Source: a virus. Taken from it: a DNA stretch of 64,000 nucleotides. A program made the translations under genes and the position numbers. The notes under the pieces are model-generated. The model had not been told where the DNA came from and made no database searches. It saw nothing but the letters and a program-made list of their open reading frames with translations. The stretch lies in the UHGV virus genome UHGV-1359874; one strand, 5' to 3'. Shown here piece by piece: positions 1 to 64,000 of the stretch. Numbering within the stretch: position 1 is the stretch's first letter; every line of letters begins with the position of its first letter.

Positions 1-2
1 GA

Positions 3-1544
3 ATGACTTCAGGAGCTCTCCTTATCAATTATTTATACGAGCTATTTCCATCTTGGACCACCGCACATATTCACTGGTTAATGCACAATGGAAAACAGCA
101 TGGATTGAACGATCATATGACCACTCTCCGCAATAGTAATTATAAACTAGTCATATGCCCAGATTCTGCAAGTAATGATTATGATTGTCATTCAGAATTA
201 AAACAGTTAGGTATTACCACTCTTGTTTTAGATCATCACTTAGCTGATAAAATTAGCGAAGATGCAATTATTATAAATAATCAATTAAGTAATTATCCTA
301 ATAAAGAAGCAAGTGGTGTTTGTGTAACTTGGCAATTTTGTCGATATTTAGATAGTTTACTTTCTACTGATTATGCAGATAATTATCGAGATTTAGTTGC
401 TCTTGGTCTAGATGCAGATATGATGAGTCTTCGATCTTTTGAAACACGATACCTGATTTTTGACGGTTTTAAACGAAGCCGCATCAAAAATCCATTTATT
501 GATTATATGCTTGACAAAAATGATTTTCCTTTATCTAAATCAGATTATGTAAGTTCAAAAGAAGGTCAAGCTTGCACAAGTATTGGAGCCGCTTTCTTTA
601 TAGTTCCTTTTGTTAATGCAGTTACTCGTATTGGAACTGCTGAAGAAAAAGAATTAATTTTTGAATCAATGCTTAGTCATTTGGCGTTTCAAAAAATACC
701 TGAAATTAAGCGAAATAAGCTTACAGGTAAAGAAGAATATTTAGTTTTACAAGCTGTCAGAGTTATCGGAAATGTTAAAAATCGACAAACCCGAGAAGAA
801 ACAAAGGGTTTAGAAAATTTAGAATCTAAAATTCAAGAGTATAATATGCTTGAACATGGTGCATTAGTTTTCTTACTTGAACCAGGTGAAGTTGATGCTG
901 GTGTTCGCGGTTTAATTGCAAATAAGCTAATGGCTAAATATCAAAAGCCCTGTATCATTATGACAGATGGCGGCGATACATATGATGGTTCAATGCGTGG
1001 TTATACCAAAAATGGATTAGATGATTTCAAGGCTTTACTTGAGAAATGTCCTGGTGTGAGGTACGTCCAAGGACATAGCAATGCCGCGGGTATTTCTGTA
1101 TATAAGGCTCAGCTAGATGATTTTTTAACGGCCCTTGATAATAAAACCGCTGAATATCCTTCAAATCCACTTTATCGAATTGATTATTACTTTAAAGAAG
1201 GAATTAATCTTAATTCTGCACCAAATAAAATTCTCAACATTGCCGCAATGAATGATTTCTGGGGTCAGGATATAGACCGTGCATATGTGGGAATTAGATG
1301 TAAGATTACTTCAAATAATTTAACAGTTATGAAATCTAACACTTTAAAAATTTCATTAAATAATAATCTTTCTTTAATTAAGTTTAATGCAACAGATGAT
1401 GAAATTGAGCAACTATCTACTCAAGGATGGATTGAGATTGATGCCTATTGTAAATGTAATTGTAATGAATGGAATGGAAATAGTTACCCGCAATTAATTA
1501 TCAAGGATTATGAAATTATAGATAGTTGCAAATATATGTTTTGA
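3..1544 (+). CDS. DHH-family phosphoesterase / RecJ-like ssDNA exonuclease; likely 5'-truncated by the window edge
   Basis: DHH motif 'LVLDHH' and DHHA1-like 'QGHSNAAG' motif in the translation. The ORF begins 2 nt into the window, so upstream motifs I/II are probably missing. Confidence 0.55.
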   Translation: MTSGALLINYLYELFPSWTTAHIHWLMHNGKQHGLNDHMTTLRNSNYKLVICPDSASNDYDCHSELKQLGITTLVLDHHLADKISEDAIIINNQLSNYPNKEASGVCVTWQFCRYLDSLLSTDYADNYRDLVALGLDADMMSLRSFETRYLIFDGFKRSRIKNPFIDYMLDKNDFPLSKSDYVSSKEGQACTSIGAAFFIVPFVNAVTRIGTAEEKELIFESMLSHLAFQKIPEIKRNKLTGKEEYLVLQAVRVIGNVKNRQTREETKGLENLESKIQEYNMLEHGALVFLLEPGEVDAGVRGLIANKLMAKYQKPCIIMTDGGDTYDGSMRGYTKNGLDDFKALLEKCPGVRYVQGHSNAAGISVYKAQLDDFLTALDNKTAEYPSNPLYRIDYYFKEGINLNSAPNKILNIAAMNDFWGQDIDRAYVGIRCKITSNNLTVMKSNTLKISLNNNLSLIKFNATDDEIEQLSTQGWIEIDAYCKCNCNEWNGNSYPQLIIKDYEIIDSCKYMF

Positions 1545-1626
1545 TAGCTAACTCCTTGGGCGGCTAACCATAGAGATTTTAAATTGAAAGTCAATTTAGT
1601 AATTTTTCGAGTAAAAATGCTAAATT

Positions 1627-1655
1627 GACTTCTTTTTTAAAAAATGGTATAATAA
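1627..1655 (+). promoter_or_regulatory. sigma70-like promoter TTGACT-N17-TGgTATAAT
   Basis: ttgact, 17-nt spacer, tataat with an extended -10 TG, about 25 nt upstream of the RBS ggagga of ORF 1679. The same architecture recurs at 4893 and 13113. Confidence 0.5.
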
Positions 1656-1678
1656 AATAGAATAGAAAAGGAGGATAT

Positions 1679-1981
1679 ATGTATATGACAGATAAAATTA
1701 AAGAAATGTATAATCAGCTAAATACTGTTGTATTAAATAAAGATGATTTAAATAATTTGATTAGTGAAAGAAACGATTGGGGTTATGATGCACTTTGTCT
1801 TCGTTACCAAGAATTAATTAATGAAATTGTTTATTTGAAAACATTTAGCAAAGAAGCAAAAGAAAAAGGTCACTATGGAGATTATGAATATTATAAGCAG
1901 TCCTATAGTATGCGAGCAGTTCGTTTTTATCAAGAACTAGATCGTTTTGTTGGTGGATTACATAATGATAAGATGTTATAA
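1679..1981 (+). CDS. hypothetical protein (100 aa)
   Basis: ORF with a strong RBS (aaaggagga) and a promoter just upstream. No recognisable motifs. Confidence 0.4.
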   Translation: MYMTDKIKEMYNQLNTVVLNKDDLNNLISERNDWGYDALCLRYQELINEIVYLKTFSKEAKEKGHYGDYEYYKQSYSMRAVRFYQELDRFVGGLHNDKML

Positions 1982-2126
1982 ACTTAATCCTCACGATGTT
2001 TTTACAATTTGGTGGACAGATGAAAAATACCTTATTGGATACTAATCGTAATTCATAAAACATTTTATAAAAGAATTTGGTATAAACCTAAAACTTGGTT
2101 TCAAAAATGTTATAAAGTAGAGTATA

Positions 2127-3332
2127 TTGGAGAGAAAAAATACAATGCAATTAACAACTAAACAAGAGTTAGGATTAAAGCTCGCGGTGTCTCGATATAA
2201 ACATGGAGAAAAATTCACTGTTATCAGTGGATATGCTGGTTCTGGCAAGAGCACTCTAGTTAAGTTTATCATTGATGCTATTGGACTTCCACATGATGAT
2301 ATTTGTTACGCCGCATATACTGGTAAAGCAAGTGAAGTACTCCGAAAAAAGGGTAATCCAAATGCAATGACACTTCATAAATTATTGTATGATAGTAGAC
2401 CTTTACCTAATGGCGGTTTTATTAGAACAAAGAAAATTAAAATTGAATATAAACTTGTTGTGGTTGATGAATGTTCAATGGTTCCTCAAGAGATGGTTGA
2501 ACAGCTCGCAGGCTACTATGGAGTCTATGTAATTTACCTTGGAGATCCTGGGCAAATTCCGCCTATCGACCCAAGTACCGCGAATCATCTTCTGGCTAAT
2601 CCACACGTTTTCTTGGATGAAATTATGCGGCAGGCGCAAGAAAGTGAAATTATTAGACTTTCTATGAAAATTCGTAATGGTGAAGATTTTAGTTTATTTG
2701 ATGGTAAAGATGCAAAAGTAATCACTTATGATGATTTGAATACTGGTATGCTCACTTGGGCGGATATTATTCTTAGTGCGACCAATAGAACAAGACACGA
2801 GATTAATATGCAGATGCGGGAACTCACTGGACATCTTGAAGGTAAACCAGTCGATGGTGATAAAGTAATCTGTACCCGTAACTATTGGGAAGAGCTTGGC
2901 TCAGATGAAAATCCGCTTATTAATGGTAGTATTGGATATTTGAAGGATACTTATGCAAGTTATATTAAGTATCCTAGACGTGTTAAGCGGACTTGGTTGA
3001 ATATCAATAAAAATCCTGTTGAAACACTTTGCGGCAGCTTCATCAGTGAAACTGGTGAGATCTATGAGAATAAGCAGCTCGATCTTGAAATGTTTTCAAC
3101 TGGCAAACCGCAGCTAGATTCAAAGTCAGAATTTATTCTGCATAGGACTAAGTTTAGTACACCTCTTCAGTTTGAGTATGGCTACTGCGTGACTGGTCAC
3201 AAGGCGCAGGGTAGTGAGTGGGATAAGGTACTGATACTGGAAGAAAGATTTCCATTTGACAAGGAAGAACATCAACGTTGGCTCTATACAGCTTGTACTC
3301 GTGCTTCTTCTCGACTCGTTCTAGTTCGATAA
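2127..3332 (+). CDS. SF1 DNA helicase, Dda/RecD-like
   Basis: Walker A 'GYAGSGKST', Walker B 'VVVDECSM', and C-terminal motifs 'TGHKAQGSEW' and 'YTACTRA', typical of RecD/Dda-family helicases. Confidence 0.75.
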   Translation: MERKNTMQLTTKQELGLKLAVSRYKHGEKFTVISGYAGSGKSTLVKFIIDAIGLPHDDICYAAYTGKASEVLRKKGNPNAMTLHKLLYDSRPLPNGGFIRTKKIKIEYKLVVVDECSMVPQEMVEQLAGYYGVYVIYLGDPGQIPPIDPSTANHLLANPHVFLDEIMRQAQESEIIRLSMKIRNGEDFSLFDGKDAKVITYDDLNTGMLTWADIILSATNRTRHEINMQMRELTGHLEGKPVDGDKVICTRNYWEELGSDENPLINGSIGYLKDTYASYIKYPRRVKRTWLNINKNPVETLCGSFISETGEIYENKQLDLEMFSTGKPQLDSKSEFILHRTKFSTPLQFEYGYCVTGHKAQGSEWDKVLILEERFPFDKEEHQRWLYTACTRASSRLVLVR

Positions 3333-3406
3333 TAATTGGACATTTTTATTTAATGCTCTTGTTATTATTTTTAAATACTATAACAAGAGCAAAGGAGAAG
3401 ATACGT

Positions 3407-4375
3407 ATGTCAGAAATAGATAACTATAAACAAATTCCAGTAGGAAGAGGAAAAGATTATTCTAATCAAAGAATAGGAGATTTTTTGATCTTTTTCCGAA
3501 CTGAACCACCAAAAGATAAAAACCCGAATAATGCTTATTGGCTTTGTCAATGTCAAAAATGTAAAAAATATGAAATCATTCAAGCTCCAAGAATAAGTAA
3601 AGGTATTATGAAATGTTCTTGTAGAAATGATTTAACTGGAAAAACTTTTGGAAGATGGACAGTACAATATTTATGTGAACAAAAAACAAAAAAGAGAGGG
3701 AATCTTTGGCATTGTAAATGTTTATGCGGAAATGAAAAAGACGTTCCTGCTGAAACCCTTGCACGAGGAGAGAGCCAGAGTTGTGGCTGTCTTCATAGAG
3801 AATCTGTTATAAAAATGTGCCATTCAAATAGAATTAATTTAACAGGGCAACGTTTTGGGAAACTAATTGCTTTATATCCGATTTATAGTAAAGAAAAAAA
3901 TACTCATACTAAATGGCATTGCAAATGTGACTGTGGGAATGAGTGTGATATAGATATGGGCAATCTTCGTAGTGGAAAAAGTCAGTCTTGTGGATGCACT
4001 AATTCTAAGCAAGAAGAAAAAATAATTAAATTACTTATTGAAAACAATATTTCTTTTAATTATCAAGATAATAATTTTTTAGATAAAAGTAAAAAATTTG
4101 ATTTTTATATAAAAGAAAATTTAAATGAATATATTATTGAATTTGATGGTCAACAACATTTCTTTTATACTGGAACTGGATGGGACACAAAAGAACACTA
4201 TGAAAGAACTCATAAAAACGATTTGATTAAAAATAAATATTGCTTTGATAATAGTATCCCATTAATTCGTATTCCATATGATGCAGAATATACAATAGAT
4301 GATTTAAGACTTGAAACAACAAGGTTTCTTTTAACACCTGAGAATGAAGAAGAATATTATTCCAAGAGGATGTAA
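3407..4375 (+). CDS. free-standing homing-endonuclease-like protein: tandem Cys-rich modules plus a C-terminal Vsr/DUF559-like (PD-(D/E)XK) nuclease domain
   Basis: Two repeats of 'LTGxxFGxLxV...WxCKCxCGNE...SGxSQSCGC'. C-terminus 'FDFYI...IEFDGQQHF...IPLIRIPY' resembles DUF559/Vsr endonuclease cores. The true start is probably the ATG at 3407 (RBS aaggagaag), not the 3278 start in the ORF track. It is a paralog of 14573..15574. Confidence 0.6.
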   Translation: MSEIDNYKQIPVGRGKDYSNQRIGDFLIFFRTEPPKDKNPNNAYWLCQCQKCKKYEIIQAPRISKGIMKCSCRNDLTGKTFGRWTVQYLCEQKTKKRGNLWHCKCLCGNEKDVPAETLARGESQSCGCLHRESVIKMCHSNRINLTGQRFGKLIALYPIYSKEKNTHTKWHCKCDCGNECDIDMGNLRSGKSQSCGCTNSKQEEKIIKLLIENNISFNYQDNNFLDKSKKFDFYIKENLNEYIIEFDGQQHFFYTGTGWDTKEHYERTHKNDLIKNKYCFDNSIPLIRIPYDAEYTIDDLRLETTRFLLTPENEEEYYSKRM

Positions 4376-4377
4376 AT

Positions 4378-4875
4378 ATGAAACTAGCTCTAAGCTATTT
4401 CTACCAAATCCGCAACTTTAAGCCGTACATGATTCCAGTCTCTACGGCGTTCGGAGATCCAGCCTGGTTCCATGCAGGTCTAGGTAAAACTTACAATTAC
4501 TTAGATAAAAGAGGAGTAGTAAATGGACTCCGTTGTGAAGAATTACATGGAGATAATTCATGTAATAGTGAAGTTGAAGTTACTTGTCCATGTGAATATC
4601 ATAAAGTTGGGTATCCAGGCGGGTGCCCAGCTATGGCAGAGTATCGCCAACACCTTGAAGAATTAGACCTAGATTCTTTTATAAATCGAGCTAATACTGC
4701 CGCAAATGATATTAAAACCCACCTAAGATTTAAAGAAGAACCAATAATTGTATTGATGGTTCATGAAGCACCAGATAATCCATGTAGTGAACGTCAATCA
4801 TTATTAGATTATTTTAATTCTCATAACATACCTCTTGAAGAATTAAAATATCCAATAAGTGAAAATTATATCTAA
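4378..4875 (+). CDS. hypothetical protein (165 aa); start codon lies 3 nt after the upstream endonuclease stop
   Basis: ORF only. The Cys/His pattern 'CPCEYHK...GGCP' may bind metal. No confident family assignment. Confidence 0.4.
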   Translation: MKLALSYFYQIRNFKPYMIPVSTAFGDPAWFHAGLGKTYNYLDKRGVVNGLRCEELHGDNSCNSEVEVTCPCEYHKVGYPGGCPAMAEYRQHLEELDLDSFINRANTAANDIKTHLRFKEEPIIVLMVHEAPDNPCSERQSLLDYFNSHNIPLEELKYPISENYI

Positions 4876-4892
4876 ATATAGTATTTTCTATT

Positions 4893-4921
4893 GATTTGTA
4901 GCAATATATATGGTATAATAT
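4893..4921 (+). promoter_or_regulatory. sigma70-like promoter TTGATT-N17-TGgTATAAT upstream of the polymerase gene
   Basis: ttgatt, 17-nt spacer, tataat, with an extended -10. RBS aagggagg follows before the ATG at 4953. Confidence 0.5.
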
Positions 4922-4952
4922 AATAAGAAAAGATAAAGGGAGGTTTAGGTAA

Positions 4953-7900
4953 ATGCAGCAGTATAAGCGAAGTGATATTCATAATCACTCTCGTTATTCA
5001 AATCTAAGATTGCGTGATGCGCTACCGAAGCCTAAAGATTTGATTGATAGAGCTATTGAATTAGGTCTCTCTGGCATTGCTCTGACCGATCATGAAGCAT
5101 TGAGTGGTCATGTCAAAGCAAATCAATACGCTCAAGAGATTAGAGAAAAATATCCAGATTTCAAAGTTATGCTTGGTAATGAAATTTATTTGGTTGATAA
5201 ACGTCCTAGTGATACTCATTACCATTTTATCCTTGTTGCAAAAGATATTGTTGGTCATAGACAGTTGAGAATTCTTTCAACTCTTGCTTGGCTGAATGGA
5301 TATTCTGCAAAAGGTCTATATAGAGTTGACACTTTAAAATCTGAGCTTGAAGAAGTAATTCGCAGCAACCCAGGTCATATTATTGCATCAACTGCGTGTA
5401 TTGGTAGCGAATTGGGTCAGTGTATTCTTGCTTTGACTGAAGCTGAAAAAGCACAAAATGAACAGGATAAAGAATATTGGCATAACCGCATTGTTAGTTA
5501 TATTCTTTGGCTAAAAGATTTATTCGGTGAAGATTTTTATATTGAAGCTCAACCAGGTGTATCAAAAGAGCAGTTGATTGTTAATCGCCGTATGGTTTCT
5601 ATTGCACATTGCTTCAATGTAAAAATGATTCCTACTTCTGATACACATTATTTGAAAAAGGAAGATAGATTAGTTCATAAAGCGTATCTCAATAGTGAAA
5701 ATAAAGAACGCGAAGTTGATGCTTTTTATCAGGATACTTTTCTTCATTCAAATGAAGAAATGATTGAGAAATTTGCTTTATCTGGTTATGATGAATTATT
5801 TGTACAAGAAATGTTTAAAAATTCAATGGAGATTTACAATAAAGTTGAATTTTATTCACTTGCACATTCTCAGCAGGTTCCAACAGTTGAAGTACCTTTT
5901 GTCGATAAAAAGTTGCCCCCTGCTTTTTTGAAAGATTATGAAAAACTTCAAGAGATGTATCAGTCTGACGATAAAGTTAATCGCTATTGGATTAATACTT
6001 GTATTGATAAGCTTCAAGAGCTAAATAAGCTTAATGCAGATTATCTTAATGAGCTAGAAGAAGAAGCAGAAGTTAAATATATTGTTGGTGAGCGGTTGCA
6101 CACTAATATGTTTAGTTATCCTATTACTCTTGCGCATTATATCAATAAAATTTGGGAATGCGGTTCCACCGTTGGTGCGGGCCGTGGTTCAGCTTGTGCA
6201 GCATTAAATCATTACCTTCTTGGCATCACTCAGCTAGACCCTATTGTGTGGGGTTTTCCTTTTTTCCGTTATATGAACCAGGACACGACTGAACTGGGCG
6301 ACATAGATATAGATGTGGCTCCGTCCAAAGTCCAGACAATAGTGAGCCAAATCCGCAAAGAGCGCGGTGAGAACTTTGATAAATCTATTACTAACCAGCT
6401 TATCCGCGATTCTTTAGGCGCAGTTTATGTTTGTACTTTTGGCACAGAATCAACCAAGTCCGCAATTCAAACCGCTTGTCGCGGTTATCGTAGTGAAGAA
6501 TATCCAGATGGAATTGATGTTGATACTTCTCAGTATCTATCTTCTCTTATCCCATCTGAGCGTGGATTCGTATGGAGTATAAATGACGTTATTTATGGTA
6601 ATAAAACAAAAGGAAGAAAACCAGTTCAGACTTTTATTAATGAAGTAAATCGTTATCCTGGTTTACTTGAAATTATTAAAGGTATTGATGGTTGTATTTC
6701 GCGGCGAGGTCGGCACGCATCTGGCGTAATTTTCGCAAATTCTGATCCATTTGAGTTTACCGCCTACATGAAAACACCTTCTGGCGAGATCATTACCCAG
6801 TACGACCTTCATGATCTGGAATATTGTGGCGGAGTGAAATTTGACATTCTAGTGACATCTGTTCAAGATAAACTTATCCAAACGATTGAATTGATGCAAG
6901 ATAATGGTGTTATTGAACCAGAGCTGAGTCTGCGTGAAGCATATAATAAGTATCTTCATCCAGATGTACTCCCAATTAATTCTGATAAGTGTACTTGGAA
7001 TACTATTCAGAACGCCGCAAGTTTGGATCTATTTCAGTTTGATTCTGATATTGGTAGACAAGGTGCAAAACGAGTAAAACCGCAAAATATGCAAGAGCTA
7101 AGTGCAACCAATGGTTTGATTCGTCTGATGACTACTGAACAAGGCGCAGAAACTTGGCTAGATAAATTCTGTCGATATAAGGCAGATCATAAAGAATTTG
7201 AGCGAGACACTGCAAAATATCATTTAACTGAACAGGATAAAATTGCTCTTGGTGAATATCTTAATAGTACTTATGGTATTGGTATTTCTCAGGAACAAAT
7301 GATGCGGGTTCTTATGGATACTAGAATTTGCGGTTTCAGCTTGAAAGAAGCAAACGCTGCAAGACGTGTTATTTCAAAGAAAAAAATGGATAAAATTCCC
7401 GCTTTGAAAGAACAAATTTTCGCAACCGCAAAGCATGAGGGCCTAGCTCAATACATTTGGGATTTCGTTGTTGGTCCAGGTACTGGTTATGCTTTTTCAG
7501 ACATTCACTCAACCTCTTACAGTTTCATTGGGTTTCAGACTGCATATCTTGCAACTCATTGGAATCCTATTTTTTGGAATACAGCTTGTCTGATTGTAAA
7601 TAGTGGTTCACTTGAATCTAATTTAGCAGCAAATGAAAAAGAAAATGGAACAGATTATATTAAACTTGCTAAAGCTATTGGAGCAATTCGTTCTAGTGGT
7701 ATTGCAGTTTCTCTTGTTGATATTAATCATTCTGATTATGGCTTTAAGCCAGATGTAAAGAATAATATCATTCGTTTTGGTCTTAAAGGATTGAACAGTG
7801 TAAATATGGATGTAATTGATGAAATTATTCATCATCGTCCATATACGGGAATTGTTGATTTTATGAATCGCTGTCCAATGAAAAAAACTGTTATGATTTC

Positions 7901-8885
7901 TCTTATTAAGTCTGGCGCATTTGATGAACTTGATGAGCATTGGGCAAAAGTAGTTAATCCTGAACCTCGTTACGCAATTATGGGTTATTACATTTCAAAA
8001 ATTTCTGAGCCTAAAAAAAGACTTACAATGCAGAATTTCAATGGATTAATTCAGAAGAATCTGTTGCCGCAAGATTTAAACTTTGAAATTAGAGTATTTA
8101 ACTTTAATAAATATCTTAAAGCATATTGTAAAAAAGGTTCTTATTTTATCTTTGATGACTCTTGCATGAAGTTTTATTCTGAATTTTTTGATATGGATAA
8201 GATAAATGTGATTAATGGTATTAATTGTATTAATCAAAATACTTGGAAAAAGATTTATGACTCAGCGATGGCTAAAGCAAAAGAATGGTTGAAGGAGCAT
8301 CAAGAGGAAACATTAGCAGCTATGAATGAGGCATTATTTGTGGAATGCTGGAATAAATATGCTACTGGTAATATTTCTTCTTGGGAAATGGATAGTTTAT
8401 GTTTCTATTATCATCCACATGAATTAATTAATGTAGATAAAAATAAATATGGAATTGTTGATTTTGATAATCTGTCGCCGCAATCTGATGTTGATTATTA
8501 TTTCAAACGTAACGGTAGAGAAATTCCTGTTTATAAGATTTATCGCATTATTGGTACAGTAATTGGTAAGAATGATACTCGTTCTTCTATTTCACTTTTA
8601 ACAACAAGCGGCGTTGTTAATGTAAAGTTTACTAAAGAATATTATGCAATGGCAAATCGCCAAATTTCTCAGGTAAATCCTGATGGAACGAAGTCTATTA
8701 TTGAAAAGAGCTGGTTCAGACGCGGTTCTCGCATTCTTGTAGCTGGTTATCGGCGGGATGATACATTTACCGCAAAAACATATAGCAAAACTATTGGGCA
8801 TCAGTTATATTTGATTACTAATGTTAAAGGAAAGGATATTGAATTAAAGTATGGCAGAGCAGGTCAAGAAGAAGATGAAGGGTGA
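4953..8885 (+). CDS. DnaE-type (family C) DNA polymerase III alpha-like replicative polymerase
   Basis: N-terminal PHP domain ('DIHNHSRYS', 'LTDHEALSGH'). Palm motif 'GSTVGAGRGSACAALNHYLLGITQLDP' matches DnaE 'PGRGSAAGS..ALGIT..DP'. Length of 1310 aa is similar to SPbeta YorL. Confidence 0.85.
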   Translation: MQQYKRSDIHNHSRYSNLRLRDALPKPKDLIDRAIELGLSGIALTDHEALSGHVKANQYAQEIREKYPDFKVMLGNEIYLVDKRPSDTHYHFILVAKDIVGHRQLRILSTLAWLNGYSAKGLYRVDTLKSELEEVIRSNPGHIIASTACIGSELGQCILALTEAEKAQNEQDKEYWHNRIVSYILWLKDLFGEDFYIEAQPGVSKEQLIVNRRMVSIAHCFNVKMIPTSDTHYLKKEDRLVHKAYLNSENKEREVDAFYQDTFLHSNEEMIEKFALSGYDELFVQEMFKNSMEIYNKVEFYSLAHSQQVPTVEVPFVDKKLPPAFLKDYEKLQEMYQSDDKVNRYWINTCIDKLQELNKLNADYLNELEEEAEVKYIVGERLHTNMFSYPITLAHYINKIWECGSTVGAGRGSACAALNHYLLGITQLDPIVWGFPFFRYMNQDTTELGDIDIDVAPSKVQTIVSQIRKERGENFDKSITNQLIRDSLGAVYVCTFGTESTKSAIQTACRGYRSEEYPDGIDVDTSQYLSSLIPSERGFVWSINDVIYGNKTKGRKPVQTFINEVNRYPGLLEIIKGIDGCISRRGRHASGVIFANSDPFEFTAYMKTPSGEIITQYDLHDLEYCGGVKFDILVTSVQDKLIQTIELMQDNGVIEPELSLREAYNKYLHPDVLPINSDKCTWNTIQNAASLDLFQFDSDIGRQGAKRVKPQNMQELSATNGLIRLMTTEQGAETWLDKFCRYKADHKEFERDTAKYHLTEQDKIALGEYLNSTYGIGISQEQMMRVLMDTRICGFSLKEANAARRVISKKKMDKIPALKEQIFATAKHEGLAQYIWDFVVGPGTGYAFSDIHSTSYSFIGFQTAYLATHWNPIFWNTACLIVNSGSLESNLAANEKENGTDYIKLAKAIGAIRSSGIAVSLVDINHSDYGFKPDVKNNIIRFGLKGLNSVNMDVIDEIIHHRPYTGIVDFMNRCPMKKTVMISLIKSGAFDELDEHWAKVVNPEPRYAIMGYYISKISEPKKRLTMQNFNGLIQKNLLPQDLNFEIRVFNFNKYLKAYCKKGSYFIFDDSCMKFYSEFFDMDKINVINGINCINQNTWKKIYDSAMAKAKEWLKEHQEETLAAMNEALFVECWNKYATGNISSWEMDSLCFYYHPHELINVDKNKYGIVDFDNLSPQSDVDYYFKRNGREIPVYKIYRIIGTVIGKNDTRSSISLLTTSGVVNVKFTKEYYAMANRQISQVNPDGTKSIIEKSWFRRGSRILVAGYRRDDTFTAKTYSKTIGHQLYLITNVKGKDIELKYGRAGQEEDEG

Positions 8886-9216
8886 TCCTGTAAATCACCC
8901 TGCTCATTATGAACGCGAAGGTGCAATGGAGTGCATTGATGAGATGCTTTTGATATTTGGTAAAGAAGCAGTTATGAATTTTTGCTTATGTAATGCTTGG
9001 AAGTATCGGTATCGAGCTTCAGCTAAGAATGGAGACGAGGATTATTCCAAGAGTGACTGGTACTTACGAAAATATCGTGAGTTAAAAGAAGGAGTAAATA
9101 AGTCAGAAGCTCCTTCTCAAGAGGATCATGGTAAACTTAATGGTTTTTATGGTTATCCATCTTTTCCTAATGCAGGTTTGTCAACCACAAGTTTATCAAA
9201 TTATAATCCTAATTGA
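8851..9216 (+). CDS. DUF3310-like phage protein (hypothetical); overlaps the polymerase 3' end
   Basis: 'VNHPAHY...GAMECID' resembles the HPSHY/IE.ID signature I associate with DUF3310. Family recalled from memory, not verified. Confidence 0.35.
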   Translation: MAEQVKKKMKGDPVNHPAHYEREGAMECIDEMLLIFGKEAVMNFCLCNAWKYRYRASAKNGDEDYSKSDWYLRKYRELKEGVNKSEAPSQEDHGKLNGFYGYPSFPNAGLSTTSLSNYNPN

Positions 9217-9308
9217 ATAACAGAAAGTCATAATTGATTAATCTTATTAAAATAAAAATCATATATATTTAGTTCCTTAAACTAATTTATATATTTTAGG
9301 AGGTAAAT

Positions 9309-11120
9309 ATGCAGAATATTATTAAGAGAGATGGCACAACTCAGCCATTTAATAAATTTAAAATTGTAGATGCGGTATTAGCCGCATTCAAGGCTGTAGA
9401 TGGAGACATTTCAGAATATGCTGAAGTTAAGGCGGGTAATATCGCTGATTTCATTGAAGAAAAGGCCGAAAAGAAACAGCTTACTATTGAAGAAATTCAG
9501 GATTATGTCGAACGTGGTCTTTCCAGCACTAAACGGAAGGATGTAGCTAAAGCATTCATTCTTTATAGAGAAAAGCGTAATCAAGCAAGAGGAAATGTAA
9601 TTGATGATGCAGTTATGGAATTGCTTGATGGTACGAATGAATATTGGAAAACTGAAAATTCTAATAAAGATGCGGATGTTGTAACTGTCCAACGTGATTA
9701 TCTAGCTGGTATTATTAGTACAGATATTAGCCGTCGCAAGATTCTTACATCCGACATTTGTGAAGCACATGATGCTGGTATTATTCATGAACATGACATG
9801 GACTATCTCGCACAAAATGCTCTTTCAAACTGTTGTCTTATTAATGCAGAAGATATGTTGCAGAATGGCACTGTTATTAATGGTATCCGCATTGACCCTC
9901 AACATCGTTTATCTACAGCTACTACTGTATTGACCCAGATTATCACTGCAGTAGCCAGCTCACAGTACGGTGGTTGTACCATTTCTCTGACTCATCTAGC
10001 TCCCTATGTGCGAATGAGTTATAAAGATTATATTAGAAAATATATTGATTGGGGATTCGATACTGAGAAGGCAAAAGAATTCGCTAAGAAGGATTTAGCC
10101 AAGGAAATTCGTGATTCGGTTCAAACTTTTAATTATCAGATTAATTCTATGAGCACAACTAACGGTCAGGCCCCTTTCCTCTCCGTTTGTATGTATCTAG
10201 GTGAAACGGATGAATATAAACCAGAACTAGCTATGCTTATCGAAGAATTCCTTCGTCAACGTATTCTTGGTATGAAGAATGAAAAGGGAGTATATATTAC
10301 ACCCGCTTTTCCGAAATTACTTTATGTACTTGAAGAAGACAATATTCATGCGGATAGCAAGTATTTTTACTTAACAGAACTTGCCGCAGAATGTACAGCA
10401 AAACGTCTTGTTCCTGATTATATTTCAGAAAAAGTTATGAAGCAAAACAAGATTAATCCTACTACTGGCAAAGGTGAAGCTTATCCATGTATGGGATGTA
10501 GATCTTTCTTAACTCCAGACCGCACCACTAAGAATTATGCCCGCGCATTAAATTATAAAGAGGGTCAGGGGAAATATTATGGTCGCTTTAATATGGGTGT
10601 TACTACAATTAATCTTCCTGATATTGCATTTTCTTCAAAAGGTGATTTTGAACTGTTTTGGAAACTTTTTGATGAGCGTACTGAACTTTGTCATAAAGGT
10701 TTAAAAGTTCGTATCAAGAGACTTGAAAATGTAACTTCTGATGTCGCACCTATTCTTTGGCAGGATGGAGCATTTGCTAGACTTAATAAACATGAATCTA
10801 TTAAAGAACTGCTTCATCATGGATATGCAACTGCTTCTCTTGGTTATGCTGGACTTTATGAATGCGTAAAGTATATGACTGGTCATTCTCATTCAGATGG
10901 CGGCGTAGGCGAACTCTTTGGCTTAGAGGTAATGCAAGCACTTAATGATAAATGTAATGAATGGAAACGGCAAGAAGATATTGATTATTCTCTTTACGGC
11001 TCTCCTATCGAGTCAACTACTTACAAATTTGCTAAATGTTTAAAGAAGCGATTTGGTGATGATATTTTTATTAAACTTGACGGTTTTGATAGAAATTATA
11101 TAACTAATAGCTACCATTAA
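9309..11120 (+). CDS. nrdD: anaerobic ribonucleoside-triphosphate reductase NrdD, exon 1 (ATP-cone plus catalytic barrel; C-terminal glycyl-radical domain missing)
   Basis: N-terminal ATP-cone 'IIKRDGTTQPFNKFKI'. Length and composition fit class III RNR. The ORF stops before the Zn-ribbon and glycyl-radical region, which is found 1.1 kb downstream. Confidence 0.8.
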   Translation: MQNIIKRDGTTQPFNKFKIVDAVLAAFKAVDGDISEYAEVKAGNIADFIEEKAEKKQLTIEEIQDYVERGLSSTKRKDVAKAFILYREKRNQARGNVIDDAVMELLDGTNEYWKTENSNKDADVVTVQRDYLAGIISTDISRRKILTSDICEAHDAGIIHEHDMDYLAQNALSNCCLINAEDMLQNGTVINGIRIDPQHRLSTATTVLTQIITAVASSQYGGCTISLTHLAPYVRMSYKDYIRKYIDWGFDTEKAKEFAKKDLAKEIRDSVQTFNYQINSMSTTNGQAPFLSVCMYLGETDEYKPELAMLIEEFLRQRILGMKNEKGVYITPAFPKLLYVLEEDNIHADSKYFYLTELAAECTAKRLVPDYISEKVMKQNKINPTTGKGEAYPCMGCRSFLTPDRTTKNYARALNYKEGQGKYYGRFNMGVTTINLPDIAFSSKGDFELFWKLFDERTELCHKGLKVRIKRLENVTSDVAPILWQDGAFARLNKHESIKELLHHGYATASLGYAGLYECVKYMTGHSHSDGGVGELFGLEVMQALNDKCNEWKRQEDIDYSLYGSPIESTTYKFAKCLKKRFGDDIFIKLDGFDRNYITNSYH

Positions 11121-12235
11121 TTGGATAGTGGCTTAATATAGTGATATATTAAGAAAACCTTGTGAACTCTTTTAGAGGTGTCAGATTAAAAATCTGGCTA
11201 ACGGTTCAGAAGTAAGAAATTACAATATGAGTAAGGGAACCTAAGTCTTTAATAAAATAAAGATATGGTAATACCGTGCTAAGTTTGTTTTGTTCAATAA
11301 TAAAAAAATAAAGAAAGGAGGAAAAAAATGGGTAGACCGCCTAAATATATCATTAATATTGGAAATATTTATGATGATTATAAATGTATAGACATCATTC
11401 AAGAAACAACTGGTCAAAAAAGAAAAAAATATATTATGAAATGTCAAAAATGCGAAAAAGTAAAATCTATGTTAGGTTCAACAGTTGGATTGCATAAAGG
11501 AACAAAACATAAAAGCTGTGGAAAAGGATTAGGAATTACTTATGATGAATATTTTTATAAACGTTGGAAATCAATGAGAGCTAGAACTTCTCCAAATTTT
11601 TGGAATAGAGAAAATTATTATGATAGAGGTATTAACAGTGATGCTTTTGAAAGTTTCATAGATTTCTATAACGCAATGTATGAATCATGGAAAGCTCATG
11701 TAGCCATCTATGGAGAGCATGATACTTCTTTAGAACGTATAGATGTTGACAAGCCTTATACACCAGAAAATTGTTGTTGGATATGTCTTGATGAACAAAG
11801 AGGAAATTTACAAAAGACAAATTATTTTACAGTTGAAAATATTGAAACTGGAGAAATAGAGTATTGTAAAAATGCTTTACAATATACTTATGACCATCCA
11901 GAAATTCCTCATAGATACATATATGATTTATTGAAGTATAACAGAACTTATAAAGGTAAAAAATTTACTAAAATAACTAAGCAAGATTTTGAAAAATATA
12001 AAAAATCTCTAATTATTGAACAAACTTAAAAGTGTAACGACTATCGAAAGCCCATTATAGAAGAAAAATCTATAACTGGAAGTGAGTAGAGTAGTTCATT
12101 ATTGAACGAAGTGCAAGGATTCTATAATTCGGTAACAGAATAATAGAATATGAGATAGTCTATTCCCTCTTAAATATCAAGAAATTGAGGGTATAAAAGA
12201 TTCCTGTTTTTGAGAAAATTGATGCGTTCTCTAAG
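11121..12235 (+). mobile_element. putative group I intron interrupting nrdD, carrying an HNH homing-endonuclease ORF (boundaries approximate)
   Basis: A 1.1-kb non-coding and ORF-containing gap lies between two NrdD fragments. An R/P7-like element 'GTAACGACTATCG' sits at ~12034, just after the HEG stop. This is analogous to the T4 nrdD (sunY) intron. Confidence 0.65.
11328..12029 (+). CDS. intron-encoded HNH homing endonuclease
   Basis: HNH_3-type motif 'LERIDVDKPYTPENCCWICLDEQRGN'. Strong RBS aaaggagg. Located inside the nrdD gap. Confidence 0.7.
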   Translation: MGRPPKYIINIGNIYDDYKCIDIIQETTGQKRKKYIMKCQKCEKVKSMLGSTVGLHKGTKHKSCGKGLGITYDEYFYKRWKSMRARTSPNFWNRENYYDRGINSDAFESFIDFYNAMYESWKAHVAIYGEHDTSLERIDVDKPYTPENCCWICLDEQRGNLQKTNYFTVENIETGEIEYCKNALQYTYDHPEIPHRYIYDLLKYNRTYKGKKFTKITKQDFEKYKKSLIIEQT

Positions 12236-12586
12236 TTGGCTATTGAAGCTAAATTCCAGACCCTTTCTCCAGGGGGCGCAATTAGTTACATTGAGACGCC
12301 AAATATGCAGGGAAATATTCCAGCAGTATTATCTGTAATTCAGTTCATTTACGACAATATTATGTATGCTGAATTAAATACCAAGAGTGATTATTGCCAA
12401 GAGTGCGGTTATGATGGAGAAATCCTCATTGATGAGAATATGGAATGGTATTGTCCTAATTGTGGCAATCGTGACCATTCAACTCTTAATGTTGCACGAC
12501 GCACCTGCGGCTACATAGGGTCTAACTTCTGGAATTATGGCCGCACCCAAGAGATAAAAGATAGAGTGGTACATCTTGATGACTAA
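12197..12586 (+). CDS. nrdD: NrdD exon 2 (Zn-ribbon plus glycyl-radical domain); the 5' boundary lies somewhere in 12197..12240
   Basis: 'CQECGY...CPNCGN' Zn-ribbon and 'RRTCGYIGSNFWN' glycyl-radical motif (RxCGY). The ORF-track start is a TTG, consistent with no independent start. Confidence 0.8.
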   Translation, partial: KIPVFEKIDAFSKLAIEAKFQTLSPGGAISYIETPNMQGNIPAVLSVIQFIYDNIMYAELNTKSDYCQECGYDGEILIDENMEWYCPNCGNRDHSTLNVARRTCGYIGSNFWNYGRTQEIKDRVVHLDD

Positions 12587-13076
12587 TACCAAATATGCTA
12601 AGATTAAATTTAATGATATAGTTGATGGTGAAGGAATCTGTGTAAGTTTTTGGACTCAGGGTTGTCCATTTAGATGCCCTGGCTGTCACAACCCAGATAC
12701 TTGGGATTTTAATGGCGGCATCGAGATCCCCTCAGACATTAAAGGTCAGATCATCAAAGCTCTAAGTGCGAATGGTGTACAGCGAAATTTCAGCGTTCTT
12801 GGTGGTGAACCGTTATGCGAGGAAAATCTCGACTTGGTTCATTCATTGATTATGGCGGTGCGGATTGCTTATCCAGAAATTAAAATTTTTGTATGGTCTG
12901 GATTCATCATTGAAACTCTGAAAAAACGAGCAGAAACAAATGAAAAATTGGCTGATATATTAAAAAATATTGATGTTCTGATAGATGGACCATTTATTCA
13001 AGAGGAAAGAAATATAACTTTGAAATTACGCGGTTCCAACAATCAGCGTATATTATATCGAGGTCAAGATTTCTAA
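12576..13076 (+). CDS. nrdG: anaerobic RNR activating protein NrdG (radical SAM)
   Basis: 'GCPFRCPGCHN' CxxxCxxC-type cluster motif. Size of 166 aa. Overlaps the nrdD stop by 11 nt. Confidence 0.85.
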   Translation: MMTNTKYAKIKFNDIVDGEGICVSFWTQGCPFRCPGCHNPDTWDFNGGIEIPSDIKGQIIKALSANGVQRNFSVLGGEPLCEENLDLVHSLIMAVRIAYPEIKIFVWSGFIIETLKKRAETNEKLADILKNIDVLIDGPFIQEERNITLKLRGSNNQRILYRGQDF

Positions 13077-13083
13077 TGACCTA

Positions 13084-13126
13084 GAAATGCGGCGGTTTCA
13101 ATGAGGTCGCCGCATTTCTTTTTTGA
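13084..13126 (+). terminator. rho-independent terminator after nrdG
   Basis: GC-rich hairpin gaaatgcggcg...cgccgcatttc followed by a T-run. Confidence 0.7.
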
Positions 13127-13151
13127 TTTTTATGCAGTTTTATGATATAAT
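13113..13151 (+). promoter_or_regulatory. promoter TTGATT-N17-TGaTATAAT
   Basis: Same architecture as the promoters at 1627 and 4893. About 30 nt upstream of the RBS aaaggag of ORF 13181. Confidence 0.45.
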
Positions 13152-13180
13152 ATATAAAAGAGATAAAAGGAGTTTACATT

Positions 13181-13585
13181 ATGGCCGAAATGAATGCAGG
13201 CAATCTTTATGATGTAAATAAGGAGCTTGTTAAGAAAAATGATAAGCCGCTAAAAGGAAAAGCTTTACTTAATAAAGTTAATGAAGTAGTTACACCTTAT
13301 ATTGATGAAAATATCAAAAATGATTGTAACTATATGATGCTATTGTGTAATGAGCTAAGAGATTATACAGTTTTTAATTTTAGTGTTTCACCTGATATGA
13401 TTCCCATTAAGATTAATAACTTTAATAATTCTTTTAAGTCTTGTTTGCTTAACCGCGGAATTATTTATAGCATTGAAAAGACTAAGGATGATATTGCTCT
13501 TGAAATCTGGCTTTTATGCGATTCAGATGGTGAGATGCACTGTTATTACCTATTTCCTTATGATGCAGCAGTCATTGAACTGTAA
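13181..13585 (+). CDS. hypothetical protein (134 aa)
   Basis: ORF with an RBS. No motifs recognised. Confidence 0.4.
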   Translation: MAEMNAGNLYDVNKELVKKNDKPLKGKALLNKVNEVVTPYIDENIKNDCNYMMLLCNELRDYTVFNFSVSPDMIPIKINNFNNSFKSCLLNRGIIYSIEKTKDDIALEIWLLCDSDGEMHCYYLFPYDAAVIEL

Positions 13586-13599
13586 AGGTGTGAATTAAA

Positions 13600-13863
13600 A
13601 TGAATAAGAAAATTATTGCTATTCTTCATCCTTTTGAGTATAAGCATTTTATTTATGTTTATCAGGATGGAAATAAAATTGATATGACAAAAGTTCTAAT
13701 TGATGATGTTCCGGATAATATCATTACTTTTGCTGAAAAATATAAGATTAATAAAATTGAGTTGTCTGGCCCTAAGCAATATGCAAAAGGTATCCAGAAG
13801 AAGATTCAAGAATATGAAATCACTAAATATGGTAAATCTAGACTTGATATTGAGTTGATTTAA
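13600..13863 (+). CDS. hypothetical protein (87 aa)
   Basis: ORF with RBS aaaggtg. Confidence 0.35.
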   Translation: MNKKIIAILHPFEYKHFIYVYQDGNKIDMTKVLIDDVPDNIITFAEKYKINKIELSGPKQYAKGIQKKIQEYEITKYGKSRLDIELI

Positions 13864-13886
13864 GATAAAAGGAGATAAAAGGAATT

Positions 13887-14147
13887 ATGAGTAAGCATCT
13901 TATTAAGGTTGAAGAAACTTGGCGTGCAGATTCTGAGGCGGAAGCTGCTCAGTTAATTAATGAAGCTAAGTCTGATGGCAGTTTTGAACTGGCTAAGTAT
14001 TCTTCTACACGCAGAACTATCAAGCAGAAGGGCGAGATTGTTGAAGAGTATATGCGAGTCTCTCTCCTGAAGGTTTTCGATGAAGAAAAGGAACCAGTGA
14101 ATGACGTTAAGGTTTCCTATGAGGTTACTGATTCTTTTTTAAAGTGA
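13887..14147 (+). CDS. hypothetical protein (86 aa)
   Basis: ORF with RBS aaaggag. Confidence 0.35.
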   Translation: MSKHLIKVEETWRADSEAEAAQLINEAKSDGSFELAKYSSTRRTIKQKGEIVEEYMRVSLLKVFDEEKEPVNDVKVSYEVTDSFLK

Positions 14148-14158
14148 GGTAAAATTTA

Positions 14159-14395
14159 ATGTTTATTAAAATTAAGTATTTTGATGAATCAATGCCTAAA
14201 CTTGAATTTATCGAAGGTAAGAAATCTGATTGGATTGATTTGCGGGCAGCTGAGGAACTCTTTATTCCTGCTAATACTTTTGCAATGATTCATCTGGGAG
14301 TAGCCATGAAGCTACCTGAAGGTTATGAAGCTCATATTGCACCTCGTTCCTCAACTTTCAAGAAATGGGGAATCATTCAGGTTAACTCTGTCGGT
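14159..14395 (+). CDS. dut: dUTPase exon 1 (motifs I-II and the start of motif III)
   Basis: 'WIDLRAAEE' (motif I-like), 'IAPRSSTFKKWGI' (motif II), ends '...QVNSVG' in the middle of motif III (G|VIDxDY). Confidence 0.75.
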
Positions 14396-15764
14396 AAATA
14401 AAAATTCCTAAAAAAGTTTGGTCGAAGTTCTTTCACCGGCGTAAGATAAAATTCATATAATAATGAAAAATAAAAGAAAAAGGAGTTTTGTCTTATAGCT
14501 ACTAAAACTATTAATTTTGGAACGGATGAATTTTTTATTTCTAAATATAAAGAATTAAAAAGTTCAAGAAAAATGGGAGAATTTTTTGACTGTAATAAAA
14601 CTTCTGTTTTAAATCATTGTAAAAAAATTGGATTTGATCCAAAAAGTCTTCAATCTCCTAAGTTAACAGAAAAACAAAAACAAGAAATTATTTCTTTATA
14701 TGAAGAAAAAACAGCTTCAGAATTAGCTAAAGTATATAATGTTTCAGATAGTTTAATCTCAAAAGTTTGGATGGAGGCTGGCAAAAGAGGAAAAAAACGA
14801 GTAGGTTGGTGCCATGATTTAACAGGACAAACTTTTGGCTATTTAACTGTTATTGAAAAAACAGATAAAAGAGGTCCAAGTGGCGGAGTTATTTGGAAAT
14901 GCTCTTGTAATTGTGGATTACCTTCTTGTTTAAAAGAAAAAGATATTCTTGGAGCTACTTTATTAGAAGGAAAAACGATTTCTTGCGGAGCAGTAGGAAA
15001 AAAGAATTTAGAAAAAGGAAGAGAAGTAAAAAATTTAATTGGTCAAAAATTTGGTCATTTAACAGTGATAAAAAGAGCTGAAAATAAAATTTTCCCTTCT
15101 GGATATTCTGCTTCTCAATGGTTATGTAAATGTGACTGCGGCAATGAAACAATTATTCTTGGAAGCAACTTAATTTCAGGGAATAGCCAATCTTGCATTT
15201 ATTGCAAAAAATCTCATGGAGAAAATAAAATTGAAGAACTTTTAAAAGAAAATAAACTTTCTTTTACTAGAGAACAAAGATTTGATACTTGTAAAAATAT
15301 TAGACCTTTACCTTTTGACTTTTATGTAAATAATCAATATTTAATAGAATTTGATGGTAAGCAGCATTTTGAAGCAACAGGTGAAAGATTTAATGAAGAA
15401 GTTGTACAAGATATTCAAAAAAGAGATAGCATAAAGAATGAATGGTGTAAAAAAAATAATATTCCACTAATTCGTATTCCTTATTCTCATTATAATGATT
15501 TAAAAATTGAAGATTTATTACTTGAAACTACAACTTTCTTAGTCAATAATGCCGACATAAAATCGCGGAATTAAGCGGGAAAGCTGAGATGCTAATCCGA
15601 ACCGAAGGCTAGGTTCAGCCTAGTCAGGGGCAACGCATAGGGAGTGAAAAGATATAATCTCCCCACGAGGCCGCGATACTTAAAAAGTAAAAAGATATGC
15701 TGAACTTATACAAATAAGAAGTATAAGAATTATAGGATAAAAAGCCTATAAGATAACATAAATG
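14396..15764 (+). mobile_element. putative group I intron in dut carrying a DUF559/Vsr-like homing-endonuclease ORF
   Basis: A 1.37-kb insert splits dUTPase motif III. The 5' splice site follows a U (ggt|) and the insert ends in G (..aatg|gtt). The 3' part (15575-15700) is a GC-rich structured segment containing 'GCGGGAAAGC' (P-element-like) and 'GGTTCAGCCTAGTCAGG'. Confidence 0.6.
14573..15574 (+). CDS. intron-encoded homing-endonuclease-like protein (Cys-rich tandem modules plus Vsr/DUF559-like nuclease); paralog of 3407..4375
   Basis: Repeats 'LTGQTFGYLTVI...WKCSCNCG' and 'LIGQKFGHLTVI...WLCKCDCGNE...SGNSQSC'. C-terminus 'PFDFYV...IEFDGKQHF...IPLIRIPY'. Confidence 0.6.
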   Translation: MGEFFDCNKTSVLNHCKKIGFDPKSLQSPKLTEKQKQEIISLYEEKTASELAKVYNVSDSLISKVWMEAGKRGKKRVGWCHDLTGQTFGYLTVIEKTDKRGPSGGVIWKCSCNCGLPSCLKEKDILGATLLEGKTISCGAVGKKNLEKGREVKNLIGQKFGHLTVIKRAENKIFPSGYSASQWLCKCDCGNETIILGSNLISGNSQSCIYCKKSHGENKIEELLKENKLSFTREQRFDTCKNIRPLPFDFYVNNQYLIEFDGKQHFEATGERFNEEVVQDIQKRDSIKNEWCKKNNIPLIRIPYSHYNDLKIEDLLLETTTFLVNNADIKSRN

Positions 15765-15962
15765 GTTATTGATGAGTCCTATGCGGGAGATGGGGACGAG
15801 TGGATGATGCCTGTATATGCAATCCGTGACACCAATATCCACAAGGGTGATCGCGTATGTCAGTTCCGTATCATGGAAAAGCAGCCCGCTGTACAGTTTG
15901 TTGAAGTTAAGCATCTTGAAGATGAAAATCGCGGTGGATTTGGTTCTACTGGCTCTAACTAA
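15765..15962 (+). CDS. dut: dUTPase exon 2 (motifs III-V)
   Basis: '[13 protein letters not shown]' (motif III continuation), 'KGDRVCQF' (motif IV), '[10 protein letters not shown]' (motif V). Confidence 0.75.
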
Positions 15963-15972
15963 AAAATAATTT

Positions 15973-16016
15973 GGAGCAATCTTTAATTAGATTGCTCCAT
16001 TTTTCTTGTTTTTTAC
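15973..16016 (+). terminator. rho-independent terminator after dut
   Basis: Hairpin ggagcaatc-tttaattag-attgctcc followed by a T-run. Confidence 0.65.
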
Positions 16017-16052
16017 TAAAATTTATGATATACTGAACTCAAGAAAAGAGGA

Positions 16053-16604
16053 ATGTATATGCGTAATATTCTGGCAATAGATGCAAGTACAAAATGTACT
16101 GGTATAGCTGTATATCAAGATAATAAACTAGTTCATTACTGTTGCATCACTTCTTCCAGTACTGATACTTTAAAACGTATTAAAATAATGGTTGAAGGTA
16201 TTGTTAAAATTTATCAAGAGTATAAAATCAATGAAGTTATTATGGAAGATGTTTTACCAGAAGATGTAAAACATTCTCAAAAAACTTTTAATGCTTTACA
16301 CTATTTACAAGCGGCAGTTGCTTTAAAATTACACGATTTTAAACAAAAGCTACAATTAGTTAATGTAAATACGTGGCGGCGTGCGTGTGGAATTCCGACT
16401 GGTCGCAATGTTATACGAGAGTCCGCAAAAAAGTTGGATATGCAGTTCGTTGCAGATCATTTTGGCATTACAGCAAATGATGATATATGTGATGCAATCT
16501 GTATTGGCTGGGCATATATCAATGTTGGTTTTAAAGAAGAAACAAAAGTAGAAAAGAAGAAGAAGTCTACAACACTAGATATTCCTGAAGAATCTGCTTT
16601 TTAA
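16053..16604 (+). CDS. RuvC-like Holliday-junction resolvase
   Basis: N-terminal 'ILAIDASTKCTGIAVY' matches the RuvC/YqgF catalytic Asp motif (hhGIDxGxxxxGhAh). Confidence 0.65.
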   Translation: MYMRNILAIDASTKCTGIAVYQDNKLVHYCCITSSSTDTLKRIKIMVEGIVKIYQEYKINEVIMEDVLPEDVKHSQKTFNALHYLQAAVALKLHDFKQKLQLVNVNTWRRACGIPTGRNVIRESAKKLDMQFVADHFGITANDDICDAICIGWAYINVGFKEETKVEKKKKSTTLDIPEESAF

Positions 16605-16619
16605 AACAAAAAAATAAAG

Positions 16620-16650
16620 GGAACGATTTTTACATCGTTCCCTCGATTTT
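16620..16650. terminator. bidirectional terminator at the convergence of plus- and minus-strand gene blocks
   Basis: Hairpin gggaacgat-ttttac-atcgttccc flanked by an A-run and a T-run. Confidence 0.6.
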
Positions 16651-16947
16651 CTTAAATATTTTATTGGTTATTTCAATTATTTCATAACCATAAGTAGCAA
16701 CTAAATCTGCAAGTATTTCTTCTTGATCTATATTCAACTGCACATTATAGCTATACATTGCGGCGTGGGTTATTTCATGACAGAGAACTCGCCAGCGCAT
16801 TTCTGCATTGAGCATATCATTGACATAGATCGAACTAGTTTTGTTATTGCAAGACCCGAGAGTTGTTACGCCATCGGGCCTCCGCAGTTCAGGGTGATTA
16901 GGCGAAACAAAATAAATATGCCACCACCGCCCATTTATATTAAACAT
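16630..16947 (-). CDS. putative Zn-metallopeptidase-like protein (HExxH)
   Basis: 'LCHEITHAAMY' HExxH motif. Size of 105 aa. Family uncertain (ImmA/IrrE, SprT or DUF955-like). Confidence 0.4.
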   Translation of the reverse strand: MFNINGRWWHIYFVSPNHPELRRPDGVTTLGSCNNKTSSIYVNDMLNAEMRWRVLCHEITHAAMYSYNVQLNIDQEEILADLVATYGYEIIEITNKIFKKIEGTM

Positions 16948-16949
16948 AA

Positions 16950-17507
16950 TTAATTAATTTTTGTAGATAGAGTTGCTATTTTTTGTTTAAGAACTTGTTT
17001 TTCTTCTGGTGTTGCTTCACGAATCATATCCATAATATCTTCTGTCAATTCTTGCATATATGTTTCAAGCTCTTTCATGGTTTTGCTTGAATCGTGATGT
17101 AATTCATGAGATTCCATATACATCTTTCTAGACATTGGACTCTTGCCTTCGCGAGGATCCCGCTGCATCATGTCAGGAGTTAATTCTCTTTCTCGATAGC
17201 GGCCGCGATTATCTTTATCATAACCGTAGTCATCATACATCCAATCTTCTAGGTCAGTATCACGTCCACGGCGTATCCGCTTTTTATCATATGGGCGATA
17301 ATACTTTGTATTCTCTTCATTTTCTTCCATCGCTTTAACAATAGAAGAATAATACATTGCTTCATATAAATCTTTAATCATATCAACAGCTTCACCCAGT
17401 TCATGAGTATTAGCTTTTGAAGGATTAGCAAGTTCACATTGAACTAAGTTTTCTAAGCAATCTTTCATTTCACAAAGTTTTTTCATTTTACGCCACCCTT
17501 TCAACAA
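16950..17507 (-). CDS. hypothetical acidic protein (185 aa)
   Basis: ORF. Charged and low-complexity. Confidence 0.35.
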   Translation of the reverse strand: MLKGWRKMKKLCEMKDCLENLVQCELANPSKANTHELGEAVDMIKDLYEAMYYSSIVKAMEENEENTKYYRPYDKKRIRRGRDTDLEDWMYDDYGYDKDNRGRYRERELTPDMMQRDPREGKSPMSRKMYMESHELHHDSSKTMKELETYMQELTEDIMDMIREATPEEKQVLKQKIATLSTKIN

Positions 17508-17928
17508 TCAAGTTTGCATTTTGCACATTGATTGCTACTGTATTGATATTGCGGATTCCAATAGTAGAGCAGCAACAAGCGGGTATATCTAAATAAATAC
17601 TTGAACTTACGTTAAAGTATTCATTAACTGCTGCAGGAGTAACTGTCATAGTTGTAGAAGTTACTGGTTCTCCATCAACAGTAAGAGCTAAAGAAATAGG
17701 ACCTGCAGTTCCACCAGTTGGCACAGCAATATTTCCACCAAAATAAACGCGAAAACGCGCTCTGCACTGAGTAGAGGTTAAACCGCGTAATTTAACTTGA
17801 CCAGAACCCTGTGTATGAATAATTGAACAATTTCCAGGTACACGGACTGTATTAAAAACAACGTTGCTATTGGCATTAACAACTTGTACAACATCATTAA
17901 TAATTTCCATAAAGTCTCCTCTTTTCAT
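17488..17928 (-). CDS. hypothetical protein, Cys-containing beta-rich (146 aa)
   Basis: ORF. 'CCCSTIG' Cys cluster. Could be a structural or fiber-tip-like domain. Confidence 0.35.
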   Translation of the reverse strand: MKRGDFMEIINDVVQVVNANSNVVFNTVRVPGNCSIIHTQGSGQVKLRGLTSTQCRARFRVYFGGNIAVPTGGTAGPISLALTVDGEPVTSTTMTVTPAAVNEYFNVSSSIYLDIPACCCSTIGIRNINTVAINVQNANLIVERVA

Positions 17929-17975
17929 ATCAGGAGTCTAGCCCCTATATTTCAAGGGGCTAGGCTTAGAATTGA

Positions 17976-18761
17976 TTAGCAGCAAGCAGCCTGAACACCG
18001 CAGCATCCCTGACGCCAACCATAGTTCCCAGTGTAAGGATTAGGAACTTGATAGGCAGGAATAGGAGGCGGATTTAGTGTAGAAACTAAATAGTTGTTCT
18101 GCGCTGCCTGACTTGCCGCAAATTTCAAAGACTGGTTATCAGCGGTAAGAGATGCAATCTTATCCTGCAAAGCCTGAGTTTGCATATCCTGAATAGCAGC
18201 TAAGATACTGCGAGTATTACCATCCTGATTTTGAGTAATCGCAGTAGAAGCATCCGCAATAGCTTGACGAGTCTGGCAGGACTGTTCAGCTAAGCGGTAA
18301 TTCAGATCCGCGGCCTGGGTTGCTGACTCATAGCGATTAGTGCAGCAGCAATTTGCGAGCTGATTGCTAAGAGCAGTAATCTGGGCCGTTACAGCATTGG
18401 TATTCTGCATATCATTGATAGTCTGCTGAGTAATATTATTATTAACACCAGCAAAACCATTCAGCATACCAGTGTTCATAGCATAGAAACCATCACAGAC
18501 ACCATTATTTACGGCATCTAGTTTACGCTCAATATTAGCGAAGTCAGATGTTAAAATGTATCCATCTGTAATGCCGGAGCCAGTGGAGCCATCGCCTCCA
18601 AAGAGTCCACCACGACCGTTGCCCCAGCCACCTGCGAAACAGAACAGGAACAGAATGATAATCCACCAAGACTGGTTTCCACCCCAATCATCAGTGCGTC
18701 CATTGTTACCAGTAGCCGCCGCAATATCAGCTAAGCTATAACCTTCATTGGTATTAAACAT
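17976..18761 (-). CDS. hypothetical membrane-anchored Gly/Gln/Cys-rich protein (261 aa)
   Basis: Single hydrophobic segment 'WWIIILFLFCFAGGW', Gly-rich linker, Q/N-rich coiled region, C-terminal 'CCGVQAACC'. Confidence 0.35.
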   Translation of the reverse strand: MFNTNEGYSLADIAAATGNNGRTDDWGGNQSWWIIILFLFCFAGGWGNGRGGLFGGDGSTGSGITDGYILTSDFANIERKLDAVNNGVCDGFYAMNTGMLNGFAGVNNNITQQTINDMQNTNAVTAQITALSNQLANCCCTNRYESATQAADLNYRLAEQSCQTRQAIADASTAITQNQDGNTRSILAAIQDMQTQALQDKIASLTADNQSLKFAASQAAQNNYLVSTLNPPPIPAYQVPNPYTGNYGWRQGCCGVQAACC

Positions 18762-18819
18762 AATGTACCTCCAGTTAATTTAAATATTAGTTTTGGGTTG
18801 ATACTTACATATATTTAAT

Positions 18820-19068
18820 TTAAAGCCCCATCGTCCGCCTGAAGCTATTAAATTCTTTATCAAAATCCACACCTTGCGAAGCTGCAATATTTCTAACAAC
18901 TTGTTCAATTCCTTTTGAATCATTACTTTTCATTAATTGCAATAGATTAGCAAAGACTGGATTCTGATTTGCTTGAGCACTTACCATATTCATAACAAAC
19001 TGTTGCGGATTTCCTGATTTTTTAATCATCTGCAATAGCTGTAACATCATTGTAGAATTAGTAGCCAT
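18820..19068 (-). CDS. hypothetical protein (82 aa)
   Basis: ORF. Confidence 0.3.
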   Translation of the reverse strand: MATNSTMMLQLLQMIKKSGNPQQFVMNMVSAQANQNPVFANLLQLMKSNDSKGIEQVVRNIAASQGVDFDKEFNSFRRTMGL

Positions 19069-19543
19069 TTAAATTAATCTCCTTTTTATGTGCGGGTTTC
19101 ACTTCTGTAGTGGTAGGGACTGAAGTCACTATCCGTTCTTGAGTAAGAACCGCATCAATTTTTTGTTCAATTTCCGCAATTTTATTTAATATGATTTCTG
19201 TATCAGTAGAAGTTTGCTCTTGAACATTTGTAGGACTTTCAACAGGAGCAACTGGCTTAAAAGTGAGAATTGTTGTAGTTCCATTAGGCATCCATGATTT
19301 TACATATATTTCACTAAAGTCAGCTTTTGGAAATACACCATAACTACCTATTGGTACTTCAGTAACTTTCACTATATCTTCACTATCAACAACTTTTCCA
19401 TTCAGCGGCAATGGTATGTTATTTTGAATATTAGCTTGCGGCTGAGATTGTGGTATAGTGTAAGAAGGCGCATACTGAACATTTCCATTATTAAATTGGT
19501 ACGGATTATAATAATTAGGATTATAATAATTCATAAATACCAC
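19058..19543 (-). CDS. hypothetical Tyr/Asn/Pro-rich protein (161 aa)
   Basis: 'NYYNPNYYNPYQFNNGN' low-complexity N-terminus. Confidence 0.3.
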   Translation of the reverse strand: MVFMNYYNPNYYNPYQFNNGNVQYAPSYTIPQSQPQANIQNNIPLPLNGKVVDSEDIVKVTEVPIGSYGVFPKADFSEIYVKSWMPNGTTTILTFKPVAPVESPTNVQEQTSTDTEIILNKIAEIEQKIDAVLTQERIVTSVPTTTEVKPAHKKEINLNGY

Positions 19544-19648
19544 TTTTTCTCCTTTCCTTCCTTGTTCATTCTTATATGAAAGTGAGCCATAAGTATTTTA
19601 CTAACCTTGTCCAAAAATTTTTAAGAAAAATACTAATTAACAAAAAAA

Positions 19649-19679
19649 AGGGATTTATCCATCAATAGGATAAATCCCT
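19649..19679. terminator. hairpin terminator (A-run/T-run flanked)
   Basis: gggatttatcc-atcaatag-gataaatccc with an A-run upstream and a T-run downstream. Confidence 0.55.
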
Positions 19680-19688
19680 TTTAAATTT

Positions 19689-20015
19689 TTATGATAATTT
19701 AATAGAATATGTAACAAAATGAGTGCCATCAACATCTTGGTTAAATTTTAAAGATACGATTTCAACACTATCTATTTCATACATTCCTGTTTTTCCTAAA
19801 TGAAATTCTTTTCCATTTAAAGTAAAAACTTCCCCGACTTTACCAGAAATGGCAAGTCTAACAATTCCAGCTTCTTTAATAATTTCTTCATTTGCGGAAA
19901 AAGGCCCTGTATATTGACCAAAATACATCTTAGTCACCTCATTTAATAATGAACCAAATACCGCCATTATGCAATTTTTTAGCTTGCGCTTGACCTTCAG
20001 AATCATCTTTAGCAA
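19689..20015 (-). CDS. hypothetical protein (108 aa); overlaps the upstream gene
   Basis: ORF. Confidence 0.3.
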   Translation of the reverse strand: MLKMILKVKRKLKNCIMAVFGSLLNEVTKMYFGQYTGPFSANEEIIKEAGIVRLAISGKVGEVFTLNGKEFHLGKTGMYEIDSVEIVSLKFNQDVDGTHFVTYSIKLS

Positions 20016-21639
20016 CTACTACAACATCTGCTGGTAATAAATCAGAAGAACCGCCACTACTCTCTGCGGAAATATTTCCTAAATAATACCATCCATCAAA
20101 TCCCGCGGAAGTAGTTTTGTTCGCTGTGCCATAGCTAAAAGCATAAACACTTTTTGGTCTAGAAGGACTTCCTACTGTAACAACTTTTCCTTCTAAATAT
20201 TGTCCTGTTAAGCCTCTTGGATAATTACTATTTAAATAACTGATTGCTTTATCTCTATCTGTTAAAGTTGAATATTCAGATTTATCAGTATCTAAATTCA
20301 AGCCAATTAAAAGACCACTGTCACTTTTAATAGCTCCCATATCATACCAGTCAGAACGATTCTCCCAAGTAGCTTTCTCTTGGCTATTCAAAGCTGCTCG
20401 TTTCGCAGGGTCGCTATAAAGAGCTAATAAATGAAATCTGTCATCTAAAGCCATCTTCATAATATAATTAAGTGGCTGACCTATTTCTGAATTAGTCCCA
20501 TCATTATATGTTACTTTAACTTTTTGATTGCCTTCTCCTTCGGTAGAACCCGTATTAATGACTACATCTTTTATAAATTTTATTTTTTGAGAAAAAGTAC
20601 TCGTTGTTCCATTATTATATTTTACTGTAACTGTTCCATCTGTTCCAGAATCTATAGAAGTAACCCATTTGATTTTTTTACTAAAAGAAGTAGAATCATT
20701 GTGGGTAAAACTAAAAGTTAAAGTTCCATCATCAGTCATGGAAACATTAGAAATTTCATTATAGTCTCCTGCATAATAAAGCTTTTTAGAACCTGACTCT
20801 GAACCATCATAATTCCACTGTTCATATACTAACACTTGACGCTTTTTAGCTATATCATCATCTTGTCCAGTATATGTTTCAATAGTATTATCCGCAGTCA
20901 TTATTTTAAGGTTCTTAAAGCAATCTCCTTTAACACCTTTTGGAATCCCCACATTCCATTTATTATAAAATGGATGATTTGTAGTTGAACTATTTTGACT
21001 AATAGTCGGTTGCTTATATGCGCTAATACTAGTTGCTGCAAATTCATTTACTAAATAAGGAACTTTGAAACCCATATAAACAGTTGTTTCAGCCCCATTT
21101 TCAGTAATGACATTGCAGGAATTATAGATTATTTTATCAGTAATTTTTCCAGAAGAATCTTTTCCTGGAATTAAATCTATATTAGCAGTTAATTCACCCG
21201 TAGAATACTTTGCGTTATCTCCGCCATTTTGACCAAGATTAGCCACATTCGCATAAGAATCCAGTTTCATTTGCGGAGCGCCGCCTTTCGGACCAGCAAT
21301 TTGGCCTATATATTGCGCACCACCTAGTTCATCTGTAATATTATATCCACGTCTGAAAATTTTACCATTATTATCATCATTTTTATTAAATGAATCTATG
21401 ATAACATATTCATCATAACTTACATCAGTATAGCTACCACCCTGAGAAAAAGCATCTTTCATGCAAAATTGTTTTATCCAGCTATCAATAGTAATTCCTT
21501 TATCATTGGCGTCTGGCTTAACGAATTTTTCTTTTTCTTCTTTACTTAAATAAGTTTCTTCAGAACTAATATAACGAAAGCGGTTTACAATAATAAAGGG
21601 CGTACCTTGACGACCGCCATAAAAGCTATTATTATTCAT
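19939..21639 (-). CDS. putative virion/tail structural protein (566 aa)
   Basis: Large S/T/G/N-rich beta-type composition within the late operon. Confidence 0.35.
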   Translation of the reverse strand: MNNNSFYGGRQGTPFIIVNRFRYISSEETYLSKEEKEKFVKPDANDKGITIDSWIKQFCMKDAFSQGGSYTDVSYDEYVIIDSFNKNDDNNGKIFRRGYNITDELGGAQYIGQIAGPKGGAPQMKLDSYANVANLGQNGGDNAKYSTGELTANIDLIPGKDSSGKITDKIIYNSCNVITENGAETTVYMGFKVPYLVNEFAATSISAYKQPTISQNSSTTNHPFYNKWNVGIPKGVKGDCFKNLKIMTADNTIETYTGQDDDIAKKRQVLVYEQWNYDGSESGSKKLYYAGDYNEISNVSMTDDGTLTFSFTHNDSTSFSKKIKWVTSIDSGTDGTVTVKYNNGTTSTFSQKIKFIKDVVINTGSTEGEGNQKVKVTYNDGTNSEIGQPLNYIMKMALDDRFHLLALYSDPAKRAALNSQEKATWENRSDWYDMGAIKSDSGLLIGLNLDTDKSEYSTLTDRDKAISYLNSNYPRGLTGQYLEGKVVTVGSPSRPKSVYAFSYGTANKTTSAGFDGWYYLGNISAESSGGSSDLLPADVVVVAKDDSEGQAQAKKLHNGGIWFIIK

Positions 21640-21656
21640 TAACTAACCCCCTTTTG

Positions 21657-22337
21657 TTAATATTGATAATCTATAATAAAACTATTTCCTTCTTGTAAAG
21701 CAAGAGCTATTGAAGTAATAGCTACATCATCAAAAATTAATTCATATATTCCAGTACGTCCAATATGAATTTCTTCACCATTAATACACATAATTAGACC
21801 AGGAACACTCTGTATTGCAAATTTAGTTAATTTAAATACTCCTATTGAATTTAATACCTCTTTTAATTCCTGGAATGTATTCACCTTTACATTCAGAATT
21901 CTTCCACCAGTAGAGCTACTATAATCAATAGTAATTCGTTTTAAAGTAAAAACTAACATATTATAAGAAGAATCTGGTGAAATCAATAAATCAAAATAAT
22001 AAGTTTTACCAGTATTTGCAGGTACAGTAAATTCTTGTAATTTTTGTCTATTATCTAAATCTTTATCACTAGCATTTTGTAAATAAGCAGTAAAAGTTTG
22101 TTCATAATTATTAGAATCAATAGAAAACCGCAAATAAAAATGTTTAGAAAATTCATAAGTTTCTTCATTTGGCAAGGTAATTGCAATATCCGTAAAATTA
22201 CCCACAGATGTGTTTTCTATTGAATCAATTTGTTTAGTCTGATAACCAACAATATTTTTATAATATTTTGGTTCAGATTGTCCATTAGAATCAGTTATGT
22301 CAGAGAAACTCCCTCTAAACTGTCCAAGATTAAACAT
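21657..22337 (-). CDS. putative tail/baseplate protein (226 aa)
   Basis: Position in the operon only. Confidence 0.3.
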   Translation of the reverse strand: MFNLGQFRGSFSDITDSNGQSEPKYYKNIVGYQTKQIDSIENTSVGNFTDIAITLPNEETYEFSKHFYLRFSIDSNNYEQTFTAYLQNASDKDLDNRQKLQEFTVPANTGKTYYFDLLISPDSSYNMLVFTLKRITIDYSSSTGGRILNVKVNTFQELKEVLNSIGVFKLTKFAIQSVPGLIMCINGEEIHIGRTGIYELIFDDVAITSIALALQEGNSFIIDYQY

Positions 22338-22359
22338 TAACTCCTTGTACCTCCTTTTA

Positions 22360-24558
22360 TTAGAACTTCTCTAATGCTTTTGTTGCAGAAATTGTCATTG
22401 TACTACCTATATCAAGAGGAATAGAAATAGTTCTAATCATATAATCTCCTGAAATATTACTTTTAAGATCTTTTACTCCAATTCGAGTATTTACATCTAA
22501 ATAATATATAGGAATACATTGTAATGAAATGCTTTCATTATAACTAGTATATTGATACAATAAATCTCTTACAGCATCATATGCGGCGTACTTATTCCCG
22601 CCACCAGCGAGCATTGTATAAATATTAGGATCAACTTGAGTAAAATTTTGACCTCTATCTTGAGCTTCCTGAACACGTTCATGGGTATCATCTTGACTAG
22701 ATTCAATAATAATCCAGTTAGGAATGTCAGGCGCAAATAGACAATTAACGGAATCATCATTCAATACTTTAGTGCGGCGACCAATATTATTAATACTAAA
22801 TTCACTTATTGCCGCACTAGTGTCAATAAAATCTAAAAAGAAATCGCAGTCACTTGGAGTATTTCTTACTTCATCATAAAAATCTTCTGTATAATAAGTC
22901 TCCATAGTATTATCTATAGGATTCCGTCGATGCTTTTCAGTCTCGCCCCAAATATCATACAACTTTGGCCATTCATTTTGAAGTTCAGTGTAATAATAAT
23001 TACTATCAATACCCCAAGGTTCAGTGTCCACGCCTTGGAGATAAAGCTCAGTACGCCAGTCTTTAGAAGTAATAGTCTCAAGTGTTCCGCCTAAAATCTC
23101 AACATATTTCTTTTCTGACGCATCCCAACGATACACCGTACCACCACTTTGTACTTTGACATCTTCTTTTCTATCATCATAGACCTGATGAGAATCTGTA
23201 TCAGAACTAGTATATACATCAGCAAGCTTCTTCACAGAATAAAAAACACCTACCTGACCTTCTGCGGGTAAGTCCTCGAAAGATTCAAAATTCATTGTAG
23301 CTTTAGCTTTTGTTAATCCAGTTTCTGGCTCAAGATACTTAAACACTAAATGCTTTTTATTAATCTCAGGTTTTTCATCAATAGCCAGATGATAACGGAT
23401 AGGCCAGGTATGGTCATTTGCATCTTTCCGCTGACCCCATACAATAAAATCATTCTTTATCATATTGAATTGCGGATTATTGCTATAAGCAGTAATTAAA
23501 GTGCTATCATCAAAATTATAAACAGTTTTACCATACTGTTGGTCAACAAGATAATCACTATTATTTAATTTATCTATTTCTACGGTGCTTTGACTAGTAT
23601 TTAAATAATTTTTAATTTCCTGAAAAACAAAATTGCCTTCAAGATCATAAAAATATTCATAATTACCAAGTGCATTTTTTATTGCCTCAAGAACGTCACA
23701 AACAGTTCCGCCAGCATTAACTACTAGGTCGCCACCAGTATAGTAAAAGTCTGAGTAAATATATCCTATATCTCTACCATTTTCATATTTAATATATCCA
23801 GTTCCGCCATTTGCAACTATCTCGGAATTATTTGTCTCATAATAACCTGCGGCAATCAATTTTTCTACTTTGTTTTCATCAGTAGTAAATTCAATACCAT
23901 TATTTTCATTATAGCAATAGAGTGGAACATTCCCAATCCACTTCATTACTTTCTTAACTCTTGTATCTAAATCACTAATAATAATTTTACCTAATTGCTC
24001 GCCGCCCCAATGATTAACTGCTTCTTGAATGATTTGATACATTGTCGGATAAGTAATAATAGTATTTCCATTTCCATCAATAGTTTCAATTTCATTAAAA
24101 GTAACAGATGCTGGTAATGTACCTCCACACTCACCATTTAATAAGCACATTTTATCTTTTAGTTGTAAAGAAATTGTGATTCCACCTGATGTGTGAGAAA
24201 TACTTGGCTGTATAATTACATAAACACCCATTGGAAACCATAGCTGTTCATACTCTAGATATTTATCTGTTATATTATCAATACCAATAGCAACTGAAAC
24301 TTTTTTATTGATAGACAATAAATGATTTGGATTAGTTACATTATTCTCAGTGTCTGGAAGAAATAGTGAAAGATTTGCAGTGCGGCGTATGGCGGATGAT
24401 CCGTCTATATTGATTGAACCACCTGTTGCCTTACCAGTAATATCCTGGAGAGGATTCTCATTCCAATCCAGGACTGTAATCTTTATATACTGGGTTTTGA
24501 GAGTTGTAAGGTCTAACTCTTTAAGAAATTCTCTATCATTTAGATATTCTTGTTTCAT
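22360..24558 (-). CDS. tail-associated protein, Tal/Prophage_tail-like N-terminus
   Basis: N-terminal 'ITVLDWNENPLQDI...SSAIRRTANLSLFL' resembles the siphovirus Tal (PF06605-like) N-terminal region. Start overlaps the upstream gene's stop. Confidence 0.4.
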   Translation of the reverse strand: MKQEYLNDREFLKELDLTTLKTQYIKITVLDWNENPLQDITGKATGGSINIDGSSAIRRTANLSLFLPDTENNVTNPNHLLSINKKVSVAIGIDNITDKYLEYEQLWFPMGVYVIIQPSISHTSGGITISLQLKDKMCLLNGECGGTLPASVTFNEIETIDGNGNTIITYPTMYQIIQEAVNHWGGEQLGKIIISDLDTRVKKVMKWIGNVPLYCYNENNGIEFTTDENKVEKLIAAGYYETNNSEIVANGGTGYIKYENGRDIGYIYSDFYYTGGDLVVNAGGTVCDVLEAIKNALGNYEYFYDLEGNFVFQEIKNYLNTSQSTVEIDKLNNSDYLVDQQYGKTVYNFDDSTLITAYSNNPQFNMIKNDFIVWGQRKDANDHTWPIRYHLAIDEKPEINKKHLVFKYLEPETGLTKAKATMNFESFEDLPAEGQVGVFYSVKKLADVYTSSDTDSHQVYDDRKEDVKVQSGGTVYRWDASEKKYVEILGGTLETITSKDWRTELYLQGVDTEPWGIDSNYYYTELQNEWPKLYDIWGETEKHRRNPIDNTMETYYTEDFYDEVRNTPSDCDFFLDFIDTSAAISEFSINNIGRRTKVLNDDSVNCLFAPDIPNWIIIESSQDDTHERVQEAQDRGQNFTQVDPNIYTMLAGGGNKYAAYDAVRDLLYQYTSYNESISLQCIPIYYLDVNTRIGVKDLKSNISGDYMIRTISIPLDIGSTMTISATKALEKF

Positions 24559-27293
24559 GAAGCAGACACTCCTTCAACTACCTCAATTAAATAATCAATA
24601 ATTACGTCAACAGAGCATATTACTGAACCGTTGTCATATGGACACCAAAAACCTTGATAATAAATATATTCATTTGCCGCGGTTGTCTCAGTATCTTGTA
24701 TAGTGTAAATACCATTAACCACAAGATTTTGTGCCGATGCTGCTTCTTTTAAATTAGCAAAACTTTTACCAGTTCTAATTGCGGTGTTAGCTTTTGCAGC
24801 CTCACGATTCGTCCCATTCACTTCATAAAGCTGGACCCCGCAAAAATATAAATCAGTAATGATCTCATCTTCTTCATAGAGAGTTAAAGTTTCACTTGCA
24901 TCTACTACGAATTTTCTTAACTCATTTGAGCCGGTCATCTTCGCATAAAATACCGTTCCTGGATTAGCTTCAATTCGCATTCCATTAATTGAAATTAGTT
25001 TTTGATATGAAGTTGACTTTTGCTTATAATACTTATTCCAAATTTTATCAAAAATAGATTCTTTATAGTTAAAATTACTAACAATTTGACCAATTTTGTT
25101 AGAATAAAAAATCATATCAGATTTATATTCCATATTTTGTAATAGATCAATCGTATAATCAATTATTCCTTCCTGTTCAACAGGAAAATATATAGAAGTA
25201 ATTTCTGTATCGTCTTCTAGTAAATCATAAACTCCCCGTTTATTGATATAAATAGGAGTTCCATTTAAATAGACAATATAACCAACTAAAATATTGGTTT
25301 CATTATCAGGGTTGCCGTCTACATAAATTAAATCATTACCTTGAATTTTAATTAAATAAGGATTTCCATATAATTCAATATGCAGTTTAGTAATTTTATT
25401 TACGGTCATTGAAATATTATCTTGTGTAATATAATTATGCTTTTCTGCTAAAGTTTCAGAAAAAATATCCACATTTTTTTTGAATGGACCTCTAACTTGA
25501 CCTAATAAATGAGAACTTTGTTGTTGAGATGGAGAATCTTCTTCTAAACCAATTAGTCCACCAGCAATATTATATTTAATTAAATTAATATTTGTATAAT
25601 CAGCAACTTCATAAGCTGTCGCGCTAAATGAATAAATCATTCTACCTAGAGTTTCTTCTGGTGTAAAATTAATATCCATTAACCGCACTAATATATTTCC
25701 TTCAGTAGTTGTCCGCAATAATTTAACAGAATCTTCATATAAGAAATTTGCAACAACTTCTCTGAATTCACGTTCATAGATATAATCATTATATTCATTA
25801 ATATTATTTTCTTGATTATATTTTTCATAAAGTGCAGCAATAGAACTACTACCATATAATTCTTCAATTTTAGCAAAAGAAGTTTTTTCTTTTTGATTAT
25901 CTTCTTTACTGATGGAATCTTCTACTGAATCTCCACCTGTATAAAATAAATCATTGTGAATTGTTATCATTCCAGAAATTGAAAATTGACGATATTCCAT
26001 AGCTCCATTTCTTTTAATAAAAGGGTATTTAGAACCAATAGTATCAATTTTAGCTTCAGATAAATTTTTCTTATATGAAGTAATTTTTGGATTATAACGA
26101 ATTCGTAATTGCTTTTGATTAGCACAAAGATACATATCATCAAATATAAGCATAATAGGTTGAGCATCAGCTTTATCATTTTTTCTGTCCATTGCCATGA
26201 CAACTGGTGATCGCATATATTCTCCGACTAATCTTTGTACACAATATTTATACCAAATACCTGATTCTATTGTATAATCTTCTATTTTCATTTCTTTAAC
26301 TTTTGTCTCAGGAATTTTAAAAATATCTTCCCAAATAACAAAATTCGTTTTACTAGAAGCTCTCCTAAATACAATATAAGAATCATCTAAATTAGATCCA
26401 CTTAATTCTGGGAAAAAATCAAGAGTAATAGTTCCCATTTCAGAATTTTTATCAACATAAAATTTGCACCCTAATTGAGGAGCAGTTTTCTGTTGAACAC
26501 GAAAACTATACTCTTCATGTCCATTATATAAATTATTTGTTATATAATCAACTGTTAATTTATAAGAATATCCATCTATCAACAAATATTCAAAAGTATA
26601 ATTAATTTCATTTATACCATGATAAGTGTCACAATATAAATCTCCACTATCAGCTACTTTATTATTTTTTGTATCATATAATTGAACTTGATATTTTTTG
26701 ATAACTTCTTTTTCTTGCGGGTCTGCAAAAGAAAGATTTCCAATTACAGTTAAAACATCTTGTTCAAGAGTTAATTCCCCTTCGCTACTTTGACTTGCAG
26801 AAAAACCTTTTAAAGTGATAGTAGGTTGACTAATTCCATGAAGGAGTGTAACAGTAGACCATTCAGAAAAATGACTTATATTTACTGCTAACCATGAATC
26901 AATTTTTTGACTAATTTTTCCTTCTGAATCTCTTGGCGGTGCAATAGAACTAAATCTTATTTGCACTTTATAATATTGATTGACAGCAAAACCGCCTTCA
27001 ATATCTGTATTTGCAATTTCAATATAATATTTATCATCAGAAGTTCTAGAACTATCCGTTAATATTCCACTATTTGCATATACTTTAAAACCAGTAGGAT
27101 AAAGAGACTTCTTTAAAACAGTAGCATTAGTTCGTTGATTTGTTATTGAAATCTGAACCGCCATAATGTTTTCTTTAGAGTTAAAAGCAGATATTGAAAA
27201 ATATACTTTAGCTTTATAACTAGAAGTCATAGCAAAAGTGGGCTGATAGGTAGACACTATTGGTGGGTACAATGTACTTAATATATCTGCCAT
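24555..27293 (-). CDS. large tail/baseplate structural protein (912 aa), Dit-like by position
   Basis: Immediately upstream of the Tal-like gene with overlapping stop/start. Confidence 0.3.
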   Translation of the reverse strand: MADILSTLYPPIVSTYQPTFAMTSSYKAKVYFSISAFNSKENIMAVQISITNQRTNATVLKKSLYPTGFKVYANSGILTDSSRTSDDKYYIEIANTDIEGGFAVNQYYKVQIRFSSIAPPRDSEGKISQKIDSWLAVNISHFSEWSTVTLLHGISQPTITLKGFSASQSSEGELTLEQDVLTVIGNLSFADPQEKEVIKKYQVQLYDTKNNKVADSGDLYCDTYHGINEINYTFEYLLIDGYSYKLTVDYITNNLYNGHEEYSFRVQQKTAPQLGCKFYVDKNSEMGTITLDFFPELSGSNLDDSYIVFRRASSKTNFVIWEDIFKIPETKVKEMKIEDYTIESGIWYKYCVQRLVGEYMRSPVVMAMDRKNDKADAQPIMLIFDDMYLCANQKQLRIRYNPKITSYKKNLSEAKIDTIGSKYPFIKRNGAMEYRQFSISGMITIHNDLFYTGGDSVEDSISKEDNQKEKTSFAKIEELYGSSSIAALYEKYNQENNINEYNDYIYEREFREVVANFLYEDSVKLLRTTTEGNILVRLMDINFTPEETLGRMIYSFSATAYEVADYTNINLIKYNIAGGLIGLEEDSPSQQQSSHLLGQVRGPFKKNVDIFSETLAEKHNYITQDNISMTVNKITKLHIELYGNPYLIKIQGNDLIYVDGNPDNETNILVGYIVYLNGTPIYINKRGVYDLLEDDTEITSIYFPVEQEGIIDYTIDLLQNMEYKSDMIFYSNKIGQIVSNFNYKESIFDKIWNKYYKQKSTSYQKLISINGMRIEANPGTVFYAKMTGSNELRKFVVDASETLTLYEEDEIITDLYFCGVQLYEVNGTNREAAKANTAIRTGKSFANLKEAASAQNLVVNGIYTIQDTETTAANEYIYYQGFWCPYDNGSVICSVDVIIDYLIEVVEGVSAS

Positions 27294-27342
27294 ATCTAAA
27301 CTCCTTTTCTCTCTTATTTACTACTTTTATATAAAAAACCTT

Positions 27343-27386
27343 AAAAAAAAATGGTCTTACTTAGACCAGAGAATCTAAGTAAGACC
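27343..27386 (-). terminator. rho-independent terminator downstream of the endolysin gene (minus strand)
   Basis: Hairpin ggtcttacttag...ctaagtaagacc with an A-run on the plus strand (a U-run on the minus transcript). Confidence 0.6.
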
Positions 27387-27406
27387 AAATAAATTTTATT
27401 TATTAA

Positions 27407-28171
27407 TTACACGCGAGTAGTGTAAGCAAGGGAAATCCAACCTGCACCGGATTTAAGCTTACCCCAAAGGGTTGAACCATTTCTATATTCACCAACAATG
27501 GTATATACATCGCCTTTTTTAACAGTAGTACTAATTGCACTAGAAGCACTATGATCTCTGCGAACATTTAAGGTTGAAGCCTTAATCCGAACCAAATAAT
27601 GAACTGGGGTAATACCATCATTAGAACCTGCTGAAGGAGCTGAATAAGATGGAGTTTCCGCAACAGTTTGACCAGTAATACCTTTAACAATAGCATTAGC
27701 CATCTTTTCAGCATTATAACGATTAGCATCCTGCTGACTATCTACGAAGCAGCATTCAACGAGCATCGCAGGTGAATTAGTATGTTTCAGCACATATAAA
27801 CCCTTACTATATTTAACACCGCGATTTCTGAAGCCAAGTTCTGCAATCGCGGCTACAGTTCTCTGAGCATAAGACTTTGCGGATGATCCAGCCGAATATA
27901 TCCAGACCTCAGTACCAGTACCGCCACCCGCATTAAAGTGAATTGACACATCGAGGTCAACTTTATGGGCATTACACTTAGCCACAATATTACGGAGATT
28001 CCGAGACTGATTAGCACCGACGTCATCAGTGCAATCATATACTGTATGACCCAAAGCCTCCAATTTAGAAATAACCAGGTTCTTTACCTTTCGATCTTCA
28101 GTTAATTCTGACAAATAGCCAGAAGCTCCACTTGAATGAGAACAGTGACCACCATGCACATTAATTTTCAT
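27407..28171 (-). CDS. endolysin: N-acetylmuramoyl-L-alanine amidase (Amidase_3-like) with a C-terminal SH3b-like cell-wall-binding domain
   Basis: 'INVHGGH' start and catalytic-domain length typical of MurNAc-LAA. C-terminal 'KKGDVYTIVGEYRNGSTLWGKLKSGAGWISL' is SH3b-like. Confidence 0.75.
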   Translation of the reverse strand: MKINVHGGHCSHSSGASGYLSELTEDRKVKNLVISKLEALGHTVYDCTDDVGANQSRNLRNIVAKCNAHKVDLDVSIHFNAGGGTGTEVWIYSAGSSAKSYAQRTVAAIAELGFRNRGVKYSKGLYVLKHTNSPAMLVECCFVDSQQDANRYNAEKMANAIVKGITGQTVAETPSYSAPSAGSNDGITPVHYLVRIKASTLNVRRDHSASSAISTTVKKGDVYTIVGEYRNGSTLWGKLKSGAGWISLAYTTRV

Positions 28172-28241
28172 ATAAAGTACCTCTTTCCTTTTATATCAAA
28201 AAATATAAAATTAAATAATATAAATATTATTAAATTTATAT

Positions 28242-28607
28242 TTAACTTAAAGCAGCAACTTTTTCTTGCAATTCATTAATTTGTTGCCGCCATTCAACTC
28301 TTTCTTTTAAAATATCTGAATATTCTTCTTTTGTAGCTACTCCTTCAGAAATTTTAATAACAGCATAATCTGTATCAGACAATTTCTGCTTTAATTCTTC
28401 AATTTGCTGGTGAATTTTTCCTTCTTCTGGTATGGGAATATAATAATAAACTTCTTCGTAATCATCATCATCCCACATAAACTTAGTAACGTTATCTATT
28501 GGTGTAGCATTTTCTTTTATTGCTGTGCCTTCTGTAAGAAATCCTTTATTTAAATCAGGATTTTCTATACTTTGCATATTTAAATCTACTATTCTTTTAG
28601 TGCTCAT
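28242..28607 (-). CDS. hypothetical protein (121 aa), no TM segment
   Basis: ORF. Confidence 0.3.
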   Translation of the reverse strand: MSTKRIVDLNMQSIENPDLNKGFLTEGTAIKENATPIDNVTKFMWDDDDYEEVYYYIPIPEEGKIHQQIEELKQKLSDTDYAVIKISEGVATKEEYSDILKERVEWRQQINELQEKVAALS

Positions 28608-29593
28608 GATAATACTCCCATCACAATCATATTAATTTTTGAAGGACACCAAGTAGAAGACGGAGTTACTAAATCATAGGTGCCAGTTTGTTTAGTAGTT
28701 GGTTTCGCAGAACCTGGAACAACCCAATAATTAATAGGAGAATCACTAGCCGTAGGACTTCCTACAACAATTTCTATTGGAACTGAAGCAAAAGTAAAAG
28801 GATATGCAAAAGGACCTATTGAATCAGAACTCGCTGTTTTATACATATGACCAAAAGAAGTATTCGTATGTTTGCCTCCATAAGTATCTGATCTAAATAG
28901 AATAACTCTCTTATCATCAGTAAATTTATAAACATACCAGTTATTAGAAAATAACCACTGTCCTAAAGAAACCTCTTGAGTATTTAATATGAATTTTCCA
29001 TTAAAATAGCCTATAAGATGACCGGTTAATTGAGAATCCCAAATACCCCTATTACCATTTGTACGATTACCATAAAGATAAATATTGTGGGTTTTACTAT
29101 TGTAGTCATAACGAACACCAACGTCTGCTTCTCCATCGGTTGTTTTTTTATTCTTATCATAAGCCCAAAATCCAGTGTCTGCAAAAGCTAAACCTGCAAC
29201 ATCTAAATTAGTTGTTTTACTTGTTCCGCCAGTAATATTTAAGGCTCCTGTTAAAGTTCCACCGCTTAAATTGAGTTTTTTATCCAATTCACCTTTAATA
29301 ATCTTGTTTTGCACAGGATTTGTGCTAGAAGTACTTAAACTAGAATCAACAGTAGTAACAGTATCAGTAAACTTAGCGTTAGCAGGAACATCTGAATTAA
29401 CAGTATGATTATTAACTTTTGTTGCATTTCCAACGGTTTGTGTTCCACTGATAATATTTTTTATAACTGTATCAACATTAGAAGCCGTTCCATTAACTGT
29501 TATATCAACATTAGAAGCATCAGCTCCTATTGGACACTCATTACCAAAATCGGCACCCTGCATAACTTTAAGACCCATAATTTTGTCTGCCAC
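28604..29593 (-). CDS. tail fiber / receptor-binding protein
   Basis: 'LSGGTLTGALNITGG' fiber-like N-terminal region and a beta-rich C-terminus. Confidence 0.5.
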   Translation of the reverse strand: MADKIMGLKVMQGADFGNECPIGADASNVDITVNGTASNVDTVIKNIISGTQTVGNATKVNNHTVNSDVPANAKFTDTVTTVDSSLSTSSTNPVQNKIIKGELDKKLNLSGGTLTGALNITGGTSKTTNLDVAGLAFADTGFWAYDKNKKTTDGEADVGVRYDYNSKTHNIYLYGNRTNGNRGIWDSQLTGHLIGYFNGKFILNTQEVSLGQWLFSNNWYVYKFTDDKRVILFRSDTYGGKHTNTSFGHMYKTASSDSIGPFAYPFTFASVPIEIVVGSPTASDSPINYWVVPGSAKPTTKQTGTYDLVTPSSTWCPSKINMIVMGVLS

Positions 29594-29668
29594 TAAAAAC
29601 TCACCTTCCTTATTATTAACTATATTTTTAACAATAATAGTTCATATTTTAACTATAAATATTTTATA

Positions 29669-31033
29669 TTAAACTTCAATCCATTCGAGTTCTGTCGAAG
29701 TCCCTCCAGGTCCAGGTGTTGTTGGAGGATTCCAATCTCCATCAGGATTCGTAATAAAATCATAATTTTGATTTTCTTCATCATAGACAGGAGTTATTTC
29801 ACACTTAATAATAGAATGAAGTTTATTTAATAAATTAACAAGAGAAGAACTATCAAAAACAGATGTTCTATCAACAAATTTTTCAAAAGTTAAAGAACCA
29901 TCTGCTAACTTCTCATATGTTACTGCGGCGACCCCAATTTTTTCAGAAATCACCGAACCATATGCCAATTTTGAACTGGAAACCGCATTATCAGCTATCT
30001 TGGCCCCAATCACAGCTCCATCAGCTATTTTCTGGTCACTAATCGCACCATTCGCAATTTTTTCACCAGAAACTGCCTGATTAGCAATTTTATTATCAGT
30101 AACCGCATAATTTTGTAATTTTACTGTTGAGATAGAATTATCAGGAATTTCAGTATTTTGAATCTTCTGTTCTAAATTTTGAATAGAAGAATTAATATCT
30201 GTAAACTTTTGAATTACATCTGAACCGAGTTTAGTTTCACTAACAGATTCATCAGCTAATGCACTGCCAGTAACTGCACCATTAGCAATCTTAGAGCCAG
30301 TTACAGCGTCATCCGCAAGTTTAGCTGAAGTAATAGCGCCATCCGCAACTGAACCTCTATCTTTTTCAAGAGATGCAACTTTTCCTTCAAGAGTATCTAA
30401 CTCATTAGAAAATTCAGCATCTAAATTACTTTTACCAACAGCTCCATCAGCTAATTTATCTTTAGTAACACTGCCATCTTGCAATTTTGCGGTTGCAACT
30501 GAACTATCAGCTAATTTATCTTGCGTAATTGCGGCGGTCCCGATATTTCCAGATTTAACCTCGCCTCTACCAATCTTTGAACTGGTTACTGCATCTGTTG
30601 CCAACTTAGGCGTAGTAACAGCTCCATCAGCTAGTTTAGCGCTATTAACACTACCCTCACCTAAAATAGCGTTTGAAATAGCGCCTTCCGCAAATTTATC
30701 AGCGGTAATTGAGCCATTCTTAATTTGACTCGTTCCGACTGAACTGTTTGCAAGTTTATCAGAAGTAATCGCTCCATTTTCAATTTTATTAGTTGAAACC
30801 GCATTGTCTTCAAGTTTAGAATTAGAAACTGCACTATTTGCAAGTTCAGTGCTCGTTATACTACCTTTACTAGGCTTAGCTGAAGTCTTAACTTCTTCCA
30901 GGTCCGCCATATATTGTTCAGAAAAAGGTGTATCATCAGTAGAACTTTTAACTAACTGTTCAAATGTAACAATAGGAGAAACCTTATTCTCATTTTTATC
31001 ATATAACCATGATTTAATGACTTCTTTCGCCAT
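29669..31033 (-). CDS. tail fiber protein with about 20 tandem 11-residue (hendecad) repeats
   Basis: Repeats of the form 'xKLADGAVTxx' spanning roughly 29900-30900 with 33-nt periodicity in DNA. Confidence 0.55.
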   Translation of the reverse strand: MAKEVIKSWLYDKNENKVSPIVTFEQLVKSSTDDTPFSEQYMADLEEVKTSAKPSKGSITSTELANSAVSNSKLEDNAVSTNKIENGAITSDKLANSSVGTSQIKNGSITADKFAEGAISNAILGEGSVNSAKLADGAVTTPKLATDAVTSSKIGRGEVKSGNIGTAAITQDKLADSSVATAKLQDGSVTKDKLADGAVGKSNLDAEFSNELDTLEGKVASLEKDRGSVADGAITSAKLADDAVTGSKIANGAVTGSALADESVSETKLGSDVIQKFTDINSSIQNLEQKIQNTEIPDNSISTVKLQNYAVTDNKIANQAVSGEKIANGAISDQKIADGAVIGAKIADNAVSSSKLAYGSVISEKIGVAAVTYEKLADGSLTFEKFVDRTSVFDSSSLVNLLNKLHSIIKCEITPVYDEENQNYDFITNPDGDWNPPTTPGPGGTSTELEWIEV

Positions 31034-31083
31034 TACAGAATATTATTCCTCCTTTCTTTTTTAATTAAAAAGTCAGTGGAGAT

Positions 31084-31350
31084 TTAATCCTCCACTGACT
31101 CATCATCATTAATAATTTCAGCCTGTCCAGTAAAGGTTCTAGTCTGTTTAAATTGACCAGTCTGCTCAAGATATTCACGCTCTTGCTTTAAACAGTTCTC
31201 GTCCTTAACCTGTCCAACCTGAGCTAACGTATCTTTCATAATTAAAAAGATAGCTGTAATAGGAATAGTCTGTTCATTAATAAGATCAACTAAATCTTTA
31301 GCAAACTTATTACAGGCCATATCAAATGGCATCTGAATTTTATCTTCCAT
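31084..31350 (-). CDS. hypothetical protein (88 aa)
   Basis: ORF. Confidence 0.3.
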   Translation of the reverse strand: MEDKIQMPFDMACNKFAKDLVDLINEQTIPITAIFLIMKDTLAQVGQVKDENCLKQEREYLEQTGQFKQTRTFTGQAEIINDDESVED

Positions 31351-31383
31351 TATAAACTCCTTTTATTTCCTTATATATAAAAA

Positions 31384-34300
31384 TTAAGATAAACTAGCCG
31401 TACCGGATGGGGAGGCTTCTATGTTAGACGTATAACCCAATACCATTCTTGTTGTGTATTTAAATTTATAATGTCCAGTAGTAAGATTAAAAGATACTAA
31501 TTCAAAACTACTAATTGGAATTACCCAATGTACTTCATTATCGCCTAGTGTAAAAGTAGAATTATTAAAAGTAGCATTCTTAACAACAAGATCTGTTGCT
31601 TCAATTTTATTGGCAACTATATTACCAACATAACTTGGTAAACTCGTCCCACCAACTCTTGAATTACTAGATAAATTTGTTCCATTACTGCTAAAAGTAG
31701 AACCTCCAACATCAATACTACCACCAGTAATATTTACATTATTAAATGTAGCATACCCGCCAGCTGTAATACTCCATCCAGGTCCACTCATTGAGCCATC
31801 TGAATACAAACTTAAAGAACCTGCAGATAAACTACTTGTTCCAATAGTCCATCCGCCAATGGCTCCAGATGTACTAGTTAAATAACCATTTGAATTAACA
31901 CTAAAAGTGCTACCAAGAGTAATTCCGCTAGTTGGATTTAATGACATTCCATTAGAAAATAAACTCTCACTACTAATTGTCCAGCCACCAATATGACCAT
32001 ATTTAGCGGTTAATTCACCAACACTAGAAACATAAAAATTATCTCCTAATCCAATACCTTCTGTTCCTAGATATATACCGGAACCATTACCTGGTCCATA
32101 TCCAGTTTTACCGCTATTTAAATTATTAGTTTTAATCGTCCATCCAGCTATTGTACCAGATTTTGCGGTTAATTCACCTAAACTAGTAACACTGAAATTA
32201 CTTCCAATTGACAAACCGTCAGTACCTAAATAAAATCCAGTATCACTAGATTCTAATCTGTCGTGAGAACCAGAATAAAGTGCAGAATGAGTGTCCGTCT
32301 CACCAGATTTTCCTATAACAATTTTATTCGTACCAGAACCAATAGTAGCAGTAGTAGCAGTTAAATGACCACCATAATTTACTACAAAATTCCCATTACC
32401 TGACCATATAGCCCAAGTACTATCTGTATCATTCTCGCTATCCCAACTATGAAGGCCAATTTTCCTATCCCTTGAAGATAGTTCATTGTCTCCAACACTC
32501 CATCCGCCAATGGTTCCACCATGTTCAATAGTAACGTAACCATTTGAACCATCAAGAGTAAAACCGCCTGAACCAGATTCCATGCGGGCACTAGATAAAT
32601 CAATTAAGAATCCACTACCAGATTTATTGCTTTCTGTATAATTTTGCGGCAATCCTTTTTCAGTATAATTTTTCCAATAATCACCACTATAAAGTAAAGC
32701 CTTACCTTCACTTGGATCAATAGCTAATGAACCTTGACCCTGACCGAAAATAGCGTGTCCATCTTCCGCATCTAGAGTAAAACTTCTTTTACCATCATAG
32801 AACCCAAACAATCCAGTCTCAGACTGAGTTTTATTTGACTCTTGAACTTCACCCATGAGCACACCGGTAAACTGATTCTTATTGTTCTTTTTACCAGCAC
32901 CCATCTGTGGCGATAGGATAAAACCGCCATCTTCATCTATTGATATTGAATTTCCATCCCAATCATTTAATTGAGATAGACCATACCTGTTTAAATAAAA
33001 ATGTATAGGAATATAAATTGTACCATAGTTACCGCATTTACAAATAACTGTATTATTAACGCATATTCCATGATAATTAGCTATTGGTTTAAAATTCCTT
33101 TGATTAGCATTTAACTTATCAGTATAAATGCTTGAATTTAAATGAATTAAATCATTTGAATCTAAATAAGCACTATCTGCAAAACTAAAATATCTTCCAC
33201 CTTTATTCCATTCACAAGTATCACTTTTAACCAAGGCAGAATTATTATAGATTTCTATTTCAAAAGGATTAGTGTTATCATATTTAGGTGTGGTTCCATC
33301 GCTAGTATATTGAACATAACTAAAACCACTATAATCTTTCAAATAAATACGATAATTACTATCCTCAACATAACTAATAATAATAGGAAGTGTAGTTATT
33401 AATATCTGATTATCATTATCTTTTTGATAATGAACAGTACATTTAATAATATTTGCACCGCAAACTTGTTCATCATGCGCCTGACCCGTATAATTTATTG
33501 TACCATTATTTTCATTAATAGTCAAATCAGAAGCATCTTCAACGTTATTCTTATACTTATTTTTTAAGATTTCCCAAGTAACATTTACTACTGGTTCATT
33601 AGATTCTAATAAATTTTCAGAACCCTCAAATACTAATTCTCCTTCTCGATAAACTTGTACTTTAAATGGTGCGCGAGTAGATGGAGAAGTTGTTATTAAA
33701 AACTGTTCTGCTCCAAAATTAAAATATCCAGATATATATTTCCCATCATCTGATTTTTGAATCATATTAAGAATAGGATATTGTGGAGTTACACTATTTG
33801 TATTTGGCACTATTCGACAAACAAAAGAAGTGCCATTAGTACCAGTTTCACCTTGTTTAGTAAACATTAAATTAGTTTTTGCAACTAAATTTATTTCTTT
33901 ATACTGAATTTTTAACTCAATGTCATTATTTTTATAATTATAATAATATTTATTTTGAATATTATAAGAAAGTTCTAGTGCTTGATTAAAATACTCATAA
34001 TCAAGAGAAGCATTAACTTCATGGGTACCTCTATCTGCAGAAACTTCAGTTAGCATCGTACTTTTAGTGGGAACTTTCCATTGAATAGATCCACCTTTAA
34101 TGACATCAGAGCTAATTTCACGACCTTGATTATCATAAACAGAAAAACTTAATGTTTCGATTGCTATTGGATTTGCTTGAGCTTTACTTGCCGGACTGAC
34201 ACCATTTTCATCATAATTAAATACTTGATTACCATTATTAATAATTAAACTGTAGCCATTTTTAGCTTCTAATAAATTTACAATTTTTATAGAAGCGGTT

Positions 34301-35805
34301 CCTTTATTACTTCCTGTAGAATCAATTACTGTACATTTATAAATTACAAAATCAACAATAGTTTGAACTTGAATATTTTTTGAAACTGGTCCTTCAACTT
34401 CTAATTGAGTTAAATTCCCATATTCATCTTCAACAGCCCAACTATAATTAAAGCTAGTATCAACTACACCATTAACTTTACAAGTTAATGTAGGACTTCC
34501 AACTCCATAATAAAATTCGGTTCCACTATCTGATTCAATAGAAATAGTAACAGTTCCTTTTTTATTTTTAATAGTAACTGTTTTAGTATAACTATTATTA
34601 TTATAAATAATTACACATTTAATCTTATTTTCTTTTGCGGCGGCTTGCAAAATACTTAAATCAAGTCTAGCACCTTGGTCAATCCATTCAACTTGATTAG
34701 TTTCTTCATCTATTACATTATATTTATTTAAACAACGCCATCCTTTTCCGCCATACTTATTATAAAATTTACTTTTATTGCCAATCGTTAAATCTTCAAT
34801 AAACCAATAGAAAGGAATCTTTTGAATAGTTGGATCAGCTACTCTACCTTTAATTCTTACCTGCGCAGTAATTGGTAGTGTTGCGGAGTCTGCGTCATTT
34901 TCTGTAAAGATCGCGCCACTGGGTGTTAATAGACTTAATGCACAACCGTTAAGCTCGGCCTCACTAAGCTCGGCACTCGCCGCAAATTCAATGTTGCTAA
35001 CTTCAATATCGTATAATTTGTTATTAGCAATTTCATCATCATTTTTCTGTTGTGGAAAGTTCTCTACAAAGAGAGAAATTTTGACAATACGATTAAAATT
35101 TGTTCCCGAGGCTTTATAAATTCCGAACTGTCTCTTGCCCAAAATTAATTGGTAGGGATTACCTACCATATTATCAACATCAACTACATAATTTTTAGTA
35201 TAAGTAGCGGTTTCATCTACGTCATTAGTATATTCAACAGTAAACATAATTCCATAATTACCTTTTAGCTGTTGCTCTGCGGCTAGTGAAGTTTTAAAGG
35301 TAGCACCGCAAATTAATGAAGTAGCTTGTTCCATATATTCTTTTAACGCATCATTATCAACGCTTAGAATATTATGTTCATCATCATAAAGAATAAACTC
35401 TCGATAAGTTTTTCCTTTATCTGGTTTATAATATGAGCTTAATGAATATGGAGAATTTTGTGATACACCATTAACGCCAATAATTTCATAGCCACTATCT
35501 TTATCACTTGGATTAATATAATCAACGCCTAGCTTATCAACAGTACCAAGAATAGTTTTATCCTTAGTCATATCATTCTGCGGAATCAAAATATAAACTA
35601 GTGTATTATCTCCATATACCACATCTGGACTACTTGCATAAGCATAAAAAGAGCTATCTTGATATTTAATCTTATACTTGCCAATAGATTCATCAACACA
35701 TGATTTCACTGTTGCTTGTATAGTCTTGTCAAAACCAGCCTCTTTTACAGACTTGTCAACTATTAGTTCAATAGCTTCACAAATATTGTCCTCTATATAA
35801 CTCAT
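31384..35805 (-). CDS. large tail structural protein (1473 aa) with C-terminal 'GGWTI' beta-repeats
   Basis: Repeats 'GTIAGWTIKTNNL...', 'HIGGWTISSESL...', 'AIGGWTIGTSSL...' near the C-terminus. Positioned directly downstream of the tape measure gene. Confidence 0.45.
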   Translation of the reverse strand: MSYIEDNICEAIELIVDKSVKEAGFDKTIQATVKSCVDESIGKYKIKYQDSSFYAYASSPDVVYGDNTLVYILIPQNDMTKDKTILGTVDKLGVDYINPSDKDSGYEIIGVNGVSQNSPYSLSSYYKPDKGKTYREFILYDDEHNILSVDNDALKEYMEQATSLICGATFKTSLAAEQQLKGNYGIMFTVEYTNDVDETATYTKNYVVDVDNMVGNPYQLILGKRQFGIYKASGTNFNRIVKISLFVENFPQQKNDDEIANNKLYDIEVSNIEFAASAELSEAELNGCALSLLTPSGAIFTENDADSATLPITAQVRIKGRVADPTIQKIPFYWFIEDLTIGNKSKFYNKYGGKGWRCLNKYNVIDEETNQVEWIDQGARLDLSILQAAAKENKIKCVIIYNNNSYTKTVTIKNKKGTVTISIESDSGTEFYYGVGSPTLTCKVNGVVDTSFNYSWAVEDEYGNLTQLEVEGPVSKNIQVQTIVDFVIYKCTVIDSTGSNKGTASIKIVNLLEAKNGYSLIINNGNQVFNYDENGVSPASKAQANPIAIETLSFSVYDNQGREISSDVIKGGSIQWKVPTKSTMLTEVSADRGTHEVNASLDYEYFNQALELSYNIQNKYYYNYKNNDIELKIQYKEINLVAKTNLMFTKQGETGTNGTSFVCRIVPNTNSVTPQYPILNMIQKSDDGKYISGYFNFGAEQFLITTSPSTRAPFKVQVYREGELVFEGSENLLESNEPVVNVTWEILKNKYKNNVEDASDLTINENNGTINYTGQAHDEQVCGANIIKCTVHYQKDNDNQILITTLPIIISYVEDSNYRIYLKDYSGFSYVQYTSDGTTPKYDNTNPFEIEIYNNSALVKSDTCEWNKGGRYFSFADSAYLDSNDLIHLNSSIYTDKLNANQRNFKPIANYHGICVNNTVICKCGNYGTIYIPIHFYLNRYGLSQLNDWDGNSISIDEDGGFILSPQMGAGKKNNKNQFTGVLMGEVQESNKTQSETGLFGFYDGKRSFTLDAEDGHAIFGQGQGSLAIDPSEGKALLYSGDYWKNYTEKGLPQNYTESNKSGSGFLIDLSSARMESGSGGFTLDGSNGYVTIEHGGTIGGWSVGDNELSSRDRKIGLHSWDSENDTDSTWAIWSGNGNFVVNYGGHLTATTATIGSGTNKIVIGKSGETDTHSALYSGSHDRLESSDTGFYLGTDGLSIGSNFSVTSLGELTAKSGTIAGWTIKTNNLNSGKTGYGPGNGSGIYLGTEGIGLGDNFYVSSVGELTAKYGHIGGWTISSESLFSNGMSLNPTSGITLGSTFSVNSNGYLTSTSGAIGGWTIGTSSLSAGSLSLYSDGSMSGPGWSITAGGYATFNNVNITGGSIDVGGSTFSSNGTNLSSNSRVGGTSLPSYVGNIVANKIEATDLVVKNATFNNSTFTLGDNEVHWVIPISSFELVSFNLTTGHYKFKYTTRMVLGYTSNIEASPSGTASLS

Positions 35806-35885
35806 TGCTCACACTCCTTTTATCTCTTATTTCTAATATATAAAAATGTTTAATGCCTTTTTAATAAGTTTTGTCCACAATAGAT

Positions 35886-35912
35886 AAAAAGAAAAAGGGG
35901 CATTTCTGCCCC
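35886..35912 (-). terminator. terminator after the tape-measure gene (minus strand)
   Basis: ggggcatttctgcccc hairpin preceded on the plus strand by an A-run. Confidence 0.55.
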
Positions 35913-35918
35913 TTAATC

Positions 35919-38900
35919 TTATTTATTATTTCTATAAGCTCGTTGAGACGCAGTGTTCACTAAATTCTTGAGCGCAGTCTCGATCTGAGAAGCTTCGGTC
36001 TGACCCTCAAATTTAGCAGTAATATAAACTGTTTGTTCAAGAGTAGAAGAATCTTTAGGTGCGGTAACAGTACTTCCAATGGTTGAAAGTATGGCCGCAG
36101 TATTATTAAACACGTTATCTCCAATCCTACTAACTATTTCACGGAGAACATTCATCGCAGATAGCATATTCGCGGTATCATCTTTATTCAGAACTAATTC
36201 CTTTTGATGTAACAATGCTAGTCTGCCATCTTCACCCCAGGTACCAGTATAACCGCCAGTGTCATAGCCAAACAGCTGTGACTTTTTTATCCAGCCCAGA
36301 TCGCCATACTCGCCATCTGCAGAGTGAATATGAACGCCATAAGCGTTATCATTCATCTTGTCGATAACAACACCATCAGCTACACCGGAATATTTGCTTC
36401 CTGCTGGAGCTTTACCGTAAGAATCGTAATAATATCTACCATTATAACCAACAACATCACCAACAGATGCAGTACCATCTTTATCAGAACCAGAACCAGC
36501 TCCGCTATCAGAGCTAGAACTATTAGAAGAATTTGCAGCAGACATAGCCTTTGCCGCCTCTTCAGCACGTCTCCGTTCTTCCGCGGCTTGAGCTGCATCC
36601 TTCGCGTTTTTAGCTTGAATAAAGTCATATGCCGCCTTTGTAGCTCCAATGGCCTCACTCTTTGCTTGCCGGTACGCCGCAATTAATTCTTTAACCTGAT
36701 TAACAACATCACCGATAGCTTGATATTCTTGCTTAGCAGAATCAATTAACTGATTGCTTTCTTGAAGTAGCTTTTGACCTTCTTCATAAGCTTCATTGCT
36801 GACTCGCTGATTAGTTTGACTAATATTATCAATATTCTGGACATAATCTTGAGCAGCTTCTTTGAGCTTGTCGAATGTGTCCTGACAGGTCTGCTCAAAT
36901 CCGCCTTCGCCTGAGAATTTATCAATCATTTCCTGAACGCCGCTTGTCCATTCAGGAACAAGATTATTCATAATCAAATCTTTTTCTTCATCTGTCATAT
37001 TCTGAAAGTTAGAAACATCCACGTTATACAAATTAGCTAAATCATTAAATGCTGAATCAGTAAGATTTGTACGAATATTTAAGTTCTGTTCAGTTAAATA
37101 ATTAATCTTTTCACCATACTGCTCTTGTAATAGTGCAATATGTTCTTGCAAAGCATCTTGGTCATCTGCATAATCCTTATAAGCTTGAGCCACTTTATCT
37201 TGGAACTCACTCCATACGGAGTACATATCATTTAAATTATTTTTATAAGCATCTTTATCAAAGTTATATAGAGAATTTTGAGCATCAGCTAAATCTTGCT
37301 GCGCTTGACGAATTGAATCTTCATCAGATACAAACTGATAAGAATAGTTACCATTTGCATCACGCTTTAAACGCATCTTAGATTGATTCTGTTGAGCTTC
37401 TTGCAGGGCAATTTGCTTTAACGCAATCTCATATTCTTTTTCAGCGCGATCAATATCGTACTGAGTAAGTTCACCTTTTTCCTCAAGCATTTTCATTTGA
37501 GTCTGCATAAGTTCATTGAGTTTCTGCTGAGTAGTTACACTATCAGTATCATTAATAGCATCTTGCCACTTATTTTGTAACTGTTGCTTAGCATATGCAG
37601 CATTAATAGTATCTAAGTAATTATCAGCATTGTCATTTAGCAGATTTAACTGTTCCTCTAAGTAATCCAAACCTTTACCATTTGATACTTTATCATTAAG
37701 AGATTTAACAAGAGCATCAATAGTATTTTCATATTTGGTAGTTAATGCTTCTGCCCAGTTTTCAACTAGACCATTTACATCAGATACCGCACTCTTCCAA
37801 TTTTCTTCATATTTTTCAAGCGCTTCTTTATTACCATTACCTTGCTCGATTGCAGCACGTTCCGCATCCATTAATTGTTTCCAATAAGTCGCGGCATTCT
37901 GGCGGGCAGCTAGCTCAGCCTGGATATTAGTGAGTTGCTTTTCATAATAAGTGTCCATTAAATCATAGGCATCATCGCCATATAACTTCTGAATTAAATT
38001 AATATCATGGTTAATTTGATCGCCTAAGAATTCGTATGCTTCTTTATTTTTATCAAGAGCATCATTAACCGCATCAATAGAATCTAAGAAAGCATCCGTA
38101 ACATTTTGCTCTAAATCTTCAAGATTTTCAAGCTCAGTCATTAATTCTTTATAAGACTCTTTTAAATCATCAACTGCGGATGCCATATCATCTACCCAAG
38201 TTCCTGTTGCAGCATCATATGCAGAATAAATAGAAGAATGTCCGCCGTTCTGCATTTTCTGCAATTCACCTAATATTGAACCTGGAGTTGCAGTATTGCC
38301 AATTTTAGATGTAAGTGATTGAATAGAACCAACACCGCTATTTGCTGTGTTATAGTAAGAGAGTATATCTGCCCGATTTTGTAATGCTTTACCTAGTAAA
38401 TCATCATCATCGAGGTCATCAATTACTTTACGTTTAAATTCATTCCAATCCCGCATTGCCTCGCCCATGTCTAGACGAAGTTTGACCTCCATATCAAACT
38501 TTTGAACTTGAAGTTCAATGGCAGAAGAAAGTGCTTCGGTAATATCATCTTCAAGATCAGGAATAGTTTCGTTTATGAGTTTGTCGTAATTGGTAACCAT
38601 TTCTTTAATCTTATCATATTCCTTTTGAGCTTTAGTAACTTTCTTATCTGCTGCTTCATCTTGAGCATCCGCTGATAAAGAATTATACCAACCAATTACA
38701 CTATTAAGATTTTGTTGAGCTTTAGTAAGCAAAACTGCATAATTAGAAATTTCACCATTTGCATCAAAAGTAGCACCATACTGAGCTAAAGAGTTTTTAA
38801 TTTCATTAGCTTCTTGTTTAGCTAATTCAATTTTAGCTTTATAAGCATCTCTTTGTTTTTCGAGAATTACTAACTGTTTATTGAGATTATTAATTAAATC

Positions 38901-41900
38901 TTTACCAGTTAATTTATCTTGAACCTTTTGTAATCTATCATAACTATCTGTTAGATTATTAATCTTGATATTTATATCATGGTATCTATCAATGGTGTCA
39001 GTATTTAGATCTTTTGTCTTAGGTGTTTTAGGCTGAGAAGCTTTTCCACTTCCGCCACCGCCACCTCTTTTACCACTTCCACCACTCTTCTTAGAGGTTC
39101 TACCACTACCTCCGCCATGTCTAGGTGTACTATTAGTAAATTTAACATTGCCGCCAGTAGACTTTTTAGCAGAAGTAACTTGAACACCAGTACCTATTTG
39201 AGAAACTTTATTCTGAACAGTTACTTCTTTTGGTCTATAACTAATAGAAGGAATGTCATAAGGCTGTTTCTCATTTCCCAAGAAACCGACCATTGGGTAA
39301 ATAGCATTACCTTTATTATGAGTAACAATAGCTTCAACGCCAGCGTAAGTACTTTCTGAAGTCTGATCTTGCTGGGCAGATGTTACTTCTGCATCAATAC
39401 CCATTCCAGAAAGAATATCTTGAGCTTCATCAACAGTAACGCCTAAATCGTTGAGCATAGTAGTCAATCCAGCTAAGAAATCTGCATTATCAATACTAGC
39501 GCCAACTTGGATGTCATCTAAATTAATATTATATTGATCTAAAAGTCCATTAAATTCATCAAAAACAGCATTTATCTGTTCATCATCTAATCCAATTCCT
39601 AATAAAATATCTTGAACAGCAGCTTGTTGTAATTGCTCATAGGCTTCTTCACTACCATTTAAAGCATCCTGCATTAATTGAAGATTTTCTGTACTCTCTA
39701 AGAAAGAACTCGAAAGACGACTTCCATCAATATCAAGTAAATCGCCATAAGTTTCAGCTAATTCATCTGCAGTATCAGATGTTAAATGGCCTGTTTCTGC
39801 AGCAACTTCTAAATCATTTATCCAATCTTCTATGTTATCAATACTTGAATTAACAGCTTTATCATAACGAAGTTGGTCTTTTGCCATTTCCGCTAATTCT
39901 GAACTTGCTACTTCTGTATATTCACCAGAATCTTTAAGCTCTTTTGCATAGCGTTCAATATCTTCTGCGGCAAGACCAGTTTGTTCTGCAAGATAACCAG
40001 CCTGAGTAGCTAGCTCTAACGCACTGGTTGCATTATTAATAAGTACGTCATTTCCAGTACCAAGCGCGCTATTAAACCTTTCTAATTCATCAGATGTGCT
40101 ATCATAATTGCCCGCTAATTCAGTAAGCTTATTCGTATAATCATCAAAAGTAACGTTAGCACCAGAATTTAATGCTTTCGCAGTTTCCGCGGCAAGCTGA
40201 GCCGCATTTTCTGCAGAAGCCATATTATTAACTGCTTCAACAGTTGCTTGAGCTTGTTCTAAATTCTCTCTAAAGTCTGTAATATTAGGATTTAATCTTT
40301 CAAGAATTTCATCAAGATATTCTAGGTTATCTGTTGAAATATTTTCAAATATATCTTCATCGGTTGCGGTAGCAGGATTTTCTTCTGTTCCATTGCGTTT
40401 AGCTTCAGCAGCATATTCAGCTAAACGATCTCTTATAGCAGAAATTTTATCTGAATATTGAGTTGTAACACCCTCAAGCGAGCCATCTTCACCAATTTGG
40501 ACTTCTTCTACTGTTGGAAAAGTAGATTTTATAACAGTTAAAAAAGCATCGTGATTTGTCTTAGCTAATTCTTCCAAATCTTTATGCTTACTTAATAAGC
40601 CTTGTAGCTGATCCTCTAAACCTAAGACATAATCATTGTAAGTGCCCGCTACAGTACTTGAACTAGCCCATTCTTCTCCCGCTTTTTGTAGATCAGTGTT
40701 TAATGCAGCTCCGTTATCACCTTGGAATAAACTGTAAATAGCATTCATTGCATCTTGAGCACCTTGTATTACGTCATCTTGATTTTCAATACCATTAACA
40801 CCAAGTCTAACCCCTTGAAGATAGTTATTCAACATCGTATCTGCATTATCAAAACCAGCATCTTTTAGTTGATTATAAGCTGCATTTTTAGAGGGGTCAG
40901 ATGTTAAAATACCTTGAATATAGTCTACATTAATTTTAGAGGCTGCATCGGCAGCTGCTTGAGCTGCCTGAATTTCTGTTTCGCCTTCTTCTGTAAAAGA
41001 AGTTATACTATTAAGATAACTAGTTAAAGTATCTTTTATTGCATCTGAGCCTGGAATTTCAGATTTAATAATATCTAAAGCTTTATTAAAATCATCAGTT
41101 TGAACTGCATTTATCAAATCTTGTCCAGATTTATGTAAAGCAGTTGAAACTTTAGCAATAGCTTCTTGTACATCAGAAGAAACATTATCTAAAGTAGAAA
41201 CATTACTCTGTATTTGACCAACTGCAGTTTGCGCTCCTTGACGATAGCTGTTTATCCTATCTTGACCAGCAGAAGAATTAATATCATATTTAGCTTTTGT
41301 ATTTTCTAAATTTTTCTTTGCATCTTGATATTGTTTATCATATGCTTGCAAATTTTCTTTTTGATTATCAGTATAAAAATTTTGTTGTTGCATTTTATAC
41401 TGCTGTTCAAGCAAATCAATAGTATCTCTAATACCGTCTTGATTTTTAAGAACTGCTTCACCTTGGTCATTATAATAAGCTAATAAATCACTATTAAGAT
41501 TAACTAATTTATCTTTTATCTCGTTATATTGTTTTCGCTCTGATTCAGTTAAATTTTGAATATTCTTATCATAAGCACCAGCTCTTGCAGCTAACCTGTC
41601 ATAAGTTTCTTCTAAACCTTCTAATTCTTCTTTATTTGAACGATAAGTGCTAGAAGTATTGCTAAAATTCTGCATTGAATCATTTAAATTAGAAATTTGT
41701 TCTTCTGCTTCTTTAGCACTCATTGTCAAAGCATCATATGCAGTTGTAACAATAGGGATAGCAGTTGCTAATGCAGTTAAAGCTAATAGTGCAGGACCTG
41801 CTGGTGTTGCCATTATTGCCGCAAAAGTAGATTCCGCGGCACCAGTCAAACCTACTAAAGCTGTCTTTAATCCACCTATACCAGAAATAATAAGCGGGAT

Positions 41901-44522
41901 TGCCATGGTAATACCACTCATTATTTGTAAAGCTTTTTGACCGCCGCTAATACTTTCATCATTAACAATATTATAAATATTTGAAAATGTTTGCATTACA
42001 GAAACTAATTGTCCAAGAGCACCTGCAAATTGAGTAACTTGAGCAGTAGCTTTAGCAAAATTTAAAGCTTTGTTATTCTGGCCTAAGAAAGAATCCATAG
42101 CTTCTTTTATTGCAGTCTCTTTTTGAGCTTTAGTAAAAGAATCATTAGTTGCTATTTCAGACAATTTTGAAATAAGTTCTGTAATTTTAGGAGTGGTAGA
42201 ACCAACAACTGCCTGTAACTTTTGAAAAGCTTCTTCTTGCTTTTCTACTCCAACAGTATCATCCATAATAACATCGAGTTCATTAAATACAGATATTAAT
42301 TGTTTAACTTCCTGTGAACCCTCTGGGAAAAGAGCTATTAAAGATCTTATTTGATTCTCTAAACTGTCAATATCTCCTTCAACAGTACCAGATTGAAAAG
42401 TCTGTTTTAAAGTTTCTTGCAGTTTAGTTAATTCCTGTTCGGCTTGTTTAATATTTTCTTTAATTCTATCATCAAAAATTGTAGGATTATCAACATCTAA
42501 TTTACTTTTTAATTCTGCAATTTCTATTTCTTTTTCTTTTATTTTTTCAAGAACACTTGTTACAGGAGAAAAATCTATTGTAGTCATTTCTTGATACTTA
42601 CTAATCAATAATTCAGCTTGATTAGTAGCATCTGCCCACTCATCAGAATCTTTTGGTGAAAATAATTTTTCTATACCAGTTGCGTTAGTTCCAGTAATTT
42701 CTCCAATTTTTTGTAATTGAACAATAGCTTCTTCTTGACTATTCTTTAATTTAGTAATTGCTATAGTTGCTGCTTCATATTTCTTTAAAGCTTCATCATA
42801 AGTTTCTCTAACATCTTCTGGCATTATATCGCCATATTGTAATCTTAAAGCTCGTTTAGAAGCAATATCACTAACAACCTCATCTCCTAAACCTTGAAAC
42901 TCTTCTGCTGTAGCTAATTGATCTTTAATATTCTTAGTTACAGATTGAACGGTCATTAAACGAGAAACTAAAGTTCCTAAACTAGCACCAATCTGCTTAT
43001 TAAAGACATTCATTGCGGTAGAACCAAGAGCTAAAAGAACTCCCTTACCACCGCCCATTGCATCTGTAACATTAGCCAACAAATCAAGAATTTCACCTAA
43101 ACCATCAGCAATAGTATTAATAGATTTAGAATCAAGAAAAGAATCAAATAAATTTTCTGCGGATGCAGTTAATTCATCCAAATGAGCGCGAGTTGATTCC
43201 ATATAAATATCTTGCTGTTTCTGCAAGGTACCAGTTGCATTCTCTGCGCCTTCCAGTGTCTTTTTATACGTATCCCAGTTATCGAATAAAGCCAGTAAGT
43301 TATTTGCCTGACGAGTACCAGCCATTGTACGAGCAAGAGCGATTTGCTGCTCACGACTCATATCAGCCCACTTGTCACCGACTTCTTCAACAACAGAACC
43401 CATATCTCGGAGTTTGCCTGTACTATCAAGCACGTTAACTCCCATTTTTGCCATCTCACCAGTATAATTACCAAGTGAGATTTCTGCATCTTCAGTACCA
43501 GCTTCAATATCAGAAATACGCATCAAAATCGTTTTAAATGCGGTACCTACACTAGAAGCGTCCTGACGCGTAACCTGAATAACAGTAGCAAGAGATGAAG
43601 CTAATTGCTCCTCAGTCATACCCATTGCATTTGCGGTTGATGCTGTTTTAGACATAGCTTCAGACAATTCATCCAAGCTAGATGCGGTGTCAGCACCGAC
43701 ACGAGCCAGAATATCCATTGCCTTCTCAGCTTCTTCTGAACCTACTTTATAGCCATTTAAAACGGCGGTTACATATTCTGCTGAATCATCTGCACTCAAA
43801 CCAGAAGCATTAGCTACCTTTAAAGTTAAATCAGCTCTAGCTTGCACTTCTTGGTCATTCAAACCTTGTTGATAGAAGGTTAATGCGGCATTCGTATAAT
43901 CAGTAGTAGTTGCACCTAAAGCTTTAGCAGCTTTATTAGCTTTCTCCGCAAAAATATCCATATCTTCAGCAGATTTTTCTGTAACAATACGAATATTATT
44001 TAATGAAGTATCTAAGCTTTTAACATAACCATATGCTTCTTGAGCTTTACCAGAAATTGCATTGATTGCCGCACTTGCAATATTCCATTTAATAGTATGA
44101 CTTAGCGTCTCACTCATTTTATCCAAAAGTGTCTTAGTCTTTTGAATTTCTTTATTTGCAGATAAAGTTGTTGAAACTAATTTCTGAAAAGCTATCTGGC
44201 CAGTAGAACCAGCTTTTTGGAAAGCTGAATAAATTTCTTCAATAGAAGTATCAGTTTTCTTTAAGACATTATTAAAAGTTTGAATATTAACAGTATTTAA
44301 TTTAGGATTAAAGGCTTTTGTTAAAGCATCTTCAACAGTAGCCGCAACAGATTTAACACGAAGCAATTCTTTAGAAACATTTTCAAATTGTTTACCAGGA
44401 TTATTTGCAAGAAAAGCTTCACTAGTCATTTTTTGAATTGATTGTAATGAAGATTTCAAAGAAGATAAACCAGATTTATCAACATTATAACCTACATTAA
44501 TACGGACATTTGTATCCGCCAT
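35919..44522 (-). CDS. tail tape-measure protein, giant (2867 aa)
   Basis: Extreme length. Pervasive coiled-coil composition. Hydrophobic Gly/Ala-rich segment (~'GITMAIPLIISGIGGLKTALVGLTGAA'). Located after the major tail and chaperone-like genes. Confidence 0.55.
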   Translation of the reverse strand: MADTNVRINVGYNVDKSGLSSLKSSLQSIQKMTSEAFLANNPGKQFENVSKELLRVKSVAATVEDALTKAFNPKLNTVNIQTFNNVLKKTDTSIEEIYSAFQKAGSTGQIAFQKLVSTTLSANKEIQKTKTLLDKMSETLSHTIKWNIASAAINAISGKAQEAYGYVKSLDTSLNNIRIVTEKSAEDMDIFAEKANKAAKALGATTTDYTNAALTFYQQGLNDQEVQARADLTLKVANASGLSADDSAEYVTAVLNGYKVGSEEAEKAMDILARVGADTASSLDELSEAMSKTASTANAMGMTEEQLASSLATVIQVTRQDASSVGTAFKTILMRISDIEAGTEDAEISLGNYTGEMAKMGVNVLDSTGKLRDMGSVVEEVGDKWADMSREQQIALARTMAGTRQANNLLALFDNWDTYKKTLEGAENATGTLQKQQDIYMESTRAHLDELTASAENLFDSFLDSKSINTIADGLGEILDLLANVTDAMGGGKGVLLALGSTAMNVFNKQIGASLGTLVSRLMTVQSVTKNIKDQLATAEEFQGLGDEVVSDIASKRALRLQYGDIMPEDVRETYDEALKKYEAATIAITKLKNSQEEAIVQLQKIGEITGTNATGIEKLFSPKDSDEWADATNQAELLISKYQEMTTIDFSPVTSVLEKIKEKEIEIAELKSKLDVDNPTIFDDRIKENIKQAEQELTKLQETLKQTFQSGTVEGDIDSLENQIRSLIALFPEGSQEVKQLISVFNELDVIMDDTVGVEKQEEAFQKLQAVVGSTTPKITELISKLSEIATNDSFTKAQKETAIKEAMDSFLGQNNKALNFAKATAQVTQFAGALGQLVSVMQTFSNIYNIVNDESISGGQKALQIMSGITMAIPLIISGIGGLKTALVGLTGAAESTFAAIMATPAGPALLALTALATAIPIVTTAYDALTMSAKEAEEQISNLNDSMQNFSNTSSTYRSNKEELEGLEETYDRLAARAGAYDKNIQNLTESERKQYNEIKDKLVNLNSDLLAYYNDQGEAVLKNQDGIRDTIDLLEQQYKMQQQNFYTDNQKENLQAYDKQYQDAKKNLENTKAKYDINSSAGQDRINSYRQGAQTAVGQIQSNVSTLDNVSSDVQEAIAKVSTALHKSGQDLINAVQTDDFNKALDIIKSEIPGSDAIKDTLTSYLNSITSFTEEGETEIQAAQAAADAASKINVDYIQGILTSDPSKNAAYNQLKDAGFDNADTMLNNYLQGVRLGVNGIENQDDVIQGAQDAMNAIYSLFQGDNGAALNTDLQKAGEEWASSSTVAGTYNDYVLGLEDQLQGLLSKHKDLEELAKTNHDAFLTVIKSTFPTVEEVQIGEDGSLEGVTTQYSDKISAIRDRLAEYAAEAKRNGTEENPATATDEDIFENISTDNLEYLDEILERLNPNITDFRENLEQAQATVEAVNNMASAENAAQLAAETAKALNSGANVTFDDYTNKLTELAGNYDSTSDELERFNSALGTGNDVLINNATSALELATQAGYLAEQTGLAAEDIERYAKELKDSGEYTEVASSELAEMAKDQLRYDKAVNSSIDNIEDWINDLEVAAETGHLTSDTADELAETYGDLLDIDGSRLSSSFLESTENLQLMQDALNGSEEAYEQLQQAAVQDILLGIGLDDEQINAVFDEFNGLLDQYNINLDDIQVGASIDNADFLAGLTTMLNDLGVTVDEAQDILSGMGIDAEVTSAQQDQTSESTYAGVEAIVTHNKGNAIYPMVGFLGNEKQPYDIPSISYRPKEVTVQNKVSQIGTGVQVTSAKKSTGGNVKFTNSTPRHGGGSGRTSKKSGGSGKRGGGGGSGKASQPKTPKTKDLNTDTIDRYHDINIKINNLTDSYDRLQKVQDKLTGKDLINNLNKQLVILEKQRDAYKAKIELAKQEANEIKNSLAQYGATFDANGEISNYAVLLTKAQQNLNSVIGWYNSLSADAQDEAADKKVTKAQKEYDKIKEMVTNYDKLINETIPDLEDDITEALSSAIELQVQKFDMEVKLRLDMGEAMRDWNEFKRKVIDDLDDDDLLGKALQNRADILSYYNTANSGVGSIQSLTSKIGNTATPGSILGELQKMQNGGHSSIYSAYDAATGTWVDDMASAVDDLKESYKELMTELENLEDLEQNVTDAFLDSIDAVNDALDKNKEAYEFLGDQINHDINLIQKLYGDDAYDLMDTYYEKQLTNIQAELAARQNAATYWKQLMDAERAAIEQGNGNKEALEKYEENWKSAVSDVNGLVENWAEALTTKYENTIDALVKSLNDKVSNGKGLDYLEEQLNLLNDNADNYLDTINAAYAKQQLQNKWQDAINDTDSVTTQQKLNELMQTQMKMLEEKGELTQYDIDRAEKEYEIALKQIALQEAQQNQSKMRLKRDANGNYSYQFVSDEDSIRQAQQDLADAQNSLYNFDKDAYKNNLNDMYSVWSEFQDKVAQAYKDYADDQDALQEHIALLQEQYGEKINYLTEQNLNIRTNLTDSAFNDLANLYNVDVSNFQNMTDEEKDLIMNNLVPEWTSGVQEMIDKFSGEGGFEQTCQDTFDKLKEAAQDYVQNIDNISQTNQRVSNEAYEEGQKLLQESNQLIDSAKQEYQAIGDVVNQVKELIAAYRQAKSEAIGATKAAYDFIQAKNAKDAAQAAEERRRAEEAAKAMSAANSSNSSSSDSGAGSGSDKDGTASVGDVVGYNGRYYYDSYGKAPAGSKYSGVADGVVIDKMNDNAYGVHIHSADGEYGDLGWIKKSQLFGYDTGGYTGTWGEDGRLALLHQKELVLNKDDTANMLSAMNVLREIVSRIGDNVFNNTAAILSTIGSTVTAPKDSSTLEQTVYITAKFEGQTEASQIETALKNLVNTASQRAYRNNK

Positions 44523-44565
44523 AACTCCTTTTTCCTCCTTTAAATCATTTCACTGATTTTGGGTA

Positions 44566-44606
44566 TAAAAAAATACCCCTACTACCAGTATATGATAATA
44601 GGGGTA
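44566..44606 (-). terminator. hairpin terminator/attenuator immediately upstream of the tape-measure gene
   Basis: tacccct...aggggta hairpin with an A-run (a U-run on the minus transcript). Confidence 0.45.
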
Positions 44607-44634
44607 TTGCTATTAACTTAAATTACCCAATTAA

Positions 44635-45216
44635 TTAAGATTTTGTTGCTTTAACAACAGAAAGCTTAGGATTAGTGGTTACAGATTTATTATCTTCAAA
44701 ACCGCTTGCTTTTGCAAAATTTAATAAACGCTGAAACTGGGCTGGATCAAAACCATCAACGACTGCAGCCGCAGTTTTAGCATTTTCAGGCAAATCAACA
44801 ATTAAACTCTTAACGATTGCAGCAGTACTTAGATCATACTTCTCACGAGATGCGCGCACACGCTGTAAATCATTGAATACTGCGGTGTATTCGTCTTCAT
44901 CCATCGCCTGAAGGAACGCCGCCATGAAACCTGAACTAACCATAGCGTCATATAGCTTAGGTTCATTCTCCTTCTGTTTTTCGGTAAAAGTAATATTACT
45001 ATAAAGATAAACCATATTCAAATGAAAATACATATCTAACACAGTCTCATTATAAATACCATCTTCTTCTGCTTTTTGTAAAGCAATCTCTATTAAATCA
45101 ATCTTATCTTCAACAGGAAGATAATGTAGAACCTCAATCTCTTGGTTATTAAAAGTAAATTTATTGACTTCTGTATTCACTTTTAAACCAATTTTACTAT
45201 ATGCAATCTTACCCAT
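44635..45216 (-). CDS. putative tail assembly chaperone-like protein (193 aa)
   Basis: Position immediately upstream of the tape-measure gene. No sequence motif. Confidence 0.3.
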   Translation of the reverse strand: MGKIAYSKIGLKVNTEVNKFTFNNQEIEVLHYLPVEDKIDLIEIALQKAEEDGIYNETVLDMYFHLNMVYLYSNITFTEKQKENEPKLYDAMVSSGFMAAFLQAMDEDEYTAVFNDLQRVRASREKYDLSTAAIVKSLIVDLPENAKTAAAVVDGFDPAQFQRLLNFAKASGFEDNKSVTTNPKLSVVKATKS

Positions 45217-45281
45217 AGTTAAATCAAAACTCCTTTTATCTCATGTCCTTTTTTATATTATACAACAAAATTTTCTAGTTG

Positions 45282-45755
45282 TCAAGTTTGCGGTGGTTGC
45301 TTAGGTAAATCACGGATTTCATTCATCATATCTTCAATAAAACTATTGCCGCCCTCTTGTACATAATGTTTATATCGTTTCTCACAACAATCTAAGCTAT
45401 AATCATCAACCCAGCCTCTTTGGTAGCAAAAATAATGATGTTCTTTTACTAAAAATGATTTTATATCATCTTTATCTGAGTCTATTAGTGCATCAATTTT
45501 ATTTGAAAGTTTCTCCATAGCTATCATCATTTCAGCTTGATTTTTTTCTAATTTTTGAATAGCCACACTTTCTTGTTGCAACTTTGCATCTAAATCTTCT
45601 TGAGTCTTTGTTTCAGCGTACTCTTTTTTATAAACGCGGCCTAATCTTTCTTTCGCCCAGTCAAAAAATGAAATAGCCCCTTTAATAGCTATAGCAAGAA
45701 GAACCATAAATATTAAAATGTCTTGCAAAGAGTACGCTTTAAGAAGTGCTTCCAT
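45282..45755 (-). CDS. hypothetical protein (157 aa), N-terminal TM segment
   Basis: 'ILIFMVLLAIAIKGAISFF' hydrophobic segment. Confidence 0.3.
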   Translation of the reverse strand: MEALLKAYSLQDILIFMVLLAIAIKGAISFFDWAKERLGRVYKKEYAETKTQEDLDAKLQQESVAIQKLEKNQAEMMIAMEKLSNKIDALIDSDKDDIKSFLVKEHHYFCYQRGWVDDYSLDCCEKRYKHYVQEGGNSFIEDMMNEIRDLPKQPPQT

Positions 45756-45772
45756 ATTTCATTTTGCCATCC

Positions 45773-46939
45773 TTAATCTGCATTTAATAGTGCAGTCTTT
45801 ACTCCATTAATAAGTTCTGCTACATTATTTAATATATCTTTGTTATCTTTGCCAAAAGCAGATTTTAAACTAATTAAAGCATTATTTTGGAAAACGCTAG
45901 AAGAAGAAGCTTCTTGTTCCAAGAAATATTGTTCTAATTCTTCCGGAGTTAATTCTTTTAAATCTTTTACCCAATAAGCTGTTTCAAGTAAAGGATTAAA
46001 ACTTCCTGAACTTGAGGTACCAGCAGTTTTTACTGCTAATTGAACTTTTCCTAAAATTCCATTAGATAAATCACCTAAAACAGCACCAGCTCTATTATCA
46101 ACTACCATAATATATTTTGCATAATAATAAGGAATACCAGGTTCGTTATGTCCAGGAATATCTATTTTAAAATGACCATCATTCTCTTTTTTATTAAACA
46201 AAGCAGAAGCATAAGCCTCATTAAGAATACCTCTATTAGTAAGTTTTAAATACCAACGTCTACTTTTTCCAGCACTGTGATAATATATCCATTTATTAGA
46301 TTCTTTTTTAGCAACAGAATATCTCTCTTGTAAAGTATTATAAACTTTATATAAATTATCATACTTTTTATTTAAAATATCGCCAGTTACTTTAACAGAA
46401 TTAGTTTTATTAAATAATAAAGAGGTATTTTTTGTAAAATTTAGTCTACTTCTTTTAGTAATCTTGCCAGATTTATTATAAATTTCTTGTACAGAAGCTT
46501 CATTGTGTAACCATAAAGAACCGTTAGAATCCATTATAGTAAGAATAACTATTCTTCCTAAAAAATCATTTAAAGCTTGCTCAAAACTTAATAAAGCATT
46601 TATAATATTAGTATTTTTTTCAGCATTTTTTACAATATTTTTTAACTTTTCTAATTGAGCATTTGCTGCCTCTGCATTTTGAAAACTTTGACCTATTACA
46701 CTGCTATATTCTAATTGTCCTTTACTATTTATAACAGCAATTAAGGCATTTGCCGCATCTTTTAATTTACTAAATTTTCCTCTTAAATCTGGATCTGGAA
46801 ATTTAAATCCTTGTTCTGTTGCATTTTTTACATCTGTAATAATTTTTGTTATTATTTCTTCATCAAAAACATTCTCTTTTTGCAAATCTGCAATTTCAGC
46901 TTCAATACCTTTAATATATAATATTTGTTCATTAGTCAC
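45773..46939 (-). CDS. hypothetical tail-module protein (388 aa)
   Basis: ORF in the tail region. Confidence 0.3.
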   Translation of the reverse strand: MTNEQILYIKGIEAEIADLQKENVFDEEIITKIITDVKNATEQGFKFPDPDLRGKFSKLKDAANALIAVINSKGQLEYSSVIGQSFQNAEAANAQLEKLKNIVKNAEKNTNIINALLSFEQALNDFLGRIVILTIMDSNGSLWLHNEASVQEIYNKSGKITKRSRLNFTKNTSLLFNKTNSVKVTGDILNKKYDNLYKVYNTLQERYSVAKKESNKWIYYHSAGKSRRWYLKLTNRGILNEAYASALFNKKENDGHFKIDIPGHNEPGIPYYYAKYIMVVDNRAGAVLGDLSNGILGKVQLAVKTAGTSSSGSFNPLLETAYWVKDLKELTPEELEQYFLEQEASSSSVFQNNALISLKSAFGKDNKDILNNVAELINGVKTALLNAD

Positions 46940-46957
46940 AACTAACTCACCTGCTTA

Positions 46958-46989
46958 AAAAAAAGGAGTGAGCACTAAGCCCACTCCTT
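46958..46989 (-). terminator. terminator after the major tail protein gene
   Basis: ggagtg...cactcc hairpin with an adjacent A-run. Confidence 0.5.
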
Positions 46990-47009
46990 TTAAATTCATT
47001 GTTACTCTA

Positions 47010-47972
47010 TTAGACCAGTTCGCCAGTCATATCTGTAGAATCATTGCCGGTTTCTTCAATCTTAAATCCAGCAGTATGAGCCATAACAGAACTCTGAGTA
47101 TCATTACCCATGCTAGCATCTTCAACGACTTGCATCACGCACAGAACCTTCTTGGTGCAGTTAAACATGGTATAACCAGGGAAGGCATCCATTGTAAAGC
47201 TGAAGGTAGAAGGATCGCCAGTAGAAGCCATGTTAAAAGTGAAGTTAGACTGAATCTTAACATTAGGCAAAGTCAGTTCAGCAGGCATATCTACACCATC
47301 ACTCTGACGACGGAATAGAGTGGAAGCTTCAACGTAATAGTTGCCAGCAAAGTGAGAAGCATCAATAGTCAATTCAGAAACATTTGCAGACTCCTTTAAC
47401 ACATAGAAATCAACAAATACAGTCTTACCAACCATAGTCTCATCTTTACCAGTTTTCTTCAAGATCTTCTTTTTACCAGCATCGTCAACGACAACTTCAA
47501 GGCCAGTCAATAACTCACCAGTAATAGAGCCATCACTTTCACAAACAGCGACAAACACAGGTGCAGTGTCATCAATTTCTTCTTCTGCTTCAAGAGCATC
47601 AGTCAAATCGATCTGAATACCATCAGCAGTAGCAGTGGCATCAACATAAGCAGAAGCGGTAGTGTGAACGTGAACCTTCTGGCCCTCTTTCTTAAATAGA
47701 CCAGCACCAGATAGAATAGCAAAACCGATTGGGCTGAGTAGAGCATCCTCAACAGTAAAGGTAAGAGTACGCTCACCTTCCCAAGTAATTAAACGAGTAT
47801 TGCCAGGTCCGCCCTGAGCATATACACTAGTTGCAGCACCCTCAAGGGTGGAAGTCTTTGCGGAGTCAATGTAGAGAACAGGCTGGCCGCGCTTAAAAGT
47901 ACTTGTACCAATTTTAGTAGTAGTTTTGGCCTTAAATACTACATTGCAAATCTCCCGGACGCCGAAACGCAT
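47010..47972 (-). CDS. putative major tail (tube) protein
   Basis: 320 aa. Higher-GC, highly expressed-looking codon usage. Flanked by terminators. Positioned between the head-tail connector genes and the tape measure. Confidence 0.45.
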   Translation of the reverse strand: MRFGVREICNVVFKAKTTTKIGTSTFKRGQPVLYIDSAKTSTLEGAATSVYAQGGPGNTRLITWEGERTLTFTVEDALLSPIGFAILSGAGLFKKEGQKVHVHTTASAYVDATATADGIQIDLTDALEAEEEIDDTAPVFVAVCESDGSITGELLTGLEVVVDDAGKKKILKKTGKDETMVGKTVFVDFYVLKESANVSELTIDASHFAGNYYVEASTLFRRQSDGVDMPAELTLPNVKIQSNFTFNMASTGDPSTFSFTMDAFPGYTMFNCTKKVLCVMQVVEDASMGNDTQSSVMAHTAGFKIEETGNDSTDMTGELV

Positions 47973-48071
47973 ATAAAATATCCTCCTCTATTTTATTGAA
48001 TGAATTAAATTCTTCATCATTCTTTATTGAATTAGTGTCTATCAATTTATATGAAAGACACACGTTTATTT

Positions 48072-48824
48072 TTATTCTTCGTGAATATCTTTCATCCAGT
48101 CATCCGCATCTTTAACGTCTTTAGCACCTGCTATTCTTAACTTAAATACAGTATCATGATTAGTTTTAAGGATATATCTCTCATATTCATCAAAAAGCTG
48201 ATATGGAGTATAATCCATAAAACTATTCATATCTTTCTGTTCACCAACAGTAAGAATTGAAATATATCTACTAAAAATAGAAGTTTTCTGATTTGCCTTT
48301 TGCATCTCAGCGCGTTTTTGATTTCCTTGCTTTAATTTATCCGCAATCTTTCTTGCAAGATCACCGCTTGGATTATAACCTTCATTACTACTTTTACCAA
48401 TAGGGACAATCTGTTCAAGAATTTGTTTAAAAGATCCATAATTTGCGTTATTTAAACACGTTTTAAAAACTTCTCGTTCATCTTGTCTTTTGATAAAAGT
48501 AATATCTTTTTTATTTAACTGGATTTCATATTCAGGAAATAAAATTGTCAATAACATTAAAGTGCAAACAGTATTCTTTTGAAATTCAGGAGTCTGTTTA
48601 TCATTCATTATTGACATTATTATATCAAAATCTGTTTGATTGCCTAAACGAGCTTTGTCCTCACTTGTTAAGGAGTCTTTTGAAAATTTTAGTAACTCAT
48701 ATCCTGTAAAGAAATTATTTTCACCTATTAAAGCAATTTCTTTAATTCGCGGTTGATGGATTACTAATGCGGCTTCTTTTAATGGAATGTCTATACCAGA
48801 TAATAAAATTAAATCATTTAACAT
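48072..48824 (-). CDS. hypothetical head-tail joining/tail completion protein
   Basis: Position only. Confidence 0.25.
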   Translation of the reverse strand: MLNDLILLSGIDIPLKEAALVIHQPRIKEIALIGENNFFTGYELLKFSKDSLTSEDKARLGNQTDFDIIMSIMNDKQTPEFQKNTVCTLMLLTILFPEYEIQLNKKDITFIKRQDEREVFKTCLNNANYGSFKQILEQIVPIGKSSNEGYNPSGDLARKIADKLKQGNQKRAEMQKANQKTSIFSRYISILTVGEQKDMNSFMDYTPYQLFDEYERYILKTNHDTVFKLRIAGAKDVKDADDWMKDIHEE

Positions 48825-48826
48825 TA

Positions 48827-49411
48827 TTATTCAACTCCTGGGATTCTATCATCACTTCCATGAGTTGCAGTGTAAGTTAAAGTATAACCAGATAGAGTTT
48901 CATCTAAAACTAATTCAGTACAATTAGCAAATAATAATTCACCAATTCCTGATAACTTACATCTGTTCAAAATTCCATCAATATAACCCGCAATTTTTAA
49001 AGGACGCAATCTAAAATTCCCTAAATCCCAATAATCTGTATGACACAGAATATCAAAAGAAATTGTGCAATCTCTGAATTGCGGATTAGAAGTTTCAACA
49101 AAGTTATCAAAACTGATAATAATATAGCTTTTTACTTCTTCATGCTCAGGAAACTTAACTTTTGGCTCAAGTCGAATATAACCTTCATCACGAAGTTCTT
49201 TTAATCCCATACTATCAATTTTCTCTTTATAAACTTTACTCGTTGTATTATCTAAACAATCTTTTGTATTTATAACAAGTAATCTCTTTAGTTCATTGCT
49301 ATAAGGCTTACTTGTGACAAATAATTTTCTTAAAATAGTTTCACAGTCTTTCTCACAAGAGAGAAAAGAAGATTGAAAACAACTAGCTGGAAGAATAATA
49401 TCTCTTTTCAT
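48827..49411 (-). CDS. hypothetical head-tail connector protein
   Basis: Position only. Confidence 0.25.
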   Translation of the reverse strand: MKRDIILPASCFQSSFLSCEKDCETILRKLFVTSKPYSNELKRLLVINTKDCLDNTTSKVYKEKIDSMGLKELRDEGYIRLEPKVKFPEHEEVKSYIIISFDNFVETSNPQFRDCTISFDILCHTDYWDLGNFRLRPLKIAGYIDGILNRCKLSGIGELLFANCTELVLDETLSGYTLTYTATHGSDDRIPGVE

Positions 49412-49424
49412 TTATCAACCCTCC

Positions 49425-50459
49425 TTATATACTCTCTATGGCAACTGAAATTGTTGCTACCTCAGAAGCCTGATTGAACTCTAAAACAAATTTTCCGCTT
49501 TTCTTAACAATATCAAGAGTGATAGATAATTTTTGTTTCTCAAGCAATTTTCTTTCGCCGTTTTCCAAAATATACCAATCACCTGCGGATATAGCATTTA
49601 TCGCAGAATAAGTTACTGTATCATACTTGTGAACAATAGTAGGTCCAGTAATCTGTAAAGCTGCGGGGTCCAATTCTGGAACGTCAGAAGTCTCGTCCTC
49701 TTTCTCTTTTTTGCCCGCCTCTTCTAATGTATTTTCATAGTATTCATCAAGAAATACCTGAATTACACCATCTCCATAATAAGGATTTTGTGCAACAACT
49801 TGCCAAGTTTTTTTCTTACCTGTTTCAGGTTCAATAATTTTAACTGTGCTAAATCTATGAAAATAATTTATATTTTCTTCATTTTTAGTAATATACATTA
49901 CCATAGAATAATTCAAATCATTCCATTCAATGCCACCTTTTTGATTCCACACAATAGAAGTTTCATTAGGTCCACGTAAATAGATCCAATATCTTTTACC
50001 ATTTACTTCAACTTGTTGGTCACACCGCCGAATCTCTGCACGAAAATAAGCGGTTTCTTCTATATACTGTAAATAAACAATCCAATGAGTATTAGTTTCA
50101 ACCCATAAGAAAGTATCTCCTGCTTTTAAACCAATAGTCTCAATACCTGGTAAAGTTTTTTGAGGTGGATTTAAGGTTTTATCATTTAAACAAATATCTT
50201 TAAATGGAATGGAAATAATTTTATTATCATAATCTGGACTATTTTTATTAGGATTAATTAAACATTTGAACTTTTTTTCATTATCAAGCATCGCAGTTTC
50301 CGCCTGATAAGAATTAAATAATGCTCTTTTTAAACTATTCAATTTATCTCGTTCCATGCGGACTTCAGTATTTCCGCCTCTATACTTCAATCGCTCTTGC
50401 ATATTATTTAGCCCAGACATAACACACACTCCTGAAGCATTTTTACTTTTCCGATACAT
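49425..50459 (-). CDS. hypothetical structural protein (344 aa)
   Basis: Position only. Confidence 0.25.
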   Translation of the reverse strand: MYRKSKNASGVCVMSGLNNMQERLKYRGGNTEVRMERDKLNSLKRALFNSYQAETAMLDNEKKFKCLINPNKNSPDYDNKIISIPFKDICLNDKTLNPPQKTLPGIETIGLKAGDTFLWVETNTHWIVYLQYIEETAYFRAEIRRCDQQVEVNGKRYWIYLRGPNETSIVWNQKGGIEWNDLNYSMVMYITKNEENINYFHRFSTVKIIEPETGKKKTWQVVAQNPYYGDGVIQVFLDEYYENTLEEAGKKEKEDETSDVPELDPAALQITGPTIVHKYDTVTYSAINAISAGDWYILENGERKLLEKQKLSITLDIVKKSGKFVLEFNQASEVATISVAIESI

Positions 50460-50755
50460 TCAAAAATAGTACCCCGGAAAATATCAAAATCATCTCTAGC
50501 AAAATCAGAAGTTAAACCTTCTAATTTACATTCTAGAGAGAATAAAATATTGTGAAAGTCTTTATAATCAATGAATAAAGAATCCATTCCCGCAAGCTCA
50601 TTTTGAATAGTAATTAAAGGCTTTTCCCAATCATAGCCTTCTTCACGATAAGGAAGTAGTTTATAAATTTGTCCAATTAATCTGTGTAAATTATTATTTA
50701 TAGTAGAGTTGCTAATATCTGCCGCATACTTAGTTATCATCCCAAGCACCTCCAT
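50408..50755 (-). CDS. hypothetical head-tail connector protein (115 aa)
   Basis: Position only. Overlaps neighbours. Confidence 0.25.
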   Translation of the reverse strand: MEVLGMITKYAADISNSTINNNLHRLIGQIYKLLPYREEGYDWEKPLITIQNELAGMDSLFIDYKDFHNILFSLECKLEGLTSDFARDDFDIFRGTIFECIGKVKMLQECVLCLG

Positions 50756-51296
50756 TAAGAGGCGCCATAATAATGTCCAGAGTTGAAACTATACGGCCTT
50801 CCTTATTAGTAGCTCTACGCTTATAGAGTCTTTGTAGGTGGAAACCTTCTCGGTCATAATCTTTCTTTAAAGAAAGTAATTTACTCATATGATTTGCCTG
50901 ACTAGACATTTTAAAATCTGAACCAGTATATTTCATGCGAGTATTCTCAACACTTGCTAACTGTTGTCCCAGCCACTCTACCACCATATAGGTAGCTAAA
51001 ATATTAGCTTCTTCATGTGTTAAAATACAGTTAAAGTGACCATATGTATAGATACGCGCTACTACATCTTTATGGTCACTTTCAACTCCATTATAAATTA
51101 CTTCATCTTCAAATTCCTCAAGCTCATAGTCCAAAAGCTGTCTTGGAAATTCAAACTTCGGAATCGCACTTAATAGTAATTCTTCTAATAATCTATATGT
51201 ATCAAGCTCTGTAAGCTCCATATACATATCATCAGTAGTTTTACTTAAAAACAAATCATATACAACAGAGAAGGGTGTAATTGCATTTATCGCCAT
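50730..51296 (-). CDS. hypothetical head-tail connector protein (188 aa)
   Basis: Position only. Confidence 0.25.
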   Translation of the reverse strand: MAINAITPFSVVYDLFLSKTTDDMYMELTELDTYRLLEELLLSAIPKFEFPRQLLDYELEEFEDEVIYNGVESDHKDVVARIYTYGHFNCILTHEEANILATYMVVEWLGQQLASVENTRMKYTGSDFKMSSQANHMSKLLSLKKDYDREGFHLQRLYKRRATNKEGRIVSTLDIIMAPLNGGAWDDN

Positions 51297-51317
51297 GTTA
51301 CACCTCCGTTACTCTTA

Positions 51318-51890
51318 TTACTTAGTAATGGAAGAAACCTTATACTTAGGTAACTCTGTGCGGCGACCAGCTGGTGCTTCGTCCTTAGAGGTAACACGAC
51401 GCTGCTTCACCTCTGGCTTCTCTGCTTCATCATCTCCATCAAATTTAGTATTCTGAATTTCAATGGCCTTAGAAACATTAAAGCTCAACTTCTCAAGAAT
51501 TGCTTCTCGCTTAGCAACATCATTTAAAGGCATAGTTACAGATAAATCCTTAATCATATCTAATACACCGTTAGGCGCAAAATCTAGACAATCAAGAAAT
51601 TCATCTAGAGAGCCATACTGCATAATACGTTTTACATCTTCCTCAGAATAATAATATTCTGGTTCAACACCATTTAATAACTGAGAAATAGCTTCATCAT
51701 CATGTATCACCAAATAATCAGAAAGCATCTTATGTCCACCTGGCAAATAAGATAGTGCTACAAGTTCGTTGAAAGGGATTTCCTTAGTTTCTCTAGAAAC
51801 AAACTGACGACGAACTCCCAGTTCAGGAATTGAGTAGCCAACATTTCCTGTATCACGATTAGTTACCTTAATTAAAGTATTCTTATCCAT
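51318..51890 (-). CDS. hypothetical head completion protein (190 aa)
   Basis: Position only. Confidence 0.25.
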   Translation of the reverse strand: MDKNTLIKVTNRDTGNVGYSIPELGVRRQFVSRETKEIPFNELVALSYLPGGHKMLSDYLVIHDDEAISQLLNGVEPEYYYSEEDVKRIMQYGSLDEFLDCLDFAPNGVLDMIKDLSVTMPLNDVAKREAILEKLSFNVSKAIEIQNTKFDGDDEAEKPEVKQRRVTSKDEAPAGRRTELPKYKVSSITK

Positions 51891-51910
51891 AATAAACTCC
51901 TTTTATCTCC

Positions 51911-51955
51911 TATAAAAAATGGGGGAGAATAAAATAGAATATTATTCTCTTTTAT
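51911..51955 (-). terminator. strong terminator after the capsid gene
   Basis: 14-bp stem gggggagaataaaa...ttttattctccccc with a flanking A-run. Confidence 0.6.
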
Positions 51956-51986
51956 TCTCCCCCAGTATTTTACTTAATTATATTAA

Positions 51987-53045
51987 TTACTGATTATCCA
52001 TTGTTAAACTGGTGTTCTCATACACGCAAATACCAGGATTCACCAGATAAGTAGCAATACCGACCTTCTGATAGGTCTGAATCTCAGTAGACCAGTCACG
52101 ATTCTCAAAAGATCTCACCTGAGCGCCACCTTCAAAAGCGACCTTAACAGGCTTCTCAGCACCAGTGGGGATGATGTAAGCAATAGAAGGATCAATAACC
52201 TTCTTCGCATTGGTCTCATCCTCGAAGGACTGGGGCAGAATCACAACAGTGTGGCCCTTATAAGCAGCAAAAGCTCCGTTGTTCCATAGCTGATCCTTCA
52301 TGTTATCAGAGAAAGCATTCCAGTTAGTAGCACCGCCGCTAGACACAGGAAGCATGGTAGCCGCAAATTCAAAAGTGCAATAAATAGTAGACTTGCCATA
52401 AGAATCAGCAGTAGCCAGTAGACGATCCATCTCAGCCTCATCGAAAGAAGTCTGCTTAGTCTTGTTGACAGTCTTAATGTCAGTTACAGCAGCCTTCAAA
52501 GACTTAGCAATCTCACGATAAACAGTCTCGTCCATACCCTCAAGCACAAGATCATAGTAATCATTCAGGGTGAAACGGCCATCCAGCATCTCTTCCCACT
52601 CAACGCGAGCAGCTCCACCATAAGCACTAGTTGGAACTTCCAGAGTGTAACCATCCAGCTTAAAGGTCTCATAACGACCAGCAATACCAACCTTAGTCAC
52701 GAACTGCTTAGCACGCTTACGAGAAGCCTCACTAATACGCACACGGAACATTGGCTTAGTACCCTGTGGATAAGTCTTAACGTCAGCGAACTGACCATAG
52801 TGCTGAAGAACCTTAGCAGGCAGAACCTCAGTCAGACCAACCTCCAACAGAGTATAAATTAACTTCTCATTATCACGGAAAGCCTGGGGAGTACCACCAA
52901 GCTCATTCAACTCATTAATAAAAGTTTTATTCAGAGCTTCAGCAGAGAACTTCTTGTCCTTATAAGAATAAGAGATAGAAGGATTCAAAGAAGCTTTAGC
53001 ATTGGCACGAGCCAGCTCAATCAAGTCATTCTTGTTTAAAGCCAT
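51987..53045 (-). CDS. putative major capsid protein
   Basis: 352 aa. Higher GC. Followed by a strong terminator. Preceded by scaffold-like and portal genes. Confidence 0.45.
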   Translation of the reverse strand: MALNKNDLIELARANAKASLNPSISYSYKDKKFSAEALNKTFINELNELGGTPQAFRDNEKLIYTLLEVGLTEVLPAKVLQHYGQFADVKTYPQGTKPMFRVRISEASRKRAKQFVTKVGIAGRYETFKLDGYTLEVPTSAYGGAARVEWEEMLDGRFTLNDYYDLVLEGMDETVYREIAKSLKAAVTDIKTVNKTKQTSFDEAEMDRLLATADSYGKSTIYCTFEFAATMLPVSSGGATNWNAFSDNMKDQLWNNGAFAAYKGHTVVILPQSFEDETNAKKVIDPSIAYIIPTGAEKPVKVAFEGGAQVRSFENRDWSTEIQTYQKVGIATYLVNPGICVYENTSLTMDNQ

Positions 53046-53065
53046 TATTTTTTCCTCCTTTTCTA

Positions 53066-53593
53066 TTATTCAATACGCATGAGCTTCACAGCAGGCTGAC
53101 CATCAGCCAGAGTGTACTCTTTAACAACCTGGAACACAGGACCGTCAGCCTGAGTAGAATCCAGATAACCATTAGCCGCAACGTATAGCTTATCGCCAAC
53201 CGTCAGGGAAGGACCCTCAGTCTTAGCGGTATCAGACGCCGCAGCACCAACAAAAGCATTAGTAGTGAAAATATCACCAAGCAGAATGCTTACCAGACGA
53301 GGAACAATCTCACCCTCGGTGAAATCCTCTGAACGCATAGCGAAGTCCTTGTGACTCTGCTTACGCTCATCATATAACTTTTCCTCGTTATAAATCATCA
53401 TCCATTCGCCATCACCGGTTAGATTAACCTTACCAGTCTTGTAATCATACTTGGCAAAACGTCCATTCTCAATGACCTTACCCATCTTCTCGGTGTCAAC
53501 AGGCAGCTGAGCTAGAATCTGGCCTGTAACAATACCGGAGATATGATTAGGCTCAACCTGAGAATAGCCGATACGATCAATTTTAGTAGCCAT
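53066..53593 (-). CDS. hypothetical head protein (175 aa)
   Basis: Position only. Confidence 0.3.
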   Translation of the reverse strand: MATKIDRIGYSQVEPNHISGIVTGQILAQLPVDTEKMGKVIENGRFAKYDYKTGKVNLTGDGEWMMIYNEEKLYDERKQSHKDFAMRSEDFTEGEIVPRLVSILLGDIFTTNAFVGAAASDTAKTEGPSLTVGDKLYVAANGYLDSTQADGPVFQVVKEYTLADGQPAVKLMRIE

Positions 53594-53617
53594 TCTTAAA
53601 TATCCTCCTATATTTTA

Positions 53618-55015
53618 TTACATATTTTCTTCAGTTTCCTTAACTGCCTTTAACCAAGCAGGAAGGTCATCGGAACTATTATCAATAGTATAAATCAAAG
53701 AAGTATCTGCCTCTTTCTTCTGCTCAGGCTCACTCATCTTCTTACGAGCAAAAGCAATAGAAAGCTTAGCTTCAATCTCTTCATAAGAATATTTCATCTT
53801 ATTAGCAATAACATCAGACTTATCTTCGTCAGATAGCATGGTAAAGCTGTCAATCAGCTCGTCCTTTTTAGCGTTGTCAATCTCATTCTTGAAAGCAACA
53901 AGCTTATCATACTCAATCTGAAGAGCTTCAAACTTAGTATTCAATTCATCGTACTTTTCTTGCAGTGCGGTGAACTCCTTAGAAGATTCTTCCTTCTGAT
54001 CCTCACCCTCCAGAGCTTCATCGACAATGGTACCATCATCTAACTCAACTTCTAGAGTGGACTTGGTTGAGGGTTTATCCTTCTTATCCTTGTCATCTTC
54101 CTCGTCCGTATTTTCACCGGACTTGTCGCCGCTATCATCAGAGGACTGTTCATCTTTCTTCTCGTCTTCGGACTGAGTATCATCCTTCTTCTTCTGTTCG
54201 TCCTTATCGACGAACTCAGTCTCAGTTTCCTCAGCGGGAGTCTCTACTACCTGCCCAACAGTTTCTTCAATCTGCTCAGCAATAGTCTCAACATTATCCA
54301 TTTTCTGTCCTCCTTCTAATGCAAAATTCTTTAACTCTTGCATCATAGTAAATAGAGTATGTTTAAAATCATCATCTAAGCTATAATTTAAAGTACCCTC
54401 ATGTGGAGTGATACTAGCACCTTCAAAACAAGGTTCAACATCTTCACCAAGAATACATAACTTAGAAAAGATCGCGTCATTAATAATGAAAAAATCCATA
54501 CCACTATTAGTGTCTGTTGACCAAGAGCCATTTAAACATTTTTCATCAAGTTCCATAGATTGCGGGCGGCCATCGCCTTCCGCAGCCAGCTTAGCTTCCT
54601 CGAACTGACCAGTCCAAAGATAACCTGTAGTCATAAGATATTCTCTAACAATTTTGTTACCAAAATCATCAGTATCTTCAAACTTTTGGAACCAAACATC
54701 TGCATTAGGAGCGACAAAACCATAAGGCTTTGTCATACAGTCAAAATGGATTCCTTCATCATCAATAGTTACTTTTTCTCCATGGTCAGCATAATCTTCT
54801 TTTGAAGGCTTATAATAACCAACAATAGGAGCACCGCGTAAAGTCTTAGACATTTCCGTAGCAACTTCCTTAGTGATATAAGAATGATTGCGGTTTTGTC
54901 CAATATAAAGAACTTTAATATCACAAATAGACATTAAAGGATTAACATCTAACGGCTGTAAATTGATGAACTCAGGACTGTCAATAGTTCTAACTGATTG
55001 ATGCAATCCATTCAT
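53618..55015 (-). CDS. putative scaffolding (possibly prohead protease-scaffold) protein
   Basis: C-terminal acidic (D/E/K-rich) coiled-coil region typical of scaffolds. Positioned between the portal and capsid genes. Confidence 0.4.
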   Translation of the reverse strand: MNGLHQSVRTIDSPEFINLQPLDVNPLMSICDIKVLYIGQNRNHSYITKEVATEMSKTLRGAPIVGYYKPSKEDYADHGEKVTIDDEGIHFDCMTKPYGFVAPNADVWFQKFEDTDDFGNKIVREYLMTTGYLWTGQFEEAKLAAEGDGRPQSMELDEKCLNGSWSTDTNSGMDFFIINDAIFSKLCILGEDVEPCFEGASITPHEGTLNYSLDDDFKHTLFTMMQELKNFALEGGQKMDNVETIAEQIEETVGQVVETPAEETETEFVDKDEQKKKDDTQSEDEKKDEQSSDDSGDKSGENTDEEDDKDKKDKPSTKSTLEVELDDGTIVDEALEGEDQKEESSKEFTALQEKYDELNTKFEALQIEYDKLVAFKNEIDNAKKDELIDSFTMLSDEDKSDVIANKMKYSYEEIEAKLSIAFARKKMSEPEQKKEADTSLIYTIDNSSDDLPAWLKAVKETEENM

Positions 55016-55087
55016 CTCCTAACTTATTTCTTTTCAATAATATCTAAAAATACTTTCATAAGTATTTAAAAAAATTGTCCGTACTTT

Positions 55088-56716
55088 TTATCCCTGTGCT
55101 TCAATATTTTTTATAGTCTTTTCTGACTTCTGATCGTTTTCCTTCTCTGGACGACCGCCTTCAGGATTATCCGATTTAGTTGTCTCCGCAGATTGTGTCT
55201 GATCTGTTTGCTGCTTATTCGCCGCATTGCGATTCGTCAAATAATCAGAATTCATAGTATTACTACTTAGCGGAGGTACCATCAATTCAACGAGATTTAA
55301 AACATTATTCTCGAAATATGCGTCTGCAAGGATTGAACTCTGAGACTGTCCAAGTGCCAGCTGAGGAAGGATTTTTGAACCGCCAATAGTAGATTGCTCT
55401 TTATATAACTTAACTAATTCTTTATAATTATAAATAGTAGTTCCAAGAATTTGAACTTTAAAAGAATATTTTTTAACATTTGTATTAAAATGTTGAATAA
55501 CCATATTTAAGAATTGCTCAAACTGTTGAATCAAATTATATAAAGTAGCTTCATCATTTAAAACTGACTTTTCCAATGCAATATTGCCATCAGTATTAAA
55601 TTGCATTTGTGAAATACCAGCTTGGTCATAAACAGCTGATTTAACTCTATCCATACTTTGATCTGCGGCGGTTGTAGCAGAAGTGCTAGACATATCCGCA
55701 ACATCAGTATCGGCAAAAGTAGTTAAAACATCAATACCAATAGCTCTACCTAACATACGAACCGCATTATTATGTAAAGCTTGTGCCTCATCAACATCAA
55801 AAACCAAGTCGCCATTTTTATCTATTGGCATCTTTTGAATAATTATTTTTAATAACTCTTGTTCCATCTTTTTGCGATCAAGCCCTTGCATATCATCTAA
55901 ATCAATGATAGCAGGTATAACCGCAATCAACATTGGAAAATCTTCACCGTTAATATTAAACTTAATAGTTAAGTCAACATCTAACATATACCAGCCACTA
56001 GTATCACCAGGAAAATCAGGAATTAATTTATTATTCTTATATAAATTATATCCTTTTCTAAACTCATCAGGAAATACTTTTAGCATTTTATCACGTTGAA
56101 TGTTATCTTTAAAATAATCATCAAAATAACGCATATTAAATTCAACAACAGGTCTACCATCTGCAGAAGTAAATCTTGAGCGACAATACTTCATTGGTAA
56201 TTCCTGAACCACAAATCTTTCTTTGCGGTTAATGAGATACCCATAGTAGCAACCATTGCGAATAACTTTTAATGCAGTTTCACCTAAAAACTGTTTAACT
56301 TGACTGTTATCTAAATACTTTAAAATATTATTAAAATCACCAATTATTTTTTCATTTTTAGGTGGATTCTTAGCAGAAGTATCAATATAAGTAGTTACTT
56401 TCCAATCATAACGATACATATAAGCCATATATCTACATAATCTATTGTAAATACCGCTAACTCGATAAAAGTAATTAGATATATCCCGCATCTTTAAGAT
56501 ATTTCTATCATTAATTGCACGCAATACTTCTTTCTTATCCCCTAAGTTAGGATTAGTATTTCTTAACTCACTTAGGTTATAAACCGCATCACTTAAAGGA
56601 CGGATGCCAACATTAATCTTGGAAAAGTCAACAGGAGTAAATCCATGTTCAGGTGTTTCATTATAAGGCATCATATTGAAACCTTTTTTCTTAATTTCTT
56701 GTACTCTGTTAATCAA
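55088..56716 (-). CDS. putative portal protein
   Basis: 542 aa. Immediately downstream of terL in the late operon. Confidence 0.45.
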   Translation of the reverse strand: MINRVQEIKKKGFNMMPYNETPEHGFTPVDFSKINVGIRPLSDAVYNLSELRNTNPNLGDKKEVLRAINDRNILKMRDISNYFYRVSGIYNRLCRYMAYMYRYDWKVTTYIDTSAKNPPKNEKIIGDFNNILKYLDNSQVKQFLGETALKVIRNGCYYGYLINRKERFVVQELPMKYCRSRFTSADGRPVVEFNMRYFDDYFKDNIQRDKMLKVFPDEFRKGYNLYKNNKLIPDFPGDTSGWYMLDVDLTIKFNINGEDFPMLIAVIPAIIDLDDMQGLDRKKMEQELLKIIIQKMPIDKNGDLVFDVDEAQALHNNAVRMLGRAIGIDVLTTFADTDVADMSSTSATTAADQSMDRVKSAVYDQAGISQMQFNTDGNIALEKSVLNDEATLYNLIQQFEQFLNMVIQHFNTNVKKYSFKVQILGTTIYNYKELVKLYKEQSTIGGSKILPQLALGQSQSSILADAYFENNVLNLVELMVPPLSSNTMNSDYLTNRNAANKQQTDQTQSAETTKSDNPEGGRPEKENDQKSEKTIKNIEAQG

Positions 56717-56792
56717 GAAGTTGACACCTTACCTTTCTTTTCTTCCAATTATATCATATTTTTCTAAACTTATCAACAGCAAAGTGATTTTA

Positions 56793-57160
56793 TTACCATC
56801 CATATGCAGCTTTCATTATATAGTCATAATTTAAAATATTTTCATGCCAATATGGAATTAACAGTAATTTAATATTGTGCTTACGGCAATACTCTCGTTT
56901 AAGCATATCATGATATTGCTGCTTTCTTAATCCAGCCTCGCCGCCAAATTTAGACTTAGCTTGGAAGTGTTGAATACCTTGGTATTCAATTAAGAACTCA
57001 AGTTCACCTTCGTCATCAAAAACTGCGAAATCAAAACTATCGCAAAGGATGCCCAGTCTGAGTATATAAATCTCTAAAACTATATTCTTCTTGAAACTTC
57101 AATCCAGCATCATGTAAAATATCTTCGATTTTTATTTCAGCTCTTGAACTCCTCAATTTA
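56793..57160 (-). pseudogene. frameshifted remnant of a DUF559/Vsr-like homing-endonuclease nuclease domain
   Basis: Minus-strand translation gives '...AEIKIEDILHDAGLKFQEEYSF...GHPLR*' then, after a 1-nt frame shift, 'FDFAVFDDEGELEFLIEYQGIQHF...HNIKLLLIPYW'. This is homologous to the C-terminal domains of 3407..4375 and 14573..15574. There is no ATG start and it is not in the ORF track. Confidence 0.55.
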
Positions 57161-57241
57161 AATCACCTACCTTGCTGCTTTTCAGCATCTATAATATATT
57201 AGATTTTAAGCTAGGACGGTTAATGAAAACCGCCCTGAGCT

Positions 57242-58099
57242 TTAAGTAAAGAATAAGAAATCATTAATATTTCTTCCTTTACGTCGTTTCTTAATATCTT
57301 CTTGTAGTTTTACATAATATAGACCATACAAGAACGCACTAAATTTATCCTTTTTAATACTTCTTGAAGATTGTTTAAGAATAATATTAGTACCATCATT
57401 CTCTTGAACTAGATTTAACAACTGGTCACGCAAAATAGAAGTCATAATATATGGTCTTAAATAAGCATTTCTATCATCTAATCCCATATTCTGTCCAACT
57501 TTAGTAGACATTAACTTTACTTTTGCTTGTTGTTCATCTATCAAGAATTTAACTTTACCACTTGACATTTGTGTTTGAGCATAAGAATAAGCTTCTGTGT
57601 TGATTGGCGCATTAGCTTTTATAATATACATAGCATCTTGAACAGTATCCGCAGTTTTCATCTTTTTATATTTACCTTCTTCATCGTTTTCAACTCCAAA
57701 AGGAGGTAAAATATCGCCAGTATCTGGATCTACTTGAGAAATAACCATGAAATCTACTAAACCTGCACCTAGACCATTACCATCAATAGCTAAAGTTCTA
57801 GCCTTATATTGATAATAAAGTTTTTTTAAATGAATTGCTTGCAACTCAAAATGTTCTGCATCATATGTATATATATTAACTAATGATTTTAAATCAGAGC
57901 CTTGCACTTGCGGCGTGCATTTGAACACGCAAGCTTCTGTTGTACATCCAAATCGGCCAACGTCAACTCCAATAATATAATAAGCTGATTTGGCATTGCG
58001 TCCACTCCATTCTTTTTCTGCCTGATTTAGTACCCGCTGTTTATCGAACTTTTCCGCAGAGTAGAATGCATTCTCTACGTCTCCTCCCCATCTGGACAT
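57242..58099 (-). CDS. terL: large terminase, exon 3 (RNase H-like nuclease domain)
   Basis: 'YYIIGVDVGRFG' and 'LAIDGNGLGAG' catalytic-Asp motifs of the TerL nuclease domain. Confidence 0.7.
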   Translation of the reverse strand: MSRWGGDVENAFYSAEKFDKQRVLNQAEKEWSGRNAKSAYYIIGVDVGRFGCTTEACVFKCTPQVQGSDLKSLVNIYTYDAEHFELQAIHLKKLYYQYKARTLAIDGNGLGAGLVDFMVISQVDPDTGDILPPFGVENDEEGKYKKMKTADTVQDAMYIIKANAPINTEAYSYAQTQMSSGKVKFLIDEQQAKVKLMSTKVGQNMGLDDRNAYLRPYIMTSILRDQLLNLVQENDGTNIILKQSSRSIKKDKFSAFLYGLYYVKLQEDIKKRRKGRNINDFLFFT

Positions 58100-58991
58100 C
58101 TTTTATTCTTGTACTGTTTCGCTAACAGTTTCTTCAACTTTCATTGAAGGTGAGACTATATCTTCAGTATATCTCCATATATAACCTTTAAAAGTTTTTA
58201 GTTTACCTCGACAGCACTCTCCGATATGAGTTCCCTTTGAAGCTCCTATGGCTCTAGCCGCCGCGTTGGTAGAAGGATAAGTCATAATATATTTTCCATT
58301 TAAATCATATTGATTAACTTCTTTAGCCTTACCATTATTTGTATAATTCTTGGTTTCACCTAAAACAGTTTCTCTAGACCAATAAAAATTTCCTTTTAAA
58401 CTTTTTATATTTGTAAATAATTCTTGTTTAATAGTAGACTCGCTAATTCCAACAGCTTTTGCCGCTTCTGAAATTGTTCTGTATTCAGCAATTAATTTTT
58501 TATCTTTGTTAAAACAATATACATGAGGAAATTTCTTCAATTCATACTTCATTGAATGATGAACATTTTCCAGAGAAGTACACCATTCTAAATTATCTAC
58601 ATAGTTATTAGTTTTATCTCCATCAATATGATTTACTTGATTTCTCTTTGGATTATCATTTGGAATATAAGCTAAAGCAACCATACGATGAGCATAAACT
58701 CTTTTTTTAGAGCCATCTGGTAAAGTAATATTGTAACTTAAATAACCATTTTTGTAATTGTACTGGCCTTTTAAATATTTGTCAGTTTTACTATTATAAC
58801 ATTTTCCATCTTCAGTTATATAATACCAGGTACTGATATTATCAACAATAATTTGTCTCATAATAACAACCTTTCTTTTTTTCATACTGTGCTGTACTGG
58901 CTTCGCTTGAAGCCGTTAGTCGTTGAACCTTCTTCACTAGAATAATGAAGCTCGGCTGCTGATTGCCCAATCTAGTTAATTTTTAAAACAT
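58100..58991 (-). mobile_element. putative group I intron no. 2 in terL with an HNH HEG (boundaries approximate)
   Basis: The gap between TerL ATPase and nuclease fragments contains an R/P7-like core 'GGTTCAACGACTAACGG' (minus strand, plus-strand coordinates 58907-58924) and the HNH ORF. Confidence 0.6.
58103..58885 (-). CDS. intron-encoded HNH homing endonuclease (HNH plus C-terminal HTH)
   Basis: 'YAHRMVALAYIPNDNPKRNQVNHIDGDKTNNYVDNLEWCTSLEN' HNH_3 motif. 'ISEAAKAVGISESTI' NUMOD1-like HTH. Confidence 0.7.
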   Translation of the reverse strand: MKKRKVVIMRQIIVDNISTWYYITEDGKCYNSKTDKYLKGQYNYKNGYLSYNITLPDGSKKRVYAHRMVALAYIPNDNPKRNQVNHIDGDKTNNYVDNLEWCTSLENVHHSMKYELKKFPHVYCFNKDKKLIAEYRTISEAAKAVGISESTIKQELFTNIKSLKGNFYWSRETVLGETKNYTNNGKAKEVNQYDLNGKYIMTYPSTNAAARAIGASKGTHIGECCRGKLKTFKGYIWRYTEDIVSPSMKVEETVSETVQE

Positions 58992-59735
58992 TCATATTTT
59001 GCAATATTGTAGTTTAACTAGCTCTAAGGGGTTTCCAGCAATTCTCAGCAATTTAAAGAGTACATATCCTTTATACTCTCTGGCGAATGAGTCCTCTGCA
59101 TAAGTTCCCTGGAGTTTCAGAGTATCAACAAAATCTTCATCCAACAAACCTTCTATTACAGGTGTTTCATAAGTGCCACCAATAATCATAACCTCATTCG
59201 GTTCAATAATAGACTGAATCAAAAGCTCAATTAATTTAGAGTAGGCAAAAGAATTCTTCCAGCCTGCTGTAGTGATATATATCTGACTTTTGTTTACTGT
59301 CTCTTTGGGGTCACGCGTACCATCAGGAAGCAATCGGTTAACGTTTGTAGTAGGAATAACGATTTCATTCAACGCGGTTTGATCAATAAGAACGCACTCT
59401 TCCATTAGACCACCAACTCGGCGCTGACCACGAGAAGATTCACGAGCCGCGAGAATGTCAATAGAAGAACCATTTTTAAAAAGATATTTAACACTATCTT
59501 TTGATTTTGTTGATTTGCCCTTTTCCCAGTTTATTTCATTGTTCAATGCGGGGATAAGTCGGCATATCTCCTCGATCTTCGCGATCGTGATGCTAGCTGC
59601 TTGTTCTTTTCCGCCCGTCGTTACGAACAAGTTCGCACCCGGATAGAGAATACAACGAAGCATTAATACCATCATAGATAGGAATGATTTTGAATCTTTA
59701 TATTCTATTAAGTTCGCAAAACTTAATACGTTTTT
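58992..59735 (-). CDS. terL: large terminase, exon 2 (ATPase domain, post-Walker A); the 5' boundary lies within 59676..59735
   Basis: In-frame upstream extension gives 'KDSKSFLSMMVLMLRCILYPGANLFVTTGGKEQAASI', which is collinear with T4 gp17 '[29 protein letters not shown]'. Confidence 0.6.
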   Translation of the reverse strand, partial: KNVLSFANLIEYKDSKSFLSMMVLMLRCILYPGANLFVTTGGKEQAASITIAKIEEICRLIPALNNEINWEKGKSTKSKDSVKYLFKNGSSIDILAARESSRGQRRVGGLMEECVLIDQTALNEIVIPTTNVNRLLPDGTRDPKETVNKSQIYITTAGWKNSFAYSKLIELLIQSIIEPNEVMIIGGTYETPVIEGLLDEDFVDTLKLQGTYAEDSFAREYKGYVLFKLLRIAGNPLELVKLQYCKI

Positions 59736-60906
59736 TAAAAACTGCTTATAATTTCTTATAAGAATAGACTATTTCACATTTTACTTTTTAGTAAAACCTC
59801 TCCATTTCGATTTAAGGGGTTTTCACCCACCTCATAAGCTTAGGCCCTACTCCTATTGTTTCTATTATACCCCGGAAACTAAAGGATAGTCGTTGAAGTT
59901 TATTATTCTTTGTACCTAAAATGGAATCCTCCATGAGATTTATTAATTCCTCTGCAAACTTTAGAGATAGTACTTCCGTCTAAATGAAGTTCTCTTGCTG
60001 CTTCTGCACAAGAAGGAAAACTTCTAATGAATTTATCATCTAAAGTTAGCTGTTCAACTTCTTTACAAGAAGAATTAACTTTTTGAACATAATAGGCTTG
60101 TTTTACATTTTCTGAACACGTTAATAATCTTAAATTATCTAATCTATTATTTAATTTATTAGTGTCTTTATGGTCAATAATATGTCCTTCCGGAATCTCA
60201 TCTAAATCATTAAAAACACAATAAATTAATCTATGCACTAACATATCTTTTACTTGACCATTTTTACTTAGTCTAACTTTATAATATCCATTCGTTAAAC
60301 TTGGTTTTAACAATCTGAAAGTTTCATCATTTCTAATTCTTCCTTTTGAAGAAACAGAATAATGATATTTTGGAATTTTCTTCCATATCTCATTATCTAA
60401 ATTTTCTTTAAAAAATTCAGATTTTTGTCGTTCTTTAATTAAATTATTTTGATGTGCATGAGAAATATTTTCAGAATAAGTCACCCATTCAAGATTACTA
60501 ACTTCATTATTTAATTTATTCCCATCCTTATGATTTACCACAGGTAAATTATTTGGATTAGTAATAAAATATTCAGCTACTAGCCTATGAGCATAAAACA
60601 TTTTTTTATTACCATCTTTTGATAATCTATAATATTTATAACCATTTTCACCAATACTACCTTTTAAAACTTTATTAGTAGTTTTATTTAAAACATCACC
60701 ATTATCATAAATAAAATATTGTTCATACTCTTTAATTCTTTTTCTCATTTCTAGAACTCCTTTATTTAAGAATAATCTTACCTGCAGATTCCCTTGTCCA
60801 AGAAAACCTTCCTTAAGGTCTTTCACATATTTTTGGATTTAGAGTTCCTGCAATTAAAAGAGTTTGTCCAGAAAATTATATTAATTTTCGTTGGCGCATT
60901 TTCATA
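59736..60906 (-). mobile_element. putative group I intron no. 1 in terL with a double-HNH HEG (boundaries approximate)
   Basis: Splits terL at the Walker A P-loop. R/P7-like core 'CTTCAACGACTATCC' (minus strand, plus-strand coordinates 59878-59895) lies just after the HEG stop. Confidence 0.6.
59903..60826 (-). CDS. intron-encoded HNH homing endonuclease (two HNH modules plus a C-terminal HTH)
   Basis: 'YAHRLVAEYF...VVNHKDGNKLNNEVSNLEWVTYSEN' and 'LVHRLIYCVF...IDHKDTNKLNNRLDNLRLLTCSEN'. C-terminus 'AARELHLDGSTISKVCRG'. Confidence 0.7.
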   Translation of the reverse strand: MKDLKEGFLGQGNLQVRLFLNKGVLEMRKRIKEYEQYFIYDNGDVLNKTTNKVLKGSIGENGYKYYRLSKDGNKKMFYAHRLVAEYFITNPNNLPVVNHKDGNKLNNEVSNLEWVTYSENISHAHQNNLIKERQKSEFFKENLDNEIWKKIPKYHYSVSSKGRIRNDETFRLLKPSLTNGYYKVRLSKNGQVKDMLVHRLIYCVFNDLDEIPEGHIIDHKDTNKLNNRLDNLRLLTCSENVKQAYYVQKVNSSCKEVEQLTLDDKFIRSFPSCAEAARELHLDGSTISKVCRGINKSHGGFHFRYKE

Positions 60907-61161
60907 CGCACGGGGAAATGTCGCATAAACATATCGGTGTCGCATCACAATTCTAATAAATACGCGCTGATAAAAATAAAATTTAAAATGATTAGGCCCA
61001 CCATCTGGTCCCGCCATGTAATCAACCAATAAATCAGGATATTCTCTAAAGAAAGAAATTAAATTTCGTAAATTATCTAATTGTGCAAGCATTCTTTCTT
61101 CAGAGACTTCCTGCATATTTACTCTAGCTTCAGAAATGTCAAGTAATGATTGTAAACTCAC
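60907..61161 (-). CDS. terL: large terminase, exon 1 (N-terminus up to the Walker A arginine)
   Basis: 'FYFYQRVFIRIVMRHRYVYATFPRA' matches the TerL N-terminal pattern (..YQ.......V.A.R..GKS/T). The ORF then runs into nonsense toward the HEG start. Confidence 0.6.
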
Positions 61162-62438
61162 TTATCATCACCTAAATCTAATTTTTGTAATTTATCTAGC
61201 TTAGGAGGTTCATAAACAATCCGCTTATCAAGAGCAACTTGCTGATTTAAAAACTCCTTATATTTAACATGGTCATTATCAGACAAAAGTGGTTCAGATA
61301 AACCATGTTTTCTAGCTTCTTCTTTATCTTTCTTTGCTGACTCTGCGTTTTCACGCTTTTGTATATAATCTTCAATCTGTCTAGCAAGAGCAGGATCATC
61401 ATAAATAAGTGATTTTGTATATTCTTTCATATCACGAACAACTTTATCTACAATATCTCTATCAATAGACAAATCAAACTTAGGAATTTTTCCGCCATTC
61501 TTTTCACAGAAAGCAACCATCTCACCAACTGAATTTACAGCAGAATTATTTCCTTCTTTATTTTGAACCGCAGTAAATTTTGCGGATTTTCGCAATGTTT
61601 CATAAGCTCTAGATAATTTATTATAAGCTTCCAAATCTCCTTGGTCAATAGCTTGATTCATTTTAAGATTTGTTTTACAAATTAAGATTAATGAACTTTC
61701 TGTGTCACTATCATTTATATCGAAAGATTTCTTCATCTCATTATATTTCTTTTCAAGTTCAACCCATTCACTTGCGCGGTACAATCTACCCCATTTCATA
61801 GCGAGATATACTTTATCCTCATGGGTTAGCTCTGCACCAACATCAACTAATTCATCTTCTGATATAAACTCATCTTCTTTAAAATAGTTGTTCTGACCAA
61901 TTCCATTAGTATTTCCACCTGGTACTGCTTGAGTTTGCTGAATACTCTGTTCAATATAATTCTGATACTGAGCATCTGAATCTGAAAGCGTTAAATACTG
62001 AGCTTCACTAATCTTACCGTTATCAAGTTGAGCTTGAAGTTCCTGCTTGCGTGCTTGCTCATCTTCAATATGCGCCGCACGATTTTCTGCAGTCTGCTTT
62101 AATGCTTCTTTTTCTTGATTCAATTTTTCTGTATCAGCCCAGCCATAATCTTTCCATTTCTTTAACCGCATCTTAGAAAGATACTTGCCAAAAACAGTCA
62201 TACCATTCATCTTTTCAGGATTTTTAGCGAAAGCACGATCCCGCAACACATTCCACTCTTCCTCCATATAAGGCACATCCATTTTCTCCAAAAGCCAAAG
62301 AAAAGTCTGCGGATCATAGTTATCAATGTGCATCGTCATACAGCGTTTGCAAATTTCTGCTTTTCGACCATCCTTATAAGTATAAAAATTATCATCAGCC
62401 ATTGTTTTTCTACATTTTTCACAATAGCAATTAGCCAT
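61158..62438 (-). CDS. Zn-finger protein (426 aa) upstream of terL; candidate small terminase or late regulator
   Basis: N-terminal 'CYCEKCRK...CKRC' C4 finger and a long coiled coil. Position immediately 5' of terL. Confidence 0.3.
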   Translation of the reverse strand: MANCYCEKCRKTMADDNFYTYKDGRKAEICKRCMTMHIDNYDPQTFLWLLEKMDVPYMEEEWNVLRDRAFAKNPEKMNGMTVFGKYLSKMRLKKWKDYGWADTEKLNQEKEALKQTAENRAAHIEDEQARKQELQAQLDNGKISEAQYLTLSDSDAQYQNYIEQSIQQTQAVPGGNTNGIGQNNYFKEDEFISEDELVDVGAELTHEDKVYLAMKWGRLYRASEWVELEKKYNEMKKSFDINDSDTESSLILICKTNLKMNQAIDQGDLEAYNKLSRAYETLRKSAKFTAVQNKEGNNSAVNSVGEMVAFCEKNGGKIPKFDLSIDRDIVDKVVRDMKEYTKSLIYDDPALARQIEDYIQKRENAESAKKDKEEARKHGLSEPLLSDNDHVKYKEFLNQQVALDKRIVYEPPKLDKLQKLDLGDDK

Positions 62439-62488
62439 TTATATATTTCACCTCCTATTTATAATTTATTAATAGCAGAATATATAGA

Positions 62489-63646
62489 TTATTTATTTTT
62501 GTCCAAATATTTTTGCTTAGCCGCAAGTTTTGCTAAATTTTTCTTACTATTAGCATTGCGGCAAGTCTTGCAAATTGAATACCAACCATCTTTACTTGAA
62601 CAGTTATGTGAAAAGAATTTTTTATTAGCTAATTTATATTCGCCGCATTTAGTACATCTTTTCCAATTACCATAAGCTTTTTCAGAATAATACCAATTTA
62701 AATAATCTTCTTGAGCTTGTTCTGCAACTAATTTAGGAATTTTATTCCGCCATAATGCAGAGATATATTCGATAGAATGCTTGATACCATGAGTTTCTTC
62801 TAATTTTTTTTGAATTTCAACATTAGTCATTCCATCAATCTTATAAATCAATAGATCATAATAAAGTGGATATTCATCTTTTAAAGTTTTATCAACTAAA
62901 GTATCTAAATCTTCCATTAAATAATATAAATCATATTCAAAATTAGCATACGCCGCCTCTTTCAAAGCAGAATAATTACATAGTAATGCTTCAATATGAG
63001 CTGGATCAAAAAAACTAATAAGACCTACATTATATGGAACGCCATCTTCATCAATAGTACAATAATCATCAAATGCTGTACGAGCTATTGATTTTATTGT
63101 TGAACTAGATTTTGCTGAAGTGCGGCGATACCCATTTCTAATTACATATTGGTCTTGACGCATCTCAATAATTTGTTTTTTTAATAAAAATTTCTTTTTT
63201 CCATAAGCATTTTTATATAATTCTTCAACTTTTTCTATAGCTTGTCGCAATTCTTTTAACTCAGAAATTTCTTCTAAATCAGATTCTGTAATAGGATCTT
63301 TCGGAGTTAAGATAGTATTTTTACCCAAGTCTGATAACATATTATAAATACCATCTTCACCATTTTCTAATTTACCGCATAAACCTTCATAAGAAGTTTC
63401 TCTTTTATTTACTGTTACTAATCTATTATCTGTTAATATCTTTTTTTCTTTTCTTTCTTGTTTATCCATAGCAAAAATGATATAATCTGCTAATACTTCT
63501 AAATACTTGGGAGTTAATTTTTCTTGCGGGGTTGTGGAAATAATTTTATTAACTAATTCATTACGTTCTTGCGGAGATTGCAAGGTATAATCTAATTTAA
63601 GGGGCTGGTCAGAGCTGGTTAAGTCCTTTACATCTGTATCCGCCAT
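62489..63646 (-). CDS. Zn-ribbon protein (385 aa) with a sigma-region-4-like HTH; candidate late transcription factor
   Basis: 'DGMTNVEIQKKLEETHGIKHSIEYISALW' HTH-like. C-terminal 'CTKCGEY...CKTC' ribbon. First gene of the minus-strand late block. Confidence 0.3.
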   Translation of the reverse strand: MADTDVKDLTSSDQPLKLDYTLQSPQERNELVNKIISTTPQEKLTPKYLEVLADYIIFAMDKQERKEKKILTDNRLVTVNKRETSYEGLCGKLENGEDGIYNMLSDLGKNTILTPKDPITESDLEEISELKELRQAIEKVEELYKNAYGKKKFLLKKQIIEMRQDQYVIRNGYRRTSAKSSSTIKSIARTAFDDYCTIDEDGVPYNVGLISFFDPAHIEALLCNYSALKEAAYANFEYDLYYLMEDLDTLVDKTLKDEYPLYYDLLIYKIDGMTNVEIQKKLEETHGIKHSIEYISALWRNKIPKLVAEQAQEDYLNWYYSEKAYGNWKRCTKCGEYKLANKKFFSHNCSSKDGWYSICKTCRNANSKKNLAKLAAKQKYLDKNK

Positions 63647-63804
63647 TAATTAACCTCCCTTCTAAATTTTATTATCCACTTATTAATTCTATTATACCAA
63701 AAATTAGAATAAATATCAACCACTTGGGCAAAAATGTTTAAATGGATTTTCTAAAAAATTTTTGTTATAATATATATAGAAAAACAAAAGGAGAGATAAA
63801 CAAA

Positions 63805-63945
63805 ATGGCAAGACGTAGAGCTTCTTTTTTGAAGAATAAGGCAAGTTCTTATCGCCGCAAGGCTACTTATAAGGCAACACAGGCTTTGTATCATGCAATG
63901 GGCGGAACTGGTAGTTCTCCTAATCGCAAGAGTAAAAAAGACTAA
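63805..63945 (+). CDS. small basic protein (46 aa)
   Basis: RBS aaaggagag 8 nt upstream of the ATG at 63805. 'MARRRASFLKNKASSYRRKATYK' is highly basic. The longer 63742 start in the ORF track lacks an RBS. Confidence 0.35.
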   Translation: MARRRASFLKNKASSYRRKATYKATQALYHAMGGTGSSPNRKSKKD

Positions 63946-64000
63946 AGGTGCAAAAATAAAATGGATAATAAGAAAATTAATAAAGTAATTAACTATAATG

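Follow-up and report, generated by a model that had tools for sequence, protein, structure and literature searches.

Probable Vsr-like homing endonucleases with cysteine-rich module arrays on two mobile insertions of a phage genome

Two related nuclease genes on discrete insertions

The window that we analysed, the whole 64,000-nucleotide stretch of virus genome UHGV-1359874, encodes two related proteins in which cysteine-rich (Cys) modules precede a Vsr-like nuclease domain. ORF1 (3407–4375, plus strand; 322 amino acids; AF2 model with a mean pLDDT of 87) is a free-standing gene with three Cys modules. ORF2 (14573–15574, plus strand; 333 amino acids) lies in an insertion in dut and combines an N-terminal helix-turn-helix (HTH)-like segment, two Cys modules and the nuclease. 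Both open reading frames exist as described in an earlier note on this DNA, and the proteins are paralogs, as it had claimed, with 42% identity over 252 amino acids (E 8e-49). The same note had placed ORF1 between the genes for a helicase and a polymerase; this holds (helicase, 2127–3332; polymerase, 4953–8885), with a 165-amino-acid ORF (4378–4875) also present before the polymerase gene.

We compared the window with a sister phage known from metagenome assembly (L006 and L086), which is 96–99% identical to it (helicase 97.7%, polymerase 99.2%) and lacks both insertions. By blastn against L006, ORF1 sits on a 1088-bp cassette (3290–4377, plus strand) that comprises a diverged helicase 3′ end (~43 nt), a leader of 74 nt and ORF1 itself; the sister phage has 51 bp at that place. 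The alignment resumes on either side, where 1633–3289 of the window matches 6490–8145 of L006 with 96.5% identity and 4378–9000 matches 8197–12819 with 98.6% identity. Directly upstream of the ribosome-binding site of ORF1 the leader folds into a stem-loop (3354–3391, plus strand; RNA fold −19.4 kcal/mol, z −3.7), which we also found upstream of the ORF1 homolog in the related contig L003 but not in L004. A search for near-identical DNA in INPHARED phages gave no match.

The gap between helicase and polymerase genes holds an ORF1-like gene in only 6 of 80 IMG/VR relatives. The gene always starts ~70–90 nt past the helicase stop codon, and the right flanks differ. ORF1 homologs are 65–67% identical, compared with 49–52% for the adjoining helicases, and their nucleotide identity is highest (80–89%) within the nuclease domain. 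That ORF1 is better conserved than the flanking core genes is a signature of horizontal spread, and its absence from so close a sister phage and from most relatives indicates that it is dispensable. Both observations argue against an alternative in which ORF1 is no longer selfish and has been retained as a phage nuclease that, for example, excludes competing phages or processes DNA. Such a role would fit the constant locus of the gene and the 119 close homologs, all of which keep every catalytic residue of the nuclease; marker exclusion is, however, the mode of action of free-standing homing genes in any case, and we regard a retained function as improbable. These data support the view that both ORFs are homing-endonuclease-like genes on discrete mobile insertions.

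A candidate group I intron in dut

The dut gene is divided in the window into exon 1 (14159–14395), which ends in GTCGGT, and exon 2 (15765–15962), with a 1369-nt group I-like intron between them (14396–15764; all plus strand). In the sister phage (L086) dut is uninterrupted, and the junction corresponds exactly to positions 14395 and 15765 of the window. ORF2 homologs with 52–55% identity occur in the split dut genes of three other phages (L246–L248). An upstream in-frame start codon for ORF2 was considered and dropped, since the ATG at 14526 lies in a different reading frame.

The insertion that is missing from the sister phage bears the hallmarks of a group I intron, in agreement with the earlier description of ORF2 as lying inside a dut intron. 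Its boundaries are of group I type, with exon 1 ending in U and the insert ending in G. The candidate internal guide sequence AAUAAU-GCCGAC (15545–15556, plus strand), the top-scoring site in all four homologous introns, pairs at six of six positions with the start of exon 2 (P10) and at six of six with the end of exon 1 (P1). P1 has a U.G pair at the splice site, and a compensatory A/G change in the guide follows exon 2 in the other introns. Given the position of the guide, ORF2 is placed in the P1 loop. The 3′ part of the intron (15549–15764, plus strand), which overlaps the end of ORF2, is conserved and structured and probably corresponds to the ribozyme core: RNAalifold predicted 46 pairs, 12 of them with compensatory changes, in an alignment of four introns only and with the helices not assigned to P3–P9. 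In its boundaries, guide pairing and covarying stems the insert has the character of a group I intron, and we predict that it is spliced.

Neither at the gathering threshold nor with E relaxed to 10 did Rfam match a group I intron, perhaps because phage introns are divergent and the P1 loop holds a 1-kb ORF. The lack of a match could also be read as a sign that the insert is not spliced and that dut is a ‘fractured gene’ whose two parts, on either side of a free-standing endonuclease gene, are made as separate polypeptides. Vsr-like endonucleases have been described in fractured genes (PMC2677866), and an in-frame ATG or TTG stands right before exon 2 in all four inserts. We nevertheless consider an unspliced dut very unlikely, because the boundaries, the P1/P10 guide with its compensatory change and the covarying core all indicate a ribozyme, because exon 2 is not preceded by an evident ribosome-binding site and because the split falls within the conserved dUTPase motif, between NSVG and VID.

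The nuclease probably belongs to the EDxHD family

The C-terminal domains of ORF1 (3998–4372) and ORF2 (15209–15571; nuclease HMM E 2.2e-46; both plus strand) are Vsr-like nucleases of EDxHD type, with E203, D232, E245, D247, H251, D272 and K275 as the key residues in ORF1. The earlier note had proposed a shared Vsr/DUF559-like core, and its catalytic residues are intact. Across 274 homologous domains D232, E245, H251, D272 and K275 hardly vary (E245 occurs in all 274), and position 247 is D, Q, N or H, in keeping with its place as the ‘x’ of EDxHD.

The EDxHD family was predicted in 2009 as nucleases of Vsr type that carry a DNA-binding region at the N terminus and an invariant glutamate where Vsr has Phe62 (PMC2677866); its member I-Bth0305I was characterised in 2011, with E170, D196, N208 and D222 named as catalytic (PMC3239194). 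E245 of ORF1 falls at the family's glutamate position. The composite motif E...D...x...H...D is present as well (E203/E204, D232, x247, H251 and D272), with the histidine one residue off relative to I-Bth0305I by hhalign. This alignment looked correct and placed E204/D232/D247/D272 onto E170/D196/N208/D222 of I-Bth0305I at a low probability of 6% (E 0.0059) with a single-sequence target, and a search for I-Bth0305I relatives from which to build a profile found only two proteins. Searches of the PDB with ORF1, ORF2 and the nuclease-domain profile (phmmer, hmmsearch) returned chance matches only and did not reach I-Bth0305I. An indirect link runs through phrog_559, as one and the same region of this profile matched all three proteins (I-Bth0305I, E 2.7e-11; ORF1, 4e-30; ORF2, 1.7e-34).

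Pfam places I-Bth0305I in DUF559, whereas ORF1 and ORF2 have only sub-threshold matches to DUF2726 or DUF5889, and the two nucleases therefore form a separate branch from I-Bth0305I. The distance from the histidine to the last aspartate also differs (21 residues in the ORF1/ORF2 type compared with 9 in I-Bth0305I). E. coli Vsr (PDB 1cw0) is a single-domain repair nickase for T:G mismatches, with His64 in place of the D, Q or N of the ORF1/ORF2 type and Phe62 in place of the glutamate. The proposal that the proteins fall outside the classic homing endonuclease families thus fails for the nuclease, which is of the EDxHD kind (PMC2677866, PMC3239194); the DNA-binding part alone differs. The enzyme class is already known, and the Cys modules are the less charted part of the two proteins.

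A stand-alone nuclease gene between terminase and portal

A third Vsr-like nuclease gene of ~120 amino acids lies between the terminase and portal genes (56793–57156, minus strand) and is split over two frames. Compared with intact homologs it is disrupted by a 4-nt insertion at ~57037–57040. Sequencing error was rejected as the cause of the frameshift because the independently assembled sister contig shares this insertion.

The gene had been taken for a decayed, nuclease-only copy of the modular architecture. It is indeed nuclease-only and frameshifted, but its origin as a decayed copy does not stand. Intact stand-alone orthologs of 117–120 amino acids, 65–75% identical, occupy the terminase–portal position in 79 of 80 related phage contigs, and the gene has a ribosome-binding site and start codon of its own. 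Descent from an ORF1/ORF2-type paralog by loss of the modules would account for the frameshift and for the common fold family and PHROG profile region; with only 25% identity to the ORF1 nuclease domain and orthologs in nearly every relative, there is little chance that this is its history. We conclude that the third copy represents a conserved stand-alone nuclease gene that is frameshifted locally.

A widespread cysteine-rich module

A module HMM identified five domains over ORF1 and ORF2, in line with the idea that the Cys-rich segments are true repeats. Two modules had been counted in each protein, which is correct for ORF2, but ORF1 has three, with an extra N-terminal M0. In ORF1 these are M0 (residues 20–74; 3464–3628; CxCxxC...CxC; domain E 2.5e-20), M1 (residues 74–131; 3626–3799; CxCxCG...SCGC; 1.1e-25) and M2 (residues 143–200; 3833–4006; 5.5e-29), and in 31 ORF1 homologs their cysteines are invariant (C47, C49, C52, C70 and C72 in M0; C103, C105, C107, C126 and C128 in M1; C172, C174, C176, C195 and C197 in M2). 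ORF2 has M1 (residues 81–142; 14813–14998), in which the last cysteine is replaced (SCGA) and an insertion carries an extra one, and M2 (residues 153–214; 15029–15214), which ends in SCIYC, with domain E values of 5e-19 and 1.1e-19. All five modules are on the plus strand. The HTH-like segment of ORF2 (residues 28–68; 14654–14776, plus strand) is tentative, as its profile matches are all weak (Pfam CENP-B_N, E 0.017; Sigma70_r4, E 0.11; phrog_323, E 0.0046); it also has local similarity to an HTH repeat of I-Bth0305I (E 0.015). ORF1 gave no HTH match.

In 720 instances of the module the five cysteines are 98–100% conserved. The AF2 model places CxC on strand 2, the third cysteine in the next turn and CGC immediately ahead of the linker helix. 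With five near-invariant potential metal ligands in so compact a unit, the module is presumably zinc-binding and zinc-finger-like. We found no close solved structure for the fold in the PDB; it is similar to generic SH3/Tudor-like barrels.

At 50% identity, 88,560 protein clusters match the module. They come from phages, Clostridia, Bacilli, some Proteobacteria and archaeal MAGs, and the arrays have 1 to 11 copies with a period of 56–70 amino acids. Among the best 150 module proteins, 44 end in a Vsr-like nuclease of the ORF1/ORF2 type, and others are fused to HNH-type Pfam families (4, 3, 2 and 1 proteins, which may overlap), AP2 (5) or MTES_1575 (2); HTH_3, T5orf172, MUG113 or Mom are further partners within this set. 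The window itself contains a possible example in an insertion in nrdD (11119–12202) that is missing from the sister phage, where an ORF (11328–12029, plus strand) combines an HNH-type nuclease with one weak Cys-module-like segment. Its match to phrog_374 (E 1.3e-15) covers a profile region that the ORF1 modules also match, and the module HMM hit is marginal (iE 0.17).

Pfam-A, NCBIfam and PADLOC gave nothing over the module regions of ORF1 and ORF2 at E up to 1, and no PADLOC match to a defence system was meaningful. For module-only proteins, relaxing E to 10 brought only spurious or short matches to curated models. Two PHROGs, 374 and 559, do span the modules and are labelled ‘HNH endonuclease’. 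Literature searches by motif strings and by topic found nothing relevant to the module.

The earlier likening of the modules to NUMOD units is borne out in that the Cys module is common to unrelated nuclease classes. Varied partners and varied copy number are the pattern of a targeting module and not of a partner of one catalytic domain, and we infer that the module targets DNA for the nucleases to which it is joined. It is also possible, though on the whole doubtful, that the modules are not sequence readers, that specificity resides in the nuclease dimer and that the modules are non-specific DNA clamps or zinc domains that serve structure or dimerisation. In I-Bth0305I, contacts beyond the central 14 bp are largely non-specific and are assigned to the N-terminal region (PMC3239194); since specificity there comes mostly from the nuclease dimer, the modules may add little. 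The generic barrel fold is consistent with a clamp, as is conservation within the ORF1 family, which is highest in the nuclease domain and the adjoining M2 and lowest in M0 and M1. Against it, nucleases of three or more unrelated folds carry the module, as do AP2 or HTH domains, in anything from 1 to 11 copies, and we favour a targeting role.

Discussion

ORF1 and ORF2 are likely to be Vsr-like (EDxHD) homing endonucleases, ORF1 free-standing and ORF2 housed in the P1 loop of a dut group I intron. The N-terminal Cys-rich, presumably zinc-binding β modules would hold the protein on a long DNA site, to which the HTH of ORF2 would add, and the C-terminal Vsr-fold domain would cut. Within that domain D232 and D272 are predicted to bind Mg2+ and H251 to act as general base, and E245 would be the additional acidic residue that marks Vsr-like homing enzymes. 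To judge from I-Bth0305I, the enzymes probably act as dimers. The putative target of ORF2 is the intron-less dut site of related phages, ...AACTCTGTCGGT joined directly to GTCGTGGATGAG..., and that of ORF1 is the empty allele at the helicase 3′ end or at the junction between the helicase gene and orf165. On co-infection, repair from the element-bearing genome would copy the element and a short flank into the cut one.

This scheme resembles I-Bth0305I and the EDxHD enzymes (PDB 3r3p) in several respects: a C-terminal Vsr-fold nuclease with E...D...x...H...D and the extra glutamate, an N-terminal DNA-binding region, sporadic occurrence of genes that are either free-standing, with a hairpin ahead of them, or housed in the P1 loop of a phage group I intron, and the same phrog_559 region. 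The proposed targets differ (putatively the helicase 3′ flank and dut for ORF1 and ORF2, compared with recA for I-Bth0305I), and so do the N-terminal regions. I-Bth0305I has two NUMOD2-type HTH motifs, whereas ORF1 and ORF2 have an array of five-cysteine (Cys5) β modules instead, joined in ORF2 by one weak HTH. EDxHD nucleases would thus use a second, wholly different DNA-targeting device.

Small DNA-binding modules in variable number on various nuclease cores are also found in the NUMOD phage endonucleases (I-TevI, I-HmuI) and in AP2-HNH proteins, but the Cys module is unrelated in sequence to NUMOD1–4 or AP2, is Cys-rich and mostly β, and lies N-terminal to the nuclease. An HNH+NUMOD1 enzyme is encoded elsewhere in the window (58103–58885). 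C2H2 zinc-finger arrays and TALE repeats are similar in joining small units head to tail with effector domains attached; the Cys5 fold and ligand pattern are different, and a fixed number of base pairs per Cys module is only conjectural.

Both elements are represented by a filled allele in the window and an empty one in the sister phage, resolved to the single base, which gives defined substrates for cleavage, homing and splicing. The module is among the more abundant uncurated domains seen here, with both a family model and a close structure missing, and its proteins are currently annotated as ‘HNH endonuclease’, ‘AP2 domain protein’ or ‘hypothetical protein’. A more speculative proposal, which we put forward as a long shot, is that the Cys5 module represents a widespread, undescribed class of repeat-based DNA recognition, in which each unit would read a few bases, arrays of 2–11 would spell long targets and nucleases of three or more unrelated folds would have taken it up. 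If this were true, the arrays would stand beside those of zinc fingers or TALEs as a natural counterpart, open to re-engineering.

Repeat architecture of ORF1 and ORF2

The window is AT-rich and phage-like (33.5% GC), and a search of deposited phage genomes found no close relative of it. ORF1 (3407–4375, plus strand; 322 aa) and ORF2 (14573–15574, plus strand; 333 aa) were borne out as the earlier note had described and placed them; by sequence comparison they are paralogs, with 42% identity over 252 aa (E = 8e-49). All of their repeat units aligned in a single register comprising G-x-[FWL]-x-V, a β-hairpin, W-x-C-x-C-x-C-G, L-x-x-G and S-C-G-C. A hidden Markov model of this Cys-rich module (Cys module) matched ORF1 three times and ORF2 twice, at domain E values of 1e-19 to 5.5e-29, far above chance level. 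The count of two modules in each protein made previously therefore stands for ORF2 but not for ORF1, where an N-terminal copy at residues 20–74 (CxCxxC...CxC) had been overlooked. All 15 module cysteines of ORF1 are invariant across 31 homologs (57–77% identity). ORF2 carries a weak helix-turn-helix (HTH) ahead of its modules.

We searched the 58-position module profile against 1.84 billion cluster representatives and obtained matches in 88,560 proteins at E ≤1e-3 and 27,415 at E ≤1e-10, with up to 11 copies in one protein. Among the 150 best proteins (720 instances), the repeat period is 56–70 residues and the five cysteines are 98–100% conserved, as are G5, F8, G9, L11, W28, G35, L45 and S52. 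The same Vsr-like nuclease forms the C terminus of 44 of these proteins; 54 consist of modules only, and 52 have other C-terminal regions, including HNH-type domains (Pfam family counts of 4, 3, 2 and 1, which may overlap), AP2 (5), MTES_1575 (2), HTH_3, T5orf172, MUG113 and Mom. With ORF1 as query, deposited phages yielded 285 records, chiefly from Staphylococcus, Streptococcus, Enterococcus, Lactococcus and Bacillus phages, labelled as endonucleases (HNH or homing), as AP2 domain proteins or as hypothetical proteins. A search of genome assemblies recovered the module from Clostridia, Bacilli, Bradyrhizobium, Syntrophaceae, Muribaculaceae and two archaeal MAGs. No model in Pfam-A, NCBIfam or PADLOC covers it, the source annotation of module proteins is 'hypothetical', and we found no description of it in the literature. 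From its ligand pattern and domain company, we infer that the module binds zinc and DNA. Phage 0305phi8-36, the carrier of I-Bth0305I, encodes the paralogs gp9 and gp10 (L002:943-2226), described as 'Cys-rich, may contain zinc fingers'; their repeats are C..C...H..H-like, unlike the Cys module.

The C-terminal nuclease domain

An AlphaFold2 model of ORF1 built from 31 homologs had a mean pLDDT of 87, and its top-ranked hits included RAP domains as a further group. We compared the nuclease domain with I-Bth0305I, the prototypic EDxHD homing endonuclease, whose active site comprises E170, D196, N208 (the 'x'), H213 and D222 (PMC3239194), using the gene from phage 0305phi8-36. A profile-to-sequence alignment, covering the whole domain with weak statistics (E = 0.0059, probability 6%), paired ORF1 E204, D232, D247 and D272 with E170, D196, N208 and D222. 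Across 274 homologous domains, D232, E245, H251, D272 and K275 are near-invariant, and position 247 is D, Q, N or H, as expected for the variable 'x' position. The first prediction of the EDxHD family noted an invariant glutamate where Vsr has Phe62 (PMC2677866), and ORF1 E245 corresponds to it. The same part of phrog_559 was matched by the I-Bth0305I nuclease domain, ORF1, ORF2 and a third, nuclease-only copy. I-Bth0305I belongs to Pfam family DUF559, whereas ORF1 and ORF2 gave only sub-threshold scores to DUF2726 and DUF5889; direct sequence searches of the PDB found no match. On the alignment, the conserved residues and the phrog_559 link, yet with differing Pfam scores and empty PDB searches, we file the domain among the Vsr-like/EDxHD nucleases, as a putative divergent branch. 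The residue conservation and the alignment to I-Bth0305I uphold the earlier label 'Vsr/DUF559-like', and this placement overturns the claim that the enzymes fall outside known homing-endonuclease families.

Mobility of the ORF1 cassette

Through the helicase gene we collected 80 related loci from IMG/VR relatives. IMGVR_UViG_3300045988_126685 is nearly the same phage (helicase 97.7% and polymerase 99.2% identical) and lacks ORF1. Against this sister phage, a 96–99% identical metagenome-assembled contig, window positions 1633–3289 and 4378–9000 align at 96.5% and 98.6%, and 3290–4377 (1,088 bp) corresponds to 51 bp. The right junction falls exactly at the ATG of a 165-aa ORF; on the left, the helicase gene has diverged over its last ~60 nt, as co-conversion or target immunity would leave it. 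An ORF1-like gene fills the helicase–polymerase gap in only 6 of the 80 relatives. Close ORF1 homologs are 65–67% identical, compared with 49–52% for the adjacent helicases, and their nucleotide identity climbs to 80–89% within the nuclease domain. They always start ~70–90 nt past the helicase stop codon, and the genes to their right vary, GIY-YIG genes among them. Directly upstream of the ORF1 ribosome-binding site is a stable hairpin (3354–3391; z −3.7), whose stem recurs in one homologous cassette (L003) and not in another (L004); carried along with the gene, this hairpin may regulate translation or act as a terminator. Similar hairpins have been described with free-standing Vsr-like genes (PMC2677866). 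Taken together, absence from the sister phage, sporadic occurrence, identity pattern, fixed position and hairpin suggest a free-standing homing gene, with its target probably in or beside the helicase 3′ end; that ORF1 serves a domesticated function instead is unlikely.

In this phage group, insertions cluster in the helicase–polymerase interval, a hot spot occupied by GIY-YIG genes and various small ORFs (L003:10374-11099; L333:2684-3343; L334:2204-2863); the L003 polymerase gene is itself split by a GIY-YIG gene. Between the RecJ-like and helicase genes, the sister phage has ~380 bp extra (L006:6109-6489) relative to window ~1633–1701, and at this junction 69 nt of the window fall in both alignment blocks. 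At loci L329-L334, the genes of the ORF1 homologs P0069 and P0099 have fitting coordinates and lengths, yet their translations differ from the query.

The dut insertion

ORF2 lies in an insert (14396–15764) in dut. The sister phage dut is uninterrupted and 99% identical, and the alignment breaks exactly between 14395 and 15765; the empty site reads AACTCTGTCGGT joined to GTCGTGGATGAG, with GTCGTG where the filled allele has GTTATT. Three other phages carry ORF2 homologs (52–55% identity) between dut halves, in inserts clearly homologous to that of the window; their dut exons share only ~35% protein identity with its exons. An Rfam search did not recognise the insert. It is preceded by U and ends in G, and the best candidate guide sequence, 5′-AAU(A/G)AU-GCCGAC-3′, occupies a homologous place in all four inserts, ~1,140–1,160 nt in. 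This guide pairs at 6/6 positions with the final six bases of exon 1, forming U·G at the splice site, and at 5–6/6 with the first six bases of exon 2, its A/G difference tracking the exon-2 U/C difference. The following 215 nt are conserved, and their folded helices show compensatory changes in 12 of 46 pairs. Because of the U and G boundaries, the guide pairing and the covarying helices, and despite the Rfam result, we mark the insert as a candidate group I intron, predicted to splice; a dut gene merely fractured, with no splicing, is very improbable. The guide overlaps the ORF2 3′ end in the window (15545–15556) and lies just past the stop codon in two others, which would thus place ORF2 in the P1 loop, an arrangement shared with Vsr-like ORFs of recA introns (PMC2677866). 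All four introns (window 15762–15764; L246-L248) end in ATG or TTG in frame with exon 2; this may reflect the conserved 3′-terminal G only, and leaves room for separate exon-2 translation.

A stand-alone nuclease, and insertions in nrdD and the terminase gene

The nuclease-only gene (56793–57156, minus strand) starts with TTG after a good ribosome-binding site, and is split over two frames by a 4-nt insertion, ATAG (~57037–57040), common to the window and the sister phage. Intact homologs (117–120 aa, 65–75% identity) occupy the terminase large subunit/portal interval in 79 of 80 related contigs. The gene product is 25% identical to the ORF1 domain and has EYQG for EFDG, the Q falling at the variable 'x' position, as in about half of diverse module-array nucleases. 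The syntenic intact homologs, shared insertion and low identity point to a distinct conserved member of the same nuclease superfamily, inactivated in this lineage. The earlier note had rightly seen a frameshifted nuclease-only copy; that this copy arose by decay of a modular paralog is contradicted by the low identity and the intact homologs, and is very improbable. Two homologs of the stand-alone gene, in other viral contigs (L176:2647-2997, L196:3001-3351), have in-frame TAG where relatives have Glu codons, and could represent stop-codon reassignment or pseudogenes.

A 1,084-bp insertion in the anaerobic ribonucleotide reductase gene nrdD (11119–12202, plus strand), absent from the sister phage, contains an ORF (11328–12029; phrog_374 'HNH endonuclease', E = 1.3e-15) in which one weak Cys-module-like segment is fused to an HNH-type nuclease; the insertion is likely to be a further, endonuclease-encoding intron. 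Two insertions break up the terminase large-subunit gene. One, at 58100–59071, where the sister phage is contiguous, encodes an HNH and NUMOD1 (I-HmuI-like) endonuclease (ORF 58103–58885, minus strand); the other, at 59696–60897, holds a double-HNH ORF (59903–60826, minus strand; phrog_59, E = 8.5e-81). At this second site the sister phage has a different insert of ~960 bp (L212:561-1521).

Proposed role of the module array

We consider it likely that ORF1 and ORF2 are EDxHD-type homing endonucleases, in which the module array, with the HTH in ORF2, would place the predicted Vsr-fold nuclease onto the empty allele. In I-Bth0305I most specificity comes from the nuclease dimer (PMC3239194), and conservation across the ORF1 family is highest in the nuclease and its adjacent module; a role for the modules as a non-specific clamp supplying little specificity is therefore possible, if the less probable reading. 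The nuclease class and its intron-borne or free-standing lifestyle were already known; what is new is the fusion of a Vsr-like nuclease to an array of an abundant, uncurated module. Although unsurprising in kind, the find points to a very common uncharacterised domain; the exact filled and empty alleles of the ORF1 and dut elements permit direct experiments.

Follow-up and report, generated by a model that had tools for sequence, protein, structure and literature searches.

The dUTPase gene of UHGV virus genome UHGV-1359874 is interrupted, with a probability of about 90%, between the Gly and Val codons of motif III by a group I intron that is mobile and IA-like in architecture, being devoid of P2 and displaying an additional hairpin in the P7-P3' interval. 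The feature, located in a window of 64,000 nucleotides (the whole stretch of DNA that was analysed), is real, well supported and ordinary in kind, and the intron-encoded protein is a putative homing enzyme belonging to a class already known, the Vsr-like (EDxHD-type) one.

Exons and splice sites of the interrupted dUTPase gene

14159-14395, plus strand: dUTPase exon 1, 79 codons, C-terminus ...NSVG (from the ORF list)
14389-14395, plus strand: P1 5' strand UGUCGGU, pairing at 7/7 positions with GCCGACA 15551-15557, U14395 in a U.G pair
14396-15764, plus strand: predicted group I intron, 1369 nt (P1/P10 complementarity in 12 introns; core covariation)
14399-14401, plus strand: in-frame UAA, two codons into the intron in the exon 1 frame (from the sequence)
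15545-15550, plus strand: P10 strand AAUAAU, pairing at 6/6 positions with the exon 2 start GUUAUU 15765-15770
15551-15557, plus strand: internal guide sequence, P1 3' strand GCCGACA, within the last ORF codons
15764, plus strand: terminal G (omega G) at the 3' splice site, G in 12/12 introns
15765-15962, plus strand: dUTPase exon 2, VIDESY..., with the second half of motif III and motifs IV and V
15972-15999, plus strand: terminator-like hairpin after the dUTPase stop codon, 11-bp stem and T run

Exon 1 is carried by an ORF (14159-14401) that continues from ...NSVG into a single Lys codon and the UAA; an in-frame stop soon after the junction is common in phage and bacterial group I introns (PMC3984707). 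Joining of the two exons generates a 144-residue protein that covers positions 17-129 of the 129 positions of the Pfam dUTPase profile (PF00692, 1e-15) and matches the PHROG 135 dUTPase (6e-39) and the solved dUTPases YncF (2xcd; 2e-58 over residues 1-143) and YosS (4e-55). The YosS alignment displays 62% identity with a sole gap near the N-terminus, while the NS(V/M)G-VIDESY junction is gap-free. Once the insert is removed, the match to the trimeric dUTPase profile and to the solved homologues is continuous and the joined protein is full-length, which bears out the sequence-only reading that the gene is split inside motif III and that motifs IV and V are present in exon 2 (15765-15962). The intron-less junction sequence of this site would be ...AACTCTGTAGGT-GTTATTGATGAG..., the hyphen marking the junction.

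The splice sites could be fixed because the P1 and P10 complementarity is found in 12 introns. The seven P1 pairs with their U.G hold in all of these, over 4 different exon sequences, and the exon and guide pairs of other host genes match likewise. Position -7 of P1 covaries, being U-A in the window and A-U in L007 and L105. Similarly, P10 retains 4-6 of its 6 pairs in each of the 12 introns and covaries with the differing 3' exons. The guide sequence is kept in L007 and L009 even though their ORF ends upstream of it, and the ORF-less relative L003 displays the same P1 closed by a loop of 10 nt. Both ends of the intron thus carry the marks of group I membership, with P1 and its guide meeting at U14395.G15551 on the 5' side and the terminal G15764 accompanied by P10 on the 3' side, in agreement with the earlier claim of a U before the 5' site and a G at the 3' end. 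Two other guide candidates were rejected because GCCGACA 15551-15557 is conserved and covarying: GUCGA (14419-14423) does not survive in the near-identical L005, where a substitution breaks it, while ACCGGC (14435-14440) would place a U-A instead of a U.G pair and is missing from L006 and L011. The 5' leaders of the latter two are just ~50-80 nt long.

Ribozyme core and RNA lineage

The structured RNA core spans 15545-15764, an extent that had been mis-stated as 15575-15700.

15562-15568, plus strand: P3 5' strand AUCGCGG (partner 15671-15677), a long-range helix predicted by RNAalifold
15576-15579 / 15596-15599, plus strand: P4, with a G-C to U-A exchange
15582-15584 / 15591-15593, plus strand: P5, with an AGC/GCU to CCC/GGG exchange
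15602-15628, plus strand: P6 (15602-15603 / 15627-15628) and P6a hairpin (15607-15614 / 15618-15625)
15634-15639, plus strand: P7 5' strand CGCAUA (partner UAUGC-U-G 15696-15702, bulged U), in a pseudoknot with P3
15640-15663, plus strand: extra hairpin between P7 and P3' (P7.1-like), GGGAG/CUCCC
15671-15677, plus strand: P3 3' strand CCGCGAU (partner 15562-15568)
15678-15688, plus strand: P8, ACUU AAA AAGU, a short hairpin of 4 bp
15696-15702, plus strand: P7 3' strand (partner 15634-15639)
15705-15751, plus strand: P9 (15705-15711 / 15721-15727) and P9.1 (15730-15736 / 15745-15751)

From 19 sequences RNAalifold recovers P3, P4, P5, P6, P6a, the P7.1-like hairpin, P9 and P9.1, with compensatory changes in 27 of the 41 predicted pairs. 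These changes affect all 10 pairs of P6 and P6a, five of the six counted pairs of P3, five of seven in P9.1 and four of five in the P7.1-like hairpin. P7, which is absent from the RNAalifold set, was added by hand; with it 98.2% of cells pair, the observed values are reached by 0/500 shuffles and slid controls show 30-43% pairing. Single-sequence folding gives z = -3.46. P7 holds G-C and C-G pairs plus the bulged U15701, which may provide a guanosine-binding site, and is invariant in alignment A1, as are the six counted pairs of P9, partly because the A1 members were retrieved with a 16-mer that covers P7 and these six pairs. L009 carries a compensating GCGUA/UACGC at P7, and the closing pair of P9, C-G in the window, is replaced by A-U in L006. 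In L005, L006 and phiCD211 the place of P8 is taken, in a by-eye reading outside the alignment counts, by hairpins of other sequence and length. The core thus comprises the P4-P6 and P3-P7-P8 domains of a group I ribozyme, with the P3/P7 pseudoknot.

A search of 14396-15764 with RF00028 had been proposed as a check, and it yields no match to the intron at the gathering score over the whole window or at E <= 10 over the region, so that comparative analysis was needed instead. At E <= 10, the Rfam matches over the region are chance snoRNA-type matches, with no group II family among them. RF00028 does give sub-threshold matches to the introns at 58-60 kb of the window. The lineage-specific covariance model R1 displays the reverse behaviour, matching the window solely at 15549-15767, and each model detects its own kind only; the view that this RNA belongs to a lineage distinct from the other introns in the window therefore holds. 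RF00028 misses 13/13 relatives tested, yet finds neighbouring canonical introns, and its miss is a limit of the model and not a defining property of the group I class. BLAST of the non-coding parts of the intron against the window returned no second copy.

One 16-mer of the lineage has at least 120 matches in IMG/VR. Relatives in cultured phages are found in phiCD211 (L002 2311-2578), LIS04 (L001 2990-3212) and Lbo-JY46 (L004 2407-2645), with R1 scores of 111-136 bits; the phiCD211 match reaches 91% identity over J8/7 to P9.1. None of the three records annotates its copy as an intron, and this together with the RF00028 blind spot implies that phage intron density is probably underestimated. 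With its non-canonical P7, its missing P2 and its invisibility to RF00028, the lineage might merit a separate subgroup or a dedicated Rfam family. Among phage ribozymes this lineage is very common, and the sole Rfam group I model misses it, a gap that R1 would correct.

The predicted intron-encoded endonuclease and intron mobility

14480-14485, plus strand: AAGGAG ribosome-binding site, 9 nt upstream of codon 14495, kept in L005
14495-15574, plus strand: predicted homing endonuclease ORF, 359 codons, in the P1 loop
15212-15571, plus strand: predicted C-terminal Vsr-like (EDxHD-type) nuclease domain with conserved D275, E285, D287, H291, D311 and K314

The endonuclease frame is open from 14474, and the ORF length, first given as 333, is corrected to 359 codons (14495-15574). 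An AF2 model (pLDDT 86.5) displays a pair of HTH modules and a pair of Cys-rich beta modules besides the nuclease domain. Three-helix modules occupy residues 11-45 and 59-94, with weak Pfam HTH matches. The catalytic domain presents the Vsr endonuclease fold, with weak Foldseek E-values, and the N-terminal portion corresponds to the modular HTH/NUMOD DNA-binding region of an EDxHD enzyme, its gene lying in an intron. The six conserved residues (359-aa numbering) are all intact in the window protein; the conserved E243 or E247, D275, D287, H291 and D311 may correspond to the composite catalytic motif E...D...x...H...D, the order of which they follow, and the motif spacings are 12 and 4 residues here versus 12 and 5 in I-Bth0305I. 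HMMER searches, by phmmer with the ORF and with a 30-sequence profile, found no PDB chain, including 3r3p, at E <= 10, and NCBIfam holds no match. Apart from the HTH matches, the sole Pfam match is to DUF2726 (3e-4, below the cut-off). Of the assignment to a PD-(D/E)XK-type Vsr/DUF559-like nuclease, the Vsr-like fold stands; the weak Pfam match is to neither Vsr nor DUF559. The sole sequence link to I-Bth0305I is an indirect one through Muenster gp191, with which the nuclease domain shares 47% identity and which was placed with 3R3P by its depositors on the basis of HHpred (97%). The GenBank phage collection contains no full-length homologue of the endonuclease. The ORF at 11328-12029, a second endonuclease in the window, was rejected as a paralogue (BLASTP E 0.25). 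A promoter scan located a single 10/12 site ahead of the endonuclease gene (14432-14461), the regional count being not above chance.

Endonuclease homologues P0001, P0005, P0009, P0023 and P0033 (50-95% identity) all reside in a dUTPase split at the same codon, and L016, L047, L063 and L105 are further dUTPase cases of this insertion site. Between the window and L005, synonymous divergence is 0.21 in the endonuclease gene, against 0.52 for exon 1, 1.2 for exon 2 and 1.1 for the gene lying upstream. The intron diverges less than its flanks, and the same insertion site recurs in diverged phages. Exon 1 displays a dN of 0.005, indicating strong purifying selection in diverged phages. Intron-less dUTPase alleles are represented by L135 and YosS; among cultured phages no near-identical one was found. 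From these data we infer splicing in vivo, as well as the activity and the target of the endonuclease. After transcription the ribozyme core (15545-15764) would fold, GCCGACA reaching over ~1.15 kb to pair with the final 7 nt of exon 1 and placing U.G at the cleavage site, and the adjacent AAUAAU pairing with the exon 2 start (P10). Two guanosine-dependent transesterifications would join the exons, giving an mRNA for the normal 144-residue trimeric-type dUTPase. During co-infection the endonuclease may cleave dUTPase alleles that lack the intron, close to the site of its insertion, and repair would copy the intron in.

The start position 14495 is ATA in the window and ATG in L005, L006, L007, L009 and L011. 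The homologue P0001 (95% identity) has ATG exactly at the window's ATA, and the N-terminus M.TK.INFG.DE is common to P0001, P0003, P0009, P0019 and P0023. Because the start codon is ATA here, production of the endonuclease may be poor or fail altogether. It is possible, if rather doubtful, that the intron remains splicing-competent while the ATG to ATA change has silenced its endonuclease or begun its decay, with loss of homing, as the first stage of a homing-endonuclease loss cycle; the first in-frame ATG of the ORF, at 14573, has no Shine-Dalgarno sequence and a start there would cost the protein half of its first HTH module. However, the other 358 codons are intact with every conserved catalytic residue in place, and the dN/dS of 0.11 versus L005 reveals recent purifying selection. 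The ATA could also be a single-read or assembly error, and an AUA behind a strong AAGGAG can initiate translation at a low level. Furthermore, low endonuclease expression is normal for an ORF that extends into the core of the intron (PMC3984707). The ORF of the window, like those of L005, L006 and L011, runs through the P10 strand, the guide and the P3 5' strand, with its stop in J3/4, and a ribosome completing it would therefore unfold the splice-site helices. An adaptive role of the AUA as a throttle instead of decay, endonuclease translation and splicing being mutually exclusive on each transcript, is conceivable on this basis but unlikely.

It is highly improbable that there is no intron and that a free-standing endonuclease gene either splits dUTPase into separately translated, reassembling pieces or leaves the gene dead. 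Phage genes split by endonucleases ("fractured" genes) are known, and a 66-codon ORF covering exon 2 begins with the ATG at 15762, but no ribosome-binding site precedes this ATG and the break would sit inside the conserved motif III of the YosS and YncF alignments. Moreover, the non-coding flanks covary heavily in group I pairings, P1 and P10 track the exon sequences, and the exact junction recurs in diverged phages while the exons remain under strong purifying selection. A group II intron or an intein, for which no supporting evidence was found, is already refuted by the P3/P7 pseudoknot, U.G pair and terminal G, by the lack of group II families in Rfam (E <= 10) and of reverse-transcriptase or maturase matches of the ORF in Pfam or PHROGs, and, for the intein, because of the in-frame stop two codons past the junction.

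With the mobile group I intron as the preferred reading, dUTPase is added to the genes of nucleotide metabolism in which mobile introns reside; no report of a group I intron in dUTPase was found in the literature searched. In many uncultured phages dUTPase is annotated as a pair of fragments accompanied by a "hypothetical" or "HNH" protein, and recognition of the intron restores a complete enzyme. Diverged alleles with one insertion site, together with intron-less alleles, provide a natural system for target recognition by a Vsr-like homing endonuclease.

Comparison with known systems

One of the closest known arrangements is that of I-Bth0305I, an EDxHD family enzyme (PDB 3r3p) encoded in the recA group I intron of Bacillus phage 0305phi8-36 (PMC3239194), which has no HMMER-detectable similarity to the window protein. 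The two systems differ in host gene, in intron RNA lineage and in the placement of the ORF, which lies in the P1 loop in the window and in P5 in recA. I-Bth0305I has 266 residues, whereas the window protein has 359, with two extra Cys-rich beta modules, and through E285 and K314 takes a more classical PD-(D/E)xK look. In contrast to the intron-encoded window protein, Vsr (1cw0, 1vsr) and DUF559 (3hrl) are single-domain chromosomal proteins of repair or unknown function; Vsr also possesses a zinc site and Trp residues that intercalate (PMC3239194).

The copies in phiCD211 (Clostridium phage), LIS04 (Listeria phage) and Lbo-JY46 (Leptolyngbya phage) have the ribozyme core in common with the window. 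Their host genes are not dUTPase but tail genes, a Hint-annotated gene and DNA polymerase, and the phiCD211 copy, unlike the window intron, holds no ORF. The IA2-type introns of Twort orf142, SPO1 DNA polymerase and Kayvirus terL share the IA architecture and the extra P7-P3' helices, and the window endonuclease has a homologue, at 31% identity, in Kayvirus Team1 ORF086, which lies between the two pieces of terL. The GCAACG..., ...CUGAAC and ...UAACAUAAUUG ends of the Twort ribozyme presumably resemble those of the window intron. In contrast, P2 is absent here, unlike in the introns of these phages of Gram-positive hosts (Twort, SPO1, Kayvirus), and P7 is CGCAUA/UAUGC(U)G instead of the ACGACUA/AUAGUCU found both in the intron of Kayvirus terL and in the nrdD intron of the window itself.

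Split dUTPase gene
The dUTPase gene of the window is genuinely split inside motif III, and the exons and junction described in the sequence-only reading stand.
14159-14401, plus strand: exon 1 ORF of the dUTPase gene, 80 codons, with the C-terminus ...NSVG-K-stop
14396-15764, plus strand: insert of 1369 nt, preceded by U14395 and with G15764 as its last base
15765-15962, plus strand: exon 2, from the opening of the frame to the stop
Joining 14395 to 15765 yields a 144-aa protein that covers profile positions 17-129 of 129 of the Pfam dUTPase family (1e-15), and matches PHROG 135 (6e-39) and the solved Bacillus subtilis dUTPases YncF (2e-58) and YosS (4e-55). Against the YosS protein of an SPbeta-like phage, where the gene is uninterrupted, identity is 62%, the sole gap of the alignment lying near the N-terminus and none at the NS(V/M)G/VIDESY junction. 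A UAA in frame with exon 1 lies two codons inside the intron, and in-frame stops just inside the intron are common in phage group I introns (PMC3984707). A search with the intron ORF recovered homologues at 50-95% identity, and the dUTPase is split at the same codon for all of those whose contigs were fetched (P0001, P0023, P0009, P0005 and P0033, at loci L005, L006, L007, L009 and L011). Downstream of the gene, a strong terminator-like hairpin with an 11-bp stem and a T run lies at 15972-15999, 10 nt past the dUTPase stop codon, and is followed by a RuvC-like resolvase gene (16053-16604), with similar RuvC-family neighbours in L007 and L009.

RNA core, splice sites and lineage
The search with RF00028, the Rfam group I intron model, that had been proposed for 14396-15764 gave no match in this region, even at E <= 10, and comparison was used instead. 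RNAalifold, run on a 19-sequence alignment, independently predicted the long-range P3 (15562-68 with 15671-77) together with P4, P5, P6, P6a, P9, P9.1 and a P7.1-like hairpin between P7 and P3', with compensatory changes in 27 of the 41 predicted pairs. P7 was added afterwards (CGCAUA 15634-39 with UAUGC-U-G 15696-702), giving the P3/P7 pseudoknot. In the structure including P7, 98.2% of cells pair; the observed values were reached by none of 500 shuffles, and slid controls reduced pairing to 30-43%. P7 is invariant across the alignment, partly because of how its members were fetched, and L009, found via its protein, carries a compensating P7 (GCGUA/UACGC). Folded on its own, the window sequence forms most of the core helices (z = -3.46).

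At the 5' splice site P1 forms between UGUCGGU, the seven-base end of exon 1, and GCCGACA (15551-15557), placing U14395 opposite G15551. P10 is established between AAUAAU (15545-15550), directly 5' of the guide sequence, and GUUAUU, with which exon 2 opens. Among 12 introns with differing exons, P1 is paired at 6-7 of 7 positions and P10 at 4-6 of 6, and the final base is G in every one. Position -7 of P1 covaries, with U-A in the window replaced by A-U in L007 and L105, and the guides of introns in other genes fit their own exons, as in L050 (AACGGGU/GCCCGUU) and L046 (UCACGGU/GCCGUGA). Exon 1 ends in GTCGGT in all intron-containing alleles, which fits the constraint imposed by P1, and in GTAGGT and ATGGGT in the intron-less alleles L135 and YosS. 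In L003, a relative that lacks the ORF, a loop of 10 nt caps this same P1. The guide sequence is thereby placed 1155 nt beyond the 5' splice site; the P1 loop houses the endonuclease gene, and P2 is absent. Through the P1/P10 complementarity, the terminal G and the covarying core with its P3/P7 pseudoknot, comparison shows the insert to be a group I intron, as had been proposed.

R1, a lineage-specific covariance model built in this analysis, matched only 15549-15767 in the window (233 bits) and gave 72 matches across 47 other loci, including un-annotated copies in Listeria phage LIS04, phiCD211 and Leptolyngbya phage Lbo-JY46. RF00028 missed all 13 of the tested lineage members while finding neighbouring canonical introns. 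The 3' non-coding part of the intron resembles non-coding DNA of many phages in a distant BLAST search (91% identity over 69 nt with Clostridium phage phiCD211), and a 16-mer of the conserved 3' core matches IMG/VR viral contigs in at least 120 stretches. Another group I intron (~11121-12235) appears to interrupt nrdD (9309-11120), the gene for anaerobic ribonucleotide reductase; the P7 of this intron is canonical (ACGACUAU at ~12036 and AUAGUCU at ~12155). Its 233-aa ORF (11328-12029) matches PHROG 374 'HNH endonuclease' and is not related to the endonuclease of the dUTPase intron (BLASTP E 0.25). Since R1 matches only the dUTPase intron in the window, RF00028 misses that intron and the nrdD P7 is canonical, the earlier suggestion of a second intron lineage was correct. 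Further along the window, RF00028 gave only matches below its gathering score of 50:
58134-58319, minus strand: 30.4 bits
58884-59108, minus strand: 35.6 bits
59745-59892, minus strand: 28.8 bits
The first two are halves of one match, ~560 nt apart, and the set suggests at least two further candidate group I introns among the late genes.

In LIS04 (L001) a lineage member at 2990-3212 (R1 135.5 bits) directly follows an ORF annotated 'endonuclease', itself flanked by ORFs annotated 'intein splicing region protein' and 'Hint domain protein'; these ORFs are probably one gene split by an intron un-annotated in the record. In phiCD211 (L002) two introns lie back to back (2311-2578 and 2599-2863) between ORFs that carry minor tail protein and tape measure protein annotations, the second intron annotated (Intron_gpI) and the first un-annotated and of the dUTPase-intron lineage (R1 112.7 bits). 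In the window, a 2867-aa ORF (35919-44522, minus strand) matches tape-measure protein families over roughly its first 1400 residues only, and the adjoining 1473-aa ORF (31384-35805) has no PHROG match.

Endonuclease gene and mobility
The endonuclease frame is open from 14474, with AAGGAG at 14480-85, and all homologues start M-x-TK-x-INFG-x-DE, corresponding to window codon 14495. This makes the gene 359 codons long, its start codon being either non-canonical or damaged, and the 333-aa ORF reported earlier begins at an internal Met. At 14495-14497 the window reads ATA where L005, 95% identical, and the more distant homologues in L006, L007, L009 and L011 all read ATG; the ATA could reflect attenuated translation, early gene decay or sequencing error. 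The AlphaFold model (pLDDT 86.5, pTM 0.40) predicts beads on a string, with two three-helix HTH modules, two Cys-rich beta modules bearing FG.LTV...W.C.C.CG...SCG repeats and an alpha/beta domain at the C-terminus.

Across 13650-16160, identity to L005 is 93-97% within the intron and 82-91% in the flanking genes. The endonuclease gene (dN/dS 0.11) has a synonymous divergence of 0.21, against 0.52 for exon 1, 1.2 for exon 2 and 1.1 for the gene upstream. The intron is less diverged than its flanks and was therefore shared more recently than the host genes, a footprint of recent horizontal spread that homing with short co-conversion tracts would produce.

Relation to known homing endonucleases
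Structural matches of the nuclease domain, with scores
Vsr, 1cw0: 10.0
I-Bth0305I catalytic domain, 3r3p: 9.8 (90 of 98 residues)
RAP domains, 9g6k (two chains): 9.4 and 8.6
DUF559 protein, 3hrl: 8.4
By Foldseek probability 3r3p and 1cw0 come first, at weak E-values. I-Bth0305I is the founding member of the EDxHD endonucleases, which are encoded in introns and inteins and combine a Vsr-like nuclease with NUMOD/HTH modules at the N-terminus (PMC3239194); they are counted among six homing endonuclease families (PMC3984707). Conservation among homologues is 90% or more for residues D275, E285, D287, H291, D311 and K314, all of them intact in the window, and D275, D287, H291 and D311 match I-Bth0305I D196, N208, H213 and D222 in order and roughly in spacing. 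Sequence-level searches found no connection between the two proteins. The only link to I-Bth0305I is an indirect one: gp191 of Klebsiella phage Muenster, labelled EDxHD by its depositors from an HHpred match to 3R3P, shares 47% identity with the nuclease domain. The domain is very common, being found, nearly always C-terminally, in 16,688 representatives of 50%-identity clusters (E <= 1e-3), and in cultured phages the usual annotation of the proteins that carry it is 'HNH endonuclease' or 'hypothetical'.

A literature search found no report of dUTPase as a group I intron host gene. Modestly new are this host gene, the ORF in the P1 loop with final codons overlapping P10, P1 and P3, the AUA start of the endonuclease and a large phage intron lineage that escapes the Rfam model. 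In Staphylococcus phage (Kayvirus) Team1 (L136, 881-2285) the terminase large subunit gene terL is in two pieces, and the hypothetical ORF086 between them is a 31%-identical endonuclease homologue. The surrounding terL intron has the canonical P7 and comes from another RNA lineage, so one endonuclease family resides in different ribozymes. The reading of the insert in this phage dUTPase gene as a mobile group I intron that carries a Vsr-like (EDxHD-type) homing endonuclease is well supported; we infer splicing and cleavage, and both intron and endonuclease belong to known kinds.

Follow-up and report, generated by a model that had tools for sequence, protein, structure and literature searches.

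Sequence comparison argued strongly that the large terminase (terL) gene of a phage, located in the 64,000-nt stretch of DNA analyzed here (the window), is broken by two group I introns, each of which carries its own homing-endonuclease gene (Table 1). The host gene would be the SPbeta YonF-type terL of a gut phage of roughly 130-140 kb, and both introns would be mobile elements of the phage IA type. Both the type of selfish element and the type of target gene are well known; the case fits, and leaves unchanged, the picture in which homing endonucleases aim at those motifs of phage core genes that are most highly conserved.

Table 1. Positions in the window of the terL exons, the two introns and the genes within them
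Feature	Position	Strand	Description
terL exon 1	60906..61161	-	residues 1-85 and first base of codon Y86
intron 1	59696..60905	-	1210 nt, group I, IA-like
HNH homing endonuclease 1 ORF (putative)	59903..60748	-	281 aa, in intron 1
terL exon 2	59073..59695	-	residues 86-293: Walker A Lys88, ATPase body, E185
intron 2	58100..59072	-	973 nt, group I
HNH homing endonuclease 2 ORF (putative)	58103..58861	-	252 aa, in intron 2
terL exon 3	57242..58099	-	residues 294-578: nuclease domain, invariant D339 and D399

Exon continuity and identity of the predicted spliced product

The joined exons formed an in-frame sequence of 1737 nt encoding 578 aa, and this product gave gap-free alignments, both junctions included, with over 100 uninterrupted homologues of 575-585 aa at 75-81% identity (junctions ATFPRAY/SKSF and SFAREY/MSRWGG; here and below a slash marks a splice junction). 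The alignment bore out the proposal of a first-pass annotation that three minus-strand pieces constitute one TerL. Its coordinates were right within 1 nt for the first and third pieces, whereas the second (58992-59735) was a stop-to-stop ORF in which the exon occupies 59695-59073; its insert sizes of about 1.2 kb and 0.9 kb agreed with those that we measured (Table 1). The PHROG family phrog_15503 was contiguous across the first junction. The predicted RNA junctions were ...GCGU/AUUCAAAA... and ...GAGUAU/AUGUCC..., for which the spliced reads would be CCCCGTGCGT/ATTCAAAATC and GCCAGAGAGTAT/ATGTCCAGATGG, respectively. Exon 1 started with GTG, overlapping the stop codon of an upstream yonG-like gene, and this start matched that of the homologues, which begin MSL... 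at the same position. A scan for sigma-70 promoters and terminators gave results no better than shuffled sequences, and internal terminators were not found.

As the first-pass annotation had stated, the first insertion site was inside Walker A: intron 1 split codon Y86, which lies in the loop between R84 and K88. These two residues, together with E185, D339 and D399, were invariant in a family alignment of 55 diverse relatives. In the predicted structure, the site lay within the unit formed by strand 77-81, the loop and helix 88-102.

The first-pass annotation had suggested an alignment of the spliced product to TerL HMMs; neither this product, at E <= 1, nor the exon pieces matched any Pfam family, and a profile search of PDB sequences with the TerL gave no match. 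The studied family lies outside the Pfam models, and its assignment as TerL rests on PHROGs (phrog_2 TerL, E 2.2e-22), on annotated homologues, which were named terminase or YonF, and on the predicted fold. An AF2 model of the spliced product reached a pLDDT of 88 after diverse representatives had been added to the alignment, compared with 41 for a 12-sequence alignment. When this model was compared with the PDB by Foldseek, the top 38 matches were all large terminases or their domains, including T4 gp17 (E 3.7e-16), Sf6, D6E, HK97, T7, P74-26 and the herpesvirus terminase complex (6m5r/6m5u), and the model had the two-domain TerL fold consisting of an ASCE ATPase and an RNase H-like nuclease.

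Group I cores of the two introns

Rfam gave no match on the whole window at the gathering threshold, which is 50 bits for RF00028 (group I introns). In E-value mode, RF00028 was the only family matched in the region, with sub-threshold half-matches at 59892-59745 (28.8 bits) in intron 1 and at 59108-58884 (35.6 bits) and 58319-58134 (30.4 bits) in intron 2, the latter two totalling 66 bits; the scores were below the threshold because the ORFs split the cores. By sequence homology, the proof of group I identity comes from ORF-less homologues that passed RF00028. In a close relative (L002), the intron 1 homologue, which has no ORF, scored 59.3 bits over the full model, and ORF-less introns at the same two sites scored 84.8 and 80.5 bits in one phage (L237) and 75.3 and 87.4 bits in another (L246). 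The RF00028 scan suggested in the first-pass annotation fell short in the window and succeeded with the ORF-less homologues, and the P3-P7 and P4-P6 pairings that it had named as decisive for two group I introns folded and covaried.

In both introns of the window P1-P10 were fully paired, with a P3-P8 core containing the P3/P7 pseudoknot and the P4-P6 domain, a 5' splice site after the U of a P1 U-G pair, a G as the last base, and a P10; J8/7 read AAGAUA and then UAGUC. In the 3' half of the intron-1 type, 95.7% of cells were paired, compared with 39-51% when partners were slid, and 21 of 41 pairs were compensatory, a value reached by none of 500 shuffles; in the P4-P6 domain of the intron-2 type, the corresponding values were 98.7%, 31-43% and 19 of 30 pairs, with 0/500 shuffles for four of five measures and 113/500 for the fifth (the count of further pair types), although the structures were derived from the same alignments that scored them, so that these controls are somewhat inflated. 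Extra hairpins of the P7.1/P7.2 kind lay between P7 and P3', the mark of the phage-type subgroup IA, and on these hairpins, rather than on a subgroup-specific model, both introns are classed as IA-like.

The 5' core of intron 1 (P1 to the 5' strand of P6) was located at 60905-60777 and the 3' core (P6' to P9.2) at 59898-59706, with omega-G at 59696 and HNH ORF 1 in the P6 loop. Its boundaries were GCGU/AU...AUGCGC at the 5' end and ...AAAG/AUU at the 3' end. The P1, in which exon GCGU pairs with intron GCGC, was small (four exon and two intron pairs) and P10 had three pairs only; the P1 U-G pair was found in 10/10 introns at site 86. The additional hairpins were P7.1 (59886-59851), P7.2 (59845-59829), which covaried in introns of this type, and a GAAA-capped hairpin (59828-59817). 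The Rfam model ends after P9, at 59745; we rejected this position as the 3' splice site and placed the site 49 nt downstream because the protein alignment and the ORF-less intron of L002 fixed it there; two further hairpins lay in between.

In intron 2, P1-P7.1, P3' and the 5' strand of P8 were located at 59063-58884, HNH ORF 2 occupied the P8 loop, and P8', J8/7, P7', P9 and P9.1 followed at 58170-58113, inside the 3' end of the ORF, with omega-G at 58100. The ORF ended 3 nt short of the 3' splice site; therefore, the first-pass claim of an HNH gene with non-coding flanks in each insert held for the genes, by their Pfam HNH_3 and NUMOD matches, and failed for the 3' side of intron 2. The boundaries of intron 2 were AGAGUAU/...GUACUCU and ...AAAG/AUGUCC, P10 had 6 bp, J6/7-P7 read UCAACGACUA, and a single hairpin (58914-58899) lay between P7 and P3'. 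P1, P3 and P8 held in nine homologues, and the P1 guide covaried with the exon (AGAGUAU with GUACUCU, AGAGUUU with GAACUCU, and UGAGUUU with GGACUCA). The Rfam placements of P1/P2 in intron 1 (from 59892) and of P8 in intron 2 (from 58319) were artefacts that arise when a split intron is fitted to a single model, and were replaced by homologue-guided helices.

Proposed splicing and alternative explanations

From these features, we infer that splicing would take place in vivo as follows. The minus-strand late transcript would fold into two ribozymes, and a guanosine cofactor would attack behind the U of each P1 U-G pair (after 60906 in intron 1 and after 59073 in intron 2). In the second step, the exon end released in this way would attack after the terminal G of the intron, at 59696 and 58100, where P10 would align the following exon, and the ligated mRNA would encode the 578-aa TerL. 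Some phage group I introns splice in vivo only (PMC11878797).

It is very unlikely that the introns have decayed and no longer splice, leaving terL as a pseudogene in a defective phage or a prophage remnant. The sub-threshold RF00028 scores, and the frameshift in a small neighbouring gene (57156-56793) of the studied genome, would be in keeping with decay, but the ORF insertions account for the low scores, the halves of intron 2 reach their 66 bits together, all core helices are intact in both introns, and both HNH ORFs are full length. In addition, the exons had a pN/pS of 0.011 relative to a relative (154 synonymous and 6 non-synonymous differences); this strong purifying selection indicated that terL is not a pseudogene.

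We assign even less probability to an arrangement in which free-standing HNH genes divide terL into three pieces, each translated by itself, whose products assemble or are linked through split inteins, RNA splicing playing no part. Fractured genes with endonucleases and split inteins are known from metagenomes (PMC2677866), an ATG opens exon 3 (58099), and another lies within exon 2 at 59675. However, exon 2 begins midway through the P-loop and offers no ATG until past K88/S89, so that a separate product of it would be without Walker A; neither ATG has a Shine-Dalgarno sequence upstream, and the flanks of the HNH genes are conserved, covarying group I cores. In the intron ORFs Pfam detected only HNH/NUMOD DNA-binding families, and it detected no Hint/intein domain in either the two ORFs or the exon pieces. 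Inteins were also rejected as a reading of the inserts themselves, because the exon frames reach stop codons 27-28 codons into each insert and Pfam found no Hint domain. As for intron sequences placed inside terL by a chimeric assembly or another artefact, many independent contigs, obtained from different samples, had the same introns in the same codons, which makes such an origin the least credible of all.

Predicted endonucleases, alleles and related systems

Judged by sequence, each of the two introns encodes an intact I-HmuI-like HNH endonuclease. HNH1 was preceded by an AAAGGAG ribosome-binding site (RBS) 8 nt upstream of its ATG, matched HNH_3 (twice), NUMOD4 (twice), NUMOD1 and I-HmuI_NUMOD-like in Pfam and I-HmuI (PDB 1u3e) with E 2.3e-17, and contained a duplicated NUMOD4+HNH_3 module with 39% identity between repeats. 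HNH2 matched NUMOD1 (twice), HNH_3 and I-HmuI_NUMOD-like, and I-HmuI with E 1.4e-9; its start was set at 58861 by a conserved RBS and ATG, the mechanical ORF beginning at 58885 inside the 5' strand of P8, and the motif GAAAGGTTGTTATTATG was conserved in two other sequences (L084/L085). By analogy with I-HmuI, each enzyme would nick or cut the intron-less terL of co-infecting relatives, and repair would copy the intron in (homing).

Intron-less and ORF-less terL alleles occurred in relatives with 90-99% identity. In two of them (L002/L003, about 90% nt identity), intron 2 was absent to the base and intron 1 was without its ORF, and another (L004, 97-99% aa identity) had neither intron and carried an insert close to residue 116. 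Intron sets differed between phages whose TerL was 97-99% identical, and other phages shared the two-site combination. The YonF-type terL family was interrupted at nine or more distinct points, with as many as four interruptions in a single gene, and in a distant relative an intein lay two codons away from the site of intron 1. The case adds a well-resolved example in which near-identical genomes have terL alleles with no intron, with an ORF-less intron and with an ORF-containing intron. We propose only tentatively, and with more doubt than belief, that the YonF-type terL of this gut phage clade may be contested by an unusually large number of selfish elements, that this crowding could be the outcome of continuing interference between co-infecting gut phages, mediated by intron endonucleases, and that the duplicated module of HNH1 might make an I-HmuI-type nickase a double-strand cutter; such a cutter would be a new endonuclease architecture.

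The DNA polymerase intron of Bacillus phage SPO1 with I-HmuI likewise has an HNH/NUMOD gene in a peripheral loop of a phage group I intron, and both endonucleases of the window aligned to I-HmuI across its catalytic and C-terminal DNA-binding parts. The studied introns differ from it in their host gene, in the duplicated module of HNH1, and in the overlap of HNH2 with the 3' ribozyme core. The IA2 introns of T4 (td, nrdB and sunY) share P7.1/P7.2 between P7 and P3' and an endonuclease ORF in a peripheral loop, whereas they sit in nucleotide-metabolism genes rather than in terL. The td intron has its ORF in the P6 loop, and the T4 intron ORFs encode GIY-YIG endonucleases.

The first-pass annotation had regarded two introns in one terminase gene as rare, but multi-intron terL is common in this clade and has been published (PMC11878797, PMC12880540). 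In the Bastillevirinae Bacillus phages SIOphi and phiAGATE, terL contains between one and three group I introns, of which several carry HNH ORFs, and splicing was demonstrated in vitro and/or in vivo (PMC11878797). These are Herelleviridae myoviruses with a terL of the phrog_675 family and insertion sites unlike those found here, whereas the studied phage is SPbeta/EF1/Geobacillus-E3-like. In the Jug gut jumbo phages, terL lies in two or three fragments through group I introns and metatranscriptome reads confirmed splicing, but these are unrelated Bacteroides phages of 360-402 kb, and their introns are mostly about 206 nt and ORF-less (PMC12880540).

A megablast search of INPHARED phages found no close isolate, the sole match being a 60-nt HNH stretch. 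The Enterococcus phages EF1/EF5 (MF001358, MF001361) have a TerL of the same family with 43% identity and three interruptions. The third was at most 2 nt from the intron 2 site and carried a related HNH gene annotated as "Phage intron", and the other two inserts passed RF00028. Their sites, at about residues 201 and 231, were empty in the window, and EF1/EF5 were without a Walker A intron. The terL exons of EF1/EF5 were annotated only as hypothetical proteins. Gene callers break this essential gene into fragments; spotting the introns restores a complete TerL, the standard marker for phage taxonomy and for prediction of the packaging type. In PHROGs, the exon fragments appear as distinct families whose function is unknown (phrog_15503 and phrog_24618), and many protein-library clusters were exon-sized pieces.

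The interrupted terL gene and its product

Three minus-strand coding pieces were found in the ORF listing (61161-60823, 59675-58992 and 58099-57242), and the two ORFs between them, of 307 and 260 aa, were identified by Pfam as HNH_3/NUMOD endonucleases. Splice sites were read from the sequence, with a U before the 5' site, a G before the 3' site and the frame restored. The joined exons formed 1737 nt in frame, encoding 578 aa. In a 5.8-billion-protein collection, more than 100 uninterrupted homologues of 575-585 aa showed 73-81% identity with this product at 100% query coverage, and the junctions ATFPRAY/SKSFLSMM and DSFAREY/MSRWGG were gap-free in the alignment to them. A 99% identical protein (P0003), encoded on contigs L002 and L003, crossed junction 2 without interruption. 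As aligned, both exon junctions are exact. The first-pass annotation, which had taken the three pieces as one split TerL with an HNH endonuclease gene in each insert, was borne out on both points.

The spliced TerL had no match among Pfam models, nor any among PDB sequences searched by profile. In PHROG, it matched phrog_2 (terminase large subunit; E 2.2e-22), and its match to phrog_15503 was contiguous across junction 1. By tblastn, genes of 32-45% identity labelled terminase large subunit or YonF were found in phages of Enterococcus, Geobacillus, Brevibacillus, and Bacillus whose genomes measure 130-170 kb. A YonG-like gene lies upstream of terL and a portal gene downstream. The AlphaFold model (pLDDT 88) was built with a 55-sequence alignment from a representative-library search; in a Foldseek comparison with the PDB, its top 38 matches were all large terminases or their ATPase/nuclease domains, the best being T4 gp17 (E 3.7e-16). 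Residues R84, K88, E185, D339, and D399 were invariant in the 55-sequence alignment of the family. Intron 1 splits the codon of Y86, in the loop joining strand 77-81 and helix 88-102; because Y86 lies between R84 and K88, the earlier placement of intron 1 inside the Walker A motif is confirmed.

Features of the terL region
Feature	Position	Strand	Details
terL exon 1	61161-60906	minus
Intron 1	60905-59696	minus	1210 nt
terL exon 2	59695-59073	minus
Intron 2	59072-58100	minus	973 nt
terL exon 3	58099-57242	minus
HNH1	59903-60748	minus	ORF in intron 1
HNH2	58103-58861		ORF in intron 2, likely start
RF00028 match	59108-58884		intron 2; model 5-158, 35.6 bits
RF00028 match	58319-58134		intron 2; model 159-251, 30.4 bits
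RF00028 match	59892-59745		intron 1; 28.8 bits
Intron 1 P1			GCGUAU/AUGCGC; U-G pair at splice site, GAAA loop
Intron 1 P10			AAU/AUU
Intron 1 P2			CCA..GAAAAUU/AAUUUUC..UGG
Intron 1 P3			CUCUUU/GGAGAG
Intron 1 P4			UGCAG/CUGCA
Intron 1 P5			plus two extension hairpins
Intron 1 P6			HNH ORF in loop; AAAGGAG ribosome-binding site ahead of ORF
Intron 1 P7			GACUA/UAGUC
Intron 1 P7.1, P7.2, GAAA-capped hairpin			between P7 and P3'
Intron 1 P8			UUUUACU/AGUAAAA
Intron 1 P9			then two more hairpins, terminal G at 59696
Intron 2 P1			AGAGUAU/GUACUCU; 7 bp
Intron 2 P10			GGAUAU/AUGUCC; 6 bp
Intron 2 P3			UGCUG/CAGCA
Intron 2 P4			UGCUGG/UCAGCA
Intron 2 P5, P5a, P5b			P5a 8 bp; P5b GCAA loop
Intron 2 P6, P6a
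Intron 2 P7			GACUA/UAGUC
Intron 2 P7.1			GGCUUC/GAAGCC
Intron 2 P8			CAGUAU/AUACUG; HNH ORF in loop
Intron 2 J8/7			AAGAUA
Intron 2 P9, P9.1
119-aa gene, window copy	56793-57156	minus	4-nt insertion, frameshift; fragments 57156-57037, 56906-56793
385-aa protein gene	62489-63646	minus

Group I intron structure of the inserts

At gathering score, Rfam gave no match anywhere in the window. RF00028 was the sole family with a significant E-value in the whole 64 kb, and its three matches all fell within the two inserts, with low scores because the endonuclease ORFs split the intron cores. The RF00028 scan proposed in the first-pass annotation thus stayed below threshold (50 bits) in the window itself, but ORF-less homologues passed it: the intron 1 of L002 scored 59.3 bits over the full model, and introns at the window's two codons scored 84.8 and 80.5 bits in contig L237 and 75.3 and 87.4 bits in contig L246.

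Searches of IMG/VR for core-motif patterns yielded 29 intron-1-type and more than 120 intron-2-type stretches. For the 3' half of the intron-1 type (n = 19), RNAalifold predicted P7, P7.1, P7.2, P8, P9, and two distal hairpins, with compensatory changes in 21 of 41 pairs; paired cells amounted to 95.7%, against 39-51% when partners were slid, and the covariation score of 0.415 (0.08-0.11 in the controls) was reached by 0 of 500 shuffles. For the 5' half of the intron-2 type (n = 21), P4, P5, P5a, P5b, P6, and P6a were predicted with 19 of 30 pairs compensatory, 98.7% paired cells against 31-43%, and a score of 0.544 against 0.04-0.08; none of 500 shuffles matched the observed values on four of five measures; on the fifth, the number of further pair types, 113 did. 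These structures were derived from the alignments also used for scoring, which gives them an advantage in the controls; they agree, however, with the consensus helices of RF00028. In the 5' half of the intron-1 type (n = 10), P1, P4, and P5 had compensatory changes, and the P1 U-G pair was present in all ten. In nine introns at TerL residue 293 (the intron 2 site), P1, P3, and P8, assigned by hand and verified for pairing by script, were all fully paired and correctly ordered with differing sequences, and the guide changed with the exon (AGAGUAU/GUACUCU, AGAGUUU/GAACUCU, UGAGUUU/GGACUCA, and CGUGAGU/GCUCACG). Judged by sequence and predicted fold, both terL inserts are group I introns.

Intron-encoded endonucleases

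Both ORFs were full length, and their alignments to I-HmuI (PDB 1u3e) covered the catalytic region and the C-terminal DNA-binding region. In HNH1, two NUMOD4+HNH_3 modules stand in tandem (39% identity to each other, E 6e-18), with the catalytic His in NH in module 1 and DH in module 2, and are followed by one I-HmuI-like C-terminal DNA-binding domain. I-HmuI only nicks; as a two-HNH enzyme, HNH1 might cut both strands.

The HNH2 ORF spans P8', J8/7, P7', P9, and P9.1 of the ribozyme (58100-58170), with its stop 3 nt before the splice site, and its first in-frame ATG (58885, in the minus-strand segment 58861-58889) lies within the P8 5' strand. Since the ORF overlaps the ribozyme 3' core and this ATG is in P8, folding of the intron 2 RNA and translation of HNH2 would probably be mutually exclusive. 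The start of HNH2 is likely 58861, because an RBS-plus-ATG motif is conserved in contigs L084 and L085. In L085, the HNH ORF of the site-293 intron (2281-3256) had in-frame TAG codons, one opposite a Gln of the window protein; either this endonuclease gene is decaying or the phage recodes TAG. No intrinsic terminator was found inside the terL region, and promoter-like sites there were at chance level. Splicing of the introns and activity of the endonucleases are predicted.

Interrupted terL genes in relatives

L002 and L003 share approximately 90% DNA identity with the window. Intron 2 is absent from them to the base, window positions 59072 and 58099 abutting at L002 5798, and their intron 1 is ORF-less, with 39 nt in place of 934 nt. 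The terL exons of the window and L002 differed by 154 synonymous and 6 non-synonymous changes; because the resulting pN/pS of 0.011 is incompatible with a pseudogene, the gene is alive. The pS was uneven (0.21, 0.57, and 0.36 in exons 1, 2, and 3), a pattern that recombination or co-conversion around the intron 1 common to both may have left. The TerL of contig L004 is nearly identical to that of the window (97-99% aa identity), yet its intron set differs: it has neither intron and carries an insert of approximately 900 nt near residue 116 (L004 2591-3501). The finding is real and the first reading correct in substance, and its main value lies in correct annotation and in this natural series of alleles, which runs from intron-less through ORF-less to ORF-containing forms.

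Across all fetched loci, tblastn with the spliced TerL located interruptions near residues 86, 115, 186, 200, 226-231, 293, 359, 403, and 521 (inserts at 86, 201, 231, 293, and 403 were checked with RF00028, and the others are deduced from tblastn gaps). There were four in L228, L240, and L245 and three in L224 and L246, and the window's 86+293 combination was common to L237, L233, and L246. L001 was also among the relatives with inserts at other positions. In GenBank, Enterococcus phages EF1/EF5 have a homologous gene with three interruptions, the third at most 2 nt from the intron 2 site, and exons labelled only hypothetical proteins. A terminase group I intron was reportedly described in Lactobacillus phage LL-H in the 1990s. 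Terminase genes are listed with the usual targets of phage introns (PMC3984707), terL genes of Bastillevirinae that carry two or three group I introns were shown to splice (PMC11878797), and Jug phage terL occurs in 2-3 fragments, as confirmed by metatranscriptomics (PMC12880540). The claim that two introns in one terminase are rare therefore fails, and the two-intron terL of the window is not very unusual.

Inteins (Pfam Intein_splicing) were found in the distant TerL relatives P0221, P0261, P0253, and P0218, the last with a LAGLIDADG match. In P0261, the intein separates the Walker A Lys from the next Ser/Thr (FPRAYGK/C...HN/T), two codons from the intron 1 site; thus, one P-loop is targeted at both protein and RNA level.

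The 'unknown function' families phrog_15503 and phrog_24618 correspond to N- and C-terminal fragments of the window's TerL family, and many 50%-identity clusters in the representative library begin at profile position 292, 402, 200, or 178. Exon-sized pieces of intron-split terL genes seem to have polluted the databases.

Between terL and the portal gene lies a 119-aa gene with no Pfam match, intact in L002 (6743-7102) and L003 and frameshifted in the window. The 385-aa protein matched a PHROG 'sigma factor' family (E 9e-50), and its Cys-rich C-terminus had weak matches to endonuclease VII, HNH, and Lar-like families.

Follow-up and report, generated by a model that had tools for sequence, protein, structure and literature searches.

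Two genes of a low-GC, SPbeta/Schiekvirus-like gut phage are interrupted, within the 64 kb stretch of DNA that was analysed (the window), by inserts that carry a short common motif: terL by two of them (terL-I1 and terL-I2, the latter holding the flagged feature) and nrdD by one. The copy in terL-I2 raises the question of what this motif is, and of whether its recurrence records the recent spread of one element in this genome or a constraint shared by elements of separate origin. Our reading, to which we give a probability of about 0.9, takes the motif as the R element (the J6/7-P7 5' strand) of group I introns that were acquired independently of one another from a large pool. The introns add new members to a well-known kind of mobile element, and what the motif identifies is the intron class as a whole.

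The repeated motif and its P7 partner

The exact decamer TCAACGACTA occurs twice in the window, at 58917-58926 and 59887-59896 on the minus strand, against a mean of 0.06 expected from dinucleotide shuffles (0 of 100 shuffles reach two), so that recurrence at chance frequency, raised beforehand as an objection, is excluded. The first-pass annotation had reported the decamer in three inserts. It is exact in both terL introns, but the nrdD site (GTAACGACTATCG, on the plus strand at 12034-12046, where it had been placed) differs from the decamer at two positions and shares only the 8-mer AACGACTA, the sole portion common to all three sites. The coordinates given for the terL copies were 3-6 nt off: GGTTCAACGACTAACGG lies at 58913-58929 (not 58907-58924) and CTTCAACGACTATCC at 59884-59898 (not 59878-59895). 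Within the window the motif is confined to the three inserts, as had been noted, though a fourth intron is present in dut (dUTPase) at 14396-15764. Its R element is CAACGCATA, with a variant P7, and it was missed at the first reading because its P7 differs.

A chance or compositional coincidence without structural meaning could find support in the count of the shared 8-mer, which is not significant (three copies against 1.22 expected; 11 of 100 shuffles reach three). This explanation is nevertheless vanishingly improbable in view of the recurrence of the decamer and the setting of the sites. Each of the three ACGACTA copies is found within a gene-interrupting insert, on the coding strand, where it occupies an equal structural position and aligns to R of the RF00028 (Intron_gpI) model. 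Downstream of R, ATAGTCT follows at +119 nt in the nrdD intron, +122 nt in terL-I1 and +765 nt in terL-I2, and the composite AACGACTA-N100-130-ATAGTCT has two matches in the window against 0.01 expected. The sites are thus non-random by virtue of their context, that is, inserts, coding strand and S partner.

The proposal that the motif is an R element, comprising J6/7 and the 5' strand of P7, is borne out by its alignment to the RF00028 consensus GUUCAaAGACUA, the terL-I2 copy falling on model positions 136-148. A downstream S element accompanies every R copy. In terL-I2 the R element GGUUCAACGACUAACGG, which is the flagged feature, places the P7 5' strand at 58917-58923, and the P7 3' strand UAGUCU lies at 58153-58158 (RF00028 alignment GAAGAUAUAGUCU), inside the endonuclease ORF. 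In terL-I1 the R element CUUCAACGACUAUCC supplies GACUAU at 59886-59891, and the RF00028 alignment locates AUAGUC at 59767-59772. The R variant of the nrdD intron, GUAACGACUAUCG, has GACUAU at 12039-12044 and its partner AUAGUC at 12155-12160. In all three introns P7 is formed by an A, a bulged C and then GACUA paired with UAGUC-U, and the guanosine-binding G-C pair is intact (in terL-I2, G58921 with C58154). The same register covaries in relatives, as GACCAU/AUGGUC in the intron in yonO of phage phi3T and as GCAUA/UAUGC in dut-type introns.

Intron boundaries and the predicted spliced products

The terL gene lies on the minus strand. Its first exon (60906-61161) ends ...CGUGCGU inside the Tyr86 codon and is followed by terL-I1, a group I intron of 1210 nt at 59696-60905 with its terminal G at 59696. 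Exon 2 (59073-59695) contains the ATPase core and ends ...AGAGUAU; the group I intron terL-I2 (973 nt, 58100-59072, terminal G at 58100) separates it from exon 3 (57242-58099), which contains the nuclease domain. On the plus strand, nrdD exon 1 (9309-11117; Pfam NRDD, 3.3e-128) ends ...NSYH (CAU), and a group I intron of 1082 nt (11118-12199, terminal G at 12199) precedes exon 2 with the glycyl-radical domain (12200-12586). Removing each of the three inserts restores the TerL or NrdD reading frame. The spliced TerL of 578 aa aligns free of gaps over both junctions with uninterrupted homologues, namely MT836163.1 (74% identity) and the TerL of Enterococcus phage H1, and the spliced NrdD is colinear with T4 NrdD (1h78) and 9d3x across NSYH/IPVF. 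At full length the predicted proteins would be 66 kDa (TerL) and 83 kDa (NrdD). The predicted ligated junctions read ...CGUGCGU followed by AUUCAAAA for terL exons 1 and 2, ...GAGAGUAU followed by AUGUCCAG for terL exons 2 and 3, ...UACCAU followed by AUUCCUGU for nrdD and ...GUCGGU followed by GUUAUUGA for the fourth intron. A nrdD 5' splice site after AGCU was rejected because the conserved NSxH motif would be deleted.

A relative with 96-98% identity (loci L007 and L084, both on contig IMGVR_UViG_3300045988_126685) provides the intron-less alleles. It lacks exactly 60905-59696, 59072-58100 and 11118-12199, and in L007 terL exon 1 joins exon 2 directly. With the colinear spliced products, this precise absence upholds the initial claim of bona fide introns, two in terL and one in nrdD. 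Inteins were ruled out, as stop codons interrupt the host frame within the inserts and the insert ORFs are out of frame. For annotation, the essential genes terL and nrdD, together with dut, are rescued from fragment calls and given exact splice junctions.

Ribozyme cores and intron-encoded endonucleases

The conserved group I core, with the P3/P7 pseudoknot, P4-P6, P8 and the P, Q, R and S elements, is found in all three introns. In each of them the 5' splice site, as read from the sequence, follows the U of a U.G wobble in P1, and the last intron nucleotide is G. P1 is GCGU/AU-GAAA-AUGCGC in terL-I1 (splice after GCGU), AGAGUAU/GUACUCU in terL-I2 and CCAU/UA...UAGUGG in the nrdD intron (splice after CCAU). 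P3 is UGCUG/CAGCA and P8 CAGUAU/AUACUG in terL-I2, and P3 is CCUUGUG/UGCAAGG in the nrdD intron.

The core pairings covary among relatives. The terL-I1 site is occupied in other phages by orthologues of 76-77% identity, L068 without an ORF and L051 with one, and P3 changes from CUCUUU/GGAGAG here to CUUCUU/GGGAAG in L068. For terL-I2, the relative in the terL of Enterococcus phage EF1, 2 nt away, shows compensatory changes in P3, P6, P7.1, P8 and P9; an assignment of the terL-I2 ORF to P7.2 was dropped, as the EF1 homologue places the ORF in P8. The nrdD intron has orthologues at the identical site in L168, L171, L185, L189 and L191. In the alignment of this intron family (A2), which covers 102 pairs, the paired fraction of cells is 83.8%, compared with 40-45% in slid controls, and 40 pairs are changed on both sides; none of 500 shuffles reaches this level. 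P3 is 100% paired in the family, with four of its seven pairs compensatory. P4 and P7 are invariant there and therefore carry no covariation signal of their own. Two alternatives for P4, GGUGU/AUACC and ACGGU/ACCGU, are both invariant, and the RF00028-aligned relative L178 favours the second. The guesses CUGGC/GCC, CUUUU/GAAAG and UGAAC/GUUCA for P3 were abandoned, as the orthologues show CCUUG/CAAGG covarying. Minimum free energy folding of single ORF-deleted introns recovered P7 for the nrdD intron and was unreliable for P3-P6.

At the RF00028 gathering score of 50 bits no match was found in the whole window, and no window intron reaches that score; the E-value mode applied to sub-regions exposed split hits. 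The terL introns match at E values of 2e-6, 8e-5 and 2.6e-4 over segments P3-P7 and P8-P9 of the model, whose P7 strands coincide with R and S. The partial matches of terL-I2 are at 58884-59108 (35.6 bits, E 2e-6) and 58134-58319 (30.4 bits), and the 3' core of terL-I1 gives 28.8 and 26.2 bits. No match to the nrdD intron was obtained, even when a stretch of 1.1 kb was searched at E<=10. The window copies are sub-threshold or missed because of the ORFs of about 0.8 kb in P6 or P8, and the nrdD intron also because of a module between P3 and P4. Their homologues are validated by the model: L068, the ORF-less intron at the terL-I1 site, scores 90.2 bits, and L178, which is compact and 74% identical to the nrdD intron, 90.1 bits.

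These low scores also bear on the possibility that the inserts are non-functional, either decayed relics or inserted free-standing endonuclease genes, in which case terL and nrdD would be translated as separate pieces that still assemble. The exon pieces are sizeable ORFs, of which terL exon 3 even begins with ATG, and intron-free RNR genes that are split yet functional have been described (PMC3653736); phage Aeh1, with its split nrdA, offers a precedent. However, terL exon 1 and nrdD exon 1 meet stops only after out-of-frame or intron sequence, and terL exon 2 has neither a start of its own nor a ribosome-binding site at the junction. The U.G pair, the terminal G and the G-binding pair of P7 are intact in all three introns, and compensatory helix changes are abundant across orthologues. 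Moreover, ORF-less introns occur at the same sites (L068 and L185), and these therefore cannot be endonuclease insertions. We consider such relics or split genes highly improbable and retain the reading of group I introns with conserved cores.

The three introns fit subgroup IA, probably IA2-like, by their P7.1/P7.2-type hairpins, in line with the original assignment. In terL-I1 (an RF00028 insert in L068) and in the nrdD intron, P7 and P3' are separated by a pair of covarying hairpins; terL-I2 has only the single hairpin GGCUUC-AAGC-GAAGCC. Extra P7.1/P7.2 helices were reportedly taken by Michel and Westhof in 1990 as a defining mark of subgroup IA. P7.1 and P7.2 are among the criteria for intron classes (PMC3984707). 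In place of the 3-nt J3/4 of canonical introns, the nrdD intron has two extra hairpins between P3 and P4. The pattern GUGAAC-hairpin-GGUGU-hairpin-GCUAACGG has at least 120 matches in IMG/VR, and Bacillus phage phi3T carries one copy of the module in yonO. The R variant of the nrdD intron, UGUAACGACUA, is typical of another lineage (57 of 67 cases), and the blastn matches of this intron are to Firmicutes phages, not to T4. RF00028 gave no match for the ORF-less orthologue L185, the phi3T yonO intron or L186, and a sub-threshold 36.6 bits for L164, an nrdD-type intron with the module. Many phage group I introns that have the P3-P4 insertion go unrecognised by the standard Rfam model, and RF00028-based surveys therefore undercount them. 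We raise tentatively, as a rather doubtful proposal, that the nrdD intron belongs to an abundant class of phage group I introns, defined by structure and invisible to RF00028, whose marks are this two-hairpin module and UGUAACGACUA. A literature search on hairpins P3.1/P3.2 or inserts between P3 and P4 found nothing relevant; the module, if not previously described, would count as a peripheral domain, or a subgroup, new to group I ribozymes.

The ORFs of the introns match PHROG homing-endonuclease families. In the P6 loop of terL-I1, a gene of 281 aa (59903-60748, minus strand) has an AAGGAG ribosome-binding site 8 nt before its ATG at 60748. Its product contains two tandem HNH_3 modules (Pfam 2.6e-22, in two stretches) with NUMOD4, NUMOD1 and an I-HmuI-like domain, and matches phrog_59 at 8.5e-81. 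In the P8 loop of terL-I2, a gene at 58103-58885 on the minus strand encodes 260 aa from its first ATG, and a second ATG at 58861 has a better ribosome-binding site; the product carries NUMOD1 (5.7e-18, two domains) and HNH_3 (1e-9). Both terL ORFs, with HNH_3 and NUMOD domains of the I-HmuI type, are putative endonucleases. The last ~25 codons of the terL-I2 gene span P7', P9 and P9.1, an overlap that might impair the function of the ribozyme or of the endonuclease; the ORF of the EF1 intron ends with UAA just ahead of AGAUAUAGUC. In the P6 loop of the nrdD intron, a gene of 233 aa (11328-12029, plus strand) matches phrog_374 'HNH endonuclease' at 1.3e-15. No Pfam domain was matched by its product, its matches being to PHROG 'HNH endonuclease' families only, and blastp against both terL endonucleases gave no significant match.

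From these features we infer catalytic activity, endonuclease activity and homing for the three introns. Each would fold into a group I core in which a U.G wobble in P1 presents the 5' splice site and P7 (A, bulged C, and GACUA with UAGUC-U) forms the guanosine-binding pocket. An exogenous G would attack the 5' splice site, the terminal G would then take its place, and ligation of the exons would yield intact TerL and NrdD. The site-specific endonuclease, encoded in a loop extending from P6 or P8, would cut intron-less alleles of co-infecting relatives, and repair of the cut allele would copy the intron in. In our reading the three introns stem independently from a large pool of IA-like phage introns and were separately acquired at their own target sites, and the shared decamer reflects catalytic constraint rather than recent common descent in this genome.

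Origin of the introns and comparison with known systems

The first-pass annotation had taken the shared motif as support for a single intron family spread through the genome, and this claim is not supported by the comparison of cores. Pairwise identities of the three ribozyme cores are 57-65%, no better than in shuffled sequences (mean 56-59%, maximum 66%), and closer relatives are found in other phages: same-site orthologues share 76-85% identity with terL-I1 and the nrdD intron, and the nearest external relative of terL-I2 is the EF1 intron 2 nt from its site, at only 66%. On these data the introns are neither mutual closest relatives nor alike beyond the universal core; intron-versus-intron blastn of the ribozyme parts returns only R and S blocks of 11-22 nt. 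Furthermore, TTCAACGACTA is found in many unrelated phage introns, both in Enterococcus phage EF1 and in numerous IMG/VR phages, where terL and nrdD are interrupted at other sites, and is therefore a class-wide core element.

Several likenesses would agree with in-genome duplication of one family, in which reverse splicing or ectopic homing placed it twice in terL and once in nrdD and left the decamer as a trace of recent common origin. The decamer is identical in both terL introns, and the terL endonucleases share an HNH module (46% over 100 aa; 65% over 203 nt of DNA). Over 22 nt, terL-I1 and the nrdD intron have S blocks of 86% identity, and these two introns are also alike in having the ORF in P6, UAUUC after S and the 3' splice site AUAAAG/AUUC. 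Transfer of a core from one gene to another does seem to take place in this lineage: the dut intron core and the insert in the terL of L007 share 88-91% identity. Against these stand the core identities and the distribution of TTCAACGACTA described above, the different R variant, P3-P4 module and unrelated endonuclease of the nrdD intron, and the closest relative, which is without all three introns. We regard such duplication as very unlikely, and the data point to window introns nested among same-site introns of other phages, in keeping with independent acquisition. A methodological trap lies here, in that a perfectly conserved core element of 10-12 nt reports class membership, not recent intragenomic spread.

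The closest systems are phage group I introns of subgroup IA (IA2-like) with HNH endonucleases, exemplified by the DNA polymerase intron of Bacillus phages SPO1/SP82 (I-HmuI), the terminase and nrdE introns of Staphylococcus phage Twort, the terL and pol introns of Bastillevirinae and the terL introns of Enterococcus phage EF1. Like these, the window introns are sited in conserved motifs of essential genes (terminase, RNR), have an R element UUCAACGACUA and an S element AGAUAUAGUCU that form P7, with P7.1/P7.2-type hairpins before P3', and, in the case of the terL pair, have a putative HNH_3/NUMOD (I-HmuI-like) endonuclease looped from P6 or P8. Terminases and ribonucleotide reductases are typical targets of phage introns (PMC3984707, PMC3653736), and there are precedents for two or three introns in a single terminase gene (PMC11878797); the terL of Twort is annotated as joined from three pieces, and that of the window is likewise multi-intron. 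The EF1 intron shares a homologous P5 extension with terL-I2, although the insertion positions are not identical, and unlike the EF1 ORF that of terL-I2 reads through P7', P9 and P9.1. Unlike the endonucleases of the phage IA exemplars, that of terL-I1 has two tandem HNH modules. The phage itself belongs to a new lineage with no near match in INPHARED and a TerL only 44% identical to those of Enterococcus phages; a near-identity search of the terL region against INPHARED matched only a 60-nt endonuclease fragment.

The T4 introns, to which the first-pass annotation had likened the motif, are phage group I introns with an IA-type core, mobile via intron-encoded endonucleases. By description, the T4 td, nrdB and nrdD (sunY) introns resemble those of the window in their IA-type core, their location in nucleotide-metabolism genes including nrdD and their endonuclease-driven mobility (PMC2988022, PMC3653736). 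Their endonucleases are of the GIY-YIG (I-TevI, I-TevII) or HNH (I-TevIII) kind, whereas that of the window nrdD intron is of the phrog_374 type, and the P3-P4 insertion module, again by description, sets the window nrdD intron apart from them.

The dut intron is also absent from the 96-98% identical relative, which thus lacks all four window introns. Around the terL-I2 site, no excess divergence from the close relative was found. Just 3' of the nrdD intron site the mismatch density is raised to 12-16% against about 4%, and just 3' of the terL-I1 site to 10% against 1-2%, which is consistent with co-conversion. The closest relative has, at another terL site, a related ribozyme with a different endonuclease, and this phage lineage offers a natural system of very fast intron turnover.

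Interrupted genes and motif copies

The window derives from a tailed phage of low GC content (about 33%) that encodes a DnaE-type polymerase, a RecJ-like nuclease, NrdD/NrdG and an SPbeta/Schiekvirus-like terminase, and no close relative of it was found in INPHARED. On the minus strand, terL lies in three pieces (61161-60906, 59695-59073 and 58099-57242) separated by introns 1 and 2. The joined TerL of 578 aa aligns end to end with the uninterrupted faecal-virome homologue MT836163.1 (74% identity, gap-free at both junctions) and with Enterococcus phage H1 TerL, again with no gap at either junction. On the plus strand, nrdD lies in two pieces (9309-11117 and 12200-12586), which when joined (...NSYH|IPVFEK...) align colinearly with T4 NrdD and one further solved NrdD. 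The closest relative, IMG/VR contig IMGVR_UViG_3300045988_126685 (loci L007 and L084; DNA identity 96-98%), lacks exactly 60905-59696, 59072-58100 and 11118-12199; the boundaries taken from protein alignments are therefore those of natural insertion/deletion alleles.

The first-pass annotation had described a near-identical core in these three inserts, an observation that is partly confirmed. Three sites exist, and the exact decamer TCAACGACTA occupies two of them, 58917-58926 and 59887-59896, both on the minus strand, within GGTTCAACGACTAACGG of terL intron 2 (58913-58929) and CTTCAACGACTATCC of terL intron 1 (59884-59898); in dinucleotide-preserving shuffles its mean count is 0.06, and 0/100 reach two. 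The third site, GTAACGACTATCG in the nrdD intron (12034-12046, plus strand), carries two differences from the decamer, leaving AACGACTA as the only stretch that the three sites share. The longer strings originally reported are present, with coordinates off by 3-6 nt. Confinement to the three inserts, which had been claimed for the decamer, applies to the heptamer ACGACTA: its only three occurrences in the window each lie on the coding strand of an insert interrupting a gene, and ATAGTCT follows downstream at +122, +765 and +119 nt. The count of the 8-mer AACGACTA alone is not enriched in the window (1.22 expected, 3 seen), and the composite AACGACTA-N100-130-ATAGTCT yields two matches with 0.01 expected. 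The sites are non-random because of this context, namely the coding strand of inserts, the downstream ATAGTCT and the composite pattern.

Group I features and relatives of the terL introns

The reading of the motif as the R element (J6/7 and the P7 5' strand) of group I introns is correct. In the terL introns, alignment to RF00028, the Rfam group I intron model, places it on the model's GUUCAaAGACUA and places GAAGAUAUAGUCU on the P7 3' strand. The S-like partner proposed as a check follows all three copies as ATAGTCT, and P7 forms in all three introns from A, a bulged C and then G-A-C-U-A paired with U-A-G-U-C-U, including the G-C pair that constitutes the guanosine-binding site of group I ribozymes (mechanism reviewed in PMC3984707). 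A U able to pair with the G of a downstream guide sequence precedes every 5' splice site, with P1 being GCGU|AU-GAAA-AUGCGC in terL intron 1, AGAGUAU|...GUACUCU in terL intron 2 and CCAU|UA...UAGUGG in the nrdD intron, and every insert ends in G. The covariance-model search, also proposed earlier, supported the terL introns in E-value mode only: intron 2 was matched as two halves either side of its ORF (58884-59108, 35.6 bits, E 2e-6; 58134-58319, 30.4 bits) and intron 1 in its 3' core (59745-59892, 28.8 and 26.2 bits). No match was found in the window at the gathering threshold, and none was reported for the nrdD intron even at E<=10 on the 1.1 kb stretch. Partial or one-sided RF00028 matches around endonuclease loops have also been reported for other phage introns (PMC11878797).

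It is textbook knowledge that phage genes for terminases and ribonucleotide reductases harbour group I introns with homing endonucleases. Typical targets include polymerases, ribonucleotide reductases and terminases (PMC3984707), nrdD is the most often split phage ribonucleotide reductase gene (PMC3653736), and two or three introns in single terL genes are known, as is the heterogeneity of subgroup 'IA2' (PMC11878797). The window introns thus belong to an already known kind of element.

TerL relatives from IMG/VR were mapped exon by exon, and the majority are intron-less. Inserts at the codon of terL intron 1 (59696-60905) measure 264 nt in loci L041/L042, 287 nt in L068 and 1202 nt in L051-53/L064, and the ORF-less ones pass RF00028 with 90.4 and 90.2 bits. 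L068 and L051 are 76-77% identical to ORF-removed terL intron 1 and share its distinctive P7.1/P7.2 insert; P3 shows a compensatory change, CUCUUU/GGAGAG in terL intron 1 and CUUCUU/GGGAAG in L068. The aa-86 site holds two distinct intron lineages, the L041 type and the L068/intron 1 type. The intron 1 endonuclease (59903-60748, minus strand) contains two tandem HNH_3 modules, each keeping the H...N...N motif, followed by NUMOD DNA-binding domains; the intron 2 enzyme has a single such module, which aligns with both residues ~11-105 and residues 130-245.

The relative of terL intron 2 (58100-59072) lies in terL of Enterococcus phage EF1, an annotated phage intron with an HNH endonuclease, inserted 2 nt upstream of the window site (GAGU|AU in EF1, GAGUAU| in the window). 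The two introns share the large P5 extension, and both hold the ORF in the P8 loop. Between terL intron 2 and EF1, compensating differences occur in P3 (UGCUG/CAGCA versus AUGCAAU/AUUGCAU), P8 (CAGUAU/AUACUG versus AAAUAUAU/AUAUAUUU), P6, P7.1 and P9. The intron 2 endonuclease ORF runs for ~25 codons through P7', P9 and P9.1 (58103-58180, minus strand) and ends 3 nt short of the 3' splice site, unlike the EF1 ORF, which UAA closes just before AGAUAUAGUC. Its first AUG (58885) falls within the P8 5' strand, and a second (58861) has a better ribosome-binding site.

The nrdD intron and its P3-P4 module

An IMG/VR pattern search with the R...S arrangement of the nrdD intron (11118-12199) recovered introns inserted at the identical NrdD position in L168, L171, L185, L189 and L191, that of L185 being naturally ORF-less. 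A hand-built structure comprising P1, P2, P3, two extra hairpins, P4, two P5-region hairpins, P6, P7, P7.1, P7.2, P8 and P9 was tested on an unrefined MAFFT alignment of these six introns (A2). Paired cells reach 83.8%, against 40-45% with partners slid by 1-3 columns, and double-sided changes occur in 40 pairs, compared with 6-18 for the slid controls; 0/500 shuffles reach these values. P3 is 100% paired (CCUUG/CAAGG, CCUCG/CGAGG, CCAUG/CAUGG, CCCAG/CUGGG, CUUUGG/CCGAAG), and compensatory changes are abundant in P7.1, P7.2 and P8. P4 and P7 do not vary within A2, P7 by construction because the search pattern required it; in relatives outside A2, P7 covaries, being GACCAU/AUGGUC in the phi3T yonO intron.

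The compact relative L178 is close to the nrdD intron in its 3' half (74% identity overall) and scores 90.1 bits with RF00028, whose alignment sets P3 and P4 at the hand-placed positions. What sets the nrdD intron and its orthologues apart from L178 is a conserved two-hairpin P3-P4 module, GUGAAC-hairpin-GGUGU-hairpin-GCUAACGG (11163-11209), inserted where J3/4 normally is. The module is also present in L164, L168, L171, L185, L186, L189, L191 and the phi3T yonO intron (L194, about 1290-1370). Introns that bear it are missed or sub-threshold in RF00028 even when ORF-less: L185, phi3T yonO and L186 gave no match, and L164 scored 36.6 bits. In IMG/VR the module pattern was matched at least 120 times. 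Among the matches listed, 67 have a recognisable downstream R element, which is UGUAACGACUA in 57, so the module is mostly linked to this variant. No description of the module was found in the searchable literature, and it is the only element here that might be new.

Elsewhere in nrdD, L109, L111, L117, L140, L156 and L163 carry inserts at query residues 278/280 of the C-terminal fragment, adjoining the RRTCGY glycyl-radical motif, and L168 and L171 have a further insert near aa 395-397. The 80 closest nrdD relatives lack the NSYH|IPV site that the window intron uses.

Intron lineages, mobility and the dut intron

The shared decamer had been taken to support a single intron family that spread within this genome, and five lines of evidence argue against this. 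First, blastn among the three full introns aligns their ribozyme parts only at R (11 nt, introns 1 and 2) and at S (22 nt, intron 1 and nrdD); the sole longer match (65% over 203 nt) lies inside both HNH ORFs of the terL introns. Second, the three ORF-less cores are 57-65% identical globally, and shuffled controls average 56-59% and reach at most 66%; in contrast, identity to same-site orthologues is 79-85% for the nrdD intron and 76-77% for terL intron 1, and terL intron 2 shares 66% identity with its EF1 relative. Third, other phages, EF1 included, carry TTCAACGACTA in introns at a minimum of five further terL positions and in nrdD introns located elsewhere in that gene. Fourth, the terL endonucleases are two HNH_3/NUMOD proteins with 46% identity in one module, and the nrdD endonuclease matches only phrog_374. 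Fifth, the external blastn matches of the three introns diverge, being to Staphylococcus Kayvirus/Sepunavirus and Bacillus AR9/PBS1 introns for the intron 1 core, to Streptococcus, Staphylococcus, Bacillus and Serratia phage introns for intron 2, and to Carnobacterium, Enterococcus, Twort, phi3T and phage G for the nrdD intron 3' end. The decamer thus marks no recent duplication; it is the core, under catalytic constraint, of a broad class.

All window introns are absent from the 96-98% identical relative. Mismatch density against it rises in the 100-nt stretches immediately 3' of the nrdD site (12200-12300; 12-16%, background about 4%) and of the intron 1 site (59595-59695; 10%, background 1-2%), consistent with co-conversion during homing. 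At intron 1, the high-mismatch region borders the relative's own terL insert as well; the intron 2 site showed no rise in the same comparison. Within this clade terL is a hot spot for introns, with at least seven positions used (about aa 86, 100-118, 200, 236, 240, 293-295, 350 and 521 in relatives L004-L083) and up to four inserts per gene (L051-53, L064).

A fourth interrupted gene, overlooked by the first-pass annotation, is the dUTPase gene dut (14159-15962, plus strand), with exons at 14159-14395 and 15765-15962 and an intron at 14396-15764. Across the junction (...NSVG|VIDESY...), the spliced product aligns colinearly with B. subtilis YncF (2xcd, E 2e-58). In P1, UCGGU|...GUCGA, a U.G pair is present, and the intron terminates in G at 15764. 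CAACGCAUA, the R element (15631-15639), and UAUGCU, the S element (15696-15701), form P7 in the ACGACUA/UAGUCU register with two compensatory pairs. The closest relative lacks this intron as well, and the intron's 3' core (15565-15764) is 88-91% identical to a 963-nt terL insert of that relative (L007, 3086-4048), which is located at TTGG|KEQAA and encodes a LAGLIDADG protein, not the 333-aa dut-intron ORF (14573-15574). The same core lineage therefore resides in different genes with different endonucleases, a pattern suggestive of recent ectopic movement or module swapping. The terL genes of L051, L055, L057 and L061 also contain related cores. The dut-intron ORF matches homing-endonuclease PHROGs 559, 374, 9084 and 7140. 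The same four are matched by a 365-aa ORF (3278-4375, plus strand) between a RecD-like helicase gene (2127-3332) and ORF 4378-4875, which is probably a free-standing homing endonuclease.
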